From: an uncultured Actinomycetes bacterium
GTDB taxonomy: Bacteria > Actinomycetota > Thermoleophilia > Gaiellales > JAICJC01
Direction of reading: 5' to 3'
Length of the DNA: 64,000 nt
Assembly (NCBI GenBank): GCA_963708725.1
Contig: CAVPTL010000008.1
Span: 530,988-594,987 of the forward strand
The translations under genes and the position numbers were made by a program. Below the pieces are notes generated by a model, which saw only the letters and a program-made list of their open reading frames with translations, did not search any database and was not told the DNA's origin. This document shows positions 1 through 64,000 of this stretch, piece by piece (the first letter of the stretch is position 1; each line of letters opens with the position of its first letter).

Positions 1-107
1 TGCCGCTGGTCGCGACCGACGAGCAGCTCGACGAGGCGCTGGACATCCTGTCCCAGGCGATCGCGGTGGCCTGCGGCGCACCCGCGCTCGCGGCCGCCGG
101 GGACTAA
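1..107 (+). CDS. 3' end of a CDS that starts upstream of the window (34 aa visible: PLVATDEQLDEALDILSQAIAVACGAPALAAAGD)
   Basis: Open frame from the window edge (codons from nt 3) to TAA at 105-107. The tail resembles the C-terminal helix of class-III PLP aminotransferases but is too short for a firm call. Confidence 0.35.
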   Translation, partial: PLVATDEQLDEALDILSQAIAVACGAPALAAAGD

Positions 108-1315
108 GCCGCCACCGCGTCCTTGCTGCGGTCCTCGACGACCGCAGCGGGGCGCCGGGCGGCGCGCATCGTCGGTACCAGGATGCCGGCTGCCAGCACG
201 CAGCCGAGCGCGGCCAGGCCATAGGCACCGCGCACGCCGAGTACGTTGATGATCAGTCCCGCAAACGGGAACGACAGGGCAAATGCACACATCGCCGCCG
301 CCTCGGTGGCGGAGTTGACCCGGGCGCGTACAGCGTCGGGAGTGAATCGCTGGATGATCGTGAGCTCAGCCACGCTGACGGTTCCCTCCGAAAGGCCGGC
401 CACGATCATGCCGATCATCGCGACCTCGAAGATTGGTGCGCCGGCGACCACCGCGAAACCCAGGCCGATCAGCACACAGCCCCAGATCATCGTGGCGCTC
501 TCGTTTCTCCGCGCGGTGACCCGTCCCAGGAATGAGCCGACGATTGCACCACCGCCCCAGCACGAGGCGATGATGCCGTAGCCGGCCGCTCCCAGGCCGA
601 ACAGATGGGCGAGCGGAAGTTCGGCGACCAGGATCGGCCCAAGCAGGAAGAGCAGCACCATCCACGCTGCCGTCATTCCTCGCAGCACGGGCGAGTGCCA
701 CACGAACGTGAATCCGGCGCGCAGCTCTCCGTGTTCTCCCGCGTGAGCCACGCGGCCGCCGAAGTTCCCCGAGACCGACGCGACCATGCCGGCCGCCGTC
801 AGCGCTGCGACGGCCGAGATCGCGAACACTGCCGAGGCTCCCACCGCAGCGGCCAGCACGCCGCCACACAGTGGTCCGAGCAACGCGCCCACGTTTCGGC
901 CGACCGAGATCGTCGAGTTGGCCCACTCGAGCCGGTCGTCACTCACCAGATTGGGCACGCTGGCGCTCGACGCCGGCATGAACGGCGCCTGGGCGAGACT
1001 GCCGAGGGCCGCCAGTGCGACCAGCAGCACCGGCGCTCGCGTGAACACCATCCCGAGTGCAAACACGCTGGTCGCGAGTTCGGCCGTGATCATCACCAGA
1101 CGCCGGTCGTAGCGGTCGCCCAGAGCGCCCGCAACCGGCGCCACCAGTCCCGCGGTGGCGATCGTGAAAAACAGCGCGGCCGACATCCACACGGTCGAAT
1201 GCGTGCGGGCGTAGACGGCCACCATGAGGGCGATCCAACCGGCTTCCCAGCCGGTGACCGAGATCGCGCGGCCGACGGCGAGGCGGTGAATTGCGGTTGT
1301 TGGTGCGGTGGTCAC
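104..1315 (-). CDS. MFS transporter (12-TM type, EntS/YbdA-like)
   Basis: ORF 104..1495. The hydrophobic repeat pattern and motifs such as GALGDRYDRR are typical of MFS. The start is placed at GTG 1315 (VTTAPTTAIHRL...) because the upstream part of the ORF is Arg/Pro/Cys-rich noise. The exact start is uncertain. Confidence 0.8.
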   Translation of the reverse strand: MTTAPTTAIHRLAVGRAISVTGWEAGWIALMVAVYARTHSTVWMSAALFFTIATAGLVAPVAGALGDRYDRRLVMITAELATSVFALGMVFTRAPVLLVALAALGSLAQAPFMPASSASVPNLVSDDRLEWANSTISVGRNVGALLGPLCGGVLAAAVGASAVFAISAVAALTAAGMVASVSGNFGGRVAHAGEHGELRAGFTFVWHSPVLRGMTAAWMVLLFLLGPILVAELPLAHLFGLGAAGYGIIASCWGGGAIVGSFLGRVTARRNESATMIWGCVLIGLGFAVVAGAPIFEVAMIGMIVAGLSEGTVSVAELTIIQRFTPDAVRARVNSATEAAAMCAFALSFPFAGLIINVLGVRGAYGLAALGCVLAAGILVPTMRAARRPAAVVEDRSKDAVAA

Positions 1316-1488
1316 GAACGAGTCTCCAGACAAGCAGGACGGCGGGGGAGGTGCGGCGCGCAGCCGCGCGCCGTTCAACTGAGGAGATTCGATGTCACGT
1401 GCCGACTGTAGCACACACAGAAGGGGCTCAAGCACGGGCGTCCACGACCGATACAGGGGACAGACCCTCCTCATAGCACAAAGAACCA

Positions 1489-1917
1489 ATGGCAAGTTTT
1501 CAGATCAAACGGATCACACTCCCCAGCGGCAAAGTGGTCGAGATCGTGTATTTGGCCCCCGCTCCGCAGACAGTCATCGCCGGCACCGACACGGTCGAAA
1601 TGGACCATGTCGAATTCCCGCATGTGCGGCGGATCGAGCTCTGCCCCGCGTGTGGAGGAGACCGGGTACACCCGCTTGACTGGCACGAGGTCTCAGACAT
1701 GCGCTGGCAGCTGGTGGTGCGCTGTCCCGACTGTCGTTGGCGCACCAGTGATGTGTTCGAGCAGCCCGAGGTCGAGCGCTACGACGACGTGCTGGCGGCC
1801 GATACCGACCGGCTGATCGAGGTGCTCGACAGAGTTACCCGTGAGAACATGACCGAGCAGCTGGAACGGTTCCGGCGGGCTCTGGAGCACGACGCCATCG
1901 AACCGATGGACTTCTAG
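1489..1917 (+). CDS. hypothetical protein with a Cys4 zinc-ribbon (CPAC...CPDC)
   Basis: 142-aa ORF with an ATG start and two CxxC pairs. The C-terminus is acidic and helical. No family recognised. Confidence 0.55.
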   Translation: MASFQIKRITLPSGKVVEIVYLAPAPQTVIAGTDTVEMDHVEFPHVRRIELCPACGGDRVHPLDWHEVSDMRWQLVVRCPDCRWRTSDVFEQPEVERYDDVLAADTDRLIEVLDRVTRENMTEQLERFRRALEHDAIEPMDF

Positions 1918-2982
1918 CTAGTACGCGTACTGCTGGGCTTCGCGGTGGCGTTCCAGCGCGAGTTCGATCAGGCGGTCGAGCAGCTCCGCATAGGGGATCC
2001 CCGACGCTTCGAACAGCTGGGCATAGACGCTGGTCGAGGTGAATCCCGGGATGGTGTTGATCTCGTTCAAGATCACGCGATCATCGGGGGTGACAAAGAA
2101 ATCGATGCGCGCCATGCCCGCGCATTCACACCGGGCGAATGCGACCCTGGCCGTGCGCTGTAGCTCGTTGGTCACCTCGGGGGTCAGCTCGGCCGGCACG
2201 ATCAGATCCATCCCACCCGGCAGATACTTGGCATCGAAGTCATACCAATCGGCGGTGATCGTGATCTCACCCGGCAGGCTCACGACCGGCTCGGCGTTGC
2301 CCAGAACGCCGCACTCCACTTCGCGGCCGACGATCATCTGCTCGACCAGCACCTTCGAGTCGTGCCGAAACGCGAGTTCGAGCGCCGGAGCGAGCTCTTC
2401 GATCGTGTTGATCTTCGAGATCCCAACGCTCGACCCCAACCGTGCGGGCTTGACGAAGCACGGTGGTGCGATCCCGGCGGCGGCCAGTTCGGCCTCGTGG
2501 TCGACGACGACACGCGCCCGGAAGGTGACGCTGGGGGCGGTCTCGATGCCGACACTCGCCAGCAGGGGCTTGACCATGTCCTTGTCCATCGTCACCGCGG
2601 ATCCGGTGACGCCCGAACCGACGTATGGCAGGCCGACCATCTCAAGCATCCCCTGGACGGTGCCGTCCTCGCCGAATGGGCCGTGCAGGATCGGCAGAAC
2701 CACGTCGATCGGCTCGATCGTGCGGGCCTGGGTCAGCGAACCGCCGGCGCGCGGGATGACGGAGCTGGTCTCGCCCGGCGCCAGCGCGAGCGATTCGCCG
2801 GGCTCGTCGGGCGGGGACTCGAGCTGCCATGTGCCCGTGCGATCGATCTCGATTTCGACGACGTCATAGCGCGCGGGGTCGAGGGCGGCGATCACCGACT
2901 TGCCCGACTCGACCGAGATGTCATGCTCCGAGCTGCGGCCCCCGTAGAGCACCGCGACCCGAATTCGAGATCCCGAACTCAT
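1918..2982 (-). CDS. ddl: D-alanine--D-alanine ligase
   Basis: MSSGSRIRVAVLYGGRSSEHDISVESGKSV... through ...INTIPGFTSTSVYAQLF, classic Ddl ATP-grasp motifs. The ATG at 2980-2982 overlaps the pknB stop (ATGA). The rest of the 659-aa track ORF is an antisense shadow of pknB. Confidence 0.95.
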   Translation of the reverse strand: MSSGSRIRVAVLYGGRSSEHDISVESGKSVIAALDPARYDVVEIEIDRTGTWQLESPPDEPGESLALAPGETSSVIPRAGGSLTQARTIEPIDVVLPILHGPFGEDGTVQGMLEMVGLPYVGSGVTGSAVTMDKDMVKPLLASVGIETAPSVTFRARVVVDHEAELAAAGIAPPCFVKPARLGSSVGISKINTIEELAPALELAFRHDSKVLVEQMIVGREVECGVLGNAEPVVSLPGEITITADWYDFDAKYLPGGMDLIVPAELTPEVTNELQRTARVAFARCECAGMARIDFFVTPDDRVILNEINTIPGFTSTSVYAQLFEASGIPYAELLDRLIELALERHREAQQYAY

Positions 2983-4856
2983 GTCACCGGTGGGACGGGG
3001 CAGGTGCCGCTCTGGTTGTAGTGGGCCACCCTGATATGAACGGTCGAACCCTGCTGGGCCTGTTGCCCGGAGCTGGGATCCTGGCCCGTGACCGTGCCGT
3101 CCTGGGACTGATTGCAGGTGTTGGAGTTGATGACCCCGACCTTGAAGCCGTTGTTGGTGATGGCTGTGCTGGCATCGGTCTCGGTGAGTCCGAGCACCGC
3201 AGGCACAACCCCGTTGCCCGGGCCGTCGGACACGGTGATCGTGACCGAGGTGCCCTGCGACACGAGGCTGTCCTGTGACGGGGATGTGCCGATGACCTCG
3301 TTCACCGGCACGTCGGTGCTGTTGGTGCGCGTACACGAGCCGTTGAGCTTCTGTGACTTGAGTCGTTGCTTGGCCTGATTGCAGTTGAGACCAGCGACTG
3401 CCGGGACGGTGACGTTGCCAGAGGCGACGGTGATCGTGATCGGCTTGTCGAGGTCGACGACGCTGCCTCGCTTCGGCGTCGTCGACACCACGTCGCCGCC
3501 CGGCTGGGCCGGCGTGTCGGGTTGATTCGGGTTGATCGTGACGTGTGTGAATCCGGCCCCGGTGAGCTCGGCGGTCGCGTCGGCTGCGGACTTGCCAGTG
3601 ACGTCGGGTACCGCTTTTGCGCCCGGTCCGGCGCTGATCGAGAGCGTCACGACCGAGTTCTTGTCGACACTCGATCCCTGGTCGGGGTCGACCTTGAATA
3701 CCGTGCCCAGCTTGGCGTTCGAAGTGGCATCGACGCACTTGCCGACCAGTCCGGCCTGACGGAGGCTGGCCTGGGCGGCGAGGCACGTGTGCGTCTTGAG
3801 GTTGCTGGGGACGGTCACCTGATCGCCGCGCAGCTGCTGATACACGACCAGCCCGATACCGGCGGCGACCACCAGGAACAGCACAACCAAGAGCCACGGC
3901 AAAAGGCTCCGCTTGGGACCAGCGGGGGCGCTGGGAGGCGCCGGCGGCAACACGGCGGTTGCGGCGGCCTGCTGGGCCGAGATCACCTGGGTCGCCTGCT
4001 GGGTATCGGCCGAAACGGCGCCACCGCGGGAAACGCGCCGCAGCTCGTCGGCCATCGCGCGGGCCGAGGAATGCCGCAGCGCGGGGTCCTTCGCGAGGGC
4101 GCGCATCACGACCTGCTCGAGCTCGGGCGACACCAGCCGGTTCTTGCTTCGCAGCGACGGTGGCTGATCCGACACCTGCTTCATGGCGATGTCGACCGCC
4201 CCGTCGCCGGTGAAGGGCAGCTCTCCCGTGAGCATCTCGAACAGCACGATGCCCATCGAGTACAGGTCCGACTGTGGCCCGACGGCCTGGCCTCGGGCCT
4301 GCTCGGGGGACAGGTACTGCGCAGTACCGACGATCGAGCCGACCTCGGTCATCTCCTGGGTGTTCTGGGCGCGGGCGATCCCGAAATCGGTGACCTTCAG
4401 CCGGTTGTCATCGGTCAGCACCATGTTGTGGGGCTTCACGTCGCGGTGGATCACCCCGCGGCGATGTGCGAAGTCGAGCGCGTCCAGCGCCTGCGTCGCC
4501 CAGCCGATCGCCTCAGCCTCCGGCAGCGGGGCGCGCTGCGTGATCTCCTGCTTCAGCGTCGGGCCGTCGAGGAACTCCATCGCGATGTAGTAGGTGCCCT
4601 CAGCCTCACCGCGGTCGTACACCGCGACGATGTTGGGATGGTTCAGACCAGCCGCCGCCGAGGCCTCACGCCGGAACCGCTCGACAAAACCGTCGTCGCG
4701 CGCAAAGCGGTCGGAGAGGATTTTGATCGCAACCTGGCGGCCGAGCAGCTCGTCGGTGGCCAGGTAGACGTCGGCCATCCCGCCCGAGCCCAGGCGCCGC
4801 CCCAACCGGTACCGGTTGTCGAAGAGATTCCCGTTGTCTGGAGGAGTGTCGTCCAC
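2979..4856 (-). CDS. pknB: Ser/Thr protein kinase with one TM helix and four extracellular PASTA repeats (PknB type)
   Basis: Hanks kinase motifs (LGSGGMADVY, HRDVKPHN, DFGIA, SPEQ), a TM segment (LLPWLLVVLFLVVAAGIGLVVY), then four ~65-aa PASTA-like repeats. GTG start. Confidence 0.95.
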   Translation of the reverse strand: MDDTPPDNGNLFDNRYRLGRRLGSGGMADVYLATDELLGRQVAIKILSDRFARDDGFVERFRREASAAAGLNHPNIVAVYDRGEAEGTYYIAMEFLDGPTLKQEITQRAPLPEAEAIGWATQALDALDFAHRRGVIHRDVKPHNMVLTDDNRLKVTDFGIARAQNTQEMTEVGSIVGTAQYLSPEQARGQAVGPQSDLYSMGIVLFEMLTGELPFTGDGAVDIAMKQVSDQPPSLRSKNRLVSPELEQVVMRALAKDPALRHSSARAMADELRRVSRGGAVSADTQQATQVISAQQAAATAVLPPAPPSAPAGPKRSLLPWLLVVLFLVVAAGIGLVVYQQLRGDQVTVPSNLKTHTCLAAQASLRQAGLVGKCVDATSNAKLGTVFKVDPDQGSSVDKNSVVTLSISAGPGAKAVPDVTGKSAADATAELTGAGFTHVTINPNQPDTPAQPGGDVVSTTPKRGSVVDLDKPITITVASGNVTVPAVAGLNCNQAKQRLKSQKLNGSCTRTNSTDVPVNEVIGTSPSQDSLVSQGTSVTITVSDGPGNGVVPAVLGLTETDASTAITNNGFKVGVINSNTCNQSQDGTVTGQDPSSGQQAQQGSTVHIRVAHYNQSGTCPVPPVT

Positions 4857-4866
4857 TGGAGAATGC

Positions 4867-6339
4867 CTACTGTGCCACGTTTGGCCCGAGGTAGGCCCTG
4901 ATCACGTCTGCTGCGATCGGTGCTGCGACCTGCCCGCCGAACTCGGTCGTGCGATCGATCACGACCGCGACGGCGATCTTTGGTGTGTCCCCGGGGGCTC
5001 CCGGAGCGAACGCGATGAACCATGAGGTGTAGATACTGGAACCCGGGGGCCCGATCTCGGCTGTCCCGGTCTTGCCCGCGACCGGCAGGTTGCCGATCTG
5101 GGCCTCGGTGCCGGTGCCCTCGTCGACGACCTTTTGCATCATGCCGGTCATTTCCTGTGCTGTTTGGTTCGACATCACCCGCTGGATCGCCTGCGGATGG
5201 TGTTGGTAGACGGTTGAACCTCCCGGCGTCACCGCCTTGTCGACGAGCGACGGCTGCATGCGCACACCGCCGTTTGCGATGGTCGCAGCCACCTCCGCCA
5301 TTTGCAGGGGCGTGACCGCCAGGTTGCCCTGCCCGATGGCAGTGCGGGCGACGTCGATCGGTGCCGATTGTGAGATCTGGTGGCCGTTGCGGTAGAGCCC
5401 GGACGGCACGACCTCGTCGCCGGGCAGATCGATCGTGGGATCGGTGAAGAACCCGAACTCGCTCATCGCGTTTCGCAGTCTCTGCGAGCCGATCTTCTGC
5501 CCGACCTGGGCGAACACGGTGTTGACCGATTGGGTCAGGGCGTAGCTCAGGTCGATCGGCGGGAACGACTCGAGCCCGGCGTTGCAGAGCTGGACGAACA
5601 CCTTGATGCAGGCCGGTGCCGGGGTCAGCGGTGATGTGGGCGTGTACAGGTGGCTTTTGAGCGCGGCGGTCGAGGTCACCGTCTTGAAGGTCGATCCCGG
5701 CGTGTACAGGCCCTGAGTGGTGCGGTTCAAGAGCGGTGCGCCCGAGTTCGGCCGGGTGAGCTTGGCGTAGTTTGCGACGACCCGGTTGGGGTTGAAGGTC
5801 GGCGTCGAGGCCATTGCGATCACCCGCCCGGTCGACGGCTGGATTGCGACCACCGCGCCGTGCATCTGGCCAAGGCCGTCCATCGCGGCTCGCTGGGCCG
5901 GTAGTGACAGGCTGGTGATCACGTTGTCGCCGGTGATCGTGCGCCCCCGCAACGAATCGCCGAGGTTTTGGAGCTGAGTCGAGAGGTTCGCGTTCGACGA
6001 TGTCAGGAAGTCGTTGTAGGAGAGCTCGAGCCCCGTCCGTCCCTGATTGACGGAGTTGTACCCCACGGCCTGGGCGAACAGTCCGCGGAAGGGATACTTG
6101 CGGGTGTAAATCGTCTGGCCGTCCTGTTTGGATTGGCGGTTCTCGGCCAGCACAGTGCGGCCGTTGCCGGCAAAGATCAATCCCCGCTTGATCTGAAGCT
6201 GGCGATACACCAGACGGGCGTTGTCCTGGCGCACTGCGAGCGAGTCCGCGGCCCAGATCTGCCAGTAGGCGGTGAACGAGATCAAGACCGCAAAGCCGAT
6301 GGCGCACAGGCGAAAGAGGTTGTTGATCTGGTGGTTCAC
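4867..6339 (-). CDS. pbpA: penicillin-binding protein A / peptidoglycan D,D-transpeptidase (class B, PbpA type)
   Basis: N-terminal TM anchor and transpeptidase motifs (STFK, SVN, KTGTAE). The GTG start overlaps the rodA stop (GTGA). Confidence 0.9.
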   Translation of the reverse strand: MNHQINNLFRLCAIGFAVLISFTAYWQIWAADSLAVRQDNARLVYRQLQIKRGLIFAGNGRTVLAENRQSKQDGQTIYTRKYPFRGLFAQAVGYNSVNQGRTGLELSYNDFLTSSNANLSTQLQNLGDSLRGRTITGDNVITSLSLPAQRAAMDGLGQMHGAVVAIQPSTGRVIAMASTPTFNPNRVVANYAKLTRPNSGAPLLNRTTQGLYTPGSTFKTVTSTAALKSHLYTPTSPLTPAPACIKVFVQLCNAGLESFPPIDLSYALTQSVNTVFAQVGQKIGSQRLRNAMSEFGFFTDPTIDLPGDEVVPSGLYRNGHQISQSAPIDVARTAIGQGNLAVTPLQMAEVAATIANGGVRMQPSLVDKAVTPGGSTVYQHHPQAIQRVMSNQTAQEMTGMMQKVVDEGTGTEAQIGNLPVAGKTGTAEIGPPGSSIYTSWFIAFAPGAPGDTPKIAVAVVIDRTTEFGGQVAAPIAADVIRAYLGPNVAQ

Positions 6340-7637
6340 CGGCGGTCTCGGGTGGTGCGGTTGGAGATCATTAAGAGCAGCGCGAGCAGGAGGAAGTTCG
6401 AGACGATCGAGGAACCGCCGTAGCTCACGAATGGCAGGGTGATGCCGGTCAGCGGAACCAGCCGGGTGACGCCGCCCACGATCAGGAATGCCTGGAGGGA
6501 GAAGGCGAATGTGAGCCCGGCGGCCAGCAGGGTCGAGAACCCGTCAGGGGCGAGCGTCGCGATCTTGAAGCCGCGGTAGGCAAACAGCAGGTACACCAGC
6601 AACAGCCCCGCGGCTCCGGCCAACCCGGCCTCGTCGGCCCACACGGCGTAGATGCCATCGGTCTGGGCGGCTGGGATGATCGGGTGCGGCGGCGACCCCA
6701 CCAGCTGAAAGCTCTTGCCCAGGCCGGTGCCGAACACTCCGCCGTCGGCGATGGCCTCGATCGACTGCACGATCTGATACCCGCTGGTGTGGGCGGTCGC
6801 CCAGGGGTCGATCCAGATCTGGAATCGCTCGTGGACGTGGGCGATGTTCTGGTAGATGAACCACGATCCGGCCGCGAACAGCCCCAGGCCGACGACCGTG
6901 TAGGCGTGGCGCCCGGTGGCCACGTACAGCATCGCCAGAAACACTCCGAACAGAAGCAGGGCGGTGCCGAGGTCGTTCATCACGGCCACCACGCTCAGGG
7001 CGAGCCCGGTCATCAAGAGCAACGGGCCGAAGTGCTTCATGGCGGGGATGCCGATGCCCAGCACGCGGCGGTGGGCGAAGGTCAGAACCTCCCGTTTCTC
7101 GCGAAGGTACCCGGCCAGGAATATCACCAGCAGCAGCTTGGCGAACTCACCCGGCTGCACCTGCACGCCGCCGAATCGCAGCCACAGCTTGGCGCCGTTC
7201 ACGGTCGTGCCGGCGACCATCGTGATCACCAGGAGCAGCACCGCCGTCGCGGCCAGTGTGTACTTGTAGTTCTCGAGCTTCCGGTGGTCGCGAAGCACAA
7301 AGATCAAGCCGGCAAACCCCACCAGCCCGACCACGATCCAGACCGACTGGTCGCGTGCGAGCACCGGGTCGAGCCGGTAGATCTCGATCAACCCGATGGC
7401 CGTCATGAGTGCCGCCAGCGGCAGCAGCCAGGGGTCGGCCAGCGGCAGGCCGGCGCGCACCACCAGGTGTGCGATCACGAACAGGCCGAGGAACAGCCCG
7501 GCGTACACCAGCGAGGTGGATCGGATGTCCTGCTGGCGGGCGGTGTAGACAGCGAGGAAGCCCACCGCTGTCAGCAGGCCGACCCAGCCCAGGTTGACCA
7601 GTTCTCGCATCCGGGGGGTTCGCATGGCGCGGATCAT
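6336..7637 (-). CDS. rodA: FtsW/RodA/SpoVE-family peptidoglycan polymerase (RodA)
   Basis: Polytopic SEDS protein (…TDGIYAVWADEAGLAGAAGLL…PLTGITLPFVSYGGSS…). Start taken at ATG 7635-7637 (MIRAMRTPRM), which overlaps the pstP stop (ATGA). The longer 554-aa track ORF is an Arg-rich extension. Confidence 0.9.
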   Translation of the reverse strand: MIRAMRTPRMRELVNLGWVGLLTAVGFLAVYTARQQDIRSTSLVYAGLFLGLFVIAHLVVRAGLPLADPWLLPLAALMTAIGLIEIYRLDPVLARDQSVWIVVGLVGFAGLIFVLRDHRKLENYKYTLAATAVLLLVITMVAGTTVNGAKLWLRFGGVQVQPGEFAKLLLVIFLAGYLREKREVLTFAHRRVLGIGIPAMKHFGPLLLMTGLALSVVAVMNDLGTALLLFGVFLAMLYVATGRHAYTVVGLGLFAAGSWFIYQNIAHVHERFQIWIDPWATAHTSGYQIVQSIEAIADGGVFGTGLGKSFQLVGSPPHPIIPAAQTDGIYAVWADEAGLAGAAGLLLVYLLFAYRGFKIATLAPDGFSTLLAAGLTFAFSLQAFLIVGGVTRLVPLTGITLPFVSYGGSSIVSNFLLLALLLMISNRTTRDRR

Positions 7638-8773
7638 CAGGGCAGTTCCAACGGCTGTATCGCCTCGCGGGCGCTTGACTGGGAGCGCAGCCGGTGATTG
7701 AACAGACGCTGCCGCTCGGCCGCGCTCAGAGAGCGGTACGGCACATCGGAGAGAAAGGTTTCGTGGTACAGGCGGACTCCCAGCGGTAGATCCACCGGGA
7801 CGCCCTGGTACACCGCCACCTGGCCGGTGCGCTCGTCGGCGCCGACGAAGTGGCTCCAGCGCAGCCCCGCGATGGCACCAACCACGGCCACCGCGATCAC
7901 CGCCAGGGCGGCCAGCCCGCCGAACACGAGCCGCAGGGTGTGTCGCCCTTCGCCTCGGTCTCCACCGCTGCCGGAGTCGCCCGACGCACCTCCCAGCCAC
8001 AGCTCCGGTGGAAGCACGTGCTCGCCGGGAGTCTGTTCGTCGTCCTCGACATCGGCCAGGTCGTCGATCCGGAAGATCACCACCGTAACGTTGTCCTCAC
8101 CACCGGCCGCGAGGGCGGCGCGCACCAGCTCGGAGGCCGCCTCGGCGGCGCCGGCGTGCTCGTACAGCAGCCGGCCGATGGTCGCCTCGTCCACCATGGT
8201 GGTCAGTCCGTCGCTGCACAGCAGCACCACGTCACCGGGCTGAGAGTCGACCGTGAAGGTATCCACGCGCACGTCGGCCTCTGCCCCAAGCGCGCGGGTG
8301 ATCACGCTTCGCTGGGGGTGCTGTTCGGCTTCGGCTTCGGTCAGCTCGCCCTGGCGCACCAGCTCTCCCACCAGTGAGTGATCCTCGGTGAGCCGTTGCA
8401 ACTCGCCGTCGCGAAGCAGGTATGCCCGGCTGTCGCCGACGTGCGCAAATGCGACCCGGCCATCGTCGCCGACGAGCGCGGCGGCCACAGTTGTGCCCAT
8501 GCCGGCCACGGTGCTGTCGCTGCTTGCCCGCTGGTGGATCTTGGCGTTGGCCGCCACGATCACATCACGTAGCGTGTCCTCGCCGCGAGCGGGCACAAGC
8601 CGGGCCTGGGCGAACTCCTCGGTTGTCATCCGCGATGCGATCTCGCCTGCCTGGGCGCCGCCCATACCGTCGGCCACCATGAACAGCGGCTCTCGGATCA
8701 GGTAGGAGTCCTCGTTCAGGCGCCGGACGTTTCCGGTCTGAGTGGCGCCGGCGCGGTCGGCAACGCGTTTCAT
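7637..8773 (-). CDS. pstP: PP2C-family Ser/Thr phosphatase with C-terminal TM segment (PstP type)
   Basis: PP2C motifs (NEDSYL, VADGMGG, LLCSDGL, GGEDNVT). The ATG overlaps the fhaB stop (ATGA). Confidence 0.9.
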   Translation of the reverse strand: MKRVADRAGATQTGNVRRLNEDSYLIREPLFMVADGMGGAQAGEIASRMTTEEFAQARLVPARGEDTLRDVIVAANAKIHQRASSDSTVAGMGTTVAAALVGDDGRVAFAHVGDSRAYLLRDGELQRLTEDHSLVGELVRQGELTEAEAEQHPQRSVITRALGAEADVRVDTFTVDSQPGDVVLLCSDGLTTMVDEATIGRLLYEHAGAAEAASELVRAALAAGGEDNVTVVIFRIDDLADVEDDEQTPGEHVLPPELWLGGASGDSGSGGDRGEGRHTLRLVFGGLAALAVIAVAVVGAIAGLRWSHFVGADERTGQVAVYQGVPVDLPLGVRLYHETFLSDVPYRSLSAAERQRLFNHRLRSQSSAREAIQPLELP

Positions 8774-9231
8774 GCGCCACTCTCGTAGGTGAACTGGGTC
8801 TGGCCGATGGTGATGGTGTCACCGGCTGCCAGGGTGTGGGTTCCGTTCAGGCGCTGGCCGTTGACGAAGGTGCCATTGGTGGAGTGCAGATCCTCGATGA
8901 TGTCCATATCCCGGCCGCGAATGAACCGGCAGTGGCGAGTCGAGGCATACCCGTCGGCCTGGAGTGTGATGTCGAGCGCCGGTTCCCGCCCAGCGACCAG
9001 CTCGTGGGCGATCGGGATCCGCGAACCGACTTCGAGCTCGGGGCTGCGGCTCACCACCAGTCGGCCGACCGCGCGCTCCGCTACGGGCTTGGCCGGACGG
9101 GTGGGAGTGAGGATCACGCTCTCCTGCCCGGCTTCCATGTCGCGGGACGCCACCCTGATGACGCGCCAAATGAACAGGTAGAGCAGCACCACGAACCCGA
9201 TCTTGAGTGCAAGCAGGAGCTGTTCAACCAA
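8770..9231 (-). CDS. fhaB: FHA-domain membrane protein (FhaB/FipA type)
   Basis: N-terminal TM helix plus a C-terminal FHA domain (…STRHCRF…EDLHSTNGTFVNGQRL…). Synteny with fhaA and pstP. Confidence 0.85.
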   Translation of the reverse strand: MVEQLLLALKIGFVVLLYLFIWRVIRVASRDMEAGQESVILTPTRPAKPVAERAVGRLVVSRSPELEVGSRIPIAHELVAGREPALDITLQADGYASTRHCRFIRGRDMDIIEDLHSTNGTFVNGQRLNGTHTLAAGDTITIGQTQFTYESGA

Positions 9232-10042
9232 GGCGGCGCTCGAACGTGAGCTTGGTCTGGCCCACGCCGATTACATCTCCGTTCATCAGCGCCGTCTCGC
9301 TGACCGTGAGGCCGTTGACCTCGGTGCCGTTGGTCGATCCCAGGTCGACCAGCGAATATCCCTCCCCGATCCGCCGGATCTCGGCATGTGCCCGCGAAAC
9401 GTTGGGATCGTGCAGCACGATCGCGCAACTCGACGACCTGCCGATCGTCGAGACCGACCGCGTCAGTTCGAGCGTTTCACCCCCCCAGCTCAAGGTGGCG
9501 ACTTCGGGTGCCGGGGTCGGTTCGGCGGCGGGTGGCTCGGGAATCGGAACCGGCGCGTACACCATCGTCTGGCTCGCCGGCGGTGGCGGAGGCTCGATCG
9601 GCGGGGCGACCAGCGGTGGCACAGGAACCGGCGGAGCGACCACGTCCGGGGTGGCCCCCGCGGCGGCTTCGTCGCCTTCGCTGCTCTCGACCGAGATCCC
9701 GAACAGGCCGACTGTCAACGCCGGCTCTGTTTCGAGCGAAACCTTGGGCCGGGTCGTCAGGCTGTAGCCCTCGCGGCGGGCGTGCTCGGACAGGTACTCC
9801 TCGAGCTCGTTGGTCATCTGATGCTCGTAGGCTGCGAACTGCTCACGATCCTCCGGGTTCAGGTGCACCGTGTAGGCGTTGGGCACGTACACGCGGTGGA
9901 TCGAGATGGTGCGGTGATCGTCCATCTCCTTGGCGAGTTTGCGCGCCAGTTCGACCGGCTGCACCCCGGAGCGGAGCGTTTTTCCAAACGCCCCCTCGAC
10001 CAAGTCGCCGATCTTCCGCTCGATATTGCGAAGAACACTCAT
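9224..10042 (-). CDS. fhaA: FHA-domain protein with N-terminal DUF3662-type domain (FhaA type)
   Basis: MSVLRNIERKIGDLVEGAFGK... N-terminus, a Pro-rich linker and a C-terminal FHA domain (…GRSSSCAIVLHDPNVSRAHAEI…DLGSTNGTEVNG…). ATG at 10042 chosen over the 10-codon upstream extension. Confidence 0.85.
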   Translation of the reverse strand: MSVLRNIERKIGDLVEGAFGKTLRSGVQPVELARKLAKEMDDHRTISIHRVYVPNAYTVHLNPEDREQFAAYEHQMTNELEEYLSEHARREGYSLTTRPKVSLETEPALTVGLFGISVESSEGDEAAAGATPDVVAPPVPVPPLVAPPIEPPPPPASQTMVYAPVPIPEPPAAEPTPAPEVATLSWGGETLELTRSVSTIGRSSSCAIVLHDPNVSRAHAEIRRIGEGYSLVDLGSTNGTEVNGLTVSETALMNGDVIGVGQTKLTFERRLG

Positions 10043-10085
10043 ACTGGATGGGGGGTGGGGATCCGGTGCCATGAGCGCACCAGGT

Positions 10086-10805
10086 TCACCGACCGAAGCT
10101 GACCCGCGGGTGTACCAGCGCCCAAGCGGCCGGGATTATAGCCGCGACGCACGCGACCAATGCCGCTTGCTGCCACGCCTGACCGGCGGATCCCGAAAGC
10201 AGCGGGATCGCGATCATCGAGAGGCCGAAGCCGATTCCCCAAAGCGCGACCGCGTGGGCCCGCCGGCCTGAGGGCTCGTTCCACGCGCGGGGGAGGATGG
10301 TTGCGAACACGATCATCGCGATTGCGACGCCCACCGCATCGGGTGCGTGGGCAAGGACTCCCAGGTACACGAGCGGGTCGTTGGCTCCCGCCAGGTTGCT
10401 GGTCGCCGTAGCCGGGACGAGGCTGCCGGTTGCGAGCACGATCACCGCTCCCAGCGACGCCTCGGCGATCCGCCGCCGGTTCGTGGGAGCAGTCGCCGCG
10501 ACCAGCACGAAGGCGGGGCCCAGGCCGACGAGCGCCAGCGGCCACGCCAGCAGCGGCGCGAGCGGGCGGTTACGGCCCCAGTCGCGCGCCATCCAGATCC
10601 ACGTGGCGGCCATGCCGATCCACAACAGTCCGGCCGCCTCCGCCAGGTTCCAAAACGCCGGCACGCACATCACCGCGCCGATGGTGAGGGCGGTCAGCGG
10701 CCGAAACCAGGCCACGAGCGCAAGCACGGCCGCGAGTGGCAGCGTCCATTGCGTCGGATAAAACGGGAAGGCGGTCAGCACGAACAGCGTCGTGGTTGCC
10801 ACCAC
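10086..10805 (-). CDS. polytopic integral membrane protein, unknown function
   Basis: 239-aa very hydrophobic ORF with a GTG start. Third-codon positions are almost all G/C through 10570-10805, so this frame is the coding one in the overlap with the kinase ORF. Confidence 0.6.
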   Translation of the reverse strand: MVATTTLFVLTAFPFYPTQWTLPLAAVLALVAWFRPLTALTIGAVMCVPAFWNLAEAAGLLWIGMAATWIWMARDWGRNRPLAPLLAWPLALVGLGPAFVLVAATAPTNRRRIAEASLGAVIVLATGSLVPATATSNLAGANDPLVYLGVLAHAPDAVGVAIAMIVFATILPRAWNEPSGRRAHAVALWGIGFGLSMIAIPLLSGSAGQAWQQAALVACVAAIIPAAWALVHPRVSFGR

Positions 10806-11739
10806 GGCGCTGCTCAGCGTTCGGCCCGACGAGCGGGCTCATCAGGGGTAGCGCGTGTACGCGCGGCTTCTCGGTGGAGGCCTCAGCGGCGGCCTCGCCG
10901 GATTCGACGGCCTCGACCTCGGGAGCCAGCGCCATCAGCAGCTGATCGCGCAGCTCGGAGGCTCCCGGTCGCTTCCGGGGATCGTGATCGAGCGCTCGCG
11001 CGAGCGTGTCTGAGATCGCGATGGGGATGTCGGGGCGCGTCTCGACCAGCGGACGGGCGCCTTCGCGCAGCTTCTCCAGGAGATCGGGGAGTGTGCGCGC
11101 CTTGAAGGGGTTTCGCCCGGCCAGGTGGGAGTACAGCGTCAGGGCGGCGGCCCACACGTCGGTTGCGCCCGACGCGCGCTCGCCCGCCGCTTGCTCGGGG
11201 GCCATGTAGGAGAGCGTGCCCATCAACCGCTCCTCGAGAGTGGTCTCGAGCGCGTCGTCGTCACGCGCGATCCCAAAGTCGGTGAGACAGACCTCGCCGT
11301 CGGTCGACACCAGGATGTTGGCCGGTTTGACGTCGCGGTGGATCACCCCGCGCGAGTGCGCGTGGTCGAGTGCGTCGGCGACCGCGGCGATTGCTCGCAC
11401 GGCCTGCTCGTCGGTCAGGTCGGAACGATCGAAGCGTTCTCCCACCACCAACTCGGAGATCAGGTAGGCATTGTCCTCATCAGACTCGACCCCGACCACG
11501 GTGTGGATGTTGGGGTGGGCGAGTTTCGATGCGGTGCGGGCTTCGCGCTCGGCGCGAGCCGCCAGTCCTTCGCTGCGGCGAAACACCTTGACGGCGACCG
11601 AGCGGGCGCCGCTGGCGTCATGCCCGGAATAGACCGAGCCGAACCCGCCCTTGCCGAGCATCTCCTGGAGCTCGTATTTTCCGGCCACGGTGCGACCGGA
11701 CATATCGGATCCGGGGTCAAGCTGAGCAGGTTGCGCCAC
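10570..11739 (-). CDS. Ser/Thr protein kinase; 3' end doubtful
   Basis: Kinase motifs (LGKGGFGSVY, HRDVKPANIL, DFGIA, SYMAPEQ). The last ~80 codons are Arg/Gly-rich and overlap the membrane ORF by 236 nt, so there may be a frameshift or fusion. Confidence 0.75.
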   Translation of the reverse strand: MAQPAQLDPGSDMSGRTVAGKYELQEMLGKGGFGSVYSGHDASGARSVAVKVFRRSEGLAARAEREARTASKLAHPNIHTVVGVESDEDNAYLISELVVGERFDRSDLTDEQAVRAIAAVADALDHAHSRGVIHRDVKPANILVSTDGEVCLTDFGIARDDDALETTLEERLMGTLSYMAPEQAAGERASGATDVWAAALTLYSHLAGRNPFKARTLPDLLEKLREGARPLVETRPDIPIAISDTLARALDHDPRKRPGASELRDQLLMALAPEVEAVESGEAAAEASTEKPRVHALPLMSPLVGPNAEQRRGGNHDAVRADRLPVLSDAMDAATRGRACARGLVSAADRPHHRRGDVRAGVLEPGGGGRTVVDRHGRHVDLDGARLGP

Positions 11740-11802
11740 GCCGCAGGGATTGGCGGCACGCGGCCGGAGTCCTGCAAATCCCTGTCCGTGGAGCGTGGTA
11801 GT

Positions 11803-13002
11803 GTGAGTTTCGTGCCTCCTGAAGACTTCTTCGACGAGGACTGGGAGGAGCCGAGCAAGACCCAGGAAACGGCCGCCACTCGACCCTCGAGTGGTGCTCC
11901 CCCCACCGGTCCCGGCGCCCCCAACCCACCGCCAACCGGGCGGTCACGTCCGCGGCTTCGAACAGGTGGCGGCGGTCGCCCACCCCGCTCGGGTCAATCG
12001 CTCGAATACGGACGGCTGGCGCTGCTGGGCGGCGGGATCGTGCTCGTGCTGCTGGTCGGGTGGCTGCTGGTAAGTCAGTTCGGCGGAAGCTCCGTGCCCC
12101 CGTCGCAAAAGTATTTCAACTCACTCGGCCCCATCATCAAGAGCTCGAATGCCGCCGGTGTCGAGTTCCACCAGCTGATGCTGCGGCCTCAGACGCCGGT
12201 CACGAAGTTCAAGGAGGGGCTCAACTCCCAGCTCACCCAATCGCAGGCGGCGGTGACCAACGCCAGCGCGCTCAAGCCTCCCAAGCAGCTCGCCCCTGTG
12301 CAGCCGTTCCTGTTGCAAGCCCTCCAGTACCGGGTAAATGGGCTGACGTGCCTGCTCAAGAACGCCGACGCTGCCTACGCGGCCCACACCCAGATCGGGG
12401 CGGGCACCGCGATGGCGCAATGTACGCAGAAGCTGCTCGCCTCCGACGTGATCTACGCCGACTCGTTCTCGGGCGCGGCGACAGTGATCCTCAAGTCCGA
12501 CAACACGGTCGCCCAGCCGCCGACGTCGCGGTTCCTGGCTCCGAGCGACACCAACCTGGTGCTCCCCACCGGATTCGGCGAGGCGATCCAGCGCTTGTCC
12601 AAGCCGCCCACCGGTCTGCACGGCACCGAGGTCGGTCGCATCACCGCGCTGCCGTCGGGCAAGGTGCTTCAGGGTGCCGGACCGACCCAGGTGCAGGAGT
12701 CGAGTGACCTGTCGTTCCAGGTGAACGTGATCAACAAGGGGAACTTCGAAGAGGTGCAGATCCCGGTCGACTTCGTGATGACCCATCCGGGTGCCAAGAC
12801 GATCAAGAAGACCGAGATCATTCCCGAGGTCGCCGCGCACAAGAAGACGCAGGTGACGTTCACCGACATCTTCGACAGTTCCAACATCCCGCAGTACAAC
12901 CAGCCATACACGATCACGGTCACTGTGCATAAGGTTCCGGGTGAAACCCGCCTCGACAACAACCACACGACCACCAAAGTCACCTTCCTGGCACCGAAAT
13001 GA
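11803..13002 (+). CDS. membrane-anchored protein with Pro-rich N-terminus, one TM helix and a C-terminal CARDB-like beta-sandwich domain
   Basis: The coding-looking part of ORF 11125..13002 starts at GTG 11803 (VSFVPPEDFFDEDW). TM segment LALLGGGIVLVLLVGWLLV. The C-terminal pattern (VNVINKGNFEE…TVTVHKVPGETRLDNN) resembles CARDB. Confidence 0.65.
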   Translation: MSFVPPEDFFDEDWEEPSKTQETAATRPSSGAPPTGPGAPNPPPTGRSRPRLRTGGGGRPPRSGQSLEYGRLALLGGGIVLVLLVGWLLVSQFGGSSVPPSQKYFNSLGPIIKSSNAAGVEFHQLMLRPQTPVTKFKEGLNSQLTQSQAAVTNASALKPPKQLAPVQPFLLQALQYRVNGLTCLLKNADAAYAAHTQIGAGTAMAQCTQKLLASDVIYADSFSGAATVILKSDNTVAQPPTSRFLAPSDTNLVLPTGFGEAIQRLSKPPTGLHGTEVGRITALPSGKVLQGAGPTQVQESSDLSFQVNVINKGNFEEVQIPVDFVMTHPGAKTIKKTEIIPEVAAHKKTQVTFTDIFDSSNIPQYNQPYTITVTVHKVPGETRLDNNHTTTKVTFLAPK

Positions 13003-13481
13003 CCCGAACTGATACTGCGATGTACGTGGCGATCGCCGCGGCCGCGCTCGCGGTCGTGCTTGCGATCGTCGTGATCTACCTGCTGGTGGCGGTTCGCCGT
13101 TTGCGTGCCAATCAGCGCTTGATCGTCGGCGGTGACACCCACGATCTCGTGGAGTACGCCGTTGGGCTGCTCGCCCGGGTTGAGGACTGCGAGGTTCGCT
13201 TCGGCGCGGTCGAGAGTGCAACTGGCGCCGCCATCGGGCGCATCGACGGCTGTCTGCAGCGCCGGTCGCTGCTGCGCTACGACGCACTCGAAGGGTCGGG
13301 CGGCAAGCAGTCGGCGACGATCGCGGTGACCGACGCTTCCGGGTCGGGGCTGGTGCTCTCGGCGATCCAGGGCCGCGACTACGCCCGGATCTACATCAAG
13401 GACGTTCGCGAAGGCGAGAGCGACGTCGAGCTCTCACCCGAGGAGCAGCGCGCTCTCGACGTGGCCGCCGGCGAACCCTGA
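12999..13481 (+). CDS. DUF4446-like membrane protein
   Basis: N-terminal TM helix plus a conserved-looking core (RYDALEGSGGKQSATIAVTDASGSGLVLSAIQGRDYARIY). The ATG overlaps the upstream stop (ATGA). Confidence 0.6.
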   Translation: MTRTDTAMYVAIAAAALAVVLAIVVIYLLVAVRRLRANQRLIVGGDTHDLVEYAVGLLARVEDCEVRFGAVESATGAAIGRIDGCLQRRSLLRYDALEGSGGKQSATIAVTDASGSGLVLSAIQGRDYARIYIKDVREGESDVELSPEEQRALDVAAGEP

Positions 13482-13732
13482 CCGGTCAAGTCGAGGTGGA
13501 GATGGCGGGCGACCGCGAGCCCACGGTGTTGGTCGACGGGGTGGGCGCTGCGGCCAGTGCGGCCACCCATGGCCACCAGTAACTCCATACGTGTGGCTCG
13601 TCGCCGGTCGAGTTTGCTGCGCCGCCGGAGCCGGAATCGGGGGTGAGTCGGTGACTATCCACGGAAACGAAGGCAGTATTCCCGAGGCCTCGGACGTCGC
13701 CCGGCGGTGAGCCAGCGTGTACGGTGGATGCC

Positions 13733-14353
13733 ATGGTAAGGATTCGACTCGTCCCCCAATCGCGCGAGTTCTACGAGCTGTTCGACCGTTCAGCCCAGAA
13801 CCTGGTGGCGACTTCGCGACTGCTGCTGGAGCTGCTCGAGCATTATCCCGACCGCAGCGGACTGGTGGCCGAGATCAAGGATCGTGAGCACGAGGGCGAC
13901 AACGTCACCCACGAGATCGTCCAGCTGCTGCACAAGACGTTCGTCACGCCGATCGATCGCGAAGATATCTACGACCTGTGCACGGCACTCGACGACATCT
14001 GCGATTTCATGGATGAGGTCGCCGACCAGTTGACACTGTATGGGGTTGAAGAGGTGCCGCCCGAGGCCATCGACCAGGCCGGGGTGATCCTGCGGGCCGT
14101 CGACAAGCTCGCCCAGGCCGTGGCGGGGTTGAATGGCCTCAGCGATGTCAGCGACGTCCTGGTCGAGATCCACACGCTCGAGGATGAGGGTGATCGGCTG
14201 CTGCGCAAGGCGACGGCCAACCTGTTCTCCAACGGTCTGGATCCGCTGGTCGTGATCCGGTGGAAGGACATTCACCAGGGCCTCGAGCAGGCCGTCGATG
14301 CGTGCGAGCACGCAGCGCATGTGCTCGAGAGCGTGTATCTCAAGAACCGATGA
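13733..14353 (+). CDS. DUF47/PhoU-like phosphate-transport accessory protein
   Basis: MVRIRLVPQSREFYELFDRSAQN…EHEGDNVTHEI…TPIDREDI… is typical of the PiT-associated DUF47 family. It is coupled to the PiT gene by an ATGA overlap. Confidence 0.85.
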   Translation: MVRIRLVPQSREFYELFDRSAQNLVATSRLLLELLEHYPDRSGLVAEIKDREHEGDNVTHEIVQLLHKTFVTPIDREDIYDLCTALDDICDFMDEVADQLTLYGVEEVPPEAIDQAGVILRAVDKLAQAVAGLNGLSDVSDVLVEIHTLEDEGDRLLRKATANLFSNGLDPLVVIRWKDIHQGLEQAVDACEHAAHVLESVYLKNR

Positions 14354-15339
14354 ACGACGTGATGCTGTGGGTGGTGATCGCCTGCGCGATCGGGTTTGAC
14401 TTCACCAACGGCTTTCACGACACGGCCAACGCGGTCGCCACCAGCGTCTCGACTCGCGCGCTGGCTCCTCGCACGGCGGTGTTGATCGCCGCGGTGATGA
14501 ACCTCGCTGGTGCCTTTGCCTGGACAGCCGTCGCCGAGACCGTCGGTAGCGGACTTCTGAACGGGGCGGTGAGCTTGCGCGTGTTGCTTGCCGCCGTGCT
14601 TGGAGCCACGGCCTGGAACCTGATGACGTGGCGGATGGGCTTGCCGTCGTCCTCGTCGCACGCGCTGATCGGCGGGCTGGTCGGCGCGGCGGTGGCCGGT
14701 GGCGGGACCGCCGCGGTCGATTGGAGTGGAATCTGGACGAAGGTGATCATCCCGGCGGTCGAGAGCCCATTGATCGGATTCGTGCTCGCCGGGTTGGTCA
14801 TGCTTGCGATCCTGTGGGGGTTCCGGCGGGTTCGGCCGGCACCCCTGACCCGTTCGTTTCGTCACCTGCAGATCGCATCGGGCAGCCTGATGGCGTTTCT
14901 CCACGGCACCAACGACGCGCAAAAGACAATGGGCGTGATTGCATTGGCTCTCTACTCGACACACCACATCAACTCCTTCTACATCCCGTGGTACGTGAAG
15001 CTTTCGGCTGGCCTGGCGTTGGGGATCGGCACCTATGTCGGTGGTTGGCGGATCATGCGCACGATGGGCACGCGGATCACGAAGCTCGAATCGCCGCAGG
15101 GCTTTGCCGCCCAGGCGACCGCCAGCGTGGTGCTCGCGATCACGGCGAGCCAGGGGTTTCCGATCTCGACCACCCATGTGATCTCGGGGTCGGTGATGGG
15201 AGCGGGGGCGACCACCAAACTCTCGGCCGTTCGGTGGGGTATCGCGGCCAACATCGTGGTGGCCTGGATCGTGACCCTGCCGGCGGCTGCCCTCGTCTCC
15301 GCGGCGGTGTACGGCCTGCTCGGTCCGTTCACCACCTAA
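14350..15339 (+). CDS. pit: inorganic phosphate transporter, PiT family
   Basis: MNDVMLWVVIACAIGFDFTNGFHDTANAVATSV… and the second GxNDAQKTMG signature. The real start is ATG 14350, inside the longer track ORF. Confidence 0.9.
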   Translation: MNDVMLWVVIACAIGFDFTNGFHDTANAVATSVSTRALAPRTAVLIAAVMNLAGAFAWTAVAETVGSGLLNGAVSLRVLLAAVLGATAWNLMTWRMGLPSSSSHALIGGLVGAAVAGGGTAAVDWSGIWTKVIIPAVESPLIGFVLAGLVMLAILWGFRRVRPAPLTRSFRHLQIASGSLMAFLHGTNDAQKTMGVIALALYSTHHINSFYIPWYVKLSAGLALGIGTYVGGWRIMRTMGTRITKLESPQGFAAQATASVVLAITASQGFPISTTHVISGSVMGAGATTKLSAVRWGIAANIVVAWIVTLPAAALVSAAVYGLLGPFTT

Positions 15340-15396
15340 TCGCCCGAAACACGAAGTGGATTACCGCGATTCGGGGATGTCGGTTTCGTTTTCCGC
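15339..15396 (+). terminator. possible intrinsic terminator after pit
   Basis: ATCGCCCGAA (15339-15348) pairs with TTCGGGGAT (15370-15378): 9 bp, one bulged G, 21-nt loop. It is followed by the T-rich GTCGGTTTCGTTTTCC. Hand-folded only. Confidence 0.3.
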
Positions 15397-15414
15397 TCAC
15401 TACTGTTTGCGCCC

Positions 15415-17421
15415 GTGGTCACGAACGGCTCCAACCACCTCCGACCCGACGTGCGGTCCCAGCTGAATCCCCCACGGGGAGTGGCTGAGGTCGTCGCGGA
15501 GTTGTCCGCGGTGGGGCCCGACGCGTTGCCCTCCGCTGCGTGTCGTGCTCTGGCCGACGTACTTCCGCTCGACGAGGCCCGGTTCGTCACCAACATCGGG
15601 GAGGTCGGGTCGTGGGCGCGGGTTCGAGATCGCCGCCGAAGCATCCGTCGACACAGCGTGCAGACCGCTGTGTCCGGGGCAACCGAGCGGCCGTTGCAAT
15701 GGCGAGACGGAAACCAGACGCTGCTTGCAGTGCCGGTTCGCCGCAGCGGCCGTCGGTTGGCGGTGCTCCTTGGATCGGCCGCAACGACGCAGGAGTTCAC
15801 CGATCGGGAAGTACACACGGGTGAGCTCGTGGCCGCTGCGGTCGCGGCGGCCGACGGCGACTCCGAGCGCGACCGTGAAGCGACCGCGCGGCCGCTGGAG
15901 GCTGCGGTGTCGGAGATCGAGGTTGGATGGGCCACGGTCGAGGCGCTGAAAGCGGTGTTGGAGTTCGACGCGTGTCGCGTGTATCTCCCCGGTGTGGGGG
16001 ACAACCGGGTTGCACCGATCGTTCAGTGTGGGATCGGGCAGACTGCGTGCCCCGAAGCGACGACCGCCGAGGCGTGTGCGCCGGGAGTCGGTGCCGCGGG
16101 CCGGGCGATGCTGGACGGGCGATCGCGGATCATCCCCAACAGCCGTTTCGAGCCGCACGCCGCCAAGATCGTCGATGTCGTACCCGTCGACGAATCACTC
16201 TTGGTGGTCCCGGTGATGGTGCATGAGCAGCCCGTTGCGGTGATCGTGGTCGCTCGGCTTGGCGCCGACCAGATCAGTCGCGGAGATCTGGTTGAGGTCG
16301 AGCGCGTTGCCATGCGTTCTGCCTCGGCCTTTCGGGCGGTGGGGCTGTTTCGAAAGGCAGCCGAGCAGGCCCGCGTCTCGCAGGCGTTGCTGGAGCTCGG
16401 TGAGGCACTCGGCGCCCAGACCGGCGTGGAGGGAGTCGCCGCGATGCTTGCGGCCGCCGCTGACCGGTTGATCGAGTGCGCGGCGGTGTCGGTGTGGCTG
16501 CGCGACGGCGATCAGATGCGCATAGCCTCCGCGCGCGGATACACCCCCGACGAATCCGCGCGACTCTTCGAGCAACCGATTCCGGCCGATGCTCCCCTGT
16601 TCGCCGAGGCACTCGATCGCCGCGAGGTGGTGGTGCGCCCGTTCCTCGCCGCCGAGCCGCTCGCCTCGCGACTCGATGGCACGCTCGACGGCTCGACATT
16701 CGCCGTTGTCGCGGTCGGCGAGCGCTCGGCGAATCGGGCTGCCATCGTCGTCCAGCGTGGCCCGCGCCGGGGTGCTCCGTCCCCGCTCGAACGCCAGATG
16801 CTGCATGGCATCGCGGATCAGACCTTGATCGCGCTCACAAACCGGATGCTGTATGCCGAACTCGACCAGTGGTTTCTGGCGACGGTGCAGGCACTTGCCA
16901 CAGCGCTCGAGACCAAGGACGAGTACACGGGGATGCACGCAAGCCAGCTCGAGCAACTCTGCACCACCGTCGCGTCCGAGCTTGGCCTGACCGGGGCCGA
17001 GTTGCGAAACGTGAAGCTCGGTGCGCTGCTGCACGACATCGGCAAGATCGGAATCCCGTCGCCGATCCTGAACAAGCCCGCGCCACTGACCGAGGCGGAG
17101 TGGGAGGTGATGCGGCGCCATCCTGAGCTCGGCGCTCGCATCATCGAGCCGGTCGCCGGCCTCGACGGCGCCCGCGAGCTGGTGATCGCCTGTCATGAGC
17201 ACTGGGATGGGAGCGGCTATCCCAACGGCCTTGCGGGCGAGGCGATCCCACTGGGGGCGCGCATCATCCTGACCTGCGATGCCTACGACGCGATGACCTC
17301 TGATCGGGTGTATCGCGCCGCGCTTCCGGTCTCGGAGGCGATTGTCGAACTCCAGCGACACGCCGGCACACAGTTTGATCCGGCGGTGGCGGATGCAGTG
17401 GTGGCCGTCGTCGGCGAGTGA
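15415..17421 (+). CDS. GAF-domain-containing HD-GYP protein (putative c-di-GMP phosphodiesterase)
   Basis: The C-terminal HD-GYP domain is clear (HDIGKIGIP…CHEHWDGSGYPNGL). The N-terminal ~430 aa look like tandem GAF domains. The start is uncertain. Confidence 0.85.
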   Translation: MVTNGSNHLRPDVRSQLNPPRGVAEVVAELSAVGPDALPSAACRALADVLPLDEARFVTNIGEVGSWARVRDRRRSIRRHSVQTAVSGATERPLQWRDGNQTLLAVPVRRSGRRLAVLLGSAATTQEFTDREVHTGELVAAAVAAADGDSERDREATARPLEAAVSEIEVGWATVEALKAVLEFDACRVYLPGVGDNRVAPIVQCGIGQTACPEATTAEACAPGVGAAGRAMLDGRSRIIPNSRFEPHAAKIVDVVPVDESLLVVPVMVHEQPVAVIVVARLGADQISRGDLVEVERVAMRSASAFRAVGLFRKAAEQARVSQALLELGEALGAQTGVEGVAAMLAAAADRLIECAAVSVWLRDGDQMRIASARGYTPDESARLFEQPIPADAPLFAEALDRREVVVRPFLAAEPLASRLDGTLDGSTFAVVAVGERSANRAAIVVQRGPRRGAPSPLERQMLHGIADQTLIALTNRMLYAELDQWFLATVQALATALETKDEYTGMHASQLEQLCTTVASELGLTGAELRNVKLGALLHDIGKIGIPSPILNKPAPLTEAEWEVMRRHPELGARIIEPVAGLDGARELVIACHEHWDGSGYPNGLAGEAIPLGARIILTCDAYDAMTSDRVYRAALPVSEAIVELQRHAGTQFDPAVADAVVAVVGE

Positions 17422-17451
17422 TTTCCGGGCAGTCGTGTAAGCTTTGAGCGT

Positions 17452-17490
17452 CGATCCCAACGGCGGGGTCGGCAGAGGCAACGACGCCTC
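17452..17490 (+). promoter_or_regulatory. candidate ANTAR-target RNA: two hexaloop hairpins (P1, P2) in the glnA leader
   Basis: P1 is CGATCCC[AACGGC]GGGGTCG (17452-17471). P2 is GAGGC[AACGAC]GCCTC (17475-17490). Both loops are 6 nt with A1 and G4. The P2 3' arm is shared with the terminator stem. Confidence 0.55.
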
Positions 17491-17533
17491 CAGGTGACGG
17501 ATTTCGCGATCCGCCACCTGGGGGCGTTTTTTT
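17486..17533 (+). terminator. intrinsic terminator (17-bp stem, T7 tract) between the HD-GYP gene and glnA
   Basis: GCCTCCAGGTGACGGAT[TTCGCG]ATCCGCCACCTGGGGGC with one A/C mismatch, then G and TTTTTTT (17527-17533). Confidence 0.8.
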
Positions 17534-17563
17534 GTGCCGTAAATGCGAACAGGAGGGGCGAAA

Positions 17564-18925
17564 ATGGCGACAATCGAAGATACGCGGAACCTCGAGGCGG
17601 TTCGCGCTGAGGTCGTGCGAGAGGTGCGCGAGCGCGAGATCAAGTTCGTGCGGCTGTGGTTTACCGACGTGGTGGGACGGCTCAAGAGCTTTGCGATCAC
17701 GGCGTCAGAACTCGAGGGTGCACTCGAGCGGGGGATGGGGTTCGACGGCTCATCGGTCACGGGCTTCAACGCGATCGAGGAATCCGACATGATCGCGATG
17801 CCGGATCCCACCACCTTCAAGGTGCTGCCGTGGCAGACCGGTGAGAGCAACGTGGCGCGCATGATCTGCGACGTGCGCACACCCGACGGTGAGCCGTACG
17901 AGGCAGACTCGCGGCACGTGCTGCGAACCGCTCTGGAGCGGATGCACTCGCTCGGCTTCGACTCGTTCAAGGTCGGCCCGGAACTCGAGTACTTCTACTT
18001 CAAGATCGACGAGCAGGGCCGCCCGCACGCGCTCGACTCCGGCGGCTACTTCGAAGAGACGACGGTGGATGCCTCGGCGGACCTGCGCAAGGAGACCGTG
18101 CTGGCGCTCGAGGGGATGGGGATTCCGGTCGAGTATCTCCACCATGAGGTCGGCCCGTCACAGCACGAGATCGACGTGCGCTACGCCGAGGGTCTCGACA
18201 TGGCCGATCACTGCATCACGTACCGAAATGTCGTGAAAGAGGTCGCCAAGAAGCACGGTATCCATGCGACCTTTATGCCGAAGCCGCTTTTCGGCGTCAA
18301 CGGCTCGGGGATGCACACCCATCAGTCGCTCTTCATCGGCGACTCCAACGCGTTCTATGACCCGGACGACCCGTGGTTTTTGTCCGATGTGGCCAAGAGC
18401 TTCATCGCGGGCCAGCTGCGTCACGCGCGCGAGATCTCGATGCTGTTCGCGCAGTGGGTCAACAGCTACAAGCGGCTGGTGCCGGGGTATGAGGCGCCGG
18501 TGTACGTCGCGTGGTCGCGGCGCAACCGATCCGCGCTGATTCGGGTGCCGCTGTATCACCCTGGCATGGAGAAGGCGACGCGGGCAGAGATTCGCTGCCC
18601 CGATCCGTCGTGCAACCCGTATCTGGCCTTCGCCGGTCTGCTGCACGCCGGGCTGGAGGGGATCGAGAAGGGCTATGAGCTGCCCGATCCGATGGAGAGC
18701 AACCTCTATGACCTGACCGCCCCCGAGCGCGCGAGCCTCGGGATCGACTCGCTGCCCGAGTCGCTGGGTGAGGCGATCGAGGCGGCGGCGAGCTCGGAGC
18801 TCGTTGAGAAGGCACTCGGAAGCGAGCTGCGCGATCGGCTGGTGACGCTCAAGCGCGAGGAGTGGGACGAGTACCGGGTGCAGGTAACGCCGTGGGAGTT
18901 GGAGCGATACCTCCCCACGCTGTAA
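17564..18925 (+). CDS. glnA: glutamine synthetase, type I
   Basis: GS-I motifs (FDGSSVTGF, NGSGMHTHQSLF, VPGYEAPVY…SRRNRSALIRVP). AGGAGG lies 7 nt upstream of ATG 17564. Confidence 0.95.
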   Translation: MATIEDTRNLEAVRAEVVREVREREIKFVRLWFTDVVGRLKSFAITASELEGALERGMGFDGSSVTGFNAIEESDMIAMPDPTTFKVLPWQTGESNVARMICDVRTPDGEPYEADSRHVLRTALERMHSLGFDSFKVGPELEYFYFKIDEQGRPHALDSGGYFEETTVDASADLRKETVLALEGMGIPVEYLHHEVGPSQHEIDVRYAEGLDMADHCITYRNVVKEVAKKHGIHATFMPKPLFGVNGSGMHTHQSLFIGDSNAFYDPDDPWFLSDVAKSFIAGQLRHAREISMLFAQWVNSYKRLVPGYEAPVYVAWSRRNRSALIRVPLYHPGMEKATRAEIRCPDPSCNPYLAFAGLLHAGLEGIEKGYELPDPMESNLYDLTAPERASLGIDSLPESLGEAIEAAASSELVEKALGSELRDRLVTLKREEWDEYRVQVTPWELERYLPTL

Positions 18926-18933
18926 GAGATCGG

Positions 18934-18957
18934 CGACAATCCCCGGATGGATTGTCG
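18934..18957 (+). other. 9-bp hairpin in the glnA-pdtaS spacer
   Basis: CGACAATCC[CCGGAT]GGATTGTCG, with no U-tract after it. Confidence 0.4.
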
Positions 18958-18975
18958 ACTGACCAGGAGTTGCCC

Positions 18976-20469
18976 GTGAGCGCGGTCGCCGAGCGCGACC
19001 GCGCCGCGCGGCACCTCCAGCTTCTGACCGAAACGATCGCGGCGGTCAACTCGACGCTGGACCTGGCCGGCGTGTTCACCCAGATCGCGTCCAAGGTTGC
19101 GCAGGCGATGAACACCGATGCCTGTTACGTGTACCTGTACGACGAGCCCAGCGGCATGCTGGAGCTGCGAGCCACCCACGGTGCCCGCTTCGACGACCCG
19201 GCCCACCGACCGCGGATGGCCCCGGGTGAGGGCATCACGGGTGTGGCGGCGGCATCGCTGCGTCCGGTGACGATCGCGCGGGCGGCGCATCTCGATCCAC
19301 GGTTCCTGTCGTTTCCGAACCTGCCCGAAGACGAGTACGAGTCGATCCTGGCGGTGCCGGTACTGGCTCGCGACAAGCTTGCCGGCGCGCTGAATGTGCG
19401 TACCCGTGAGCCGCGGGTGTTCGGCGCCGACGAGATCGCGTTGCTGTCGGCGATTGCCGGCCAGGTCGGCCAGGCAATCGAGAACGCGAAGCTGTACGAG
19501 CGCTCCCAGCAGCGGGTGGTCGAGCTGGAGGCTCTGGCCGACATCGGTCGCACGATGTCGGGTTCGCTCTACCTGGATGAGGCGCTGGCCGGAATCGCCA
19601 CCCGCGCGATGCGCGCGCTCGGCGCCGACGGCTGCGCGGTCGTGCTCGAAAGCGATGAGGGGATCTCGGTGGGCTTCCGCGAGGGCGTCACCCGATCGGA
19701 CGCCGACCTGATCGCGATGGCGGGGGCCGCCGAGCCCGAGGGCGAGACGTTTCTCGTGCGCCGCTTGCAGTGGAAGCAGCGCGACAACGGGGCGCTGGTG
19801 GTGCTGTCGGAGACTCCGCGCTCGTGGTCGCCCGAGGAACGCTCGTTGCTCACGACGATCGCCCACGCCGCAAGCGCCGCGGTCGCAAACGCCCAGGCGG
19901 CGCTGCGCGGCCTGCTGGCTCAGGAGATTCACCATCGGGTCAAGAACAACCTTCAGACGGTCGCCTCGCTGCTCCGTCTCCAGGCCGGCGCGACCGACGA
20001 CGAGCACGCGTCCAAGGCGCTCGAGGAGAGTGTCAACCGCATTCTTTCGATCGCGGCGGTCCATGATCTTCTGACCGAGTCCCGAGCCGACGATGTCGAC
20101 TGCGCGGGCCTGATCGGCACGCTCGAGGCGATGCTGGGGCAGGGCCTTGGCGGCCGCAGCTTGGACTCTCAGCTCGACTCGGTGAAGCTTTCCGGGGCGC
20201 GCGCCACCGCGCTTGCCCTGGTGTTCTGTGAGCTCTTCCAAAATGCGGTCGAGCACGGTGGCGGCGCTATCCAGGTCGGGTTGAGGCGAACCGGCGAGAC
20301 GATCGAGCTGACGGTCTCGGACGAGGGCAGCGGGCCGTCGTCCGACAGCCAGCCGGGGCTGGGGCTTCGGATCGCGCAGGCGCTTGTCACCGGCGAGCTC
20401 GGCGGGACGTTGGAGCTGGCCACCGCGGGGAGTGGGAAGGCGGTGGTGAGATTTCCGGCCGCGTCTTGA
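18976..20469 (+). CDS. pdtaS: GAF-domain sensor histidine kinase, HisKA_2 type (PdtaS-like)
   Basis: The H-box EIHHRVKNNLQTVASLLRLQ and a C-terminal HATPase region (ELFQNAVEHG…DEGSG…GLGLRI). Start placed at GTG 18976 after CCAGGAG. The track ORF start at 18862 overlaps glnA. Confidence 0.85.
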   Translation: MSAVAERDRAARHLQLLTETIAAVNSTLDLAGVFTQIASKVAQAMNTDACYVYLYDEPSGMLELRATHGARFDDPAHRPRMAPGEGITGVAAASLRPVTIARAAHLDPRFLSFPNLPEDEYESILAVPVLARDKLAGALNVRTREPRVFGADEIALLSAIAGQVGQAIENAKLYERSQQRVVELEALADIGRTMSGSLYLDEALAGIATRAMRALGADGCAVVLESDEGISVGFREGVTRSDADLIAMAGAAEPEGETFLVRRLQWKQRDNGALVVLSETPRSWSPEERSLLTTIAHAASAAVANAQAALRGLLAQEIHHRVKNNLQTVASLLRLQAGATDDEHASKALEESVNRILSIAAVHDLLTESRADDVDCAGLIGTLEAMLGQGLGGRSLDSQLDSVKLSGARATALALVFCELFQNAVEHGGGAIQVGLRRTGETIELTVSDEGSGPSSDSQPGLGLRIAQALVTGELGGTLELATAGSGKAVVRFPAAS

Positions 20470-21020
20470 TCGCCGAGGACGAGACGATCATCCGGCTCGA
20501 TCTGGCCGCGATGCTGCAACGCGCCGGCTTCGAGGTGGTGGCTGAGGCCAGCGACGGTCTCGAGGCGGTCGACCTGGCGGCGTCATCGGCGCCGGATATC
20601 GCGCTGCTCGACGTCAAGATGCCTGGTCTCGACGGCATCGACGTGGCCCGCAAGATCCTGGAGCAGCGTCCGATACCGGTGGTGATCGTGACCGCCTTTT
20701 CGGAGCGCGAGGTGGTGGAGCGCGCGATCGAGGCCGGGGTGTTCGGGTACCTGGTCAAGCCATTTCGCGAGGGTGATCTGTTACCGGCGATCGAGACCGC
20801 CCGGGCTCGTCACGCCGAGCTCGAGGAGCTGCGGGCCGAGTCGGACGACCTTCGCGACGCTCTGGCTGCGCGCAAGGCGATCGAGCGGGCCAAGGGACTG
20901 CTGATGGCTCGCGATGACCTCACCGAGTCAGAAGCATTTGGCCGCATGCGTCGCGCATCTCAGCAAACCGGCCGCTCGATGCGCGAGATCGCCGAGGCCA
21001 TCGTCGCAACCCTTGAATAA
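20466..21020 (+). CDS. pdtaR: response regulator with ANTAR RNA-binding output domain (PdtaR-like)
   Basis: REC domain (IAEDETIIRLDL…LDVKMPGLDG…YLVKP) plus an ANTAR helix pattern (AARKAIERAKGLLMARDDLTESEAFGRMRRASQQTGRSMREIAEAIV). The TTG start overlaps the pdtaS stop. Confidence 0.9.
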   Translation: MIAEDETIIRLDLAAMLQRAGFEVVAEASDGLEAVDLAASSAPDIALLDVKMPGLDGIDVARKILEQRPIPVVIVTAFSEREVVERAIEAGVFGYLVKPFREGDLLPAIETARARHAELEELRAESDDLRDALAARKAIERAKGLLMARDDLTESEAFGRMRRASQQTGRSMREIAEAIVATLE

Positions 21021-21042
21021 CGGTGCCAGGCACCGTTATTCA
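21014..21042. terminator. perfect 14-1-14 palindrome, likely bidirectional terminator; copy A of a repeated element
   Basis: TGAATAACGGTGCC-A-GGCACCGTTATTCA. The stop codons of both convergent genes (TAA 21018-21020 on plus, TAA complement 21036-21038) lie inside its arms. Confidence 0.7.
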
Positions 21043-21617
21043 CTCCCGATCCCGACTGGCGTCGGTCCCTCGGGACAGGGGGCTGGGTCCGGGCGGCAGA
21101 TAACCACGGCGTAGGGTTCGGTCAGGCTGTAGTGGTTGCCGAACCGGTCGTGGTAGCGCACGGTGAAGCCGCGTGCGGTGGCCGCAGTGCCGCGAGTCGA
21201 CTTCAGTCCGATGAGCAGCTGGGCGCCGGCGAGTGGTTCAGATTTCGGCCGGATCACGAAGCCTTGGAGTGGCTTGATGCCTGGGAGTTCAGGGATGTCG
21301 CCCGCAGCTGGCGGATAGTCGTCGGAGCCCGCGAGGTGGTCGTGGGCTCCGTCAGCTGGTCGGGCGAGCCCACCCACCACTCGGAATCCTGGCGTCGCGT
21401 CGATCGGCGTCACGGAGTCGAGTGTGATCGACTCGTTGCTGCCGTTCATCAGGAGAATCCCCCCGAACGTGAACGAGCGTCCAACCTTGACTCCAAACGA
21501 CGCGCCAAGTGCGCTATCCGGCCGTTGGAGGAGTCCGGGAGATTGACCCGCGCATGCAGAGATCACACCTGCGGCCGCTGGGATTGCCAAAACGATGAGG
21601 ATCCGCCTCCAACTCAT
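21036..21617 (-). CDS. putative lipoprotein, unknown function
   Basis: MSWRRILIVLAIPAAAGVISAC: signal peptide with a lipobox-like ISAC. Start at ATG 21617 inside the track ORF. No family recognised. Confidence 0.55.
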   Translation of the reverse strand: MSWRRILIVLAIPAAAGVISACAGQSPGLLQRPDSALGASFGVKVGRSFTFGGILLMNGSNESITLDSVTPIDATPGFRVVGGLARPADGAHDHLAGSDDYPPAAGDIPELPGIKPLQGFVIRPKSEPLAGAQLLIGLKSTRGTAATARGFTVRYHDRFGNHYSLTEPYAVVICRPDPAPCPEGPTPVGIGSE

Positions 21618-21630
21618 CTGTGGAGCGCGC

Positions 21631-22800
21631 TCAGGCACCGGCGAACACACGACTTGCGGTGTCGATCGGGGCGTCATTCCCACAGAGAGTTCGATCGCCG
21701 TTCGGTGAAAATGTCCAGATGCTCTGCACGTTTGTCGAGTAGCCACTCTGGGCTTCGACCGAGATGGGGCCGAGGTCGACGGCAGAGCTGAACCATGTGG
21801 CCTTGTTCTTCCACCGTCGCCAACCCGTTTGCGTGGGCCTAAAGGTGTACGCGTTGGCGCTGTGAGAGCACGCTCCGTCCTCGTCGGAGTTGGTCACTGG
21901 CCCGAGATAGACATCCTTTCCGTCCCATTGGGAAACCACGGTTTTGAGCTGTCGCGTGCAGGTGTTCTGATATCGCCGAACGTCGAAGCCGGCAAGCACG
22001 CGCCGGCCGTCGGCATGGCGCCCTGTGATTCCGGTAAGTCCGGCCGAACCCCAGGAGCTCGAGTTGTCGATATGAATCGCTCCGCCTACGTGCCATGCTC
22101 CGTCCGAACCGGTAACCCCGATCTGAACGTTGGTGTCGGCTTCCGTCCCGTACATGAAGGTGTCGCTCTGGCCCGTCCACGAGTGCACCTCTCCCACAAC
22201 GACAGGTTTAATACCGAGATCGGCGACCTGTGCCCACGAGCAGGGTGGCGACACCGCAGGACTGAACGAGCTGCTCGTACCCAGCGATGGGCGTGGCTTT
22301 AGTCGCATCACTCCCGGAGCGTTCAGAGCGAGGCGCACGATCTTCCGGGTCACGACACCCGAGGAGCTCCGCCATGACCCGGGTCGGGTTTTGGTCGCTT
22401 TCCGGAACTGCGCTGGGAATGACCACGAGGAGGTGAGGCCGATCGATTGATCGGTAGTGTCGAGTTCGAAGTTGGCGAAACCGCCGTTGTTGGCCGCGGC
22501 CGCGGCAATCGCCGGTGTGGCTGCTGAGGCGAGGTCGTACGTACCGTCCGCCCCCGTGGTCGCCGACGCTACGCGCACCGGGGTCACCGTCCCGTTGGCA
22601 GCGGTCTCGTCTGGCCAAAGGCTCACGGTGACGACCGCTCCTGAAACTGGGGCACCCTTGGCGTCGATTACTGTCCCCGAAACCAGGCGATTCCCGTCCG
22701 CATGGTGCGCGTGGGATTGTGGCTTCGTCGCCGCGATCGCTGCCGCCACGAACAGGGCGACCCCACCTGCGATACATGCTGTTTTCCACCGTCGATACAC
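21631..22800 (-). CDS. secreted protein, unknown function, with a possible carboxypeptidase-regulatory-like beta-sandwich near the N-terminus
   Basis: Signal/anchor MYRRWKTACIAGGVALFVAAAIAA, then VSGTVIDAKGAPVSGAVVTVS…TGADGTYDL. The remaining ~280 aa are unrecognised. Confidence 0.55.
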   Translation of the reverse strand: MYRRWKTACIAGGVALFVAAAIAATKPQSHAHHADGNRLVSGTVIDAKGAPVSGAVVTVSLWPDETAANGTVTPVRVASATTGADGTYDLASAATPAIAAAAANNGGFANFELDTTDQSIGLTSSWSFPAQFRKATKTRPGSWRSSSGVVTRKIVRLALNAPGVMRLKPRPSLGTSSSFSPAVSPPCSWAQVADLGIKPVVVGEVHSWTGQSDTFMYGTEADTNVQIGVTGSDGAWHVGGAIHIDNSSSWGSAGLTGITGRHADGRRVLAGFDVRRYQNTCTRQLKTVVSQWDGKDVYLGPVTNSDEDGACSHSANAYTFRPTQTGWRRWKNKATWFSSAVDLGPISVEAQSGYSTNVQSIWTFSPNGDRTLCGNDAPIDTASRVFAGA

Positions 22801-22907
22801 GATAAAGCTCCCTCAAAGAGATTTATCGGCAAACGTACCAGCGTGTATCCGTCGATCAGCTGGGTGTATCGGGGTTGTTACAGTTTTGTCACCATCCCGA
22901 GGTACAG

Positions 22908-24791
22908 CTACACCTGGGACGCGTACTTCTCCCACTCGCGGTACTTGTACGCGATCTCCTGCTGAAGCTCCTGGTGGCGTCGGCCGTCGACGGCGAGCGT
23001 GGTCGGGTCCTCGTAGGCGTCGGGCTCCGATAGCCGCGTCTCGATGGCTCCCAGCTCCTCCTCCATCGCTGCGATCTCGCGCTCCAGCCGTGACGTCTCG
23101 CGCTTGGCGCGTTGCGACGGTCGCTTCTCGTTGCGCGGCTTGGCGGCCGCAGTCGCCTTCTCCTTGCGGGCAGGCGCAGGCGTCGGCTTGCGTGGCGCAG
23201 GAGCGGGGGCGGTCTCGTGCGCACTCGCGTATGCGCCGAACGCTCCTTCACGGGCGATCAGCCGTCCGTCCTCGATCGCCAGCGTGCGGGTGGCGATGGC
23301 CTCGATCAACGCGCGGTCGTGTGAAACCAGGAGCAACGTACCTGGAAAGGCTTCGAGTGCGTCCTCGAGCGCCTCGCGGCTCTCGATATCGAGATGGTTG
23401 GTGGGCTCGTCAAGAACCAGCAGGTTGGCGCCGGAGATCACGGTACGAGCGAGGGCCAGCCTTCGCCGCTCGCCTCCCGAAAGGGCAGACACCGGCTTCT
23501 CGACATCCTCACCTGAGAACAAGAACATTCCCAGCAGATCACGGGCTCGCGGCCCGCTCAGGCCCTCAGCCGTGATCACATCGATCATGCGGTAGGCGTC
23601 AGGTAGCTCGAGCGACTGCTGCGAGTAGTAGGCGACCTCGACGTTGTGGCCGATCTTGACGCGTCCGTGCTCGGGTGCGCGGTTTCCCAGAATCGTCTCG
23701 AGCAGGGTCGTCTTGCCTGCGCCGTTGGGGCCGATCAGGGCAACCCGCTGGCCCCGCTCGATCGCAAACGACGCTCCCTTTACGAGTGTCCGGCCGGCGA
23801 CCCCAATGGTCAGCCCTTCGACGTCGAGCACAACCCGGCCGCTGCGGGCGGGAGCTGGGAACTCGAACCGCAGCGACTTTTGGCCGCTGACCTTCTCGAC
23901 CCGCTCGATCCGAGCCATCGCCTTCAGCTTGGACTGCGCCTGCCGGGATTTGGTGCCGTAGCGGAACCGGTCCACGAACCTCTGGAGATGGGCGAGCTCG
24001 GCCTGCTGGCGGTCGTACGCGCCTGCCTGCGAGGCCAGCCGCTCGGCCTCAACCCGGCGAAAATGGGAGTAGGTGCCCTTCTCGAACCGCCCCTGGCCGC
24101 GCTCGATCAGAAGCACGCCGTTTGCGACCGACTCGAGGAACCAGCGGTCGTGGGAGACGAACAGCACGGCGGCGTCGAGGCTATCGATGTGCTCCTCGAG
24201 CCACTCGATCGCGTCGGTGTCGAGGTGATTGGTGGGCTCGTCGAGCAGCAGCACGTCGGGTTCCGCGGCCAGCGCCCGCGTCAGCGACGCACGGGTCAGC
24301 TCACCACCCGAGAAGCTCCGCAGCGGTCGCTCCAGATCCTCGGGAGAGAATCCCAGCCCGCGGGCGACGCTCTCGAGGCGCGAACGCCAGCCATATCCCC
24401 CCGCGCGCTCGAACTCACGTTGTGCTGCGTCGTAGCGGCGCATCACCGCGGGCTCGGTGTCGCCCTCGGCCATGCGCTGCTCGAGGTCGCGCAGCTCGCC
24501 CTCGAGTCGCTCGGCGGCGGCCGCCCCACCGCCGACGTACTCGCCGAGCGTGGTCTCCGACGCCAGCGGTGGGCGCTGGTCGTGGAGGGCAATGCGGGTG
24601 CCGGTGGTGACCGAGATCTCTCCACGCTCCGGCGTCAGCTCGCCGGCCACCATCCGCAGCAGCGTCGTCTTTCCCGCGCCGTTTCGGCCCACCAGGGCGA
24701 TCCGGTCGCGCGGTCGCACGATCGCCGACACATCGTCGAGCACTTGATCGGCGCCGAACGACAACGCTACGGAGGTGATGTGCACGGTCAT
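22908..24791 (-). CDS. ABC-F family ATPase (two ABC domains plus C-terminal coiled-coil, Uup-like)
   Basis: Two Walker A sites (GRNGAGKTTLL, GPNGAGKTTLL), two LSGGE signatures and a K/E-rich C-terminal tail. Real start at ATG 24791 (MTVHITS). Confidence 0.9.
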   Translation of the reverse strand: MTVHITSVALSFGADQVLDDVSAIVRPRDRIALVGRNGAGKTTLLRMVAGELTPERGEISVTTGTRIALHDQRPPLASETTLGEYVGGGAAAAERLEGELRDLEQRMAEGDTEPAVMRRYDAAQREFERAGGYGWRSRLESVARGLGFSPEDLERPLRSFSGGELTRASLTRALAAEPDVLLLDEPTNHLDTDAIEWLEEHIDSLDAAVLFVSHDRWFLESVANGVLLIERGQGRFEKGTYSHFRRVEAERLASQAGAYDRQQAELAHLQRFVDRFRYGTKSRQAQSKLKAMARIERVEKVSGQKSLRFEFPAPARSGRVVLDVEGLTIGVAGRTLVKGASFAIERGQRVALIGPNGAGKTTLLETILGNRAPEHGRVKIGHNVEVAYYSQQSLELPDAYRMIDVITAEGLSGPRARDLLGMFLFSGEDVEKPVSALSGGERRRLALARTVISGANLLVLDEPTNHLDIESREALEDALEAFPGTLLLVSHDRALIEAIATRTLAIEDGRLIAREGAFGAYASAHETAPAPAPRKPTPAPARKEKATAAAKPRNEKRPSQRAKRETSRLEREIAAMEEELGAIETRLSEPDAYEDPTTLAVDGRRHQELQQEIAYKYREWEKYASQV

Positions 24792-24811
24792 GTCCGTATG
24801 ATGACGGCTCG

Positions 24812-25519
24812 ATGGTCGTGTTGTTCCCCACCTGCCTGGGCGACGCCGTCTCGCCTGCAACGGTGCGTGACGCGACGGCGGTGCTGCGGGCTGCGGGAAT
24901 CGAGCCGGGCCGCCCGAACGGCGCGGCCTGCTGCGGACAGCCGGCCTGGAACAGTGGATTTACCAAAGACGCCCGGCGAGTGGCGCGAGCGACGCTGAAA
25001 GCCCTGGAGCATGCCGAGGCGGTGGTGGTGCCGGCCGGCTCCTGCGCGGCGATGATGCGCCTGCACTGGCCGGTGCTGTTCGAGGGCGCCGAGCGCCAAC
25101 GGGCCAAAGCGGTGGCGGGCCGCGTGTATGAGCTGTCGCAGTACCTCGTTGACGTGTTGGGGGTGACGTCAATCGGAGCTCCCAGCGAGCAGACGGTCGC
25201 ATACCACGACTCGTGCCACATGCTTCGCGAGCTGCGCATCCACGATCAGCCGCGCACGTTGCTTCGGTCGGTCGCCAATCTGGTTGAGCTTCCGCGCTCC
25301 GACCGCTGCTGTGGGTTCGGCGGGACGTTCAGCGTTCGCTATCCCGAGGTATCGACGGCAATGGCCGACGACAAGCTGGCTGCGGCTTCGACCGCCGGCA
25401 TCGACCTGATCGCAACCGCCGATCCCGGGTGTGCCCTACAGATCGGCGGACGGGCGTCGCGCACCCGCGCGCCCGTGCAGGTCGAGCATCTGGCCTCGGT
25501 GCTGGCGAGGGCGTTGTGA
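24812..25519 (+). CDS. lutA: L-lactate utilisation protein LutA ((Fe-S) oxidoreductase with CCG motifs)
   Basis: LFPTCLGD…CCGQPAWNSG…HDSCH…CCGFGG pattern, followed by lutB and lutC. Confidence 0.9.
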   Translation: MVVLFPTCLGDAVSPATVRDATAVLRAAGIEPGRPNGAACCGQPAWNSGFTKDARRVARATLKALEHAEAVVVPAGSCAAMMRLHWPVLFEGAERQRAKAVAGRVYELSQYLVDVLGVTSIGAPSEQTVAYHDSCHMLRELRIHDQPRTLLRSVANLVELPRSDRCCGFGGTFSVRYPEVSTAMADDKLAAASTAGIDLIATADPGCALQIGGRASRTRAPVQVEHLASVLARAL

Positions 25520-26835
25520 CCAGCTTCACCGAGCGCGCGCACGACCGGCTCGGCGACCACGACCGGCGGGCGGCCCTTGCCGTGATGACCGATCGCCAGT
25601 CGGACTCCCGGGTCGAGGCAACCGCCGAGATCGCCGACTTCGAAGCGCTGCGCGAGCGTGGTGCGGCGATTCGAACCGATGCGATTGAGCACCTCCCCCG
25701 GTACCTGGACGAGCTGGTCGCAAATGTCGAGCGAAACGGGGTGATCGTGCATCGCGCGGCGACCGCGGCCGAGGCGGTGTCGATTGTCAGTGAAATCACC
25801 GCTCAGCATGGCGGCGGACCGGTCGTCAAGGGAAAGTCGATGCTGTCCGAAGAGATCGGCCTGAACGAGCGGCTCGAGGCCGATGGCGTGGAGGTGTTCG
25901 AGACCGACCTGGGGGAGTTCATCCTGCAGCTCGCCGGCGAGGCCCCTGAGCACATCCTCGCACCCGCGATCCATTGGAGTCGAGAGCGGGTGCGAAAGCT
26001 GTTCGAGCCGCTCGCCGGGCGAACTCTGGGTGACGACCCCGAGGAGCTCGTCGGGTTCGCCCGCGGCCACCTGCGTGCCCGGTTCGAATCGGCCCGCGTC
26101 GGCATCACCGGCGTGAACTTCGGTGTGGCCGAGACCGGCACGGTCGTGGTTGTCTCCAATGAAGGCAACGGGCGGCTGTCGGCGGCGATGCCACCGGTGC
26201 ACATCGCGCTGATGGGAATTGAGCGGGTGGTGCCGAGGTTCGCCGACCTCGGCGTGCTTCTGCCACTGCTGGTGCGCTCGGCGACCGGGCAGCGGATGAG
26301 CTCCTACGTCTCGATGATCCAGGGCCCCCGCCGCGACGACGAGATCGACGGGCCCGAGGAGATGCACCTGGTACTCGTGGACAACGGCCGTTCGGGGGTA
26401 CGCGATTCGCGATACGCGAGCGTCCTTCGCTGCATCCGTTGCGGTGCGTGTCAAAACGTGTGTCCGGTGTATCGCCAGGTTGGTGGCAGCGCCTACGGGT
26501 GGGTGTACGGCGGTCCGATCGGCGCGGTCCTGACTCCGCTCTTTCGCGGGCAGCGTGAAGCCGGCGAGCTGAGCCAGGCCTCGTCGCTGTGTGCTGCCTG
26601 CGACGACGTCTGTCCCGTCAAGATCCCTCTGCACGACCTGCTGCTCGACCTTCGCCGCGATCGCGCGGCCGAGGTTGCCGGGCCGCTGGAGCGCCTCAGC
26701 TTCCGGCTGTGGAGCGAGGTCTGGAGCCGGCCGTGGGCCTACCGTGCGTCGATCCGGCTGGCGCCACTGGCTGCGCGGTTGCCGGGTCCGGGGCGCCGGT
26801 TCACTCGCACCCGAGATCTGAAGGTGCGGAGATGA
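25516..26835 (+). CDS. lutB: L-lactate utilisation protein LutB (4Fe-4S, LUD domain)
   Basis: CIRCGACQNVCPVY and CAACDDVCPV ferredoxin motifs. GTG 25516 overlaps the lutA stop (GTGA). Confidence 0.9.
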   Translation: MTSFTERAHDRLGDHDRRAALAVMTDRQSDSRVEATAEIADFEALRERGAAIRTDAIEHLPRYLDELVANVERNGVIVHRAATAAEAVSIVSEITAQHGGGPVVKGKSMLSEEIGLNERLEADGVEVFETDLGEFILQLAGEAPEHILAPAIHWSRERVRKLFEPLAGRTLGDDPEELVGFARGHLRARFESARVGITGVNFGVAETGTVVVVSNEGNGRLSAAMPPVHIALMGIERVVPRFADLGVLLPLLVRSATGQRMSSYVSMIQGPRRDDEIDGPEEMHLVLVDNGRSGVRDSRYASVLRCIRCGACQNVCPVYRQVGGSAYGWVYGGPIGAVLTPLFRGQREAGELSQASSLCAACDDVCPVKIPLHDLLLDLRRDRAAEVAGPLERLSFRLWSEVWSRPWAYRASIRLAPLAARLPGPGRRFTRTRDLKVRR

Positions 26836-27242
26836 TCGAGCGCTTCCGCGAGCGCCTGGAGGCCGCCGGCGGCGTGTTCTACCGAGGCCGCGAGGCCGCC
26901 ACCGACCTCGCCGGAGAGGGCGTGTCGCTGACCGGCACCCTGGTTGCAATCGCTGACACCGGCACCGTTGTCACCAGCTCTCGGCTGACCGGCGGGCGGC
27001 TGCCGGGCCTTGCCGATCCGGTGCATGTGGCCGTGGTCGAGGCAGCTGACGTGGTGGCGAATCTTCCGGAGGCGTTGGAGCGGATCGCGCCCGAGCTCGC
27101 GCGCGCGTCAGTTGTGACGCTGATTACCGGACCCAGCCGCAGTGCGGACATCGAAGGGATTCTGATTCGCGGTGCCCACGGGCCCCGTGAGCTGCACGTC
27201 GTCTGGGTCGACGGACCGCCCGGGGCGCCCCCGGCCGCCTGA
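26832..27242 (+). CDS. lutC: L-lactate utilisation protein LutC (LUD domain, short form)
   Basis: ATG 26832 overlaps the lutB stop (ATGA). …ADTGTVV…ITGPSRSADIEG… pattern. 136 aa. Confidence 0.8.
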   Translation: MIERFRERLEAAGGVFYRGREAATDLAGEGVSLTGTLVAIADTGTVVTSSRLTGGRLPGLADPVHVAVVEAADVVANLPEALERIAPELARASVVTLITGPSRSADIEGILIRGAHGPRELHVVWVDGPPGAPPAA

Positions 27243-27463
27243 ATGGGCGCGCTGCCAGTCGGCCAATTGCTCGTCTGTGAGGTCGCTCGGGGGCAACCGG
27301 CGGGCATATATGCCAAAACGCACAAGGAAGCCCAGCCCGATCACCGCGGGGATGATGTGCGGAATGTGTTGAAGCACAAGGTCCATCCACCCTCACTGTA
27401 GACCCTGGACCTCAGTAATGGGTTGGTTTTGCCCCCGTCACGCCGGTCCCCTAAGATTGCCGG

Positions 27464-28486
27464 GTGCAAGCTTTCAAAGTCGGGCTGTTCGCGGTCGTCC
27501 TGGGCACCATCGGATGGATAGCCGTGTACCTCACGCCCTCGTGGTTCCCGCCCCAGGCCTCGGTTCAAGCCGTCCGGCACGACCACATCTACTTCGCACT
27601 GATGATCATGGCGTCCTACATCTTCGCCATCGTCGTTTCGTTCCTGGGCTACTCGATGTGGGTGTTTCGGGCCAAGGACGGCGACATGTCCGACGGCGAG
27701 CCCATTCACGGCAACACAATGCTCGAGATCGTGTGGACGGTGATTCCGCTCGTGCTCGTGCTTGGCTTTGCCGTCTACGGGGCATTCGTGCTCTCCAAGA
27801 ACGAGAACACGTCGAACGCCCGGCTGCTGGTGAACGTCACGGGTGAGGAGTTCGAGTGGCGGTTCGATTACCCGACCCAGAAAGTGCACTCAGGGATTCT
27901 GGAGCTGCCGGTCAACCAGAAGGTCGTCTTCAAGGTTCATGGCCTCCCCAAGGACGTCATCCACGGGTTCTACATCCCGGCTTTCCGCGAGGGTATCGAC
28001 GCGGTTCCGGGCGAGGTGACGACGCTGGTAGCCACGCCCGACCGGGTCGGCTCCTACAACGTCATCTGCAACATGCTGTGCGGCATCGGCCATAGCCAGA
28101 TGCGCACGGTGGTCAATGTCGTTCCCCAGGAGAAGTTCGCCGCGTGGGTGCACACACAGCTGCATCCGCCAAAGCCCAAGCCGACGTCAGGGCCGATCGA
28201 TGCCAAGGCGCTGTTCACGACCAACTGCGCCTCGTGCCACACGCTGTCGGCTGCCGGCTCGACCGGGACGATCGGTCCAGACCTCGACAACGTGAGTTCC
28301 GATGCCACCAAGTACGGCAACGGCCAGTCGGCTGAGGACTACGTGAGAGAGTCGATCGTGGATCCGGATAAGGTAGTGGTGTCCGGCTTCCCATCCGGCA
28401 CGATGCCGCCGACCTTTGGAACATCGCTCAGCTCGCAGCAGATTGATGCACTCGTGGACTTCATCCTGAAAGGCAACAGCGGATGA
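27464..28486 (+). CDS. ctaC: cytochrome c oxidase subunit II with fused C-terminal cytochrome c (caa3 type)
   Basis: Two N-terminal TM helices, CuA ligands (VIHGFYIP … CNMLCGIGHSQM) and a heme-c site CASCH with a downstream SGTMP. Confidence 0.9.
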   Translation: MQAFKVGLFAVVLGTIGWIAVYLTPSWFPPQASVQAVRHDHIYFALMIMASYIFAIVVSFLGYSMWVFRAKDGDMSDGEPIHGNTMLEIVWTVIPLVLVLGFAVYGAFVLSKNENTSNARLLVNVTGEEFEWRFDYPTQKVHSGILELPVNQKVVFKVHGLPKDVIHGFYIPAFREGIDAVPGEVTTLVATPDRVGSYNVICNMLCGIGHSQMRTVVNVVPQEKFAAWVHTQLHPPKPKPTSGPIDAKALFTTNCASCHTLSAAGSTGTIGPDLDNVSSDATKYGNGQSAEDYVRESIVDPDKVVVSGFPSGTMPPTFGTSLSSQQIDALVDFILKGNSG

Positions 28487-30912
28487 CCGCACACGTTGAG
28501 GAACTTCCGGGGCAGAGCCATGGGCATGACCACGGCCACGGTCACAGCGGCCCCAAGAAGTCGATCTGGTTGCGCGGGAGCTGGGTGCGCGCCGCCTGGG
28601 TGTCCACGCTTGGCGCGCTGATCGGGCGCTTCGGCGTGATGGCGATCCGCAGCTGGCTGTTCGGGTACCCCGCCCAGGACTCCGGCGTCGAGGACACCTT
28701 CATGATGCTGTTCGGCGGCGTCGGGTTCCTGATCGGCATCGGCTGCTTCGATTACTGGTACGGCTACCTCGTCGGCAAGCACGATTGGGTCGAAGAGGAT
28801 CACTCGGCGCACGGCGCCTACACCTGGAAGGACTACTTCAAGGTCAATACCGACCACAAGGTGATCGGTATCCAGTACCTGTGTACGACCTTCATCTTCT
28901 TCATGATCGGCGGCGCGCTGGCCGAGGGAGTCCGCGCCGAACTCGCGACGCCGGGTACCCAGTACTTCTCGCCGGGCACCTACAACGGCCTGTTCTCGGT
29001 ACACGCGGCGCTGATGATCTTCCTGTTCATCATCCCCGCCTTCGCCGGTCTCGCCAACGTGGTCATCCCGCTCATGCTGGGCGCGCAGGACATGGCCTTC
29101 CCGCGGCTCAACGCGCTGTCGTTCTGGATGCTCCCGATCGCCGGCGTGTGCATGTGCTCGTCGTTCCTGGTGGGTGCGTTCGACGCCGGCTGGACGAACT
29201 ATCCGTCGCTCGCGGTGCACGGCCCTGCGGGCCAGACGTTCTGGGTGATGGGTGTGCAGTTCGCCGGCGCGTCGTCGATCGCGACGGCCGTCAACTTCCT
29301 GGTCACCATCGTGACGATGCGCGCCCCAGGGATGACGTTCTGGCGGATGCCGCTGCTGGTGTGGGCGAACCTGGCGACGTCGACCCTGGTTGTGTTGGGC
29401 ACGCCGTTCATCGCCGGTGCCCAGTTCATGGTGCTGTTCGACCGGTTGTTCCCGACGCACTTCTTTGATCCAGCCGCCGGCGGCAACTTAATTATGTACC
29501 AGCACATATTCTGGTTCTACTCGCACCCAGCGGTGTACATCATGATGCTGCCCGGGTTCGGGATCATTTCCGAGGTGATCGCGACTCATTCGCGCAAACC
29601 GATCTTCGGCTACCGCCTGATCGCCCTCTCGACGGTCGCGATCGGTGTGCTCGGATTTACCGTGTGGGCGCACCACATGTTCATCGCGGGCATGGCTCCG
29701 TGGCTGCGCGTGCCCATGATGTTCACGACGATGCTGATCGCGGTCCCGACCGGCATCAAGATGTTCTCGTGGCTTGCGACCATGTGGAAGGGCGTGATCC
29801 ATCTCACGACGGCCATGCTGTTTGCCTGTGGCTTCCTGTTCACGTTTGCGATCGGCGGCCTCTCCGGCGTCTTCCTGGCCGTGCTGCCGGTCGACATCAA
29901 CGTCTCGAGCTCCTACTTCGTGGTCGCCCATATCCACTACGTGCTGTTCGGCGGCTCGGTGTTCACGATCTATGCGGGCATCTACCACTGGTATCCGAAG
30001 ATGACCGGCCGGATGTACGACGAGACGCTCGGAAAGCTGCACTTCTGGATCACGTTCTTTGCGTTCAACTTCACGTTCATGCCGATGCACTGGCTGGGTC
30101 TGGAGGAGATGCCGCGGCGCGTTGAGGACTACGACCCGAGGTTCGGCACCGTCAACTTCTTCATCTCGGTGTGGGCGTTCGTCCTGGGTGCCTCGACGCT
30201 GATCTTCCTCTACAACATGATCCACTCGTGGGCCAAGGGCAAACGCGCGCCCGCCAACCCGTGGCGGTCGCTCACCCTGGAGTGGCAGGTGACCTCGCCA
30301 CCGCCGATCTTCAACTTCGACGAGCCGCCGCAGGTCGTGGGCAGCCCGTATGCCTACGGCATCCCCGGGGCGCGCCACGCCATCGTGACCGTGCACACGC
30401 CGGAACCGGTCGCACGCCCCATGCCGGCGGTGCTTGCCACCGCTACGCCCGCTCAAAGGGAGGCGATCATGTCGACGCTCAAACACATACTGGTGGTCGC
30501 GAACCAGACGGTCGCGAGCGAACCGCTGATCGCCGCGGTGCGGGCGCGGGCCCAGGCCGAACCGAGCCGTGTGACCGTGATCTGCCCGCAGAACGACCCG
30601 AGCGACAGTTGGGTGGTGGACGAGGAGGATGTGGCTGCCGAGACGCGCCGTCGCCTCGACGCGACGCTGGCTGCACTCTCCAACGCGGGGGTGCAGGCCG
30701 AGGGTCACGTGGTCGCGGCCGACCCGTACACCGCGGTGCTGGACGTGGTGGAGTCCGACGACCCGCCCGCCGAGATCATCGTCTCGACACTGCCTCGCAC
30801 TCGCTCAGGCTGGATGCGGCGCGACCTGATCGAGCGACTGCGTGATCGCGTCGACGTGCCGGTCTCTCATGTCGAGGCCGATATGCGTACCGATCCGGCG
30901 GAGAGCCGTTGA
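28483..30912 (+). CDS. ctaD: cytochrome c oxidase subunit I (A2 type), with a ~115-aa N-terminal extension and a 147-aa C-terminal USP-like domain
   Basis: The core runs from …TDHKVIGIQYL… through …WFYSHPAVYIMMLPGFG… and HHMF to …SPPPIFNF. The same frame continues without a stop into MSTLKHILVVANQT… (from 30469). Confidence 0.9.
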   Translation: MTAHVEELPGQSHGHDHGHGHSGPKKSIWLRGSWVRAAWVSTLGALIGRFGVMAIRSWLFGYPAQDSGVEDTFMMLFGGVGFLIGIGCFDYWYGYLVGKHDWVEEDHSAHGAYTWKDYFKVNTDHKVIGIQYLCTTFIFFMIGGALAEGVRAELATPGTQYFSPGTYNGLFSVHAALMIFLFIIPAFAGLANVVIPLMLGAQDMAFPRLNALSFWMLPIAGVCMCSSFLVGAFDAGWTNYPSLAVHGPAGQTFWVMGVQFAGASSIATAVNFLVTIVTMRAPGMTFWRMPLLVWANLATSTLVVLGTPFIAGAQFMVLFDRLFPTHFFDPAAGGNLIMYQHIFWFYSHPAVYIMMLPGFGIISEVIATHSRKPIFGYRLIALSTVAIGVLGFTVWAHHMFIAGMAPWLRVPMMFTTMLIAVPTGIKMFSWLATMWKGVIHLTTAMLFACGFLFTFAIGGLSGVFLAVLPVDINVSSSYFVVAHIHYVLFGGSVFTIYAGIYHWYPKMTGRMYDETLGKLHFWITFFAFNFTFMPMHWLGLEEMPRRVEDYDPRFGTVNFFISVWAFVLGASTLIFLYNMIHSWAKGKRAPANPWRSLTLEWQVTSPPPIFNFDEPPQVVGSPYAYGIPGARHAIVTVHTPEPVARPMPAVLATATPAQREAIMSTLKHILVVANQTVASEPLIAAVRARAQAEPSRVTVICPQNDPSDSWVVDEEDVAAETRRRLDATLAALSNAGVQAEGHVVAADPYTAVLDVVESDDPPAEIIVSTLPRTRSGWMRRDLIERLRDRVDVPVSHVEADMRTDPAESR

Positions 30913-31520
30913 GCGCCCACAGCGTTCCGATCGACGGTCCAGCCCTGCCCGATGCAGCCGCTGAGCAGCCTCACGAGAGCCTTCTGACCAACCGCGTCTA
31001 CCTCGGGATGGTCATGTTCCTGGGGTCGGAGGCCATGCTCTTCGGGTCGTTCTTCACGGCCTTCTTCTTCCTTCGCTTCACAAGCTCCAGCTGGCCGACG
31101 GACGGGCTCACCCTCCCGGTCGAAGCGACCGGGATCAACACCGCGATCCTGATCAGCTCGTCGTTCACGATGCATTGGGCGCTGGTCTCGATCCGCCGCA
31201 ACAGCCGGTTTGGGTTGGTACTTGGCCTGGGCCTGACGCTGCTGATGGGAGTGACCTTCCTCGCGCTCCAGATCCACGAGTACCTCACGCTCGGATTCTC
31301 GCCCTCGACCAATGCATTCAGCGGCGCGTTCTTCGCGCTGACCGGTCTGCACGGATTCCACGTGCTGATCGGCGCGACGCTCTTGACAATCGCCTTCACG
31401 CGCGCATCGCGCGGACACTACTCCCCGGAATCCCACCTCGGCCTCGAAGTGACCGGCCTCTACTGGCACTTCGTCGACGTCGTCTGGATTCTCCTCTACA
31501 CAGTCGTCTACCTCTTGTAG
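30909..31520 (+). CDS. ctaE: cytochrome c oxidase subunit III
   Basis: …FLGSEAMLFGSFF…LTGLHGFHVLIG…YWHFVDVVWILLY… is typical of subunit III. The TTG start overlaps the ctaD stop. Confidence 0.9.
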   Translation: MSAHSVPIDGPALPDAAAEQPHESLLTNRVYLGMVMFLGSEAMLFGSFFTAFFFLRFTSSSWPTDGLTLPVEATGINTAILISSSFTMHWALVSIRRNSRFGLVLGLGLTLLMGVTFLALQIHEYLTLGFSPSTNAFSGAFFALTGLHGFHVLIGATLLTIAFTRASRGHYSPESHLGLEVTGLYWHFVDVVWILLYTVVYLL

Positions 31521-31639
31521 CTCGGCGGGCGGCTGCAAACCTACGCGTGGCGGTGTCCTCGGTTGGGCAAGTGCGAAGCACGTGCCCTCCCTCGTCCTTG
31601 CCCCGCTTGGTTTTCGCTCGCCGGCCGAGCTACAAGGGC

Positions 31640-31672
31640 GTGAATAAATGGTGCCTGGCACCATTTATTCAC
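31640..31672. terminator. perfect 16-1-16 palindrome, likely bidirectional terminator; copy B of the repeated element
   Basis: GTGAATAAATGGTGCC-T-GGCACCATTTATTCAC, between the two convergent oxidase operons. Shares TGAATAA / GGTGCC-N-GGCACC / TTATTCA with 21014-21042. Confidence 0.7.
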
Positions 31673-31680
31673 CTTTGAGC

Positions 31681-31902
31681 CTAGTCGGGGAGGTTGCGGT
31701 ATTCCTCGAGGGAGTCGCGCACCCAGACGAAGATGGCGCCGATTGTGATCATGGCGCCGATCGAGACGAGTGCCAGACGGTAGATGCGCGCGTCGGGCAC
31801 GAACCCGAACAGCAGCAGTGCGATCCCAAAGCCGGTCACAATCGGGACTCCCGACGGCGACGGCAGGTGGAACGGGTTTTGGTCGTGGTCTTCGTCAGCC
31901 AT
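31681..31902 (-). CDS. small two-TM membrane protein, probable accessory oxidase subunit (N-terminus resembles the start of subunit III)
   Basis: MADEDHDQNPFHLPSPSGVPIVTGFG… The H-x-P-x-PS-x-x-P pattern resembles subunit III helix 1. It starts 2 nt after the preceding small ORF. 73 aa. Confidence 0.6.
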   Translation of the reverse strand: MADEDHDQNPFHLPSPSGVPIVTGFGIALLLFGFVPDARIYRLALVSIGAMITIGAIFVWVRDSLEEYRNLPD

Positions 31903-31904
31903 GA

Positions 31905-32021
31905 TCAGTAGTGGATCGTGATCTCGCCGACCACGAAGGTCGCGGCCAGGATCAGGAGCGAGGCGAGTGACAGCCACAGCGCGAGGCGGATGTTCTTGTT
32001 GGCGGTTCGCTTATCGAGCAT
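31905..32021 (-). CDS. 38-aa single-TM protein (not in the ORF track), probable small oxidase subunit
   Basis: MLDKRTANKNIRLALWLSLASLLILAATFVVGEITIHY. The ATG lies 1 nt after the coxI stop (TGAgATG). Nearly every codon ends in G or C. Confidence 0.55.
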   Translation of the reverse strand: MLDKRTANKNIRLALWLSLASLLILAATFVVGEITIHY

Positions 32022-32022
32022 C

Positions 32023-33684
32023 TCAGGCTTTCGATTCTATCGCCGCTGCGTCCGCGGCCTGCCGCTGTCGCAGGTCGTACAGCGGGCGCTCGCTGCGGAT
32101 CGGGGGCAGGTCGTCGAAGTTGTGGGCCGGCGGCGGGGAGGTCGTGTACCACTCGAGGCTGTTGCCGCCCCACGGATCGTTCGGGGCGATCCGGCCGTAG
32201 CGCAGCGAGCTGATGCAGTTCCACAGCACCATCATCACGCCGACGGCCAGCAGCAGCGCGCCGATGGTGGCCAGTTGGTTGTAGATCTGCCAGCTGTGCT
32301 CGGTGTACGTCGACACCCGTCGGCGCATGCCCGAGAGACCCGCGGCGTGCATCGGGAAGAACGTCAGGTTGAAGGCGATGAACAGCACCCAGAAGCTGCG
32401 AACAGCGAGCTTGCGATCGAGCATCCGGCCCGTGATCTTCGGATACCAGAAGTGCACCCCCGCCATCACCGCGAACACCGGAACCGTGCCCAGCACGTAG
32501 TGGAAGTGGGCCACCACGAAATACGTATCGGTGGTGTACTGGTCGATCGGGTAGACGGCCAGCATGATCCCCGAAAGCCCGCCGATGATGAACAGCCCGA
32601 TGAAGCCGACCGCGAACAGCATTGGTGGCTCGAATCGCAGCCGGCCCATCCACATCGTGCCGATCCAGTTGAAGATCTTGACCCCGGTGGGGATCGCGAT
32701 CAGGAGCGACGTGAACATGAACCAGATCTGCAGCGGCTCCGAGAACCCGACGGCGAACATGTGGTGGCCCCAGACCAGGAAGCCGAGGAACGCGATCGCC
32801 GCGGTGGAGTACACGAGTGCGCGATACCCGAACAGCGGCTTGCGCGAGAACACCGGCAGGATCTCGGAGATCATTCCGAACCCGGGCAGGGCCATCACGT
32901 ACACCACCGGGTGTGAGTAGAACCAGAACAGGTGCTGATACAGCAGCACGTTGCCGGAGTGCGCCGGGTTGTAGAAGTTCGTGCCGTAGTTGCGGTCGAG
33001 CAGCAACATCGTGAGGGCTCCCGCCAGCACCGGCCCGGCGGCCACGATCATGATCGAGTAGATCTCGATCGTCCACGTGAACAGTGGCATCCGCGACAGC
33101 CGCATTCCGGGAGCGCGCATGTTGTGGATGGTGCACAGGAAGTTGATCGCCCCGATCAGCGATGAGATCCCGATCACATGCAGGCCCACGATCCACAAGT
33201 CCTGGCCATGGCCGGGCGAGAGCACCGACAGCGGTGGGTAGCTCGTCCAGCCGGAGTCGGCCGGCCCGCCGCCCCAGACGAACCCGGAGTACAGGATGAT
33301 GCCCCCGAACAGGAGCAGCCAGAACGACAGCGCGTTGAGGCGCGGGAACGCCATGTCGCGGGCGCCGATCTGGAGCGGCACGAGGTAGTTGCCGAACGCC
33401 GCCATCACGGGCACCACGAACAGGAAGATCATGGTCGTGCCGTGCATGGTCATGATCTGGTCGTAGGCCTCCGACGAGATCAGCGTGTTGTTGGTGTGCT
33501 CGAGCTGGAGCCGGATCACCAACGCGAAGATGCCGCCGATCAGGAAGAACACGAAGGTCGTGACCAGGTAGAGGATCCCGATGCGCTTGTGGTCGACGGT
33601 CGTGATCCAGGACATGAACCCGCCGCCGTCGGCTTCGGGAAGCTGGGCCACGGTGGGCGTAGGAGCTGCTTCGGTGGTAGCCAC
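32023..33684 (-). CDS. cytochrome c oxidase subunit I (second copy, A2 type)
   Basis: …TVDHKRIGILYL…WFYSHPVVYVMALPGFG…HHMF…SPPPAHNF. The GTG start overlaps the TAG of subunit II (TAGTG). 553 aa. Confidence 0.9.
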   Translation of the reverse strand: MATTEAAPTPTVAQLPEADGGGFMSWITTVDHKRIGILYLVTTFVFFLIGGIFALVIRLQLEHTNNTLISSEAYDQIMTMHGTTMIFLFVVPVMAAFGNYLVPLQIGARDMAFPRLNALSFWLLLFGGIILYSGFVWGGGPADSGWTSYPPLSVLSPGHGQDLWIVGLHVIGISSLIGAINFLCTIHNMRAPGMRLSRMPLFTWTIEIYSIMIVAAGPVLAGALTMLLLDRNYGTNFYNPAHSGNVLLYQHLFWFYSHPVVYVMALPGFGMISEILPVFSRKPLFGYRALVYSTAAIAFLGFLVWGHHMFAVGFSEPLQIWFMFTSLLIAIPTGVKIFNWIGTMWMGRLRFEPPMLFAVGFIGLFIIGGLSGIMLAVYPIDQYTTDTYFVVAHFHYVLGTVPVFAVMAGVHFWYPKITGRMLDRKLAVRSFWVLFIAFNLTFFPMHAAGLSGMRRRVSTYTEHSWQIYNQLATIGALLLAVGVMMVLWNCISSLRYGRIAPNDPWGGNSLEWYTTSPPPAHNFDDLPPIRSERPLYDLRQRQAADAAAIESKA

Positions 33685-34409
33685 TAGGTCAGCGAGTCCC
33701 GGTATTTGGCGTTCCAGGTGGCGAGCGGAACGACGTGGACGGTGATCGTCATCGAGGCGTGGCCGATGCCGCAGAACTCTGCGCAGGCCCCGACAAACGT
33801 GCCCACCTGACTGGGCGTGAACCCGACGTAGTTGGTGCGGCCGGGCAACGCGTCGATCTTCGGGGCGAGCGAGGGCACCCACCAGTCGTGGTCGACGTCC
33901 TTCGACGTCACCGACAGCTTCACCGGCCGACCCACCGGGATGACCAAAATCCCGCCCGGCGCGATCTTGCCCGACGGGTAGGTGTAGGTGAACGAGAACT
34001 GCTGAGCTGTGACGTTGACGTCCATCGCGTGTGACGAGATCTTCTCAGCACTCGGGATCTTCACGAGCGTGAACACGAGGATGCCGATCACGATCAGCGC
34101 CGGCACCACCGTCCAGCCAATCTCGAGCCGCGTCGAACCGTGGGTCTGGGGCGGCTCGTGGGTGTCGCCACGGCGTTCGCGGAACCGCACCGCGGTGTAC
34201 AGCAGCCAGCCGCCCACGAGCACGAAGATCGTGAGACAGATCCCGAGCAGGCCGAAGTAGAGGCTTTTTATCGAGTCCGCATTCCCGCTATCGGGAGTGT
34301 TTGGCGTCGCCGTGTCGGCAAATGCAGGCGCGGCCGCGACCAGGAGTACCAGTAGCGCGAGCGCCGCTGCGGCGGCCCAAAGGCGGGGTCGACGATGAAA
34401 CACAGTCAC
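33684..34409 (-). CDS. cytochrome c oxidase subunit II (second copy, no fused cytochrome c)
   Basis: Signal peptide (…AAPAFA/DT), two TM helices and CuA ligands (DVDHDWWVP … CAEFCGIGHASM). Confidence 0.9.
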   Translation of the reverse strand: MTVFHRRPRLWAAAAALALLVLLVAAAPAFADTATPNTPDSGNADSIKSLYFGLLGICLTIFVLVGGWLLYTAVRFRERRGDTHEPPQTHGSTRLEIGWTVVPALIVIGILVFTLVKIPSAEKISSHAMDVNVTAQQFSFTYTYPSGKIAPGGILVIPVGRPVKLSVTSKDVDHDWWVPSLAPKIDALPGRTNYVGFTPSQVGTFVGACAEFCGIGHASMTITVHVVPLATWNAKYRDSLT

Positions 34410-34459
34410 AGGCGGGCGGATTGTACAGCGCCCCAGCGGTCGTTGGCTGCGGGGTCAGC

Positions 34460-35473
34460 TCACGAAGGCTGATCTTCGGGCGGCGTGACCTCGTCGGTGG
34501 GCGTCCTGCGGGGCGGAGGCGCGGCCGGTTTAGGTGCTTTGGGAGGGGAATTTTCGGCGGCTCCGGTCGCGAAGGCCGCGCCCATGCTGGCGACGGCGGC
34601 CATCGCATCCGACGCGCCGGAGGGCACCACGATCAGCTTGTTGGCATCGCCGGCGGCGACCGCGGGCAAGGCCTCGAGGTACTTGTAGCCGAGCACGTTG
34701 GCCGGGTCGGCGCCCGAGGTTTTGATCATCTCGAAGATCTGCCGCAGCGCTTCGGCTTCGCCCTGTGCGCGCAGCGCGCGCGCCTGGCGGTCGCCCTCGG
34801 CTCGCAGCACGTTGGCCTGCTGCTCGCCCTGGGCGTTGAGGATCGCGGCCTGCTGCAACCCCTCCGCGCGGAGGATCGCCGACTGCTTCTCGCCCTCGGC
34901 CTGGAGCACGGTGGCGCGCTTGGCCCGGTCGGCACGCATCTGCTGCTCCATCGCCTCTTGGATCGACCGCGGCGGGTCGATCGACTTGAGTTCGACGCGA
35001 GTCACCCGCACGCCCCACTTCTCGGTCGCCTCGTCGAGCACGACCCGCAGCTGGGTGTTGATCTGGTCGCGACTGGTCAGGGTGCCCTCGAGCGTCATCG
35101 CCCCGACCACGTTTCGCAGGGTCGTGATCGTCAGTTGCTCCATCGCCAGCAGCATGTTTGCGACGCCGTACACGGCCGCGGTGGGATCGGTCACCTGGTA
35201 GTAGACGATCGTGTCGACCCCGATGGTCACGTTGTCCTGGGTGATCACGGGCGTCGGTGGGAACGGCTGCACCGTCTCCTTCATGTCGACCACCATTCGC
35301 TGGCGGTCGAGGAACGGCACCAGGATGTGCACTCCCGGCTGAAGCGTGCGCTGATAGCGGCCCAGCCGCTCGACGATGCCGACGTAGCTCTGGCGGACGA
35401 CCTTCACCGACGAGGCGATACCGACCAGGACGACCAGAGCCACCAGTGCCGCGAGGATGGTGAGAATAATCAT
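34460..35473 (-). CDS. SPFH/band-7 (stomatin/HflK-C-like) membrane protein
   Basis: N-terminal TM helix, an SPFH core (…VKVVRQSYVGIVERLGRYQRTLQPGVHILVPFLD…) and an A/E/Q-rich coiled-coil tail. Confidence 0.9.
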   Translation of the reverse strand: MIILTILAALVALVVLVGIASSVKVVRQSYVGIVERLGRYQRTLQPGVHILVPFLDRQRMVVDMKETVQPFPPTPVITQDNVTIGVDTIVYYQVTDPTAAVYGVANMLLAMEQLTITTLRNVVGAMTLEGTLTSRDQINTQLRVVLDEATEKWGVRVTRVELKSIDPPRSIQEAMEQQMRADRAKRATVLQAEGEKQSAILRAEGLQQAAILNAQGEQQANVLRAEGDRQARALRAQGEAEALRQIFEMIKTSGADPANVLGYKYLEALPAVAAGDANKLIVVPSGASDAMAAVASMGAAFATGAAENSPPKAPKPAAPPPRRTPTDEVTPPEDQPS

Positions 35474-35937
35474 GGGAGTGCTCCTTCGATTTGATCGTCC
35501 GAACCGTGCACCGGCAGCACCAGCGCCGTGACGCCCTTGATCTCGACCACTTCGATCCGGGTTCCGACAGCGAGCTGCTCGCCGTCGAAGAAGCTGCGCG
35601 CGCTCCAGATGTCACCGTCGACCCGCACCTGTCCGGGCTCCAGCTCGGCGATCGCCTTGGTGACGACGCCCTTGCGCCCGCGCATCGCCTCCACCCCGGT
35701 GCGGAGCTGTGGCCCCGAGGTCGCCGCGCGCTGGAGCGCTGGGCGGGTCAGCCATAGGCCGGCGACGGCCGCAATCGCGAATGCCGCGATCTGGAGCACC
35801 AGTGGGCCTCCAACCAGACCGACGATGGCCGCGACGATTGCAGCAATACCGAAGTACACGGCCACGAATGCGGTGGTCGTGGCCTCAACGATCAGCAGCG
35901 CCACAGCGATGATGACCCAGATCACCCAGGTGTCCAT
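35470..35937 (-). CDS. NfeD-family membrane protein (partner of the SPFH protein)
   Basis: Three or four TM helices plus a C-terminal OB-like domain (…GRKGVVTKAIAELEPGQVRVDGDIWSARS…). ATGA overlap with the SPFH gene. Confidence 0.85.
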   Translation of the reverse strand: MDTWVIWVIIAVALLIVEATTTAFVAVYFGIAAIVAAIVGLVGGPLVLQIAAFAIAAVAGLWLTRPALQRAATSGPQLRTGVEAMRGRKGVVTKAIAELEPGQVRVDGDIWSARSFFDGEQLAVGTRIEVVEIKGVTALVLPVHGSDDQIEGALP

Positions 35938-36039
35938 CTGGTATCCAGCTTAGATCCCTTTTCGGTCGAGCGCATCCCCGCGAGCCACGTTTGTGGCGAA
36001 GGCACCAGCAATTTGAGCCAAGCGCTACAGTCACTTTCG

Positions 36040-37221
36040 ATGTCGCGCTCATCGATCGAGCAGATCACCGATCCCCAGGCGGTCGCATCATTGGTTGGAG
36101 TTGCCCGGGCGGAGGGGCGCTGCGCGGTCGACACCGAGTTCGTGTGGGAGCGAACCTACGCGCCGGCGCTGTGTCTGATCCAGATTGCGACCGCCGATCG
36201 GCTTGCGGTGATCGACCCGCTGTCGGGAGCGCCGCTGGAACCGATCGCCGAGCTCATGGGCGACGCGGCGGTGACCAAGGTGATGCATGCCGCGTCTGGG
36301 GATCTCGCGGCCTTCGTGCTGCACTTTGACCTGCGACCGCGCTCGATCTATGACACCCAACTCGCCGGTGGGTTCGCGGGGTTCGGGGGATCGCTCTCGC
36401 TCGAGCGGCTGTTGGACGCCTCTGTCGGGGCGAAGCTGAAGCACGACGAGGGGTTCACCGACTGGCAGAAGCGACCGTTGACCGAGACTCAGGTCGAGTA
36501 CGCGGCCGACGACGTTCGCTACCTGCTCTCGGCTGCCGACCGGCTCGACGCGCGGTTGGCGGATCTGGGGCGATCGGCCTGGCTCGCCGAAGAGCTCGAT
36601 CATCGGTTCGGACCGGGCGTTCCGCTGGTGCAGGATCCCGACACCGCCTGGCGGCGGGTGGCCGGGCGCGGCAAGCTCCGGGGGGCGCAGCTGGGCGTGC
36701 TGGTGTCGGTGGCGGCGTGGCGTGAGCGCGAGGCTCGCGAGCGGAACATGCCGGCGGCCTGGCTCGTCAAGGATGCGACGCTGGTCGAGCTGGCCCGGCG
36801 TAGGCCCAAGACTGCGGCCCAGGCCGAAGGCGTGCGCGGCTTGACGTTGCGCCGCGGAGTCCGTCTCGATGGCCTCCTGGCGGCGATCGATCAGGCGGGC
36901 GACCCGCCACCGTCCACGGAGACCGAGCTCACAGGTGACCTGCGGCGGCGGGTGCGGTCGGTGCTGCCGCTGGCCAGCTCCGTGCTCCAGGCCCGCTGTG
37001 CGGAGGCGGGGATCGCCTCAGAGCTCGTTGCCACGCGGGCGGATGTCGAGGCGTTGATCGTGCACGAGGCGCTCGGCGATGCCGACACCCAGCCGCTCAT
37101 GCACGGCTGGCGCCGCGAGCTCGCGGGTGATCGCCTGATCGCGCTTTTGCGCGGCGAGGTGTCACTTCGGGTGCTGCCGAGCGCTCCGCACATCGCGGAG
37201 ACGCCCGTGACTGCCCAGTGA
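36040..37221 (+). CDS. rnd: ribonuclease D (DEDDy 3'-5' exonuclease plus HRDC)
   Basis: DTEF…, HAASGDL…, YAADDVRYL exonuclease motifs. ATG 36040 preferred over TTG 36013. Confidence 0.85.
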   Translation: MSRSSIEQITDPQAVASLVGVARAEGRCAVDTEFVWERTYAPALCLIQIATADRLAVIDPLSGAPLEPIAELMGDAAVTKVMHAASGDLAAFVLHFDLRPRSIYDTQLAGGFAGFGGSLSLERLLDASVGAKLKHDEGFTDWQKRPLTETQVEYAADDVRYLLSAADRLDARLADLGRSAWLAEELDHRFGPGVPLVQDPDTAWRRVAGRGKLRGAQLGVLVSVAAWREREARERNMPAAWLVKDATLVELARRRPKTAAQAEGVRGLTLRRGVRLDGLLAAIDQAGDPPPSTETELTGDLRRRVRSVLPLASSVLQARCAEAGIASELVATRADVEALIVHEALGDADTQPLMHGWRRELAGDRLIALLRGEVSLRVLPSAPHIAETPVTAQ

Positions 37222-37224
37222 CGC

Positions 37225-37446
37225 CTACGCGGTGAGCGCCAGGGCGTGCTCGGCGCGTCGCAGCCGGTCGCCGTCGACGACCCGCACGCCAATCGGATAC
37301 TCGCCCTCGTCTGTGTGAGCGGCTCGATAGAGCGCCGCGGCAGTGTGCCGCGCCTTGGCGGGCTCGCTGTCACAGCCGAAAGTAACCCATCGGCCACGCT
37401 GGAATGTGCTGAATCGCAGTTGGACGTACCACATGGAATTCGACAT
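37225..37446 (-). CDS. hypothetical small protein (73 aa)
   Basis: MSNSMWYVQLRFSTFQRGRWVTFG… with GGGGAGGG 8 nt upstream of the ATG. No family recognised. Confidence 0.4.
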   Translation of the reverse strand: MSNSMWYVQLRFSTFQRGRWVTFGCDSEPAKARHTAAALYRAAHTDEGEYPIGVRVVDGDRLRRAEHALALTA

Positions 37447-37550
37447 TGTGCGAACCCTCCCCACCATAAGGCGGTCGCATCGCGAGCGCTGTCCGTTCGA
37501 AGTTTGACGCTTGAACGCCGTTTCCTTCTTGAAAACGGTGTGAGTAGCGG

Positions 37551-39311
37551 TTAGGAGCGCGAGATGGTGACGGCGCTTACCCAAGTCGCCCGATCACCCG
37601 GCGTCAGCAGACGCAGATCCGCGCCCGAGTTCTCGCGATTTCCGAAGTAGGCGTCCGGAATCTTCCACGTCAATGTTTTCCACTTCTTGCCGCCCGTCAA
37701 CGTGAACGAGTTGGCTGCGCGGGTGAAGGCGTTCTTGACTCCGTCGTACACCAGCGAGACAGGGCCGCCGCCGGTATCCAGAAGCGTTACCGCGACCGTC
37801 ATCTTGCGCCCCTTGGGAACCGCGTAGGCGAACTGGTTTTGGACGCTGAAGTACATGTATCGCCGAGGATTTCCCGCCGAGACCGCAGCGCGAGCCGCGC
37901 GTCCCATCGCAAATCCCGAGGTGGTCATCCCGTCCGAGCTGTCGAGCTGCGACAAGCCGTTGTCGGTGTTGGTGGCGCCCAGCGTCTCGGTGATTGACGA
38001 TTGGCTCGCGTACGCGCCGGGAAGCGGCGAGGCCGCGAATCGCTGCACCCAGGCGTTGGTGCGGTACAGGTATCCGTACGCACCCACGGATCCGTAGTCC
38101 TGATACCTGGCGCCCGCGCTCGGATCGCACACGATGTCGCTCCCGGTGGCCGTTTGGCCGTAGCCGGCCGGCTCGATCTGGGTGCCTTCGTGCCACTCGT
38201 TGAAGCTCGTGATCGCGATGTCTTCGAGCGGCGGACCGTTCCAGATTGCGCTCCACTGGCCATCGTAGGTGGCACCGTCCTGGCGCGGTGCTGCGATGCT
38301 GGTCGACGCCTGTGCGCAGTCGTTGGCAAAGCCCGGCGTCACGCTCGGGATCGCCCAGCCGTTGGGGGGCATGGCGAGTTCCCACTGGCGCGCAGTTTGG
38401 TAGGGGTTGTTGGTGGCCGTGGGGAGCTCGGCATACAGGTAGCCACCATCCATGTGCGCGGCCTGGAGTTCGGCCACGGTGTATTGGCCGGTGCCGAGCA
38501 CGATCCCACCTGCGGCGGAGGCGTGCACGGCGTCGATCGCGGGCTTCCAATACCCGGGTGAGACGTCGGTGGTGCAGCCCGAGCAGTACTTCGGCCACAT
38601 ACTCTGGTTGGGGTTGTAGAGCAGGAACAACCCCTGGCCCTGCGCCCGGGCGGCCGTGTTCAGGCCCGGTCGCGTCGTGCGATAGAACCCCGCGGTATCC
38701 CCGTAGCTCGAGTTCAGGTAGGCGATGTCGGAGGCGAGCGTCGCCGCGGATCGCCCGGCGTAGGGCTCGAGCTGGAAGGCCACATGCAGTCCTGCGGCCG
38801 CGGCCCGATCGAGGATCAGGGGAGTGAGCTGATCCTCAGGGCTGCCCGGACCGTCCCAGCTCTCGATCAGGACGTTGGCGCCGCTCTGGCGGATCTCGGC
38901 GAACTGGCGGTCGAGCGTCGCGGGATCAGACACTGAGTAGGGTCCGCCAAGCGGCCAGAAGTCCGACGCGATGTTCGCTGCGGATGGGTCATACGTCGGC
39001 AGGATCTGCCATCCCGCCCACGAGCCATCGAGATCGGGCGTGCCGTACCAGGGGTAGTAGAACATGAAGACGTCGTGCCCGCCGAGGGTCACCGGCGCCG
39101 GGCAGCCGGTGGTGGTTGCCTCGGCGGTGGCAGGGTCGCCGATCGCGCCGGCATTGGCGTCCTGAGGAGTGACCGTGTAGGTGCGCGTCGTCGCGCACGG
39201 CACGGTCATGTCGGTGTACTGGGGGGCGGTGGTCACCGCCGAACCGCCGTCCCAGGCGACCAGGTAGCTGGCGACGCCGGGGCTGGCCGCCCACGAGAGC
39301 GAGACGCTCAC
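37551..39311 (-). CDS. secreted glycoside hydrolase, GH99-like (endo-alpha-mannosidase fold), with N-terminal FN3-like and C-terminal beta-rich domains
   Basis: FYYPWYG… and ITSFNEWHEGTQIEP motifs as in GH99 enzymes. The frame stays open upstream to about 39428 and encodes a signal-peptide-like segment without an ATG, GTG or TTG. Confidence 0.75.
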   Translation of the reverse strand: MSVSLSWAASPGVASYLVAWDGGSAVTTAPQYTDMTVPCATTRTYTVTPQDANAGAIGDPATAEATTTGCPAPVTLGGHDVFMFYYPWYGTPDLDGSWAGWQILPTYDPSAANIASDFWPLGGPYSVSDPATLDRQFAEIRQSGANVLIESWDGPGSPEDQLTPLILDRAAAAGLHVAFQLEPYAGRSAATLASDIAYLNSSYGDTAGFYRTTRPGLNTAARAQGQGLFLLYNPNQSMWPKYCSGCTTDVSPGYWKPAIDAVHASAAGGIVLGTGQYTVAELQAAHMDGGYLYAELPTATNNPYQTARQWELAMPPNGWAIPSVTPGFANDCAQASTSIAAPRQDGATYDGQWSAIWNGPPLEDIAITSFNEWHEGTQIEPAGYGQTATGSDIVCDPSAGARYQDYGSVGAYGYLYRTNAWVQRFAASPLPGAYASQSSITETLGATNTDNGLSQLDSSDGMTTSGFAMGRAARAAVSAGNPRRYMYFSVQNQFAYAVPKGRKMTVAVTLLDTGGGPVSLVYDGVKNAFTRAANSFTLTGGKKWKTLTWKIPDAYFGNRENSGADLRLLTPGDRATWVSAVTISRS

Positions 39312-39552
39312 CTGGGTTACGGTGGTGACGGTGGCTTCGGCTGCTCGGGCCTCAGCGGCGGTGCCGAGCCAGGCGGCGGCCAGCGTGACCGCGATGGCGC
39401 CTGCGGCGATGTGCCGATGGATGGAAATGACCTCGGACCCCTCCGGGAGCGCGGCGGCTCGGAGCGATATCGCCGCACCTCCCCGTGATCGCCCATAGCG
39501 GCGACATCCGCATCGCCCGGTTGGGGGAGGTCGCAGTTAGGATGGGGCGCAG

Positions 39553-39625
39553 GCCCTCGTAGCTCAGGGGATAGAGCGCGGCTCTCCTAAGGCCGGCGTC
39601 GCAGGTTCGAATCCTGCCGAGGGCA
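39553..39625 (+). tRNA. tRNA-Arg (anticodon CCT)
   Basis: Hand-folded cloverleaf: acceptor GCCCTCG/CGAGGGC, D arm GCTC-AGGGGATA-GAGC, anticodon arm CGGCT-CTCCTAA-GGCCG, variable loop GCGTC, T arm GCAGG-TTCGAAT-CCTGC, discriminator A. 73 nt, no encoded CCA. Confidence 0.9.
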
Positions 39626-39720
39626 TGTGTGACTTGTGACCGCCGTTGCGTTTCCTGGAGGTGGATGCAAGCGGGGTGGTACCATCGGCCGTCACCGACT
39701 GTTTACCTGGAGGCATATAC

Positions 39721-40635
39721 GTGCGCCGTTTTTCCGTTCTGTTCGCCGTTCCCCTGGTCGCGACGCTCGTGCTCGCGGCCGGCTGTGGTTCAAGCTCCTC
39801 AGACTCTTCTTCGTCGAGCTCCTCGGCGTCGACCTCGACCGCTGCCGCGGGCTCCGATCCCGCCATCGCGGCGATGATGCCCTCGAACCTCCAGTCCGGG
39901 GGCTCGATCACGGTGGGCACAGACGCAAGCTATGCCCCGAATGAGTTCTTCGACACCGACAACACGACGATCATCGGCATGGACATCGACCTCGGCCACG
40001 CTATCGGCAAGCTCGAGGGCGTTCAGTGGAACTTCGTGAATGCCGGCTTCGACTCGATCATCCCGGGCATCCAGTCGGGCAAGTACCAGGTCGGCATGTC
40101 CTCGTTCACCGACAACAAGCTGCGCGAGAAGGTCGTCGACTTCGACACCTACTTTACCGCCGGCACGTCGTTCTACATCGGTGCGAACGAGCCCAAGATC
40201 AACGGCGGGCTGTCGGCGCTCTGCGGGCGCTCAGTCGGTGTTGAGAAGGGCACCACCCAGCTCGACGACACGACCGCCCAGAACAAAAAGTGCACCTCCG
40301 CCGGCAAGCCCGGGGTCAAGATCTCGGCCTTCCCCGACCAGAACGGCGCCAACGAGGCGCTCGCGGCTGGGCGTGTTCAGATCGTGATGGCCGACTCACC
40401 GGTGGCCGCGTATGCCGTAAAGCAGTCCGACGGCAAGTTCGTGCTCAGCGGCACCCCCTACGGCGAAGCGCCGTACGGCATCGCGTTTCCGAAGGACAAC
40501 CCTGATCTGACGAAGGCCAGCCTGGCTGCGCTGCAGAAGCTGATCGCGAACGGCACGTACCTCACGATCTTGAAGAAGTGGGGCGTTCAGGTTGGCGCGA
40601 TCACGAATCCTGTCGAGAATGGTGCGATCAGCTAG
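39721..40635 (+). CDS. polar amino-acid ABC transporter substrate-binding lipoprotein (SBP family 3)
   Basis: GTG start 7 nt after GGAGG. Signal peptide with lipobox LAAGC and a Ser-rich linker. …GTDASYAPNEF…GMDIDLG…GFDSIIPGIQSGKYQVGMSSFT…. Confidence 0.85.
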   Translation: MRRFSVLFAVPLVATLVLAAGCGSSSSDSSSSSSSASTSTAAAGSDPAIAAMMPSNLQSGGSITVGTDASYAPNEFFDTDNTTIIGMDIDLGHAIGKLEGVQWNFVNAGFDSIIPGIQSGKYQVGMSSFTDNKLREKVVDFDTYFTAGTSFYIGANEPKINGGLSALCGRSVGVEKGTTQLDDTTAQNKKCTSAGKPGVKISAFPDQNGANEALAAGRVQIVMADSPVAAYAVKQSDGKFVLSGTPYGEAPYGIAFPKDNPDLTKASLAALQKLIANGTYLTILKKWGVQVGAITNPVENGAIS

Positions 40636-40653
40636 ACAACGAGGCACCTGAGC

Positions 40654-41568
40654 ATGAGCACGCTGACGTCCGGAGGCCCGCCCCCGGACGGAACGCAGAG
40701 TGAGCCAATCGTCGCCATCCCCGCCCGCCATCCCGGCCGGTGGGTGGCGGCGGCGATTGTGCTTCTGCTCGCCGCACAGCTGGTCGATAGCGTCGTCACG
40801 AATCCCCGCTTCGAGTGGGGGATCGTGCGTCAGTACGTGTTCGATCCGACCGTGCTTCACGGCGTCCGGGTAACCATCGAGCTCACGATTCTCTCGATGG
40901 CTATCGGTATCGCCCTGGGGATCGTGCTGGCGGTCATGCGGCTTTCTCCCAATCCGATCGTGTCGTCGGCGGCATGGCTCTACATCTGGTTCTTCCGGGC
41001 AACGCCGCTGCTCGTCCAGCTCTTTTTCTGGGGATTCGTGGCGGCGCTCTACCCCGACATCTCCTACACGCTGCCGTTCGGTCCCCAGATCTTTTCGGAG
41101 CACGCGAATACGCTGATCCCGATCTTCGTGGCAGCTCTGCTCGGGTTGAGTCTCAACGAGGGCGCCTACATGGCCGAGATTGTTCGCGGCGGCATCCTCT
41201 CCGTGGACGACGGCCAGAATGAGGCCGCCCAGTCGATCGGGATGACCCAGCTCCAAACCATGCGCCGGGTGGTGCTCCCGCAGGCCATGCGTGTGATCAT
41301 CCCGCCCACTGGCAACGAGGTGATCTCGATGCTCAAGAACACGTCGCTGGTGAGCGTGCTGGGCTACACCGAGCTGCTCTACTCGGTGCAGATCATCTAT
41401 GCCCGTAACTACCAGACGATTCCGCTCCTGATCGTCGCGTGCATCTGGTACATGATCCTGACCTCGATCCTGTACGTCTTCCAGGGCTACATCGAGAGGC
41501 GCTTCTCGAGGGGCCAGACCCGAGACGTGGCTCGCCAGCGGTTCATGCGGTTCGGGCAGGGGCGATGA
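40654..41568 (+). CDS. amino-acid ABC transporter permease (His/Glu/Gln/Arg/opine family)
   Basis: [46 protein letters not shown] is the typical EAA loop region. Confidence 0.9.
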
Positions 41569-42341
41569 GCAGCGACGGTTGGCATCCGATGGTCGAAGCG
41601 GTCGGCGTGCGCAAGTCGTTCGGTCGTACCGAGGTGCTGCGGGGCATCGATTTGGAGGTCAAGCGCGGCGAGGTGTTCTGCATCGTCGGGCCTTCGGGCT
41701 CGGGCAAGTCCACGTTCCTGCGCTGCATCAATCACCTCGAGCGGGTCAATGCCGGCCGGCTTTCGGTCGACGGCGAGCTCGTGGGGTACCGCCGCAAGGG
41801 CGACAAGCTGTACGAGTTGCGCGAGAAGGAGGTCGCCCACAAACGGGCCGAGATCGGGATGGTGTTCCAGCGCTTCAACCTGTTCCCGCACATGACGGCG
41901 CTCGGCAACATCGTGGAGGGGCCGCTGCGAGTCAAGCGCGAGCCCAAGACCGAGGTGCGCGAGCGGGCGCAGATGCTGCTCGACCGCGTCGGACTCGGTG
42001 ATCGCGGCGACGCGTATCCGCGGGAGTTGTCGGGCGGCCAGCAGCAGCGAATCGCAATCGCCCGCGCGCTCGCGATGCGGCCGAAGCTGATGCTGTTCGA
42101 CGAGCCCACCTCGGCGCTCGATCCCGAGCTGGTCGGCGAGGTGCTCGACGTCATGCGCGGACTCGTCGGCGAGGGGATGACCATGATCCTGGTGACCCAC
42201 GAGATGGGTTTCGCGCGCGAGGTGGGAGACGCCATCGTCTTCATGGACGACGGCGTGATCGTCGAGAAGGGCCACCCTCGCGAGGTCCTGACCAACCCAC
42301 AGCACGAGCGCACCCGGGCCTTCCTGAGCAAGGTGCTATGA
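41565..42341 (+). CDS. amino-acid ABC transporter ATP-binding protein (GlnQ-like)
   Basis: Walker [10 protein letters not shown], signature LSGGQQQR and Walker [12 protein letters not shown]. The ATG overlaps the permease stop (ATGA). Confidence 0.9.
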
Positions 42342-43015
42342 CCTTCTCGCTTGCCGCTGTTGATCGGTCCACCGGCATGTCCGGGATCGTTGTCAGCTCG
42401 TCCAGTCCATGCGTCGCGGCGCGGTGCGCGCACGCCCGAGCCGGCGTCGGGGCAGCGGCGTCGCAGAACGTGACAGACCCGCGGCTGGGGCCAAAACTGC
42501 TCGACCTCGTGGCAGCGGGCCACACGCCCGCCGACGCAATCGCGGTCGCCCTCGCCGACGAGCCACACGCAGCCTTTCGGCAGCTGACCGTGGTGTCTCT
42601 CGCCGGGCAGACCGCGGCGTTCTCGGGCGAGCAGACACTGGGCTTGTACGCCAGCAGTGAGGGCGACGGTGCCGTGGCTGCGGGGAACCTGCTGGCCGAC
42701 GGTTCGGTGCCCGAGGCGATGGTCGCGGCGTTTGCCTCCACCGCCGGCCATCTCGGCGCGCGGCTGGTGGCGGCGCTCGCCGCCGGACTTGCGGCCGGTG
42801 GTGAGGAGGGGCCGGTTCGATCGGCGGGGATGTTGGTGGTCGACCGCGTCAGCTGGCCGGTCGCGGATCTGCGGGTGGACTGGGACGACTCACCGATCGA
42901 ACGGTTGTCCGATCTTTGGGATGTGTGGGAGCCTCAGCTCGCCGACTACGTCACGCGTGCGCTCGACCCCACGGTCGCACCCAGCTACGGCGTGCCCGGC
43001 GACCCGGCAGCCTAG
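42338..43015 (+). CDS. DUF1028-family (Ntn-hydrolase-like) protein
   Basis: [44 protein letters not shown]… is typical of the DUF1028 N-terminus. ATGA overlap with the ATPase gene. Confidence 0.75.
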
Positions 43016-44035
43016 ATGGTCGATGACGACGAGCTGATCGAGTTCGCCTCGATCGCAGCACCGACCGGCGACGAGGGTGCCCGCACCGAGTGGCTGGTGG
43101 CGCGGCTTGAGGGGCTTCCCGGTGAGCGGACGGTCGACGCCGCCGGGAATCTTGTGTGGCGGTTCGGGCCGGATCGGCCGCGGCTGCTGGTGATGGCGCA
43201 CCTCGACACGGTGTTCAAGGAGGGAGTCGACCTTGAGATCAGGCGCGAGGCGGGCGAGCTGGTCGGCCCCGGCGTCGGTGACAACGCGGCCGCCGTGATG
43301 GCGGTGGTGTGGGCGGTCGAGCAGATGGACGACGTGCCGGCGGGACTCGCGGTCGCGTTCACGGTGGGTGAGGAGGGTCTGGGGAACTTGCGCGGTGCCC
43401 GGGCAGCGTGTGCTGCGCTCGACCCTGAGGCCGTGATCGCGCTCGAGGGCCACGGTTTAGACGACGTCATCGTCGATCACGTCGGCAGCGTGCGCGTGCG
43501 CGTCACGGTGTCTGGCCCCGGAGGTCACTCGTGGTGGGATCGCGGCACGCCCAGCGCGTCGCACGCAATCGTGGAACTCGCGGCCGAGCTGGTTGACCGT
43601 GGTGCCAACATCGGCGTGATCGCGGCGGGTGATTCGGTCAACGCGATCGCCGCTCGCGGTGAGCTGTTGGCGGAGCGCCGATCGCTGGTCGAGGCCGAGC
43701 TCGACGAGTACACATCAGCGCTCGAGGCGCTGCGGGTCGATCCGCCGCTACAGCTGACCGTCGAGCCGGTGGGGCGGCGGCCCGCCGGCCGCACCGATCC
43801 TGACGGTGGCCTGGTCACCGCGCTGCGAGGTTTGCGGATGGGGCTTGGTCTGCCGGATCGGCTGGGCTCAGGGTCGACCGACGCCAATGCGGCGATCGCT
43901 GCCGGGATTCCGGCGGTCGCCCTGGGGTGCGCTCGCGGCTCGGGGATGCACTCCCTGGATGAGCGGATCGACCTGCGATCGCTCGAGTTCGGCTGCGTTC
44001 AGGTGCTCGAGGTCATGCGCGCGCTCGGCCGCTGA
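43016..44035 (+). CDS. M20-family metallopeptidase/deacylase
   Basis: …AHLDTVF…GVGDNAAAV…GEEGLGNLRG… are metal-ligand motifs of the ArgE/DapE/CPG2 family. Confidence 0.8.
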   Translation: MVDDDELIEFASIAAPTGDEGARTEWLVARLEGLPGERTVDAAGNLVWRFGPDRPRLLVMAHLDTVFKEGVDLEIRREAGELVGPGVGDNAAAVMAVVWAVEQMDDVPAGLAVAFTVGEEGLGNLRGARAACAALDPEAVIALEGHGLDDVIVDHVGSVRVRVTVSGPGGHSWWDRGTPSASHAIVELAAELVDRGANIGVIAAGDSVNAIAARGELLAERRSLVEAELDEYTSALEALRVDPPLQLTVEPVGRRPAGRTDPDGGLVTALRGLRMGLGLPDRLGSGSTDANAAIAAGIPAVALGCARGSGMHSLDERIDLRSLEFGCVQVLEVMRALGR

Positions 44036-45189
44036 ACGATGACCTCGACCTCCGCGGGGTGCTCGACTGACTCGTCATCCGCGGTGGGGGGAGTGCCGCG
44101 ATCGGAGAGCGAGATCACGAGCACGCATCCGGCGGCGGCGGCGAACGCCACCACCTTCCACAGCGGCGCCTCGGTGTTGGCATTGGCGAACACCCACGGC
44201 GTGAGCATCACGAGCCACACCGGTGACAGCCGCGGGCGACGCAGGCCCAGCGGCAAGAGCAGCAGCATGAAGTAGTTCAGCCACACGATCGGGGAGAGCG
44301 CCAACCCCGCCACGAGCGTTGCGGCGAACGCCTTGCGGTCGCCGTCGGGGGTGTCGCACAATCGCCAGGCTGCGAGACACAGCGCGCCCGCAGTGGCGAT
44401 CGCGAGCCATCGCCCGACGCCGGTGCCGATGCCGGCTCCGGCTGCGAGCGCCGTCAATGAGAAGCCTTTGTGTTGCTCGATCTGTGAGACCGCGCTCAGC
44501 AGGTGCGGGTAGCTGGTGAAGCCGTGAAAGCCGATCACCGCCCACGCGATGGCGGTTGTGGCGGCGGCAATCGCGACCGACAGGACGGCGGCGGCACGGC
44601 GGCCGGTAACCCACAGCCACACCACCAGCGGGGCGAGGAAAAGCTTGACCACGATCAGGGCCGCCAGCGCGGATGCGGCCACGTATCGGCGGTCGCGGTA
44701 GCGCCACGCCAGCGCAGCGCCGATCAAAAGCAGCGGGGTGAACGTCCCCATGACCACGCTTTGGAGCGTGGCCAGCGAGCAGAAGGCCAACGCATAGCAG
44801 CGCCAGTCACGCACGCCGACCAGCCGTAGCGCTCCGAATACCGCGGCGATGTTCAGGCCGATGAAGATCGTGGCTGCGACGCTCAGCGGCAGCAGCGCGA
44901 ATGGGACCATCGCGACCGCAGCGGGTGCCGGGTACACGAACTGGTTCTGGTTTCGGAGCGCCTCAGCGGTGATCGGCGGATACGGTGTGACCCCGTCCAG
45001 CACCTGCCGGCCGGCATGCCAGAAGATGTGGAAGTCGTAGAAGTTGCGCGGACCGTAGGCGAGGCCGATGGTGATGATGCCCAGGGCGATCGCCGGCACC
45101 GCGAGCGCTAAAAGCCACAGCAGAGCCACGGGGTCGGCGGGTGACCGTCTCCCGGTTCGGGCTCGAGATGTGGGGCTTTGTGACGACAA
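43999..45189 (-). CDS. polytopic membrane glycosyltransferase-like protein (DUF2029/GT87-like)
   Basis: Many TM helices and an N-terminal loop motif NFYDFHIFWHAGRQVLDGVTPYP, as in DUF2029 mannosyltransferases. TTG start. The 3' end overlaps the M20 gene by 37 nt. Confidence 0.65.
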   Translation of the reverse strand: MSSQSPTSRARTGRRSPADPVALLWLLALAVPAIALGIITIGLAYGPRNFYDFHIFWHAGRQVLDGVTPYPPITAEALRNQNQFVYPAPAAVAMVPFALLPLSVAATIFIGLNIAAVFGALRLVGVRDWRCYALAFCSLATLQSVVMGTFTPLLLIGAALAWRYRDRRYVAASALAALIVVKLFLAPLVVWLWVTGRRAAAVLSVAIAAATTAIAWAVIGFHGFTSYPHLLSAVSQIEQHKGFSLTALAAGAGIGTGVGRWLAIATAGALCLAAWRLCDTPDGDRKAFAATLVAGLALSPIVWLNYFMLLLLPLGLRRPRLSPVWLVMLTPWVFANANTEAPLWKVVAFAAAAGCVLVISLSDRGTPPTADDESVEHPAEVEVIVQRPSARMTSST

Positions 45190-45299
45190 CTGGGGTAGCG
45201 GACGTTTCCCCCGCTATCGGCAGGCCGGTCTCTCAAGGTGAGAGGATCGGGATCATCGTTATTTTCAGATTAATCCCTCATGTACTCGAGTATGTACGG

Positions 45300-45327
45300 T
45301 TGACGCCATAAAAACCGCTGCTATAAT
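45300..45327 (+). promoter_or_regulatory. near-consensus sigma-70/SigA-type promoter
   Basis: TTGACG (45300-45305), 16-nt spacer, TATAAT (45322-45327). The ATG at 45334 is 7 nt after the -10, so a leaderless mRNA is predicted. Confidence 0.65.
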
Positions 45328-45333
45328 CAGAGT

Positions 45334-45522
45334 ATGAGAACAATCTACAACATTCATTCAGTATCGCAGCACTCCCCAGCCCGTGAGACTGAGGAGCAGT
45401 ACTTCATCCGTCTGGCCAACGAGAAGCATCGCCAGCGGCGTGCCGAGCGGCGCGCTGAGAGGCGCGGCAACCTGGTTCGAAAGCTCGGCCTGCGGAAGCC
45501 CGACCGTCGCCCGGCCGCATAA
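45334..45522 (+). CDS. small basic protein (62 aa), unknown function
   Basis: MRTIYNIHSVSQHSPARETEEQYFIRLANEKHRQRRAERRAERRGNLVRKLGLRKPDRRPAA. Flanked by the strong promoter and a long hairpin. The 5' part has lower GC. Confidence 0.5.
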   Translation: MRTIYNIHSVSQHSPARETEEQYFIRLANEKHRQRRAERRAERRGNLVRKLGLRKPDRRPAA

Positions 45523-45551
45523 TCGTGGCTGACAAGGCGGCGTGTAACGTC

Positions 45552-45597
45552 GTCGAGCCCCCCGCCTGACATCTCCATCGTCAGCGGGGGGCTCGAC
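45552..45597. terminator. long GC-rich hairpin between convergent genes
   Basis: GTCGAGCCCCCCGCCTGAC[ATCTCCATC]GTCAGCGGGGGGCTCGAC: about 18 bp with one bulged C and only a weak U-tract (GTTTAA) on the plus strand. Confidence 0.6.
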
Positions 45598-45610
45598 CGT
45601 TTAAGCGCCT

Positions 45611-46957
45611 CTAGAGCCGCTCGAAGCCCCGGAACAACTCCCAGTCGGTGACTGCGGCGTCGTACATCGACTGTTCGGTGCGGGCGTAGTGGATGTAGTG
45701 CTCGACCACTTCCTCCCCGAACGCGGTTCGCGCCACCTCGGAGCCCTCCAGCAGGTCGGCGGCCTCATGCAGGGTCTCGGGTAGTCGCGGCTTTCCCGGC
45801 GCGTTGTAGGCGCTGCCGACGAACTCGTCCTCGAGTTCCAGTTCGTTGTCGATGCCGTGCAGGCCTGCGGCGATGATCGCCGCGAACGCCACGTACGGGT
45901 TGCAATCGGCGCCGGGCGAGCGGTTCTCCAAGCGCGCACTCTGCCCGTGTCCGACCACCCGCAGTGCGCAGGTACGGTTGTCAGTGCCCCACACCAGCGT
46001 CGTGGGTGCAAACGACCCGGCGGCGTAGCGTTTGTAGGAGTTGACGTTGGGCGCGAGGAAGGCCGTCAGCTCGCGGCCGACGGCGATCTGCCCGGCGACG
46101 AACTGGCGGCCCAGCGTGCTCAGTCCGTGGCCGTCGGCGGCGGGGAACAGGCTGCCACTCTCGTCCCACAGGCTGCAGTGGATGTGGCATGAGTTGCCCT
46201 CGCGTTCGTTGAACTTGGCCATGAACGTGAGCGCGTAGCCCTGCTGCCAGGCGATCTCTTTCGCCCCATTCTTGTAGACGGAGTGGTTGTCGGCCATCGT
46301 GAGCGCGTCCGAATACCGGAAGTTGACCTCGTGCTGGCCGAAGTTGCACTCGCCCTTCGCGTCCTCCACGGTGATTCCGGCGCCGGCCATGCCAAGCCGG
46401 ATCGGTCGCAGCACGTCTTCCACGGTGGTGGTGCCGAAGATCGAGTAGTCGACGTTGTATGCGTTGGCCGGTTCGAGGTCGTGATACCGCTTGGCCCGGG
46501 CCTGGTCATAGCTGTCGCGGAAGAGGATGAACTCGAGTTCGGAGCCCATGTTGGCGGTCCAGCCGCGCTCGGCCAGCCGCTCGAGCTGGCGCCGCAGGAT
46601 CTGGCGTGGTGAGGCGACGACCGGCTGGCCGTCCTGCCACTCGAGGTCGGCGATCACCAGCGCGGTCTTCTCGAGCCACGGCACTCGTCGCAGGGTTGCG
46701 AAGTCCGGCTTGAACACGAAGTCGCCGTAGCCGCTGTCCCACGAGCCCATTCGGTATCCCTGCACCGTGTTCATGTCGACGTCGACGGTCAGCAGGTAGT
46801 AGCAGCCCTCCGCGCCGTGGCGAGCGACCTCGTCCACGAAGAACGAGCCGTGCACGCGTTTGCCCATCAGCCGGCCCTGCATGTCGGTCAAGACCAGCAG
46901 TACCGTGTCGATGGCCCCCGACCGGACGTCTGTTTCCAGTTCCTTCAGCGTGAGCAT
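45611..46957 (-). CDS. glutamine-synthetase-family gamma-glutamyl-(poly)amine ligase (GlnA3/PuuA-like)
   Basis: GS fold motifs (…GSELEFILF…, EGNSCHIHCSLW, …NSYKRY…). ATG 46957 (MLTLKEL) is preceded by GAGGGAG. Neighbours are puuD-like and aldehyde dehydrogenase genes. Confidence 0.8.
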   Translation of the reverse strand: MLTLKELETDVRSGAIDTVLLVLTDMQGRLMGKRVHGSFFVDEVARHGAEGCYYLLTVDVDMNTVQGYRMGSWDSGYGDFVFKPDFATLRRVPWLEKTALVIADLEWQDGQPVVASPRQILRRQLERLAERGWTANMGSELEFILFRDSYDQARAKRYHDLEPANAYNVDYSIFGTTTVEDVLRPIRLGMAGAGITVEDAKGECNFGQHEVNFRYSDALTMADNHSVYKNGAKEIAWQQGYALTFMAKFNEREGNSCHIHCSLWDESGSLFPAADGHGLSTLGRQFVAGQIAVGRELTAFLAPNVNSYKRYAAGSFAPTTLVWGTDNRTCALRVVGHGQSARLENRSPGADCNPYVAFAAIIAAGLHGIDNELELEDEFVGSAYNAPGKPRLPETLHEAADLLEGSEVARTAFGEEVVEHYIHYARTEQSMYDAAVTDWELFRGFERL

Positions 46958-47009
46958 CCGGCACTCCCTCGATCGTGGATGTGTCGGTGATTCATATACT
47001 GCTGGCGGT

Positions 47010-47738
47010 ATGGACCGCAACCGACCGCTGATCGGGGTCACCGCCTACGAGGTGCCGGCGTCGTTTGGTCATTGGACCGACGTGCAGACGGTGATGGTGC
47101 CGAGCACCTACACCCGGTCGGTACTGCGCGCGGGCGGGCTACCGGTGGCAATCCCACCGATGGAGGGCGTCGAGCAGGTGCTGGACGTGCTCGACGGGAT
47201 CGTGTTCACGGGCGGCTCGGACATCGATCCAGAGGTCTACGGGCAGGCGGCCCATCCCGAGACCGCCGGCCTCTACCGACATCGCGACGACTCGGAGCTC
47301 GCGCTGATGCGAGCCGCACTCGAGCGAGCGCTGCCCATGCTCGCGATCTGTCGCGGGATGCAGCTGCTGAACGTCGTTCGCGGCGGCGATCTGCATCAAC
47401 ACCTGGGCGATGTCCTCCCGGACGCTGCGATTCACCGCGGCACGCCGGGGCGGTTCGCCGAGCACACCGTCCGCGTCGAGCAGGGCACGACGCTCGCGTC
47501 GCTGATCGGGTCAGAAACGTCGACCCACTCGTTTCATCATCAGGCGCCAAATCGGATCGGCGCGGGGCTGCGCGTCTCGGCCGTTGCCGATGATGGCTCT
47601 GTCGAGGCGATCGAGGATCCCAACATGCGCTTCACGGTCGGGGTGCTGTGGCATCCCGAGGAGAGTCCCGAGGGCGGGGCACCGCTTTTCCGGGAGTTGG
47701 TTTCGCGCGCACAAGATCGAAGGAGGGCGACGGCATGA
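47010..47738 (+). CDS. gamma-glutamyl-GABA hydrolase-like class-I amidotransferase (peptidase C26, PuuD-like)
   Basis: …GIVFTGGSDIDP… , …AICRGMQLLNV… (nucleophile Cys), …FHHQA… , …GVLWHPE…. Confidence 0.8.
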   Translation: MDRNRPLIGVTAYEVPASFGHWTDVQTVMVPSTYTRSVLRAGGLPVAIPPMEGVEQVLDVLDGIVFTGGSDIDPEVYGQAAHPETAGLYRHRDDSELALMRAALERALPMLAICRGMQLLNVVRGGDLHQHLGDVLPDAAIHRGTPGRFAEHTVRVEQGTTLASLIGSETSTHSFHHQAPNRIGAGLRVSAVADDGSVEAIEDPNMRFTVGVLWHPEESPEGGAPLFRELVSRAQDRRRATA

Positions 47739-49180
47739 GCACCATGGCAGTCGAGCAACTCGTGGTCGGAGGCGAGCGCGTGCCCGCCGCGGAAGGGCGG
47801 ACGTTCGAGGTCACCGACCCGTCGGTGGGAGTGGCGCTTGCCACCGTCGCCGAGGCCGGAGCCGAGGACGTCAACCGAGCGGTCGAAGCCGCTGCCCGGG
47901 CGTACGAGACGTGGGGTGCGCTCTCACCGGTCACCCGCGGTCGTCACATGCACCGGTTTGCCAACGTCCTGGAGGAGCACGCCGAGGAACTCGCCCAGCT
48001 CGAGTCGCGCAATGTGGGGATGCCAATCTCGGACGCTCGCGGCCAGCTCGGCATGATCGTCGACGTGGTTCGCTACTACGCGGGCGCGGTCGACAAGTTC
48101 TTCGGGAACACGGTGCCGGTAGAACGCAACGGTGTCGCCATGACGTTTCGCGAGCCGATCGGTGTGGTCGGCCTGATCACTCCCTGGAACTTTCCGCTGA
48201 ACATCGCCAACTGGAAGGCCGCGCCCGCGATGGCTGCGGGCAACACCGTGGTCTTGAAGCCCGCGTCGCTGACCCCGCTGACGGCGCTTCGCTATGGCGA
48301 GCTGGCGCTTGAGGCCGGCATCCCCGACGGTGTGCTGAACGTGATTCCCGGGCCAGGATCGAAGGTCGGTAACACACTCGTGGAGCATCCACTGGTCGGA
48401 AAGATCGGCTTCACCGGTTCGACCGAGGTTGGCGCCGAGATCGCCCGCCGGGCGGCCGGCACCATCAAGCGCGTCACCCTGGAGTTGGGCGGCAAGTCGG
48501 CCTGCGTCGTCTTCGCCGATGCCGATCTCGAGAAGGTCGGCGCGCTGGCGCCATTCGCCGTGTTCGAGAACTGTGGCCAGGATTGCTGCGCCCGTTCCCG
48601 GCTGCTGGTCGAGGAGTCGGTCAAGGACGAGGTGGTCGAGCGCTACGCGGCCACCACCGCCGCGATCCGGGTGGGAATGCCTTCCGACCCCGAGACCCAG
48701 GTCGGGCCGATGATCTCGGCCGGCCAGCGTGACACCGTCGAGGGCTACATCGCTCGTGGCGTCGATGAGGGCGCCCGGATCGTGACCGGTGGGGAGCGGC
48801 CGGGAGGCGCGCTCGGGGCCGGCTACTTCCTACGACCGGCGGTGCTCGACGGCGCCACAAACGACATGGCCGTCGCGCGCGAGGAGATCTTCGGCCCGGT
48901 CGTTTCGGTGATCGGGTTCCGGGACGAGGCCGAGGCGATCCGCCTGGCCAACGACACCAGCTACGGGCTGTCGGGCTCGTTGTGGACGCGCGACGGCGCT
49001 CGCCAGCTGCGCGTCGCCCGAGCGCTGCGCACGGGTGTGCTCGGCGTGAACACCAACTCGAGCGTGTTCGTGCAGATGCCCTTCGGTGGCTACAAGCAGT
49101 CGGGTGTGGGCAAGGAGCTGGGGATGCACGCGCTCGAACACAACACCGAACTCAAGAGCGTGTTCATCTCGACCGAGTAG
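47735..49180 (+). CDS. NAD(P)-dependent aldehyde dehydrogenase
   Basis: …PWNFPL…, …FTGSTEVG…, ELGGKSA, …ENCGQDCCARSR… catalytic motifs. AGGAGGG upstream. ATGA overlap with the puuD-like gene. Confidence 0.9.
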   Translation: MSTMAVEQLVVGGERVPAAEGRTFEVTDPSVGVALATVAEAGAEDVNRAVEAAARAYETWGALSPVTRGRHMHRFANVLEEHAEELAQLESRNVGMPISDARGQLGMIVDVVRYYAGAVDKFFGNTVPVERNGVAMTFREPIGVVGLITPWNFPLNIANWKAAPAMAAGNTVVLKPASLTPLTALRYGELALEAGIPDGVLNVIPGPGSKVGNTLVEHPLVGKIGFTGSTEVGAEIARRAAGTIKRVTLELGGKSACVVFADADLEKVGALAPFAVFENCGQDCCARSRLLVEESVKDEVVERYAATTAAIRVGMPSDPETQVGPMISAGQRDTVEGYIARGVDEGARIVTGGERPGGALGAGYFLRPAVLDGATNDMAVAREEIFGPVVSVIGFRDEAEAIRLANDTSYGLSGSLWTRDGARQLRVARALRTGVLGVNTNSSVFVQMPFGGYKQSGVGKELGMHALEHNTELKSVFISTE

Positions 49181-49227
49181 TTGCCGCCGGCGCATCGAGG
49201 CTCTCGGTCATCCCTCCGGGTGGACGC

Positions 49228-50961
49228 TCAGTCGCCCTCTCCAGCGAGCGCGAGCTCGACGCCCTCCACCGACTCCACGTTGGTGATGTGCTCGGGCATG
49301 CCCTCGTCGTTCACGTACTTGCCGCCGCGCAGCCACGACGCTGCCGCTGCGATCAGGCACGCGACGATGGCAAAGTCGAAGGCGGCATGCAGGCCGTCGG
49401 AGAACGGCTTGGAGATCAGGCTTGGGAAAAAGGTGCGGCCGGTCAGATAGGTGGCCTGGCCGTGGGACAGGTTATGGATCACGTGCGGCCCCAGCAGCTC
49501 CTTGATCGGGTTGTAGCCAAGGAACGACGCGAACAGCACGCCCACGGGTGGCAGGTGCGAGATCCGAAGCGCGTCGGCTGCCGGCACTCCCTGCTTCACG
49601 AGGCCCGCGTACATCTCGCCCGGAAGCGTCCCGCTCAGGCCGACCACCATCAGGGTGAAGAAGATGCCGATCGAGAGCACCATTGCGGAGTTCTGGAAGG
49701 TCGCGGCCATACCGGAGCCGACGCCTCGGCGGTTGGCCGGCAGGCTGTTCATGATCCCGGTCTGGTTGGGCGCGGAGAACAGGCCCATCGCCAGCCCGAT
49801 CAGCAGCAGGAAGGTCGCAAACCACTCGTAGCGGAAGTTGACCGGCAGCAGCTCGAGCGCAAGGAACGATGCCGCCGCCATCAGCATCCCCCCGGTTGCA
49901 AACGGGCGTGCGCCAAACCGGTCGGACAGATATCCCGAGGTCGGGCCGGCAACCAGGAACCCGACGGTCAGCGGCAGCATGTAGATACCGGCCCAAAGCG
50001 GGGTCTGCTCGAAGCTATAGCCGTGCAGCGGCAGCCAGATTCCCTGGAGCCAGATGATCAGCATGAACATCAGCCCACCTCGCCCGAGGGATGCCAGGAA
50101 GCTCGCAATGCTGCCCGCCGTGAACGCGCGGATCCGAAACAGCCCGAGCCGGAACATCGGGTTCTCGACCCGCAGCTCGATCCACACGAATGCGCCGAGC
50201 AGGATCAGGCCGGTGATCAGCTCGGCCAGCACCTGGGGGTTCGTCCAGCCCATCACGTGCCCGCCGTAGGGCTGGATCGCGAGGGTGATCGAGACCAGCA
50301 CGAGGATCAGGCCCGCGCCGAAGGTGAGATTCCCCCACCAGTCGATCTTGGCCGGGTGGCGTTGACCCCTCTCCTCGAGCTTCCAGTACGACCAGATCGT
50401 GCCCAGCACCCCTGCCGGAACCGACACCAGAAATACGAGCCGCCATGAGATCGGCCCGAGGATGCCGCCCAGTACAAGCCCGATGAATGCGCCGGCGATC
50501 GCGGCCACGGCGTTGATCCCGAGTGCGAGGCCGCGCTCATCGTGCGGGAACGCGTCGGTGAGGATGGCTGAGGAGTTCCCGATCAGAAGCGCCCCGCCGA
50601 CACCCTGGCCGACCCGCATCGCGATCATCCACTTGGCGGCTGCGGTTCCCTCGAGCCAGGTCAGCGAGAGCAGGATCGAGCACAGCGTGAAGATCGCAAA
50701 CCCGATGTTGAACATCTTCACCCGGCCGTAGATGTCACCGATCCGGCCGAAGCTGACGACCAGTACGGCGGTCGACACCATGAAGCCCATCATCATCCAC
50801 AGCAGATAGATGGTGTTGCCCGGCTCCAGCGGGTTGAGGTTGATACCGCGGAAGATGTCGGGCAGGGCGATCAGGACGATCGACGAGTTGATGGTCGCCA
50901 TCAGCATGCCGATGGTGGTGTTGCTCAGGGCGATCCACTTGTAGCGATCGTTGTGACTCAC
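49228..50961 (-). CDS. MFS transporter, 14-TM DHA2 (EmrB/QacA) type
   Basis: N-terminal motif …ALSNTTIGMLMATINSSIVLIALP… and …GRIGDIYGR…, with about 14 hydrophobic segments. Confidence 0.85.
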   Translation of the reverse strand: MSHNDRYKWIALSNTTIGMLMATINSSIVLIALPDIFRGINLNPLEPGNTIYLLWMMMGFMVSTAVLVVSFGRIGDIYGRVKMFNIGFAIFTLCSILLSLTWLEGTAAAKWMIAMRVGQGVGGALLIGNSSAILTDAFPHDERGLALGINAVAAIAGAFIGLVLGGILGPISWRLVFLVSVPAGVLGTIWSYWKLEERGQRHPAKIDWWGNLTFGAGLILVLVSITLAIQPYGGHVMGWTNPQVLAELITGLILLGAFVWIELRVENPMFRLGLFRIRAFTAGSIASFLASLGRGGLMFMLIIWLQGIWLPLHGYSFEQTPLWAGIYMLPLTVGFLVAGPTSGYLSDRFGARPFATGGMLMAAASFLALELLPVNFRYEWFATFLLLIGLAMGLFSAPNQTGIMNSLPANRRGVGSGMAATFQNSAMVLSIGIFFTLMVVGLSGTLPGEMYAGLVKQGVPAADALRISHLPPVGVLFASFLGYNPIKELLGPHVIHNLSHGQATYLTGRTFFPSLISKPFSDGLHAAFDFAIVACLIAAAASWLRGGKYVNDEGMPEHITNVESVEGVELALAGEGD

Positions 50962-51422
50962 CCAGCCGCCTTGCTGGCACCGTTCAAGATCGAGCGCACG
51001 CGGCGGCGCGACGACACGAGCTCATCCTCGAGCTGTTCGAGTGCGGCTCGCCGGCTGCGCACGAGTTCGAGCTGGGTTTCGATGTGCTGAAGCGACTCGC
51101 CGGCGATCTCGAGCTGCTCATCCGCGTCGGGCTCGTCGCGAAACCAGCGCTCCCGCAGGCCCGCTCGGGCCTTGGCGGCGCTCGACCACGCCAGCAGCTC
51201 CTGGAGGGACAGTCCGAGCAGGTCGCGAACGCCGATCAACTCGCGCAGCTCGGCTTCGTCGGCCGAGTCGTACAGCCGGTGCGTACCCCGCTCGCGGCCG
51301 CGCTCGGGAAGCAGCCCCAGCTGCTCGTAGTAGCGGACTGTCCTGGGGGTGGCGCCAACCCTTCGGGCGAGTTCGCCGATCCGAAACGTCTCGGTGGTTG
51401 TGGTGTCCATACTCAAGTCCAT
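50958..51422 (-). CDS. MerR-family transcriptional regulator
   Basis: FRIGELARRVGATPRTVRYYEQLGLL helix-turn-helix and a coiled-coil C-terminus. ATGA-type overlap with the MFS gene. An alternative ATG lies at 51410. Confidence 0.85.
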   Translation of the reverse strand: MDLSMDTTTTETFRIGELARRVGATPRTVRYYEQLGLLPERGRERGTHRLYDSADEAELRELIGVRDLLGLSLQELLAWSSAAKARAGLRERWFRDEPDADEQLEIAGESLQHIETQLELVRSRRAALEQLEDELVSSRRRVRSILNGASKAAG

Positions 51423-51495
51423 AAACCTTACGTCTACGGAAGGTTATCACACGCTAACCGGGTGTACGGCGGGTGGTTTCTGTCATGATACTGAC

Positions 51496-52161
51496 GTGGA
51501 CGTTCGGTGGTACGGACAATCGGCCTTCACCCTCGACGGGCGCGAGACGCGCGTGACCATCGACCCGTTCGGGGATCTTCGCGCGAGGCTGGGAGCGACC
51601 CACCAGTTCGGCTACGACCCGGTGCCCGAGCACGAGGCACATCTGTTGCTGGTGACCCACGAACACCTCGACCACAATGCGGTCGAGGCTGTGACCGGTG
51701 ATCCCGTCGTGATCCGGTCAACCGCCGGGACGCACGAGAGTCCCGTCGGCGACGTGATCGGGATCAACTCCGAACACGACAACCAGGCGGGGACGAAACG
51801 CGGCCCCAACACGATCTTCGTGTTCACCCTGGACGGCATCAGGATCGCCCACTTCGGAGATTTCGGGCAGGACGGCCTGCGTCCCGAACAGATGGCTGCG
51901 CTGGGATCGCCCGACCTGATCTTTCTGCCGGTCGGCGACGGGCCGACAGTCGGGCCCGAGCAGGCCGAGGTCATCATCGGGCAGCTCGCCCCGCGATGGG
52001 TGGTGCCGATGCACTACCGCACGGAGCGCATCAACTTCCTCGAGCCGGTCGATCCCTTCGCGGCGCGGTTCGAGAACGTGCGGTGGCTCGACTCACCGCA
52101 GTTCACGATCGAGCGGGACGGCGCCCCCGGCCCCGAAATCGTGATCCCCGCCGCTCCCTGA
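51496..52161 (+). CDS. MBL-fold metal-dependent hydrolase
   Basis: VDVRWYGQSAF… and LLVTHEHLDH (HxHxDH). Start put at GTG 51496. The upstream part of the track ORF is antisense to the MerR gene. Confidence 0.7.
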   Translation: MDVRWYGQSAFTLDGRETRVTIDPFGDLRARLGATHQFGYDPVPEHEAHLLLVTHEHLDHNAVEAVTGDPVVIRSTAGTHESPVGDVIGINSEHDNQAGTKRGPNTIFVFTLDGIRIAHFGDFGQDGLRPEQMAALGSPDLIFLPVGDGPTVGPEQAEVIIGQLAPRWVVPMHYRTERINFLEPVDPFAARFENVRWLDSPQFTIERDGAPGPEIVIPAAP

Positions 52162-52163
52162 GC

Positions 52164-52586
52164 TCAGTGACCGCGCAGGCGCGTCGGCGTGACCCGGATC
52201 GGGACGCTGTAGTCGGAGGCGAAGCTCTCGGGCGTCCAGTCGTAGTCGGCGATCAGGCCGCGATACTTGGCGATGTACTCCGAGACCGCGTCCGCGCGCG
52301 GGTCGTCGCTGGTGGCGGCGTTGCCCGACACGACCACGATGTCATCTCCGGTGTCGTCGCTGTTGAAGTGCAGCGACACCTTCGGGTTGGCGGCGATGTT
52401 TCGCAGTTTGGGCGTGCCCGGCTGGCTGTAGATCAGAAACGACTCGTTGTCCCACAAAAACCACACCGGGATCGGCACCGGTGCACCAGCAGTGTTGATC
52501 GTCGTCAGCCAGACGATCAGTTCCTGCTCGAGCCGCTCGCTGACCCGCTTTCCAAAGGCCGTCTTGGTGTCGAGATCGATCGCCAC
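52164..52586 (-). CDS. PPOX-class (pyridoxamine-5'-phosphate-oxidase fold) probable F420-dependent enzyme
   Basis: …ELIVWLTTINTAGAPVPIPVWFLWDNESFLIYS…KLRNIAANPKVSLH… is typical of split-barrel FDORs. Confidence 0.7.
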   Translation of the reverse strand: MAIDLDTKTAFGKRVSERLEQELIVWLTTINTAGAPVPIPVWFLWDNESFLIYSQPGTPKLRNIAANPKVSLHFNSDDTGDDIVVVSGNAATSDDPRADAVSEYIAKYRGLIADYDWTPESFASDYSVPIRVTPTRLRGH

Positions 52587-52621
52587 GCGTGGATCGTAGC
52601 GAGCCGCCTAGACTGCCTCAC

Positions 52622-53416
52622 GTGACGGCCTTTCCGATCCGTGTGGGTGTTCAGCTCGAGCCCCAGCATGTGACCTACCCGCAGATGCGCGACGCCTGGC
52701 TGCGGGTCGAGGCGATGGGCGCCGACGTTCTCTACAACTGGGATCATTTCTACCCGCTCGAGGGCGATCCCGACGGGCTTCACTTCGAATGCTGGACGGC
52801 GCTCGCGTCGATGGCCGAGGTCACCGACCAGATCCGATTCGGGGCGCTCGTGACCTGCAACTCCTACCGCAACCCGCAACTCCTCGCCGACATGGCGCGC
52901 ACCGTCGATCACATCTCGGGCGGCCGCCTGATCCTGGGCCTGGGCTCGGGCTGGTTCGAGCGCGACTACGACGAATACGGCTACGACTTCCTGACGACCG
53001 GCGGCCGATTGCGCGATCTCGATGCGGCCATCCCGCTGATGCTCGAGCGATTCTCGAAGCTCAACCCACCCCCGGTGCAGGAGCGGATTCCGATCCTGAT
53101 CGGCGGCGGCGGTGAAAAGCTCACCCTCCGGATCGTGGCCGAGCGCGCCGACATCTGGAACTACTTCGGCGAGCCGGAGGAGCTCCGGCACAAATCGGCG
53201 GTGCTGGATGAGTGGTGCGACCGGGTGGGCCGTGATCCGAGCGAGATTGAGCGCTCGGTCACCGACTTGCAGACCGCCACGGAGGACGACCTGGACGCCT
53301 ACCTCGCTCTCGGTGTCACCCAGATGATCTTGCCGATGACCGGCCCCGACTTCGACTACCCCGCGCTCGAGCGGCTGCTCGGGTGGCGCGATTCTCGACG
53401 GGCGTCGCGTGACTGA
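52622..53416 (+). CDS. LLM-class (luciferase-like) F420-dependent oxidoreductase, paralog 1
   Basis: …FECWTALASMAEVTDQIRFGALVTCNSYRNPQLLADMARTVDHISGGRLILGLGSGW…. GTG start at 52622. Confidence 0.8.
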   Translation: MTAFPIRVGVQLEPQHVTYPQMRDAWLRVEAMGADVLYNWDHFYPLEGDPDGLHFECWTALASMAEVTDQIRFGALVTCNSYRNPQLLADMARTVDHISGGRLILGLGSGWFERDYDEYGYDFLTTGGRLRDLDAAIPLMLERFSKLNPPPVQERIPILIGGGGEKLTLRIVAERADIWNYFGEPEELRHKSAVLDEWCDRVGRDPSEIERSVTDLQTATEDDLDAYLALGVTQMILPMTGPDFDYPALERLLGWRDSRRASRD

Positions 53417-54194
53417 CTTTCCAATCCGCGTCGGAGTCCAGGTTCAGCCGCAGCAGGGCACCCTGGCGAACATCCGGGAGACGTGGCGGCGGATCGATGA
53501 TTCCGGCGCTGACACGCTTTTTACCTGGGATCATTTCCATCCGCTGTACGGCGATCCCGACGGCGCCCACTTCGAGTGCTGGACGATGCTTGCCGGGATG
53601 GCCGAGGTGACCCACCGGGTGCGCTTCGGCGCGCTCGTGAGCTGTAACTCCTACCGCAACCCCGAACTGCTTGCCGACATGGCGCGGACGGTGGACCACA
53701 TGTCCGATGGCCGCCTCATCTTTGGGATCGGTTCCGGATGGTTCCAGCGCGATTACGACGAGTTTGGGTACGAGTTCGGCACCGCGCCCAGCCGTCTCCG
53801 CGACCTCGATGCCGCGTTGCCGCGGATCGAGCAGCGCTGGGCGAAGTCCAATCCGCTGCCCGTGCAGGATCCCATCCCGATCCTGATCGGGGGTGGGGGC
53901 GAGAAGGTCACACTTCGGATCGTGGCCCAGTACGCCCAGATGTGGAACGGTTTCGGTGATCCGGATCGTGCCCGTCACAAGAACGCCGTGATCGACGCCC
54001 ACTGTGCCAAGCTGGGGCGCGACCCCAGTCAGATCGAACGCTCGATCGCCGGGATCAAGGATGTCGACATCGACACGCTCGATGCCTATGTCGATGCCGG
54101 CATCACCCACTTCATCTTCGCCACCGGCGGACCCGCCTGGGATCTCAGCCCGTTACAGAAGCTGGTTGACTGGCGCGATTCACGGTCGGCCTGA
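53409..54194 (+). CDS. LLM-class F420-dependent oxidoreductase, paralog 2 (tandem duplicate)
   Basis: Collinear with paralog 1 over the full length (…FECWTMLAGMAEVTHRVRFGALVSCNSYRNPELLADMARTVDHMSDGRLIFGIGSGW…). The GTG start overlaps paralog 1 by 8 nt. Confidence 0.8.
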   Translation: MTDFPIRVGVQVQPQQGTLANIRETWRRIDDSGADTLFTWDHFHPLYGDPDGAHFECWTMLAGMAEVTHRVRFGALVSCNSYRNPELLADMARTVDHMSDGRLIFGIGSGWFQRDYDEFGYEFGTAPSRLRDLDAALPRIEQRWAKSNPLPVQDPIPILIGGGGEKVTLRIVAQYAQMWNGFGDPDRARHKNAVIDAHCAKLGRDPSQIERSIAGIKDVDIDTLDAYVDAGITHFIFATGGPAWDLSPLQKLVDWRDSRSA

Positions 54195-55140
54195 TCGGGA
54201 TCTTCACAGGAATCAGGTGCAGAGCGGCGATCGTGCCCCACAGCACCACCAGCCCCACGAACTGCCAGAAGTCAATCGTGGCGCCAAGGTAGAAGTAGTT
54301 CACGACCAGCGCGGTCGCGGGGAACGCCAGCTCCGCGAACGTCGCCACCGGTGCAGGGGTCGTTCTCAGTCCGCGGTAGTACAGGAGCAGTGCGATCAGA
54401 CCTGGGAACAGCGCGAGCAGCAGCAGGCGCACCCAGTCGCCGTTGCTCTGACCGGTCGGGGTGAACTCGCTTCCGCCGCGCACCAGCACGAGGAACGCCA
54501 GGAACGGCAGAGCCAGTACGAACCGCATGCTCGTGACCATGTTGGAGTCGATCTGGCGCAGCGCCCGCCGGCCGAACGCGGTGGCCGAGCCCCAGAGCGC
54601 GGCCGCGATCAGCGCCAGAAGTGCGGCCTTGCCATCATTCGAGTACACATCGGTGGGAGACTGCCAGCCGAACGACAGCAGGTACGTTCCGATCGCGGCG
54701 GGAATGAACACCAGGAGAATCAGCGGCCTCGGCACCTCTTTGACCACGATCGCCGCAGCTCCGATCGCCCACAGCGGCTGGGTCTTTTGCAACAGCACCA
54801 CCACGTTGGGGTTGCCGTATTCGAACGCGGTCGTGAAGGCCAGCGTGGCGAGTGCCGAGCCGCCCCAGGCGATCGCGATCAGCGACAGCCAGCCCATCCG
54901 GTCGAGCTGGGACAGCTGCGATCGGTGGCGGATCACGAAGTAGGCGACACACGCCACCAGGATCACATGCTCGTACAGCACGATCGTCCACGGCGACCAG
55001 GTGTCGACCAGCGGTTGACGCAGCGCGCCATCGGTGCCCCACAGCGCGGCGCCCGCGGCAACCAGCGCGACTCCGGCGATCGGCGCATACCGAATTGCGA
55101 AGCGCGAGGTCAACGAGGTCTTGGAGGTGTGTGCCGTCAT
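54145..55140 (-). CDS. EamA/DMT-family transporter
   Basis: Ten hydrophobic segments with a duplicated EamA pattern. Start at ATG 55140 (MTAHTSK). The 3' end overlaps the LLM paralog by 50 nt. Confidence 0.75.
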   Translation of the reverse strand: MTAHTSKTSLTSRFAIRYAPIAGVALVAAGAALWGTDGALRQPLVDTWSPWTIVLYEHVILVACVAYFVIRHRSQLSQLDRMGWLSLIAIAWGGSALATLAFTTAFEYGNPNVVVLLQKTQPLWAIGAAAIVVKEVPRPLILLVFIPAAIGTYLLSFGWQSPTDVYSNDGKAALLALIAAALWGSATAFGRRALRQIDSNMVTSMRFVLALPFLAFLVLVRGGSEFTPTGQSNGDWVRLLLLALFPGLIALLLYYRGLRTTPAPVATFAELAFPATALVVNYFYLGATIDFWQFVGLVVLWGTIAALHLIPVKIPIRPTVNRASQPASVTG

Positions 55141-55169
55141 AGAGCGTTCGGGCGGCATGATACGCATCC

Positions 55170-56114
55170 ATGTCCACTCGGCCAATCACAGTTCTCTCGG
55201 GCGGCGTCGGCGCCGCCCGGTTCCTCCAGGGTGTGATCGATGTGGTGCCGGCAACCGACGTCACCGCGATCGGGAACGTCGGCGACGATCTCGAGATCTA
55301 CGGGCTGCACGTCTCGCCGGATCTCGACACCGTGCTCTACACGCTCACCGGCTGGATCGACGAGCAAAAGGGCTGGGGCGTGCGAGGCGACAGCTCCCGC
55401 GCGCTCGATCGCGCCCGGGATCTCGGCGCGCCCGCATGGTTTTGGCTGGGCGATCTCGACATCGGTCTGCACCTGGCGCGCACCGAGCGGTTGCGCCTGG
55501 GTGAGCCGCTGAGCGCGATCACCGCGGTTCTGTGCGAGGCCCTCGGCCTGGGCGTCCAACTCCTGCCGAGCACCGATGATCGGCTGCGCACGATGGTGAT
55601 GACACCGGCGGGGGAGCTCGACTTCCAGACGTACTACGTCGGCCGCCAGCACCGAGACACGGTCACCGGTCTGCGCTATGACGGCGCCGATGCCGCGCGC
55701 CCCGCAGCGGGAGTGATCGATGCTCTCGGCGGTGCGCGAGCGATCGTGATCGCTCCGTCCAATCCCCTGATCTCGATCGAGCCGATCCTCGCCGTCCCCG
55801 GCGTGCGTGAGGCACTTGGCGCCCGCACAGCGCCGTGCGTCGCGGTCAGCCCGATCGTCGCAGGGGCGGCCCTGCGCGGCCCTGCCGCCGACATGCTGCG
55901 CTCGCTCGGGCACGAGGTCTCGCCAGTCGGCGTCGCCCGCCACTACGGCGAGCTGATCGACGCGATCGTGATCGATACCAGCGATGCAGATCTGGCACCG
56001 GCGATCGAGGCCCTGGGCGTTCGGGCAATCGTGACCGACACGGTCATGCGCGATCCCCAGGTGCGCGCGGCGCTCGCCCGATCGGCGCTTGCCGCCGCCG
56101 GAATCGAGGCCTAG
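55170..56114 (+). CDS. cofD: 2-phospho-L-lactate transferase (F420 biosynthesis, CofD/FbiA)
   Basis: [16 protein letters not shown]…GNVGDD…[13 protein letters not shown]…WFWLGD…APSNPLISI… are hallmark CofD motifs. Confidence 0.9.
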
Positions 56115-56845
56115 TGGCGCTTGGAATCATGCCGCTTCGGCTCGAGGGCGAGATCGCCGCCGGCGCCGACCTGGCCGCGTTGATCCTGGCCGCGGCACCG
56201 CCGCTCGAGGCCGGTGACGTGATCGTGATCGCACACAAGGCTGTGGCGAAGTCCGAAGGGCGGGTGGTGGATCTGACCACAGTGACCCCCTCGCCCCGGG
56301 CGATCGAGCTGGCCGGCGATGACGGTGATCCCCGCCAGGTGGAGCTTGTCTTGCGTGAGAGCAGACGGATCGTGCGGCGCCGCGGATCGCTCTTGATCGT
56401 CGAGACCCATCATGGATTTATCTGCGCGAGTGCCGGAATCGACCGCTCGAACGCGCCGGGGGCCGACACTGCGGTGCTGCTGCCGGTCGACCCCGACGCG
56501 TCCGCCAGGGCGCTGCGGCTGGCGCTGCGCGAGCAGCTCGACGGCGACCTGGCGGTGATCGTGGCCGACACCATGGGGCGCCCGCTGCGAAACGGAATCG
56601 TGGGCACTGCGATCGGCTCGAGTGGCATCGTGCCGCTGCTCGGCCTGCAGGGAAACATCGACCCGAATGGCTACGAGCTTCGCACCACACAGGTTGCGAT
56701 TGCCGACGAGCTGGCTGCCGCCGCCGACCTGGTGATGGGAAAGCTCGAGCGGGCGCCCGCCGCGCTCATCCGCGGCTATGCGGCTGAGGGTGACGGCTCA
56801 GCGCGCGAGCTGATCCGAGAATCGGAGCGCGACCTCTTCATCTAG
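56114..56845 (+). CDS. cofE: F420-0:gamma-glutamyl ligase (CofE), single-domain form
   Basis: …[19 protein letters not shown]…[15 protein letters not shown]…[11 protein letters not shown]…[12 protein letters not shown]…. GTG 56114 overlaps the cofD TAG (TAGTG). An alternative ATG lies at 56129. No nitroreductase-like C-terminal domain. Confidence 0.85.
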
Positions 56846-57430
56846 GAGACCCGCGCGGCGGGCATCGGCGGGCGTGTCGACATCCAGCGCCAGCCCGGGC
56901 AAGTCGACCAGCACCGCGTCGAGTCCCGCGGCAGCGGCGCGGCGCAGATGCAGCTGAGCGCTTTGGGGCGCCCCGAAGTTGGGCTGAAGGACGGTGGCGG
57001 GCGCGACCCATAGGGCGTTGGTGCCGTTGTCGTGAGCCCGGGCAGCCACCACGCCGCGGGGCGGTGCGGCGTCGCGCAGGGCGCGCAGCTCGGCGGCGGT
57101 CACGAGCGGTAGGTCACCGGCGAGATACAGCACCGCATCAGGCGGCGGCTCCACCGCGGCCAGTGCATGCAGGAGGCCCTCGTTCCACGGCAGGTCGCCG
57201 TCGTCCAAAAAGTCGATTCCCAACTCGGAGGCGAGCGCCGGCGCGCCGGGATCGGAGCTGACGAGCGCCACCTGTCCGATCTCTGCCTCGCGCGCCGCTG
57301 CGGCCACCCGCGAGAGCATGACGCGCATCAGCGCCCGGCGAGCGTCGCCGTCGAGCTCCGGCGCGAGCCTGCTCTTGGCCGCATCGAGATGCTTCATGCC
57401 GATCAGAACCGCGGTGGTCATGGTCGGCAT
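56798..57430 (-). CDS. cofC: phospholactate/phosphoenolpyruvate guanylyltransferase (CofC/FbiD)
   Basis: …AVLIGMKHLDAAKSRLAP… , …LYLAGDLPLV… , …HDNGTNAL… , …DVDTPADA…. The 3' end overlaps cofE by 48 nt (convergent). Confidence 0.8.
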   Translation of the reverse strand: MPTMTTAVLIGMKHLDAAKSRLAPELDGDARRALMRVMLSRVAAAAREAEIGQVALVSSDPGAPALASELGIDFLDDGDLPWNEGLLHALAAVEPPPDAVLYLAGDLPLVTAAELRALRDAAPPRGVVAARAHDNGTNALWVAPATVLQPNFGAPQSAQLHLRRAAAAGLDAVLVDLPGLALDVDTPADARRAGLLDEEVALRFSDQLAR

Positions 57431-57459
57431 GGTAGAGGTCGGCGGCTACAGTTTTTGGC

Positions 57460-58461
57460 GTGATCACCCTCGGTTACAAGGCCTCTGCCGAGCAGTTTGC
57501 TCCGGTCGAGCTGCTGCGGTTTGCACTCGCCGCCGAGCGCAACGGGTTTGACTCGGTCGCGATCTCGGATCATTTTCAGCCGTTTCGGCACACCGGCGGT
57601 CACGCCCCGGCGGCCCTGCCGTGGTTGGGTGCGCTCGCTGTTCAGAGCGAGCGGATCAGGATCGGCACCAGCGTCTCGACCCCGACGATGCGATTTCATC
57701 CCTCGATGGTTGCGCAGGCGTTCGCCACGCTTGGATGTTTCGCGCCGGGGCGGATGTTTCTGGGGGTTGGCACCGGCGAGTCGATGAACGAGGTGCCGCC
57801 GCTGGGGATCGAATGGCCGGGATTCAGCGAACGGCTGGGTCGCCTGAAGGAGGCGATCGAGCTGATTCGGCTGCTCTGGACCGAGGACCGCGTGAGCTTT
57901 GAGGGCGAGTACTACACGACCCGGCGGGCCACGGTGTATGACCGCCCCGAGACGCCGCTTCCGATCCTGATCGCCGCTGCCGGTCCTCGCGCGGCGCGGT
58001 TCGTGGGGCGAACCGGCGACGGTTTCATCACCACCAGTGGCAAGCCACCCGAGCTCTACTCCGAGACGTTGCTGCCGGCCGTGGCCGAGGGAGCGATCAA
58101 GGCCGGTCGCGATCCTGAGTCGCTGGAGAAGCTGCTCGAGGTCAAGGTCTCGTACGATCCCGATCACGCCCGGGCGGTTGCCGAATGCGCGTTCTGGGCA
58201 CCGCTGGCCTTGCCGGCCGAGGCCAAGCAAGGTGTGCATGACCCGCTCGAGCTCGAGCGGCTGGCAGATAGTCCCGACGTTCACGCCGAGAGCCGCTTCA
58301 TCGTGTCGGGCGATCCGCAGGAGCAGGTCGAACGCATCGGTGCCTACGTCGATCTCGGCTTTCGCCACCTCATCTTCCACAGCCCAGCGCCTGATCAGGA
58401 GCGGTTTCTCGAGATGTTCGGCAGCCAGGTGCTGCCGCTCCTGCGCGCCCGCTACAGCTGA
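57460..58461 (+). CDS. fgd: F420-dependent glucose-6-phosphate dehydrogenase
   Basis: Collinear with mycobacterial FGD1 as I remember it (LGYKASAEQFAP…SDHFQP(F/W)RH.GGHAP…GVGTGE(S/A)(M/L)NE…FWAPL(A/S)L…). GTG start. Confidence 0.85.
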   Translation: MITLGYKASAEQFAPVELLRFALAAERNGFDSVAISDHFQPFRHTGGHAPAALPWLGALAVQSERIRIGTSVSTPTMRFHPSMVAQAFATLGCFAPGRMFLGVGTGESMNEVPPLGIEWPGFSERLGRLKEAIELIRLLWTEDRVSFEGEYYTTRRATVYDRPETPLPILIAAAGPRAARFVGRTGDGFITTSGKPPELYSETLLPAVAEGAIKAGRDPESLEKLLEVKVSYDPDHARAVAECAFWAPLALPAEAKQGVHDPLELERLADSPDVHAESRFIVSGDPQEQVERIGAYVDLGFRHLIFHSPAPDQERFLEMFGSQVLPLLRARYS

Positions 58462-58859
58462 CCGCGGGCGGCGGGTCCCAGCACTCGCTGGGGTGCCAGA
58501 TACCACTTCACGCGCTGCTCGCCCGGCTCGAGGTCGCGAAACCGCTCGCCCGTGTACTTGATCGCGATCTCGTGCGAGTGGGCGTCGCCGGCCTCGGGGT
58601 CGCGGTGCTCGGCCACACACCGGATCTCAGCGTAGTACTCGTCATCCTCATCGGAGGTGATCTCGACCGTGCAGCGCGGCTCGCGCTGGAGGTTTCGATC
58701 CTTCACCCTGCCGATCGCCGTGTTGAACACCACCAACCCGTCCTCGACGTCGATCCAAAGCGGCGTCACCTGCACCGATCCGTCGCGGTTGATTGTCGCC
58801 AGATGAGCCAGCAACGGCGCCTCGAGCAGCGCGATCGCACCGGCGGGCAACTCGATCAT
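58452..58859 (-). CDS. PPOX-class probable F420-dependent enzyme
   Basis: …LLAHLATINRDGSVQVTPLWIDVEDGLVVFNTAIGRVKDRNLQREPRCTV… split-barrel pattern. ATGA overlap with the upstream LLM gene. Confidence 0.7.
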   Translation of the reverse strand: MIELPAGAIALLEAPLLAHLATINRDGSVQVTPLWIDVEDGLVVFNTAIGRVKDRNLQREPRCTVEITSDEDDEYYAEIRCVAEHRDPEAGDAHSHEIAIKYTGERFRDLEPGEQRVKWYLAPQRVLGPAARGQL

Positions 58860-59809
58860 GCGGCCACAACCTCGGGCACCAGCTCGTTTCCGATCAGCTC
58901 GACCATCTCGATGTCAGTGTGGCACAGATGCTGGAGCATCACCCGCTCGACCCCGACCTCGGCGAGGGCATGGAGCTTCTCCACCACCTCCGGCACGGTG
59001 CCGCCGATCCAGTCGTCGCGGTTTTCGCGCAAAAGGGCGGCGCCGCTGTCGCCCAGGCCCAGGGCGGCCAGGTCGTCCAGCCGGCGGCTGAGTTCATGGA
59101 CGTCGGCGCCGACCACCGCGGTCGTCATCACCGACATTGCCAGCGTGGCCGGGTCGCGGCCGGCGGCCTCGCAGGCCCGGTCAAGGCGTTCGCGCAGGGC
59201 GCGGCACTCCTCGACGTCGCCGGTGACGGCGTTGTATTCCTGGGCAAACCGCACGGCAATGGCCACACTTCGGGGCTTGCCGGCGCCGCCGACGATCACC
59301 GGCGGATGGGGGCTCTGGAGTGGCCGCGGCAACGAAGGGCACCGATCCAGGGTGTAGTGGTCGCCAGCGAACGAGAACTCGTCCTCAGTCCACTGACGGG
59401 TGATGATCTCGAGCTGCTCTTCGAGCATCTGCATCCGGGCCTTCAGCGGCGGAAACGGAAACCCGAAGGCCTCGTGCTCCAGCTCGTACCAGCCCGCTCC
59501 AAGCCCGAGCTCCACCCGCCCGCCGGAGATGTGGTCGACCGTTGTTGCACTTTTGCCGAGTACGGACGGGTGCCGGAACGTCGCGGGTGACACCATCGTT
59601 CCCAGCCTGATTCGCGAGGTGTGCGCGGCGATCCCCGCCAGAGTGGTCCACGCGTCCAGCGACCCACGCCCGACCCGGCCGTCACCGGACAGGTAGTGAT
59701 CCGAGCGAAACAGCCCGTCGAGGCCGGTGCGCTCGGTGGCCTCGGCCAGCGCCAGCCATTGATCCCAGGTGACATCCTCCTGGCCCTCCACCATCAGGCA
59801 CAGTCGCAT
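58856..59809 (-). CDS. LLM-class F420-dependent oxidoreductase
   Basis: MRLCLMVEGQEDVTWDQW…FRSDHY…LGTMVSPATFRHPSVLGKSATTVDHISGGRVELGLGAGW…. Confidence 0.8.
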   Translation of the reverse strand: MRLCLMVEGQEDVTWDQWLALAEATERTGLDGLFRSDHYLSGDGRVGRGSLDAWTTLAGIAAHTSRIRLGTMVSPATFRHPSVLGKSATTVDHISGGRVELGLGAGWYELEHEAFGFPFPPLKARMQMLEEQLEIITRQWTEDEFSFAGDHYTLDRCPSLPRPLQSPHPPVIVGGAGKPRSVAIAVRFAQEYNAVTGDVEECRALRERLDRACEAAGRDPATLAMSVMTTAVVGADVHELSRRLDDLAALGLGDSGAALLRENRDDWIGGTVPEVVEKLHALAEVGVERVMLQHLCHTDIEMVELIGNELVPEVVAA

Positions 59810-59817
59810 TGCTGGGG

Positions 59818-60246
59818 TCAGGCCCCCAGGTGCGCGGATCGGATAGCGTCGATCAGCTCGTCGAGGCCCACGCCTTTCTTAAGGCAGTTGGACGCCCCGG
59901 CGGCGAGCGCGGCCTCGATCATCTGAGGCTCGTCGTAGGCCGACAACACCACCACCGGCATCGCCCACTCCGCGTGCGCAATGTTCTCGGTGGCCTCGAT
60001 CCCGTCCACGTTGGGCATGCGCATGTCCATGACCACGACGTTGGGGCGCTTTGTTTCGGCCAGCGTCATCGCTTCAGCACCATCGCCGGCCTCACCCACG
60101 ACATGCATTCCGGCCTCCTCGAGTGCATCACGCAGAACACCCCGGAGCAGGGCGTTGTCTTCGGCAATGACGATCGTAATATCGTTATCCACGGGGCTGC
60201 GAGGTTCTGGATCCCCGCGAACCATACCGGGGTTCTGCGCGGTCAT
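59818..60246 (-). CDS. single-domain response regulator (receiver only)
   Basis: …IVIAEDNALLRGVL…VVVMDMRMPNVDG…VVVLSAY…CLKKG… REC motifs. No output domain. Confidence 0.85.
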   Translation of the reverse strand: MTAQNPGMVRGDPEPRSPVDNDITIVIAEDNALLRGVLRDALEEAGMHVVGEAGDGAEAMTLAETKRPNVVVMDMRMPNVDGIEATENIAHAEWAMPVVVLSAYDEPQMIEAALAAGASNCLKKGVGLDELIDAIRSAHLGA

Positions 60247-60252
60247 GTGACC

Positions 60253-61047
60253 TCAGCTCGCCGATGCGTACAGGTCGTCGACGGCCGCGGCGGCGGAGCG
60301 GGCGGCGGCACCTGGTGCCGAGCCGCGTGACCGCTCGAGCACGTACACGGCCAGCCACGAATCGCCCGCCCCGGTGGGATCGTCGAAGCTCTCGCCGTTG
60401 GAGCCGCTGCGCTCCACACCCTCGGCGGTGACCACCATCGCTCCGTCTCGGCCGAGTGTGATCGCCACCTCGGGCACGTTGAGCCGTGCCAGCCGCTCGG
60501 GCTCGACTCCCCCGCACACGGCCATCGCCTCGGCCCGGCTCAGCTTGAGCATCGCCGCTCCCGCAACGGCCTCGGCGGGGAATGGCCGCAGTCGCAGCGG
60601 CCCTGGGTCTGGCCCGCGGGCGAGTCCCTGAGCATCGATGCAGACGAGCAGCCCCGCCTCGGACAACACCGCGATCATGTCCGGCGGGAAGTCGGTCGAG
60701 GCCTGCCCGCCCAGAATCACCCATTCGCAACCCCCGAGCAGTGGCAGCATTTCGCGAGCTTCGGCCGCCGTGAACGGTTCTCCGACCGCGGCCAGCTGTT
60801 GATCGGTGGCTTCCGGCGAGTGGACGAGCACCGACTCGAAGGTGGACCGCGATGGCAGCACAACGGCGTCGGGAAGCTCGGCGCCCTTGGTGATCACCAC
60901 CGGTTCCACACCCACCGCCCGCAGCGCGCGGGCCGCGTACAGGGGCGTCCCGCCCAGCCGGCGTTGGGTGGCTTCGGCCGGTGTCGATACGACGTCCCAC
61001 CCGGTATGGCCGATCACGGCGACGCTCACCCGGTCATTATCCGCCAT
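60253..61047 (-). CDS. PfkB-family (ribokinase-like) small-molecule kinase, substrate unknown
   Basis: 264 aa. N-terminal …VAVIGHTGWDVV… and C-terminal DPTGAGD signature. ATG at 61047 (MADNDRVSV). Confidence 0.75.
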   Translation of the reverse strand: MADNDRVSVAVIGHTGWDVVSTPAEATQRRLGGTPLYAARALRAVGVEPVVITKGAELPDAVVLPSRSTFESVLVHSPEATDQQLAAVGEPFTAAEAREMLPLLGGCEWVILGGQASTDFPPDMIAVLSEAGLLVCIDAQGLARGPDPGPLRLRPFPAEAVAGAAMLKLSRAEAMAVCGGVEPERLARLNVPEVAITLGRDGAMVVTAEGVERSGSNGESFDDPTGAGDSWLAVYVLERSRGSAPGAAARSAAAAVDDLYASAS

Positions 61048-61279
61048 CGTCCGCCGGCCCGACGGGTTGGCGCAGGCGCGATACCTGATCGCGCAGCTGG
61101 TCGGCGGCGTCGTCGGCGGTGGATGCGATCCGGTCGAGTGCTCGCTTGGCGGTCTCGGCGTCGCCGGCGTCGAGTGCCGTGAGCGCAGCATCGGTCAGCA
61201 GCCTGATCGCTGTCACCGATTGCTGCGGCCCGTCGTGCAACCAGGCCGCGAGTCGTTCGCGCTCAGTCGATGAGGGCAT
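61037..61279 (-). CDS. stand-alone HisKA_3-type DHp (dimerisation/His-phosphotransfer) protein, 80 aa, no ATPase domain
   Basis: MPSSTERERLAAWLHDGPQQSVTAIRLLTDAALTALDAGDAETAKRALDRIASTADDAADQLRDQVSRLRQPVGPADDGG. Contains the NarX/DesK-type H-box (ER.RLA..LHD….Q). About 80% of codons end in G or C. It overlaps the regulator gene by 17 nt and the PfkB gene by 11 nt. In the track it is hidden inside the 181-aa ORF 61037..61582. Confidence 0.55.
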   Translation of the reverse strand: MPSSTERERLAAWLHDGPQQSVTAIRLLTDAALTALDAGDAETAKRALDRIASTADDAADQLRDQVSRLRQPVGPADDGG

Positions 61280-61922
61280 AGCGCAGCGCCAGTGCGACGG
61301 CTTGGGTGCGCGTGTCGGCTTCGAGCTTCGCCATCGCGTTTCGCACATGGGTGCGAACGGTCTCGGGGCTGATGAAGAGCTTCGCGGCGATCTCGGGGTT
61401 GGAGTTGCCGTCGGCCAGCAGGCCGAGGATTTCGCGCTCGCGACCCGACAGCGCCGGCAGCCGCTCGGTGGCCTTCGGGCTGACGAGTTCGGACGCCAGG
61501 GTCGGATCGACGTATGCCCCGCCTTCGGCCACGCGCTTGACCGCTCGCACGATGTCGTCGGGTGGCGCGTCCTTGAGCACATACCCGCGTGCGCCGCAGT
61601 CGAGGCCCTCCGCCAGTAGACCCCGCTCGCTGTGGGCGGTGTAGAGGATGACGGCCATGTCGGGGTGGTTGGCCGTTATCTGGCGGGTGGCCGCGAACCC
61701 GTCCATGCCCTCCATCCGCACGTCCATGACCACCACGTCGGGGCGGCGGCGACCGGCCATCTCGACCGCTCCGCGACCGCTGCTACTCTCGCCGATCACG
61801 GTAATCTCGCGGTCTCGGGCGAGAATCATCTTGACGCCTTCGCGCACGGCAGCGTGATCATCGACGACGATGCAGCGCACTTGCGTGAGTTCAGAACCGG
61901 AAGATCCGTGTGTGGCAGCCAC
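61263..61922 (-). CDS. NarL/LuxR-family response regulator
   Basis: REC domain (…CIVVDDHAAVREG…VVVMDVRMEGMDG…) plus a LuxR helix-turn-helix (LSGREREILGLLADGNSNPEIAAKLFISPETVRTHVRNAMAKL). Confidence 0.9.
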   Translation of the reverse strand: MAATHGSSGSELTQVRCIVVDDHAAVREGVKMILARDREITVIGESSSGRGAVEMAGRRRPDVVVMDVRMEGMDGFAATRQITANHPDMAVILYTAHSERGLLAEGLDCGARGYVLKDAPPDDIVRAVKRVAEGGAYVDPTLASELVSPKATERLPALSGREREILGLLADGNSNPEIAAKLFISPETVRTHVRNAMAKLEADTRTQAVALALRYALID

Positions 61923-61981
61923 GGGGCACCGTCCGAAATGTTTCCATCGTTTGTAGGAGCCGAACGTTACTTGGGAGAACT

Positions 61982-61987
61982 TACAAT
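61982..61987 (+). promoter_or_regulatory. candidate -10 element for a leaderless CDF transcript
   Basis: TACAAT lies 7 nt upstream of ATG 61995, with no Shine-Dalgarno in between (ACCCCGC). No convincing -35. Confidence 0.4.
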
Positions 61988-61994
61988 ACCCCGC

Positions 61995-63341
61995 ATGTCA
62001 ACCGCACGCCGAACCGCGTTGGCGTCTCTGGGCGGCGCGCTGGCTCTGGCGCTGGCGAAGCTCGCGGTCGGCCTTGCCACCGGGAGCCTCGGAATTCTGG
62101 CTGAGGCGGCCCATTCGGGCATGGATGCTGTTGCCGCCCTGTTGACCGTGTACGCGGTTGGGGTCGCCGAGCGGCCGGCCGATAGCGACCATCCCTACGG
62201 TCACGGCAAGGCTCAGCATCTGTCCGCGCTGGCCGAGGCGGCGATCCTGGCGGCGGTCGCGGTGTGGATCGCGGTCGAGGCGACCACGCGCCTCATCAAC
62301 GGCAGCACGGCGGTGTCGGCCACCTGGTACGCGTTCGTGTTGATGGTGATCGTGCTGGTCGTCGATGCCGGACGGTCAACGGCGTCCCTGCGGGTCGGCC
62401 GGGCCGAACACAACGCGGCGCTCCTGGCCAACGCCGCGCATTTTGCGTCGGACTTCGTCGGCAGCCTCGCGGTGCTGGTCGGCCTCATCCTGGTGTCGTT
62501 CGGAGTGCAGGGCGGCGACTCGGTGGCCGCCATCTTCGTGTCGGTGATCGTGCTTGCCGGTGCCGCCCGGCTGGCCTGGATCAACGTCGATGTGCTGATG
62601 GATCGTGCTCCGACCGGTACCGCTTGGCGGGTCGAGCGGGCCGCGCTTTCGGTGCCGGGAGTGACCGCCGTACGCTCGGTGCGTGTGCGCGAGGCCGGTG
62701 GTGAGAACTTTGCCGAAGTGGTGATCGGCGTGTCGCGACTGGCCGGGCTCGAGCGTTCGCACGACACGATGGATCTGGTGGAGCAGGCGGTGATCGAGGA
62801 GCTCGGCCGCGCGCAGGTGGTGGTGCACGCCGAACCCGACGCCGTGGGCGAGCGCGCCAACGATCGCATCGCCGCGGCCGCGCTGCGCGTCCCGGGTGTG
62901 GTCGAGACGCACAACATCACTGTCCTGGCTCAGCCCGACGGGCTCGCGGTCACGCTGCACGTGCGGCTCCCTGAGGACACTCCACTGTCGGAGGCCGGTG
63001 CCGTGGTGATGCGGTTGAAGCAGGAGATCCGGCGCGAGATCGGGGTCGCCCGCGTCTTCGCCCATGTGGAGCCATCCCTCCCGGACGCCCAACCCGCCCA
63101 GGAGGTCACGAGCGTCGAGCCCGCCGTGCTGCGGATCGCCGCTGACGCGGTGCGCTCGGTGGCGGGCGACGGCGCCGAGGTGGTCGTCTATCGCCAGGCC
63201 GAGCGCTTGCTGGTCGTGACCTCGGTGCACGGTCAGCCGACCATGACCGTTCGCGACTCACACGAACTCGCAAGCCGCATCGAAGACGTCGTCCGCGAAC
63301 GGCTCGACCACGTCGACGACGTGATCGTCGAGGTCATCTAG
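61995..63341 (+). CDS. cation diffusion facilitator (CDF) metal efflux protein with three tandem cytoplasmic C-terminal domains
   Basis: Six TM helices with HSGMD (TM2) and HFASD (TM5) metal-site motifs, then three ~75-aa repeats of the …PGV…V…V…G….V…HV…EP type. 448 aa. ATG inside the longer track ORF. Confidence 0.85.
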   Translation: MSTARRTALASLGGALALALAKLAVGLATGSLGILAEAAHSGMDAVAALLTVYAVGVAERPADSDHPYGHGKAQHLSALAEAAILAAVAVWIAVEATTRLINGSTAVSATWYAFVLMVIVLVVDAGRSTASLRVGRAEHNAALLANAAHFASDFVGSLAVLVGLILVSFGVQGGDSVAAIFVSVIVLAGAARLAWINVDVLMDRAPTGTAWRVERAALSVPGVTAVRSVRVREAGGENFAEVVIGVSRLAGLERSHDTMDLVEQAVIEELGRAQVVVHAEPDAVGERANDRIAAAALRVPGVVETHNITVLAQPDGLAVTLHVRLPEDTPLSEAGAVVMRLKQEIRREIGVARVFAHVEPSLPDAQPAQEVTSVEPAVLRIAADAVRSVAGDGAEVVVYRQAERLLVVTSVHGQPTMTVRDSHELASRIEDVVRERLDHVDDVIVEVI

Positions 63342-63356
63342 CCGTTAAAAGCAGAT

Positions 63357-63413
63357 GCCGGGGCCCCATTGGCAGGTGGGGTGGGGCCCCGGCGAGCACG
63401 CCCGAGGGCGTGC
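63357..63413. terminator. two adjacent GC-rich hairpins between convergent genes
   Basis: GCCGGGGCCCCA[13 nt]TGGGGCCCCGGC (63357-63393) and GCACGCC[CGAG]GGCGTGC (63396-63413). No clear U-tract. Confidence 0.45.
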
Positions 63414-63499
63414 AACTTGGCCGTCCAGACTTCCACCGACCCCGTTCTGCGCAGGCTGGGGCCGGTGGTGTCCGGTCGGTGGCTTTGAAGGTGAAGCGG

Positions 63500-64000
63500 T
63501 TAGCTGGCGGGGCGATCTGCGAGCGTGACCTGCACGTCGCGGGACTGCCCGTCGTGGGTGACGGTGAGTGACAGCGAATCGCCAGGGCTGTGAGCGGCGA
63601 TCGCGTCGTAGAGATCACTGAACTGTTCGATCTGCTTACCGTCGACTGCGGTGATCACATCACCGCCGAGCTTGAACGGCGTTCCGCCGATGGTTGCGGT
63701 TGAGGTGCCGCCCTGGAGGCCGGCCTTATCGGCGGGCGAACCGGCGGTGACGTCCTCGACCAGGAACCCGTGTTGGGTCGAGAGATGCAGCGCCTGTGCC
63801 AGCTCGGGGGTCAACGCGACGCCGCGAACTCCGATATAGGGGTGTGTGGCGTGACCGGTCTGGATGATCTGGTCGGCCACCGAGCGGGCGGTGTCGATCG
63901 GGATGGCAAAGCCGATGCCGATGCTGCCCGACTGCTCGCTGTTACTGCCCGTCAGGATCTGGCTGGTGATGCCGATGACCTGGCCCTCGGCGTTGATCAG
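63500..64000 (-). CDS. HtrA/DegP-family serine protease with PDZ domain; C-terminal part only, gene continues beyond the window
   Basis: The frame is open from the window end: LINAEGQVIGITSQ…GIGFAIPIDTARSVADQII…, then a PDZ domain (GFLVEDVTAGSPADKAGLQGG…GDVITAVDG). Confidence 0.85.
   Translation of the reverse strand: MINAEGQVIGITSQILTGSNSEQSGSIGIGFAIPIDTARSVADQIIQTGHATHPYIGVRGVALTPELAQALHLSTQHGFLVEDVTAGSPADKAGLQGGTSTATIGGTPFKLGGDVITAVDGKQIEQFSDLYDAIAAHSPGDSLSLTVTHDGQSRDVQVTLADRPAS

Follow-up and report, generated by a model that had tools for sequence, protein, structure and literature searches.

The window, by which we mean the whole stretch of 64,000 nucleotides of Gaiellales DNA that was analysed, harbours an 80-codon reading frame that appears to be a translated and selectively maintained gene. 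Its predicted product consists of a HisKA_3 dimerisation and histidine phosphotransfer (DHp) domain, without the catalytic HATPase_c (CA) domain. Histidine kinases are defined by the presence of both a DHp and a CA domain. The gene lies in a four-gene module, preceded by a NarL/LuxR-type response regulator and followed by a PfkB-family enzyme and a single-domain receiver (REC). The reading that we favour, with a probability of about one half, is that the bare DHp protein works without a CA domain, transferring phosphoryl groups between the two receivers through its histidine and/or dephosphorylating them, probably in complex with the PfkB-like protein.

The DHp gene and its module

The features of the module and of its conserved neighbour are the following.

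61263..61922, minus strand: NarL/LuxR-type response regulator, REC and GerE domains, 219 aa (Pfam Response_reg 94.5 bits, GerE 70.6 bits)
61263..61279, minus strand: 17-nt overlap between the 3' end of the regulator gene and the start of the DHp gene, with the ATG within the regulator's ..RYALID* codons
61037..61279, minus strand: stand-alone HisKA_3 DHp protein, 80 aa (MPSSTERERLAAWLHDGPQQ...SRLRQPVGPADDGG; Pfam HisKA_3)
61220..61237, minus strand: codons 15-20 of the DHp gene, H-D-G-P-Q-Q, with the phospho-acceptor His15 and the D16-x-x-x-Q20 motif (sequence reading)
61037..61047, minus strand: 11-nt overlap between the DHp stop and the PfkB-like start, read as translational coupling
60253..61047, minus strand: PfkB-family, myo-inositol-kinase-like protein, 264 aa (Pfam PfkB)
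59818..60246, minus strand: single-domain response regulator (REC only), 142 aa (Pfam Response_reg 101.6 bits)
61998..63341, plus strand: cation-diffusion-facilitator (CDF) transporter, divergent, conserved neighbour (Pfam Cation_efflux and ZT_dimer)

The DHp reading frame extends over 80 codons of the minus strand, from an ATG at 61279-61277 to a TAA at 61039-61037. Re-reading of the letters confirmed what an earlier, sequence-only reading of this DNA had put forward regarding these coordinates, the 17-nt and 11-nt overlaps and the nesting of the frame in a mechanical 181-aa ORF (61037..61582), the upstream part of which shadows the regulator gene in another frame. The same reading had described a complete HisKA_3 DHp domain with its phospho-acceptor His and a D-x-x-x-Q motif, and had proposed a Pfam search as a check. 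The HisKA_3 profile (PF07730) matched the product with 49.2 bits (cutoff 24; E 7.7e-13) over profile positions 1-66 of 68, and the HPt profile (PF01627) gave no match to it at E <= 1. The third-position G/C content, put at about 80% in that reading, was found to be 0.78, against 0.67 for the whole window. A PDB sequence search with the DHp profile returned DesK as the best match, at a weak E-value of about 0.005, together with spurious matches to designed repeats. In the AF2 model of a natural fusion protein described below (P0267), the homologous DHp region forms a hairpin of two helices, spanning residues 8-44 and 48-76, with pLDDT values of 83-97. The data hence support the assignment of the product as a complete two-helix HisKA_3 DHp domain without a catalytic domain, which should build the usual homodimeric four-helix bundle.

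Just five residues (MPSST) are encoded upstream of the DHp domain, with no sensor or transmembrane (TM) input region, and the frame ends ten residues past DHp helix 2, with no HATPase_c domain bearing N, G1 and G2 boxes. Lacking a sensor, a TM segment and a HATPase_c domain, the protein would be no kinase on its own, and it is predicted to be unable to autophosphorylate alone. NarX, DesK and LiaS belong to the same HisKA_3 DHp family and share with the window protein the His and DxxxQ phosphatase motif and NarL-family partner receivers, but, unlike these kinases, the window protein is devoid of all three of the elements mentioned above.

The regulator gene ends with a TGA at 61265-61263. The gene that follows the DHp frame is not a HATPase_c gene but, as had already been noted from the sequence, one for a sugar-kinase-fold protein, matching Pfam PfkB with 31.5 bits (cutoff 25.8). 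Its ATG is located at 61047-61045, and an in-frame GTG at 61029 provides an alternative start, which would leave a 7-nt gap. The two receiver genes are the most conserved of the module, with identities across relatives of 84-93% for the regulator and 79-89% for the REC-only protein, and both receivers retain the acidic pocket, the phospho-Asp, the Ser/Thr and the Lys. The CDF transporter occupies the same position in six of the relatives (L001, L002, L006, L007, L008 and L080). In the short stretch that separates the regulator from the divergent CDF transporter (61923-61997), and in its homologues, nearly all relatives share a conserved ATTGTA hexamer whose distance to the CDF start codon is approximately 7-9 nt, and in one clade of the family, the pseudo-CA clade defined below, this intergenic region additionally keeps a conserved GTTTCCAATCGTT motif. 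Both are candidate promoter or operator elements.

The module is followed in the window by F420-type genes (57460-59809 and 55170-56114), which encode two luciferase-like oxidoreductases and a PNPOx-like protein. CofC, CofD and CofE are found in two relatives (L001 and L005), and a CofD match is also present in the window. Pfam annotation of 44 ORFs of the 64-kb window further outlined a set of actinobacterial type for cell division and signalling (two FHA proteins, FtsW/RodA, a PBP transpeptidase and a PASTA Ser/Thr kinase) and two copies of COX1. The sole complete histidine kinase of the window is a GAF-HisKA_2-HATPase_c protein (18862-20469, plus strand), which overlaps by 4 nt a REC-ANTAR regulator (20466-21020, plus strand) to form a PdtaS/PdtaR-like pair. 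The gene just upstream of this kinase (15415-17421, plus strand) encodes a product of 668 aa that combines two GAF domains with an HD_5/HD domain of HD-GYP-like type.

Conservation and selection of the short form

A search against 5.8 billion proteins returned seven short homologues of 56-80 aa, which are 68-98% identical to the window protein and are each annotated as HisKA_3 only. Comparison with related genomes had also been suggested as a way of establishing whether the short form and its overlaps are conserved, and orthologues of 72-80 aa with identical synteny and overlaps were indeed present in independent ENA, NCBI and JGI assemblies. The contigs that carry the short form share the same gene order (divergent CDF transporter, regulator, DHp, PfkB-like, REC and F420-type oxidoreductase), both in Nanopore-derived MAGs and in two JGI metagenomes. 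An assembly artefact of Nanopore MAGs was considered as the source of the short form and rejected, given that two JGI metagenome contigs carry the 74-aa form of the gene with these overlaps as well.

Among seven short orthologues, 38 of the 80 positions are invariant, including the MPSST, LHDGPQQ and TAIRLL stretches, and H15, D16 and Q20 are conserved in all seven. Pairwise dN/dS of codons 7-70, a stretch free of either overlap, ranges from 0.15 to 0.31 at dS values of 0.4-1.2; the bootstrap 95% upper bounds do not exceed 0.57, and none of 300 replicates reaches 1. The ratio is similar to that of the PfkB-like gene (0.13-0.48), and both genes are far less constrained than those encoding the regulator (0.01-0.17) and the REC protein (0.06-0.10). 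Furthermore, the frame is open in every member of the window clade, across three data sources. These dN/dS values, at dS of up to 1.2, and the conservation across the clade point to a gene under purifying selection.

Origin by domain deletion

A scan for the module with a PfkB-like profile against one genome per GTDB species identified the four components (regulator, DHp or kinase, PfkB-like and REC) in about 55 loci from Gaiellales/Thermoleophilia MAGs. In nearly all of the syntenic relatives, the regulator gene is separated from the PfkB-like gene by one for a HisKA_3 protein of 215-290 aa, comprising a DHp domain and a CA-sized C-terminal domain. These full-length kinases start at the regulator stop minus 16, as does the DHp gene in the window, and throughout the family the stop of the kinase or DHp gene overlaps the PfkB-like start or lies within a few nt of it.

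The alignment of these proteins revealed that the window protein corresponds to the ancestral MPSST start joined straight to the DHp domain, and that it lacks the entire CA domain as well as a stretch that bears 0-2 TM helices in the relatives. The short form derives from a small HisKA_3 kinase through two internal deletions, one removing the TM segment and the other the CA domain, both of which are precise and in frame in the alignment. The ancestral start, located in the last codons of the regulator gene, and the ancestral stop, located over the PfkB-like start, have been retained. The LHDGPQQ stretch is unchanged in 51 of the 52 aligned family members, the exception being L040 (HDGPLQ), and the His, the Asp and the final Gln are present in all 52. 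A further relative outside this alignment, L063, reads HDGAQQ.

Degeneration and loss of the catalytic domain

The state of the CA domain varies across the family. In about 29 loci it is intact, with an E-A-A-x-N-A-A-R/K-H N box, a G1-like D-x-G-G and a G-I/V-G G2 box, and Pfam HATPase_c scores of 40 bits in L007 and L026 and 21 bits in L006. In 17 other loci a pseudo-CA is found, which has lost the G1 and G2 boxes and carries Gly, His, Gln or Ser in place of the N-box Asn; in these loci HATPase_c yields no Pfam match even at E <= 1, and HisKA_3 is still matched with 39-45 bits. A neighbour-joining tree of the regulator, PfkB and REC sequences separates the pseudo-CA members of the family from the CA-intact ones as two clades. 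The CA-less clade of the window is nested within the latter, beside L007, L016 and L020, and a second CA-less lineage (L049 and L051) is nested within the pseudo-CA clade. The PfkB domain of this second lineage is 66-76% identical to the stand-alone PfkB proteins of the pseudo-CA clade and approximately 45% identical to those of the window clade. Based on this placement and on these identities, the CA domain has been deleted independently at least twice, in the window clade and in the distant lineage, which encodes fusions of DHp and PfkB-like domains. Degeneration of the CA domain is a trend across the whole family.

Several loci present irregular forms of these genes. In L043 (4361-5007), a 93-aa DHp ORF stops at 4642 and the pseudo-CA goes on in another frame (4633-5007), reflecting a genuine split or else a frameshift introduced in assembly. 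An apparent DHp-CA-PfkB fusion in L058 was discarded as a frameshift artefact, with the true C-terminus in another frame and a garbled N-box region. Two CA-less modules, L009 and L010, lie on two contigs of a single MAG (MFD03975.bin.2.246) and encode DHp proteins that differ at a few positions; they reflect either a duplication or strain heterogeneity.

The comparative data bear on the notion that the short frame has no function and is what remains of a kinase gene, spared from stop codons only by chance or by the constraints of overlapping genes. The existence of full-length kinases in relatives is compatible with this notion, and the first six and last four codons are constrained by the overlaps with the neighbouring genes. 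Against it stand the low dN/dS of the non-overlapping codons, the frame kept open across the clade, the invariance of the His and DxxxQ residues and of almost half of all positions, and the precision of the two in-frame deletions. The sequence-only reading had held that a full-length kinase at this position in relatives would mark the short gene as a decaying remnant. The first part stands, since HisKA_3 and HATPase_c domains do occur together in distant syntenic relatives, but the inference of decay fails because the ancestral start and stop have been kept, the short form persists across a clade with dS of approximately 1, selection is as strong as on the PfkB-like gene and the CA domain has been lost independently. 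A decaying pseudogene was ruled out as a candidate on the basis of dN/dS and conservation, and the remnant reading as a whole appears largely refuted and is considered very improbable.

Loss of the CA domain could also reflect a split kinase, in which the DHp protein is phosphorylated in trans by a CA-only protein or by a heterodimerising paralogous HisKA_3 kinase encoded elsewhere. Such an arrangement is known in Mycobacterium tuberculosis, where the kinase is divided between HK1 (Rv0600c, CA) and HK2 (Rv0601c, His-containing), and where, as in the window, the His-bearing part is a separate small protein. A split kinase would be in line with the invariance of the His and of the adjacent Asp required for the chemistry of autophosphorylation, and with the descent of the window clade from CA-intact ancestors. 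In M. tuberculosis, however, the adjacent gene encodes the CA domain, whereas in the window it encodes a ribokinase-fold enzyme and no CA gene is found nearby. In the 5-6 kb around the module of each CA-less relative, and in the 64-kb window, searches with tblastn and phmmer detected no relocated CA domain, and a scan of the whole window with more than 100 HisKA_3 kinases detected no other HisKA_3 or CA sequence. A split kinase also leaves the tight coupling and fusion with the PfkB-like protein unexplained. We regard it as improbable and, like the remnant reading, as less likely than a CA-independent function of the DHp protein.

A PfkB-like enzyme in the signalling module

The AF2 model of the PfkB-like protein (pLDDT 94.5) has its best Foldseek matches in TM0415 (TM-score 0.82, E 7e-19) and the myo-inositol 3-kinase of Thermococcus kodakarensis. 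The latter (3w4s) is also its best sequence match in the PDB, over the full length of the protein (phmmer E 7.6e-7), and identity to both enzymes is only about 20%. The Gaiellales PfkB-like proteins all share the GG, D-x-Q-G-x-x-R and PTGAGD motifs without change, and the NxxE motif takes the form SxxE in the proteins of the window clade. The residues that contact myo-inositol in the T. kodakarensis enzyme (MI3K_TK) are D12, G26, Q136, R140 and D219 (PMC5931981). All five align with invariant residues of the Gaiellales proteins, located in the Asp of an IGHxxxD motif, the GG motif, the D-x-Q-G-x-x-R motif and the Asp of GAGD. Given this invariance, the PfkB-like protein appears to be an active kinase of small molecules (cyclitols or sugars). 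Its closest matches, the T. kodakarensis enzyme (3w4s/4xf7) and the PPi-dependent myo-inositol 1-kinase TM0415 (1vk4/5ysp), are neither of them known to be linked to two-component proteins, unlike the Gaiellales PfkB-like protein.

In addition, two kinds of gene fusion involve this enzyme. In L049 and L051, a DHp domain lacking both TM segments and a CA domain is in frame with a PfkB-like domain. Fusions of this kind, which combine HisKA_3 and PfkB domains in 316-323 aa, fall into six protein clusters from NCBI, JGI, ENA and Logan, and their occurrence in MEGAHIT (k141-named), JGI and Logan assemblies counts against an assembly artefact. The AF2 model of one of them, P0267 (pLDDT 93, pTM 0.80), comprises the DHp hairpin, a linker of approximately 10 residues and a ribokinase fold. 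The second kind joins PfkB-like and REC domains in proteins of approximately 396 aa, in a sub-clade (L006, L018, L019, L029 and L033). The PfkB-REC set includes the L006 gene at 6001-7191, which a GGDEF gene directly follows, and the proteins P0019, P0022, P0028-P0030, P0033 and P0035. A further locus, L063 (4775-5450), encodes a regulator 92% identical to that of the window clade and has its DHp in frame with a PfkB-like domain; the gene is frameshifted further on in this Nanopore MAG, and this candidate third DHp-PfkB fusion is kept as a caution only. One Gaiellales lineage, L022 (4782-6197), has just a PfkB-like gene and a REC gene beside the CDF transporter; the regulator is missing, as is any DHp or kinase gene. 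Both kinds of fusion and the family-wide stop/start overlaps indicate that DHp, PfkB-like and REC are functionally tied, and the PfkB-like enzyme appears to be an integral part of the signalling module.

These ties raise the question of whether the PfkB-like protein could replace the CA domain, binding the DHp dimer and phosphorylating His15 from ATP or PPi, the pair then forming a histidine kinase whose catalytic domain is not of the Bergerat fold. Such a role would supply a phosphodonor that is otherwise missing, and it would agree with the repeated loss or decay of the CA domain while the His/DxxxQ residues and the PfkB motifs (GG, N/SxxE, PTGAGD) stay invariant. Furthermore, in the fusions the PfkB-like domain sits exactly at the former place of the CA domain, the linker following directly on DHp helix 2, and in the window the PfkB-like gene is translationally coupled to the DHp gene. 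Several observations speak against this role. To our knowledge, no ribokinase-fold enzyme phosphorylates protein histidine, and literature searches returned no link between PfkB proteins and two-component signalling. The five invariant inositol-binding residues point to a small-molecule acceptor, and about 29 loci have the PfkB-like gene alongside an apparently intact CA domain. In addition, the PfkB-REC fusions and the PfkB-like and REC pair of L022 better fit an enzyme-receiver module. Histidine phosphorylation by the PfkB-like protein is hence deemed unlikely. The more far-reaching proposal that the DHp and PfkB-like pair and its natural fusions constitute a new class of histidine kinase, with the pseudo-CA relatives as evolutionary intermediates, is considered about as unlikely.

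Proposed role of the bare DHp protein

The favoured reading, that of a CA-independent phosphotransferase and/or phosphatase, has precedents in degenerate kinases. Spo0B of Bacillus subtilis, ChpT of Caulobacter and PhyT of Sphingomonas are dimeric histidine phosphotransferases derived from histidine kinases (PMC5898713). They have in common with the window protein a DHp core with a phosphorylatable His, the lack of ATP-dependent autophosphorylation and an origin by kinase degeneration, and they connect a single-domain receiver with an output regulator; genes for proteins of both kinds are present in the window operon. The 17 pseudo-CA relatives present exactly this architecture. In contrast, Spo0B, ChpT and PhyT all keep a CA-like domain and the 80-aa window protein has none, which counts against the favoured reading. 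Their DHp domains are of the HisKA, HisKA_2 or HWE-like type, whereas that of the window protein is HisKA_3 and is moreover coupled to a PfkB-family enzyme.

Under the proposed mechanism, phosphoryl groups would be shuttled between the REC protein and the NarL-type regulator via His15 or, alternatively, removed from the receivers via D16 and Q20. The DHp protein would probably act in complex with the co-translated inositol-kinase-like protein, which may be a metabolite-sensing partner (a trigger enzyme) or an output controlled by the receivers, and either a small molecule or a kinase from elsewhere in the genome could supply the phosphoryl groups. A CA-independent role is in agreement with the 17-locus clade, which lacks the N-box Asn, G1 and G2 and still keeps the His and DxxxQ residues. 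The invariance of the His across about 25 genomes with a defective or absent CA domain favours phosphotransfer over phosphatase activity alone, although a purely phosphatase or a regulatory role would also fit the sequence. Since the window clade stems from the CA-intact clade and not from the pseudo-CA clade, a switch of mechanism must be assumed. A further point against the favoured reading is that the only complete kinase of the window is of the PdtaS-like HisKA_2 type and has its own REC-ANTAR partner.

Implications

Literature searches on stand-alone HisKA_3 or DHp proteins, on PfkB and two-component systems and on the two-component systems of Gaiellales returned nothing specific, and no account of the module turned up in the searchable literature. 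Phosphotransferases derived from kinases were already known, all of them with a pseudo-CA domain; the novel element is a bare 80-aa HisKA_3 DHp domain under selection, together with its place in a four-gene module that includes a PfkB-family enzyme, as documented by gene fusions of two kinds and by successive grades of CA loss. The deletion of the N-terminal membrane segment, the apparent integration of the PfkB-like enzyme in the module and the family-wide degeneration of the CA domain extend what had been read from the sequence of the window.

Within one bacterial order, the family offers a graded natural series from an intact CA domain through a pseudo-CA domain to none, the last state having been reached twice. 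An inositol-kinase-like enzyme is always found beside this kinase/DHp family, and in some relatives it is fused to the DHp domain or to a receiver. The module hence poses the question of whether a bare 80-aa DHp domain can serve as a phosphotransferase or phosphatase, and of how a metabolic enzyme is wired into two-component signalling, be it as sensor, as output or even as phosphodonor. Loss of the CA domain, with the DHp domain kept under selection, shows how the components of phosphorelays arise from kinases.
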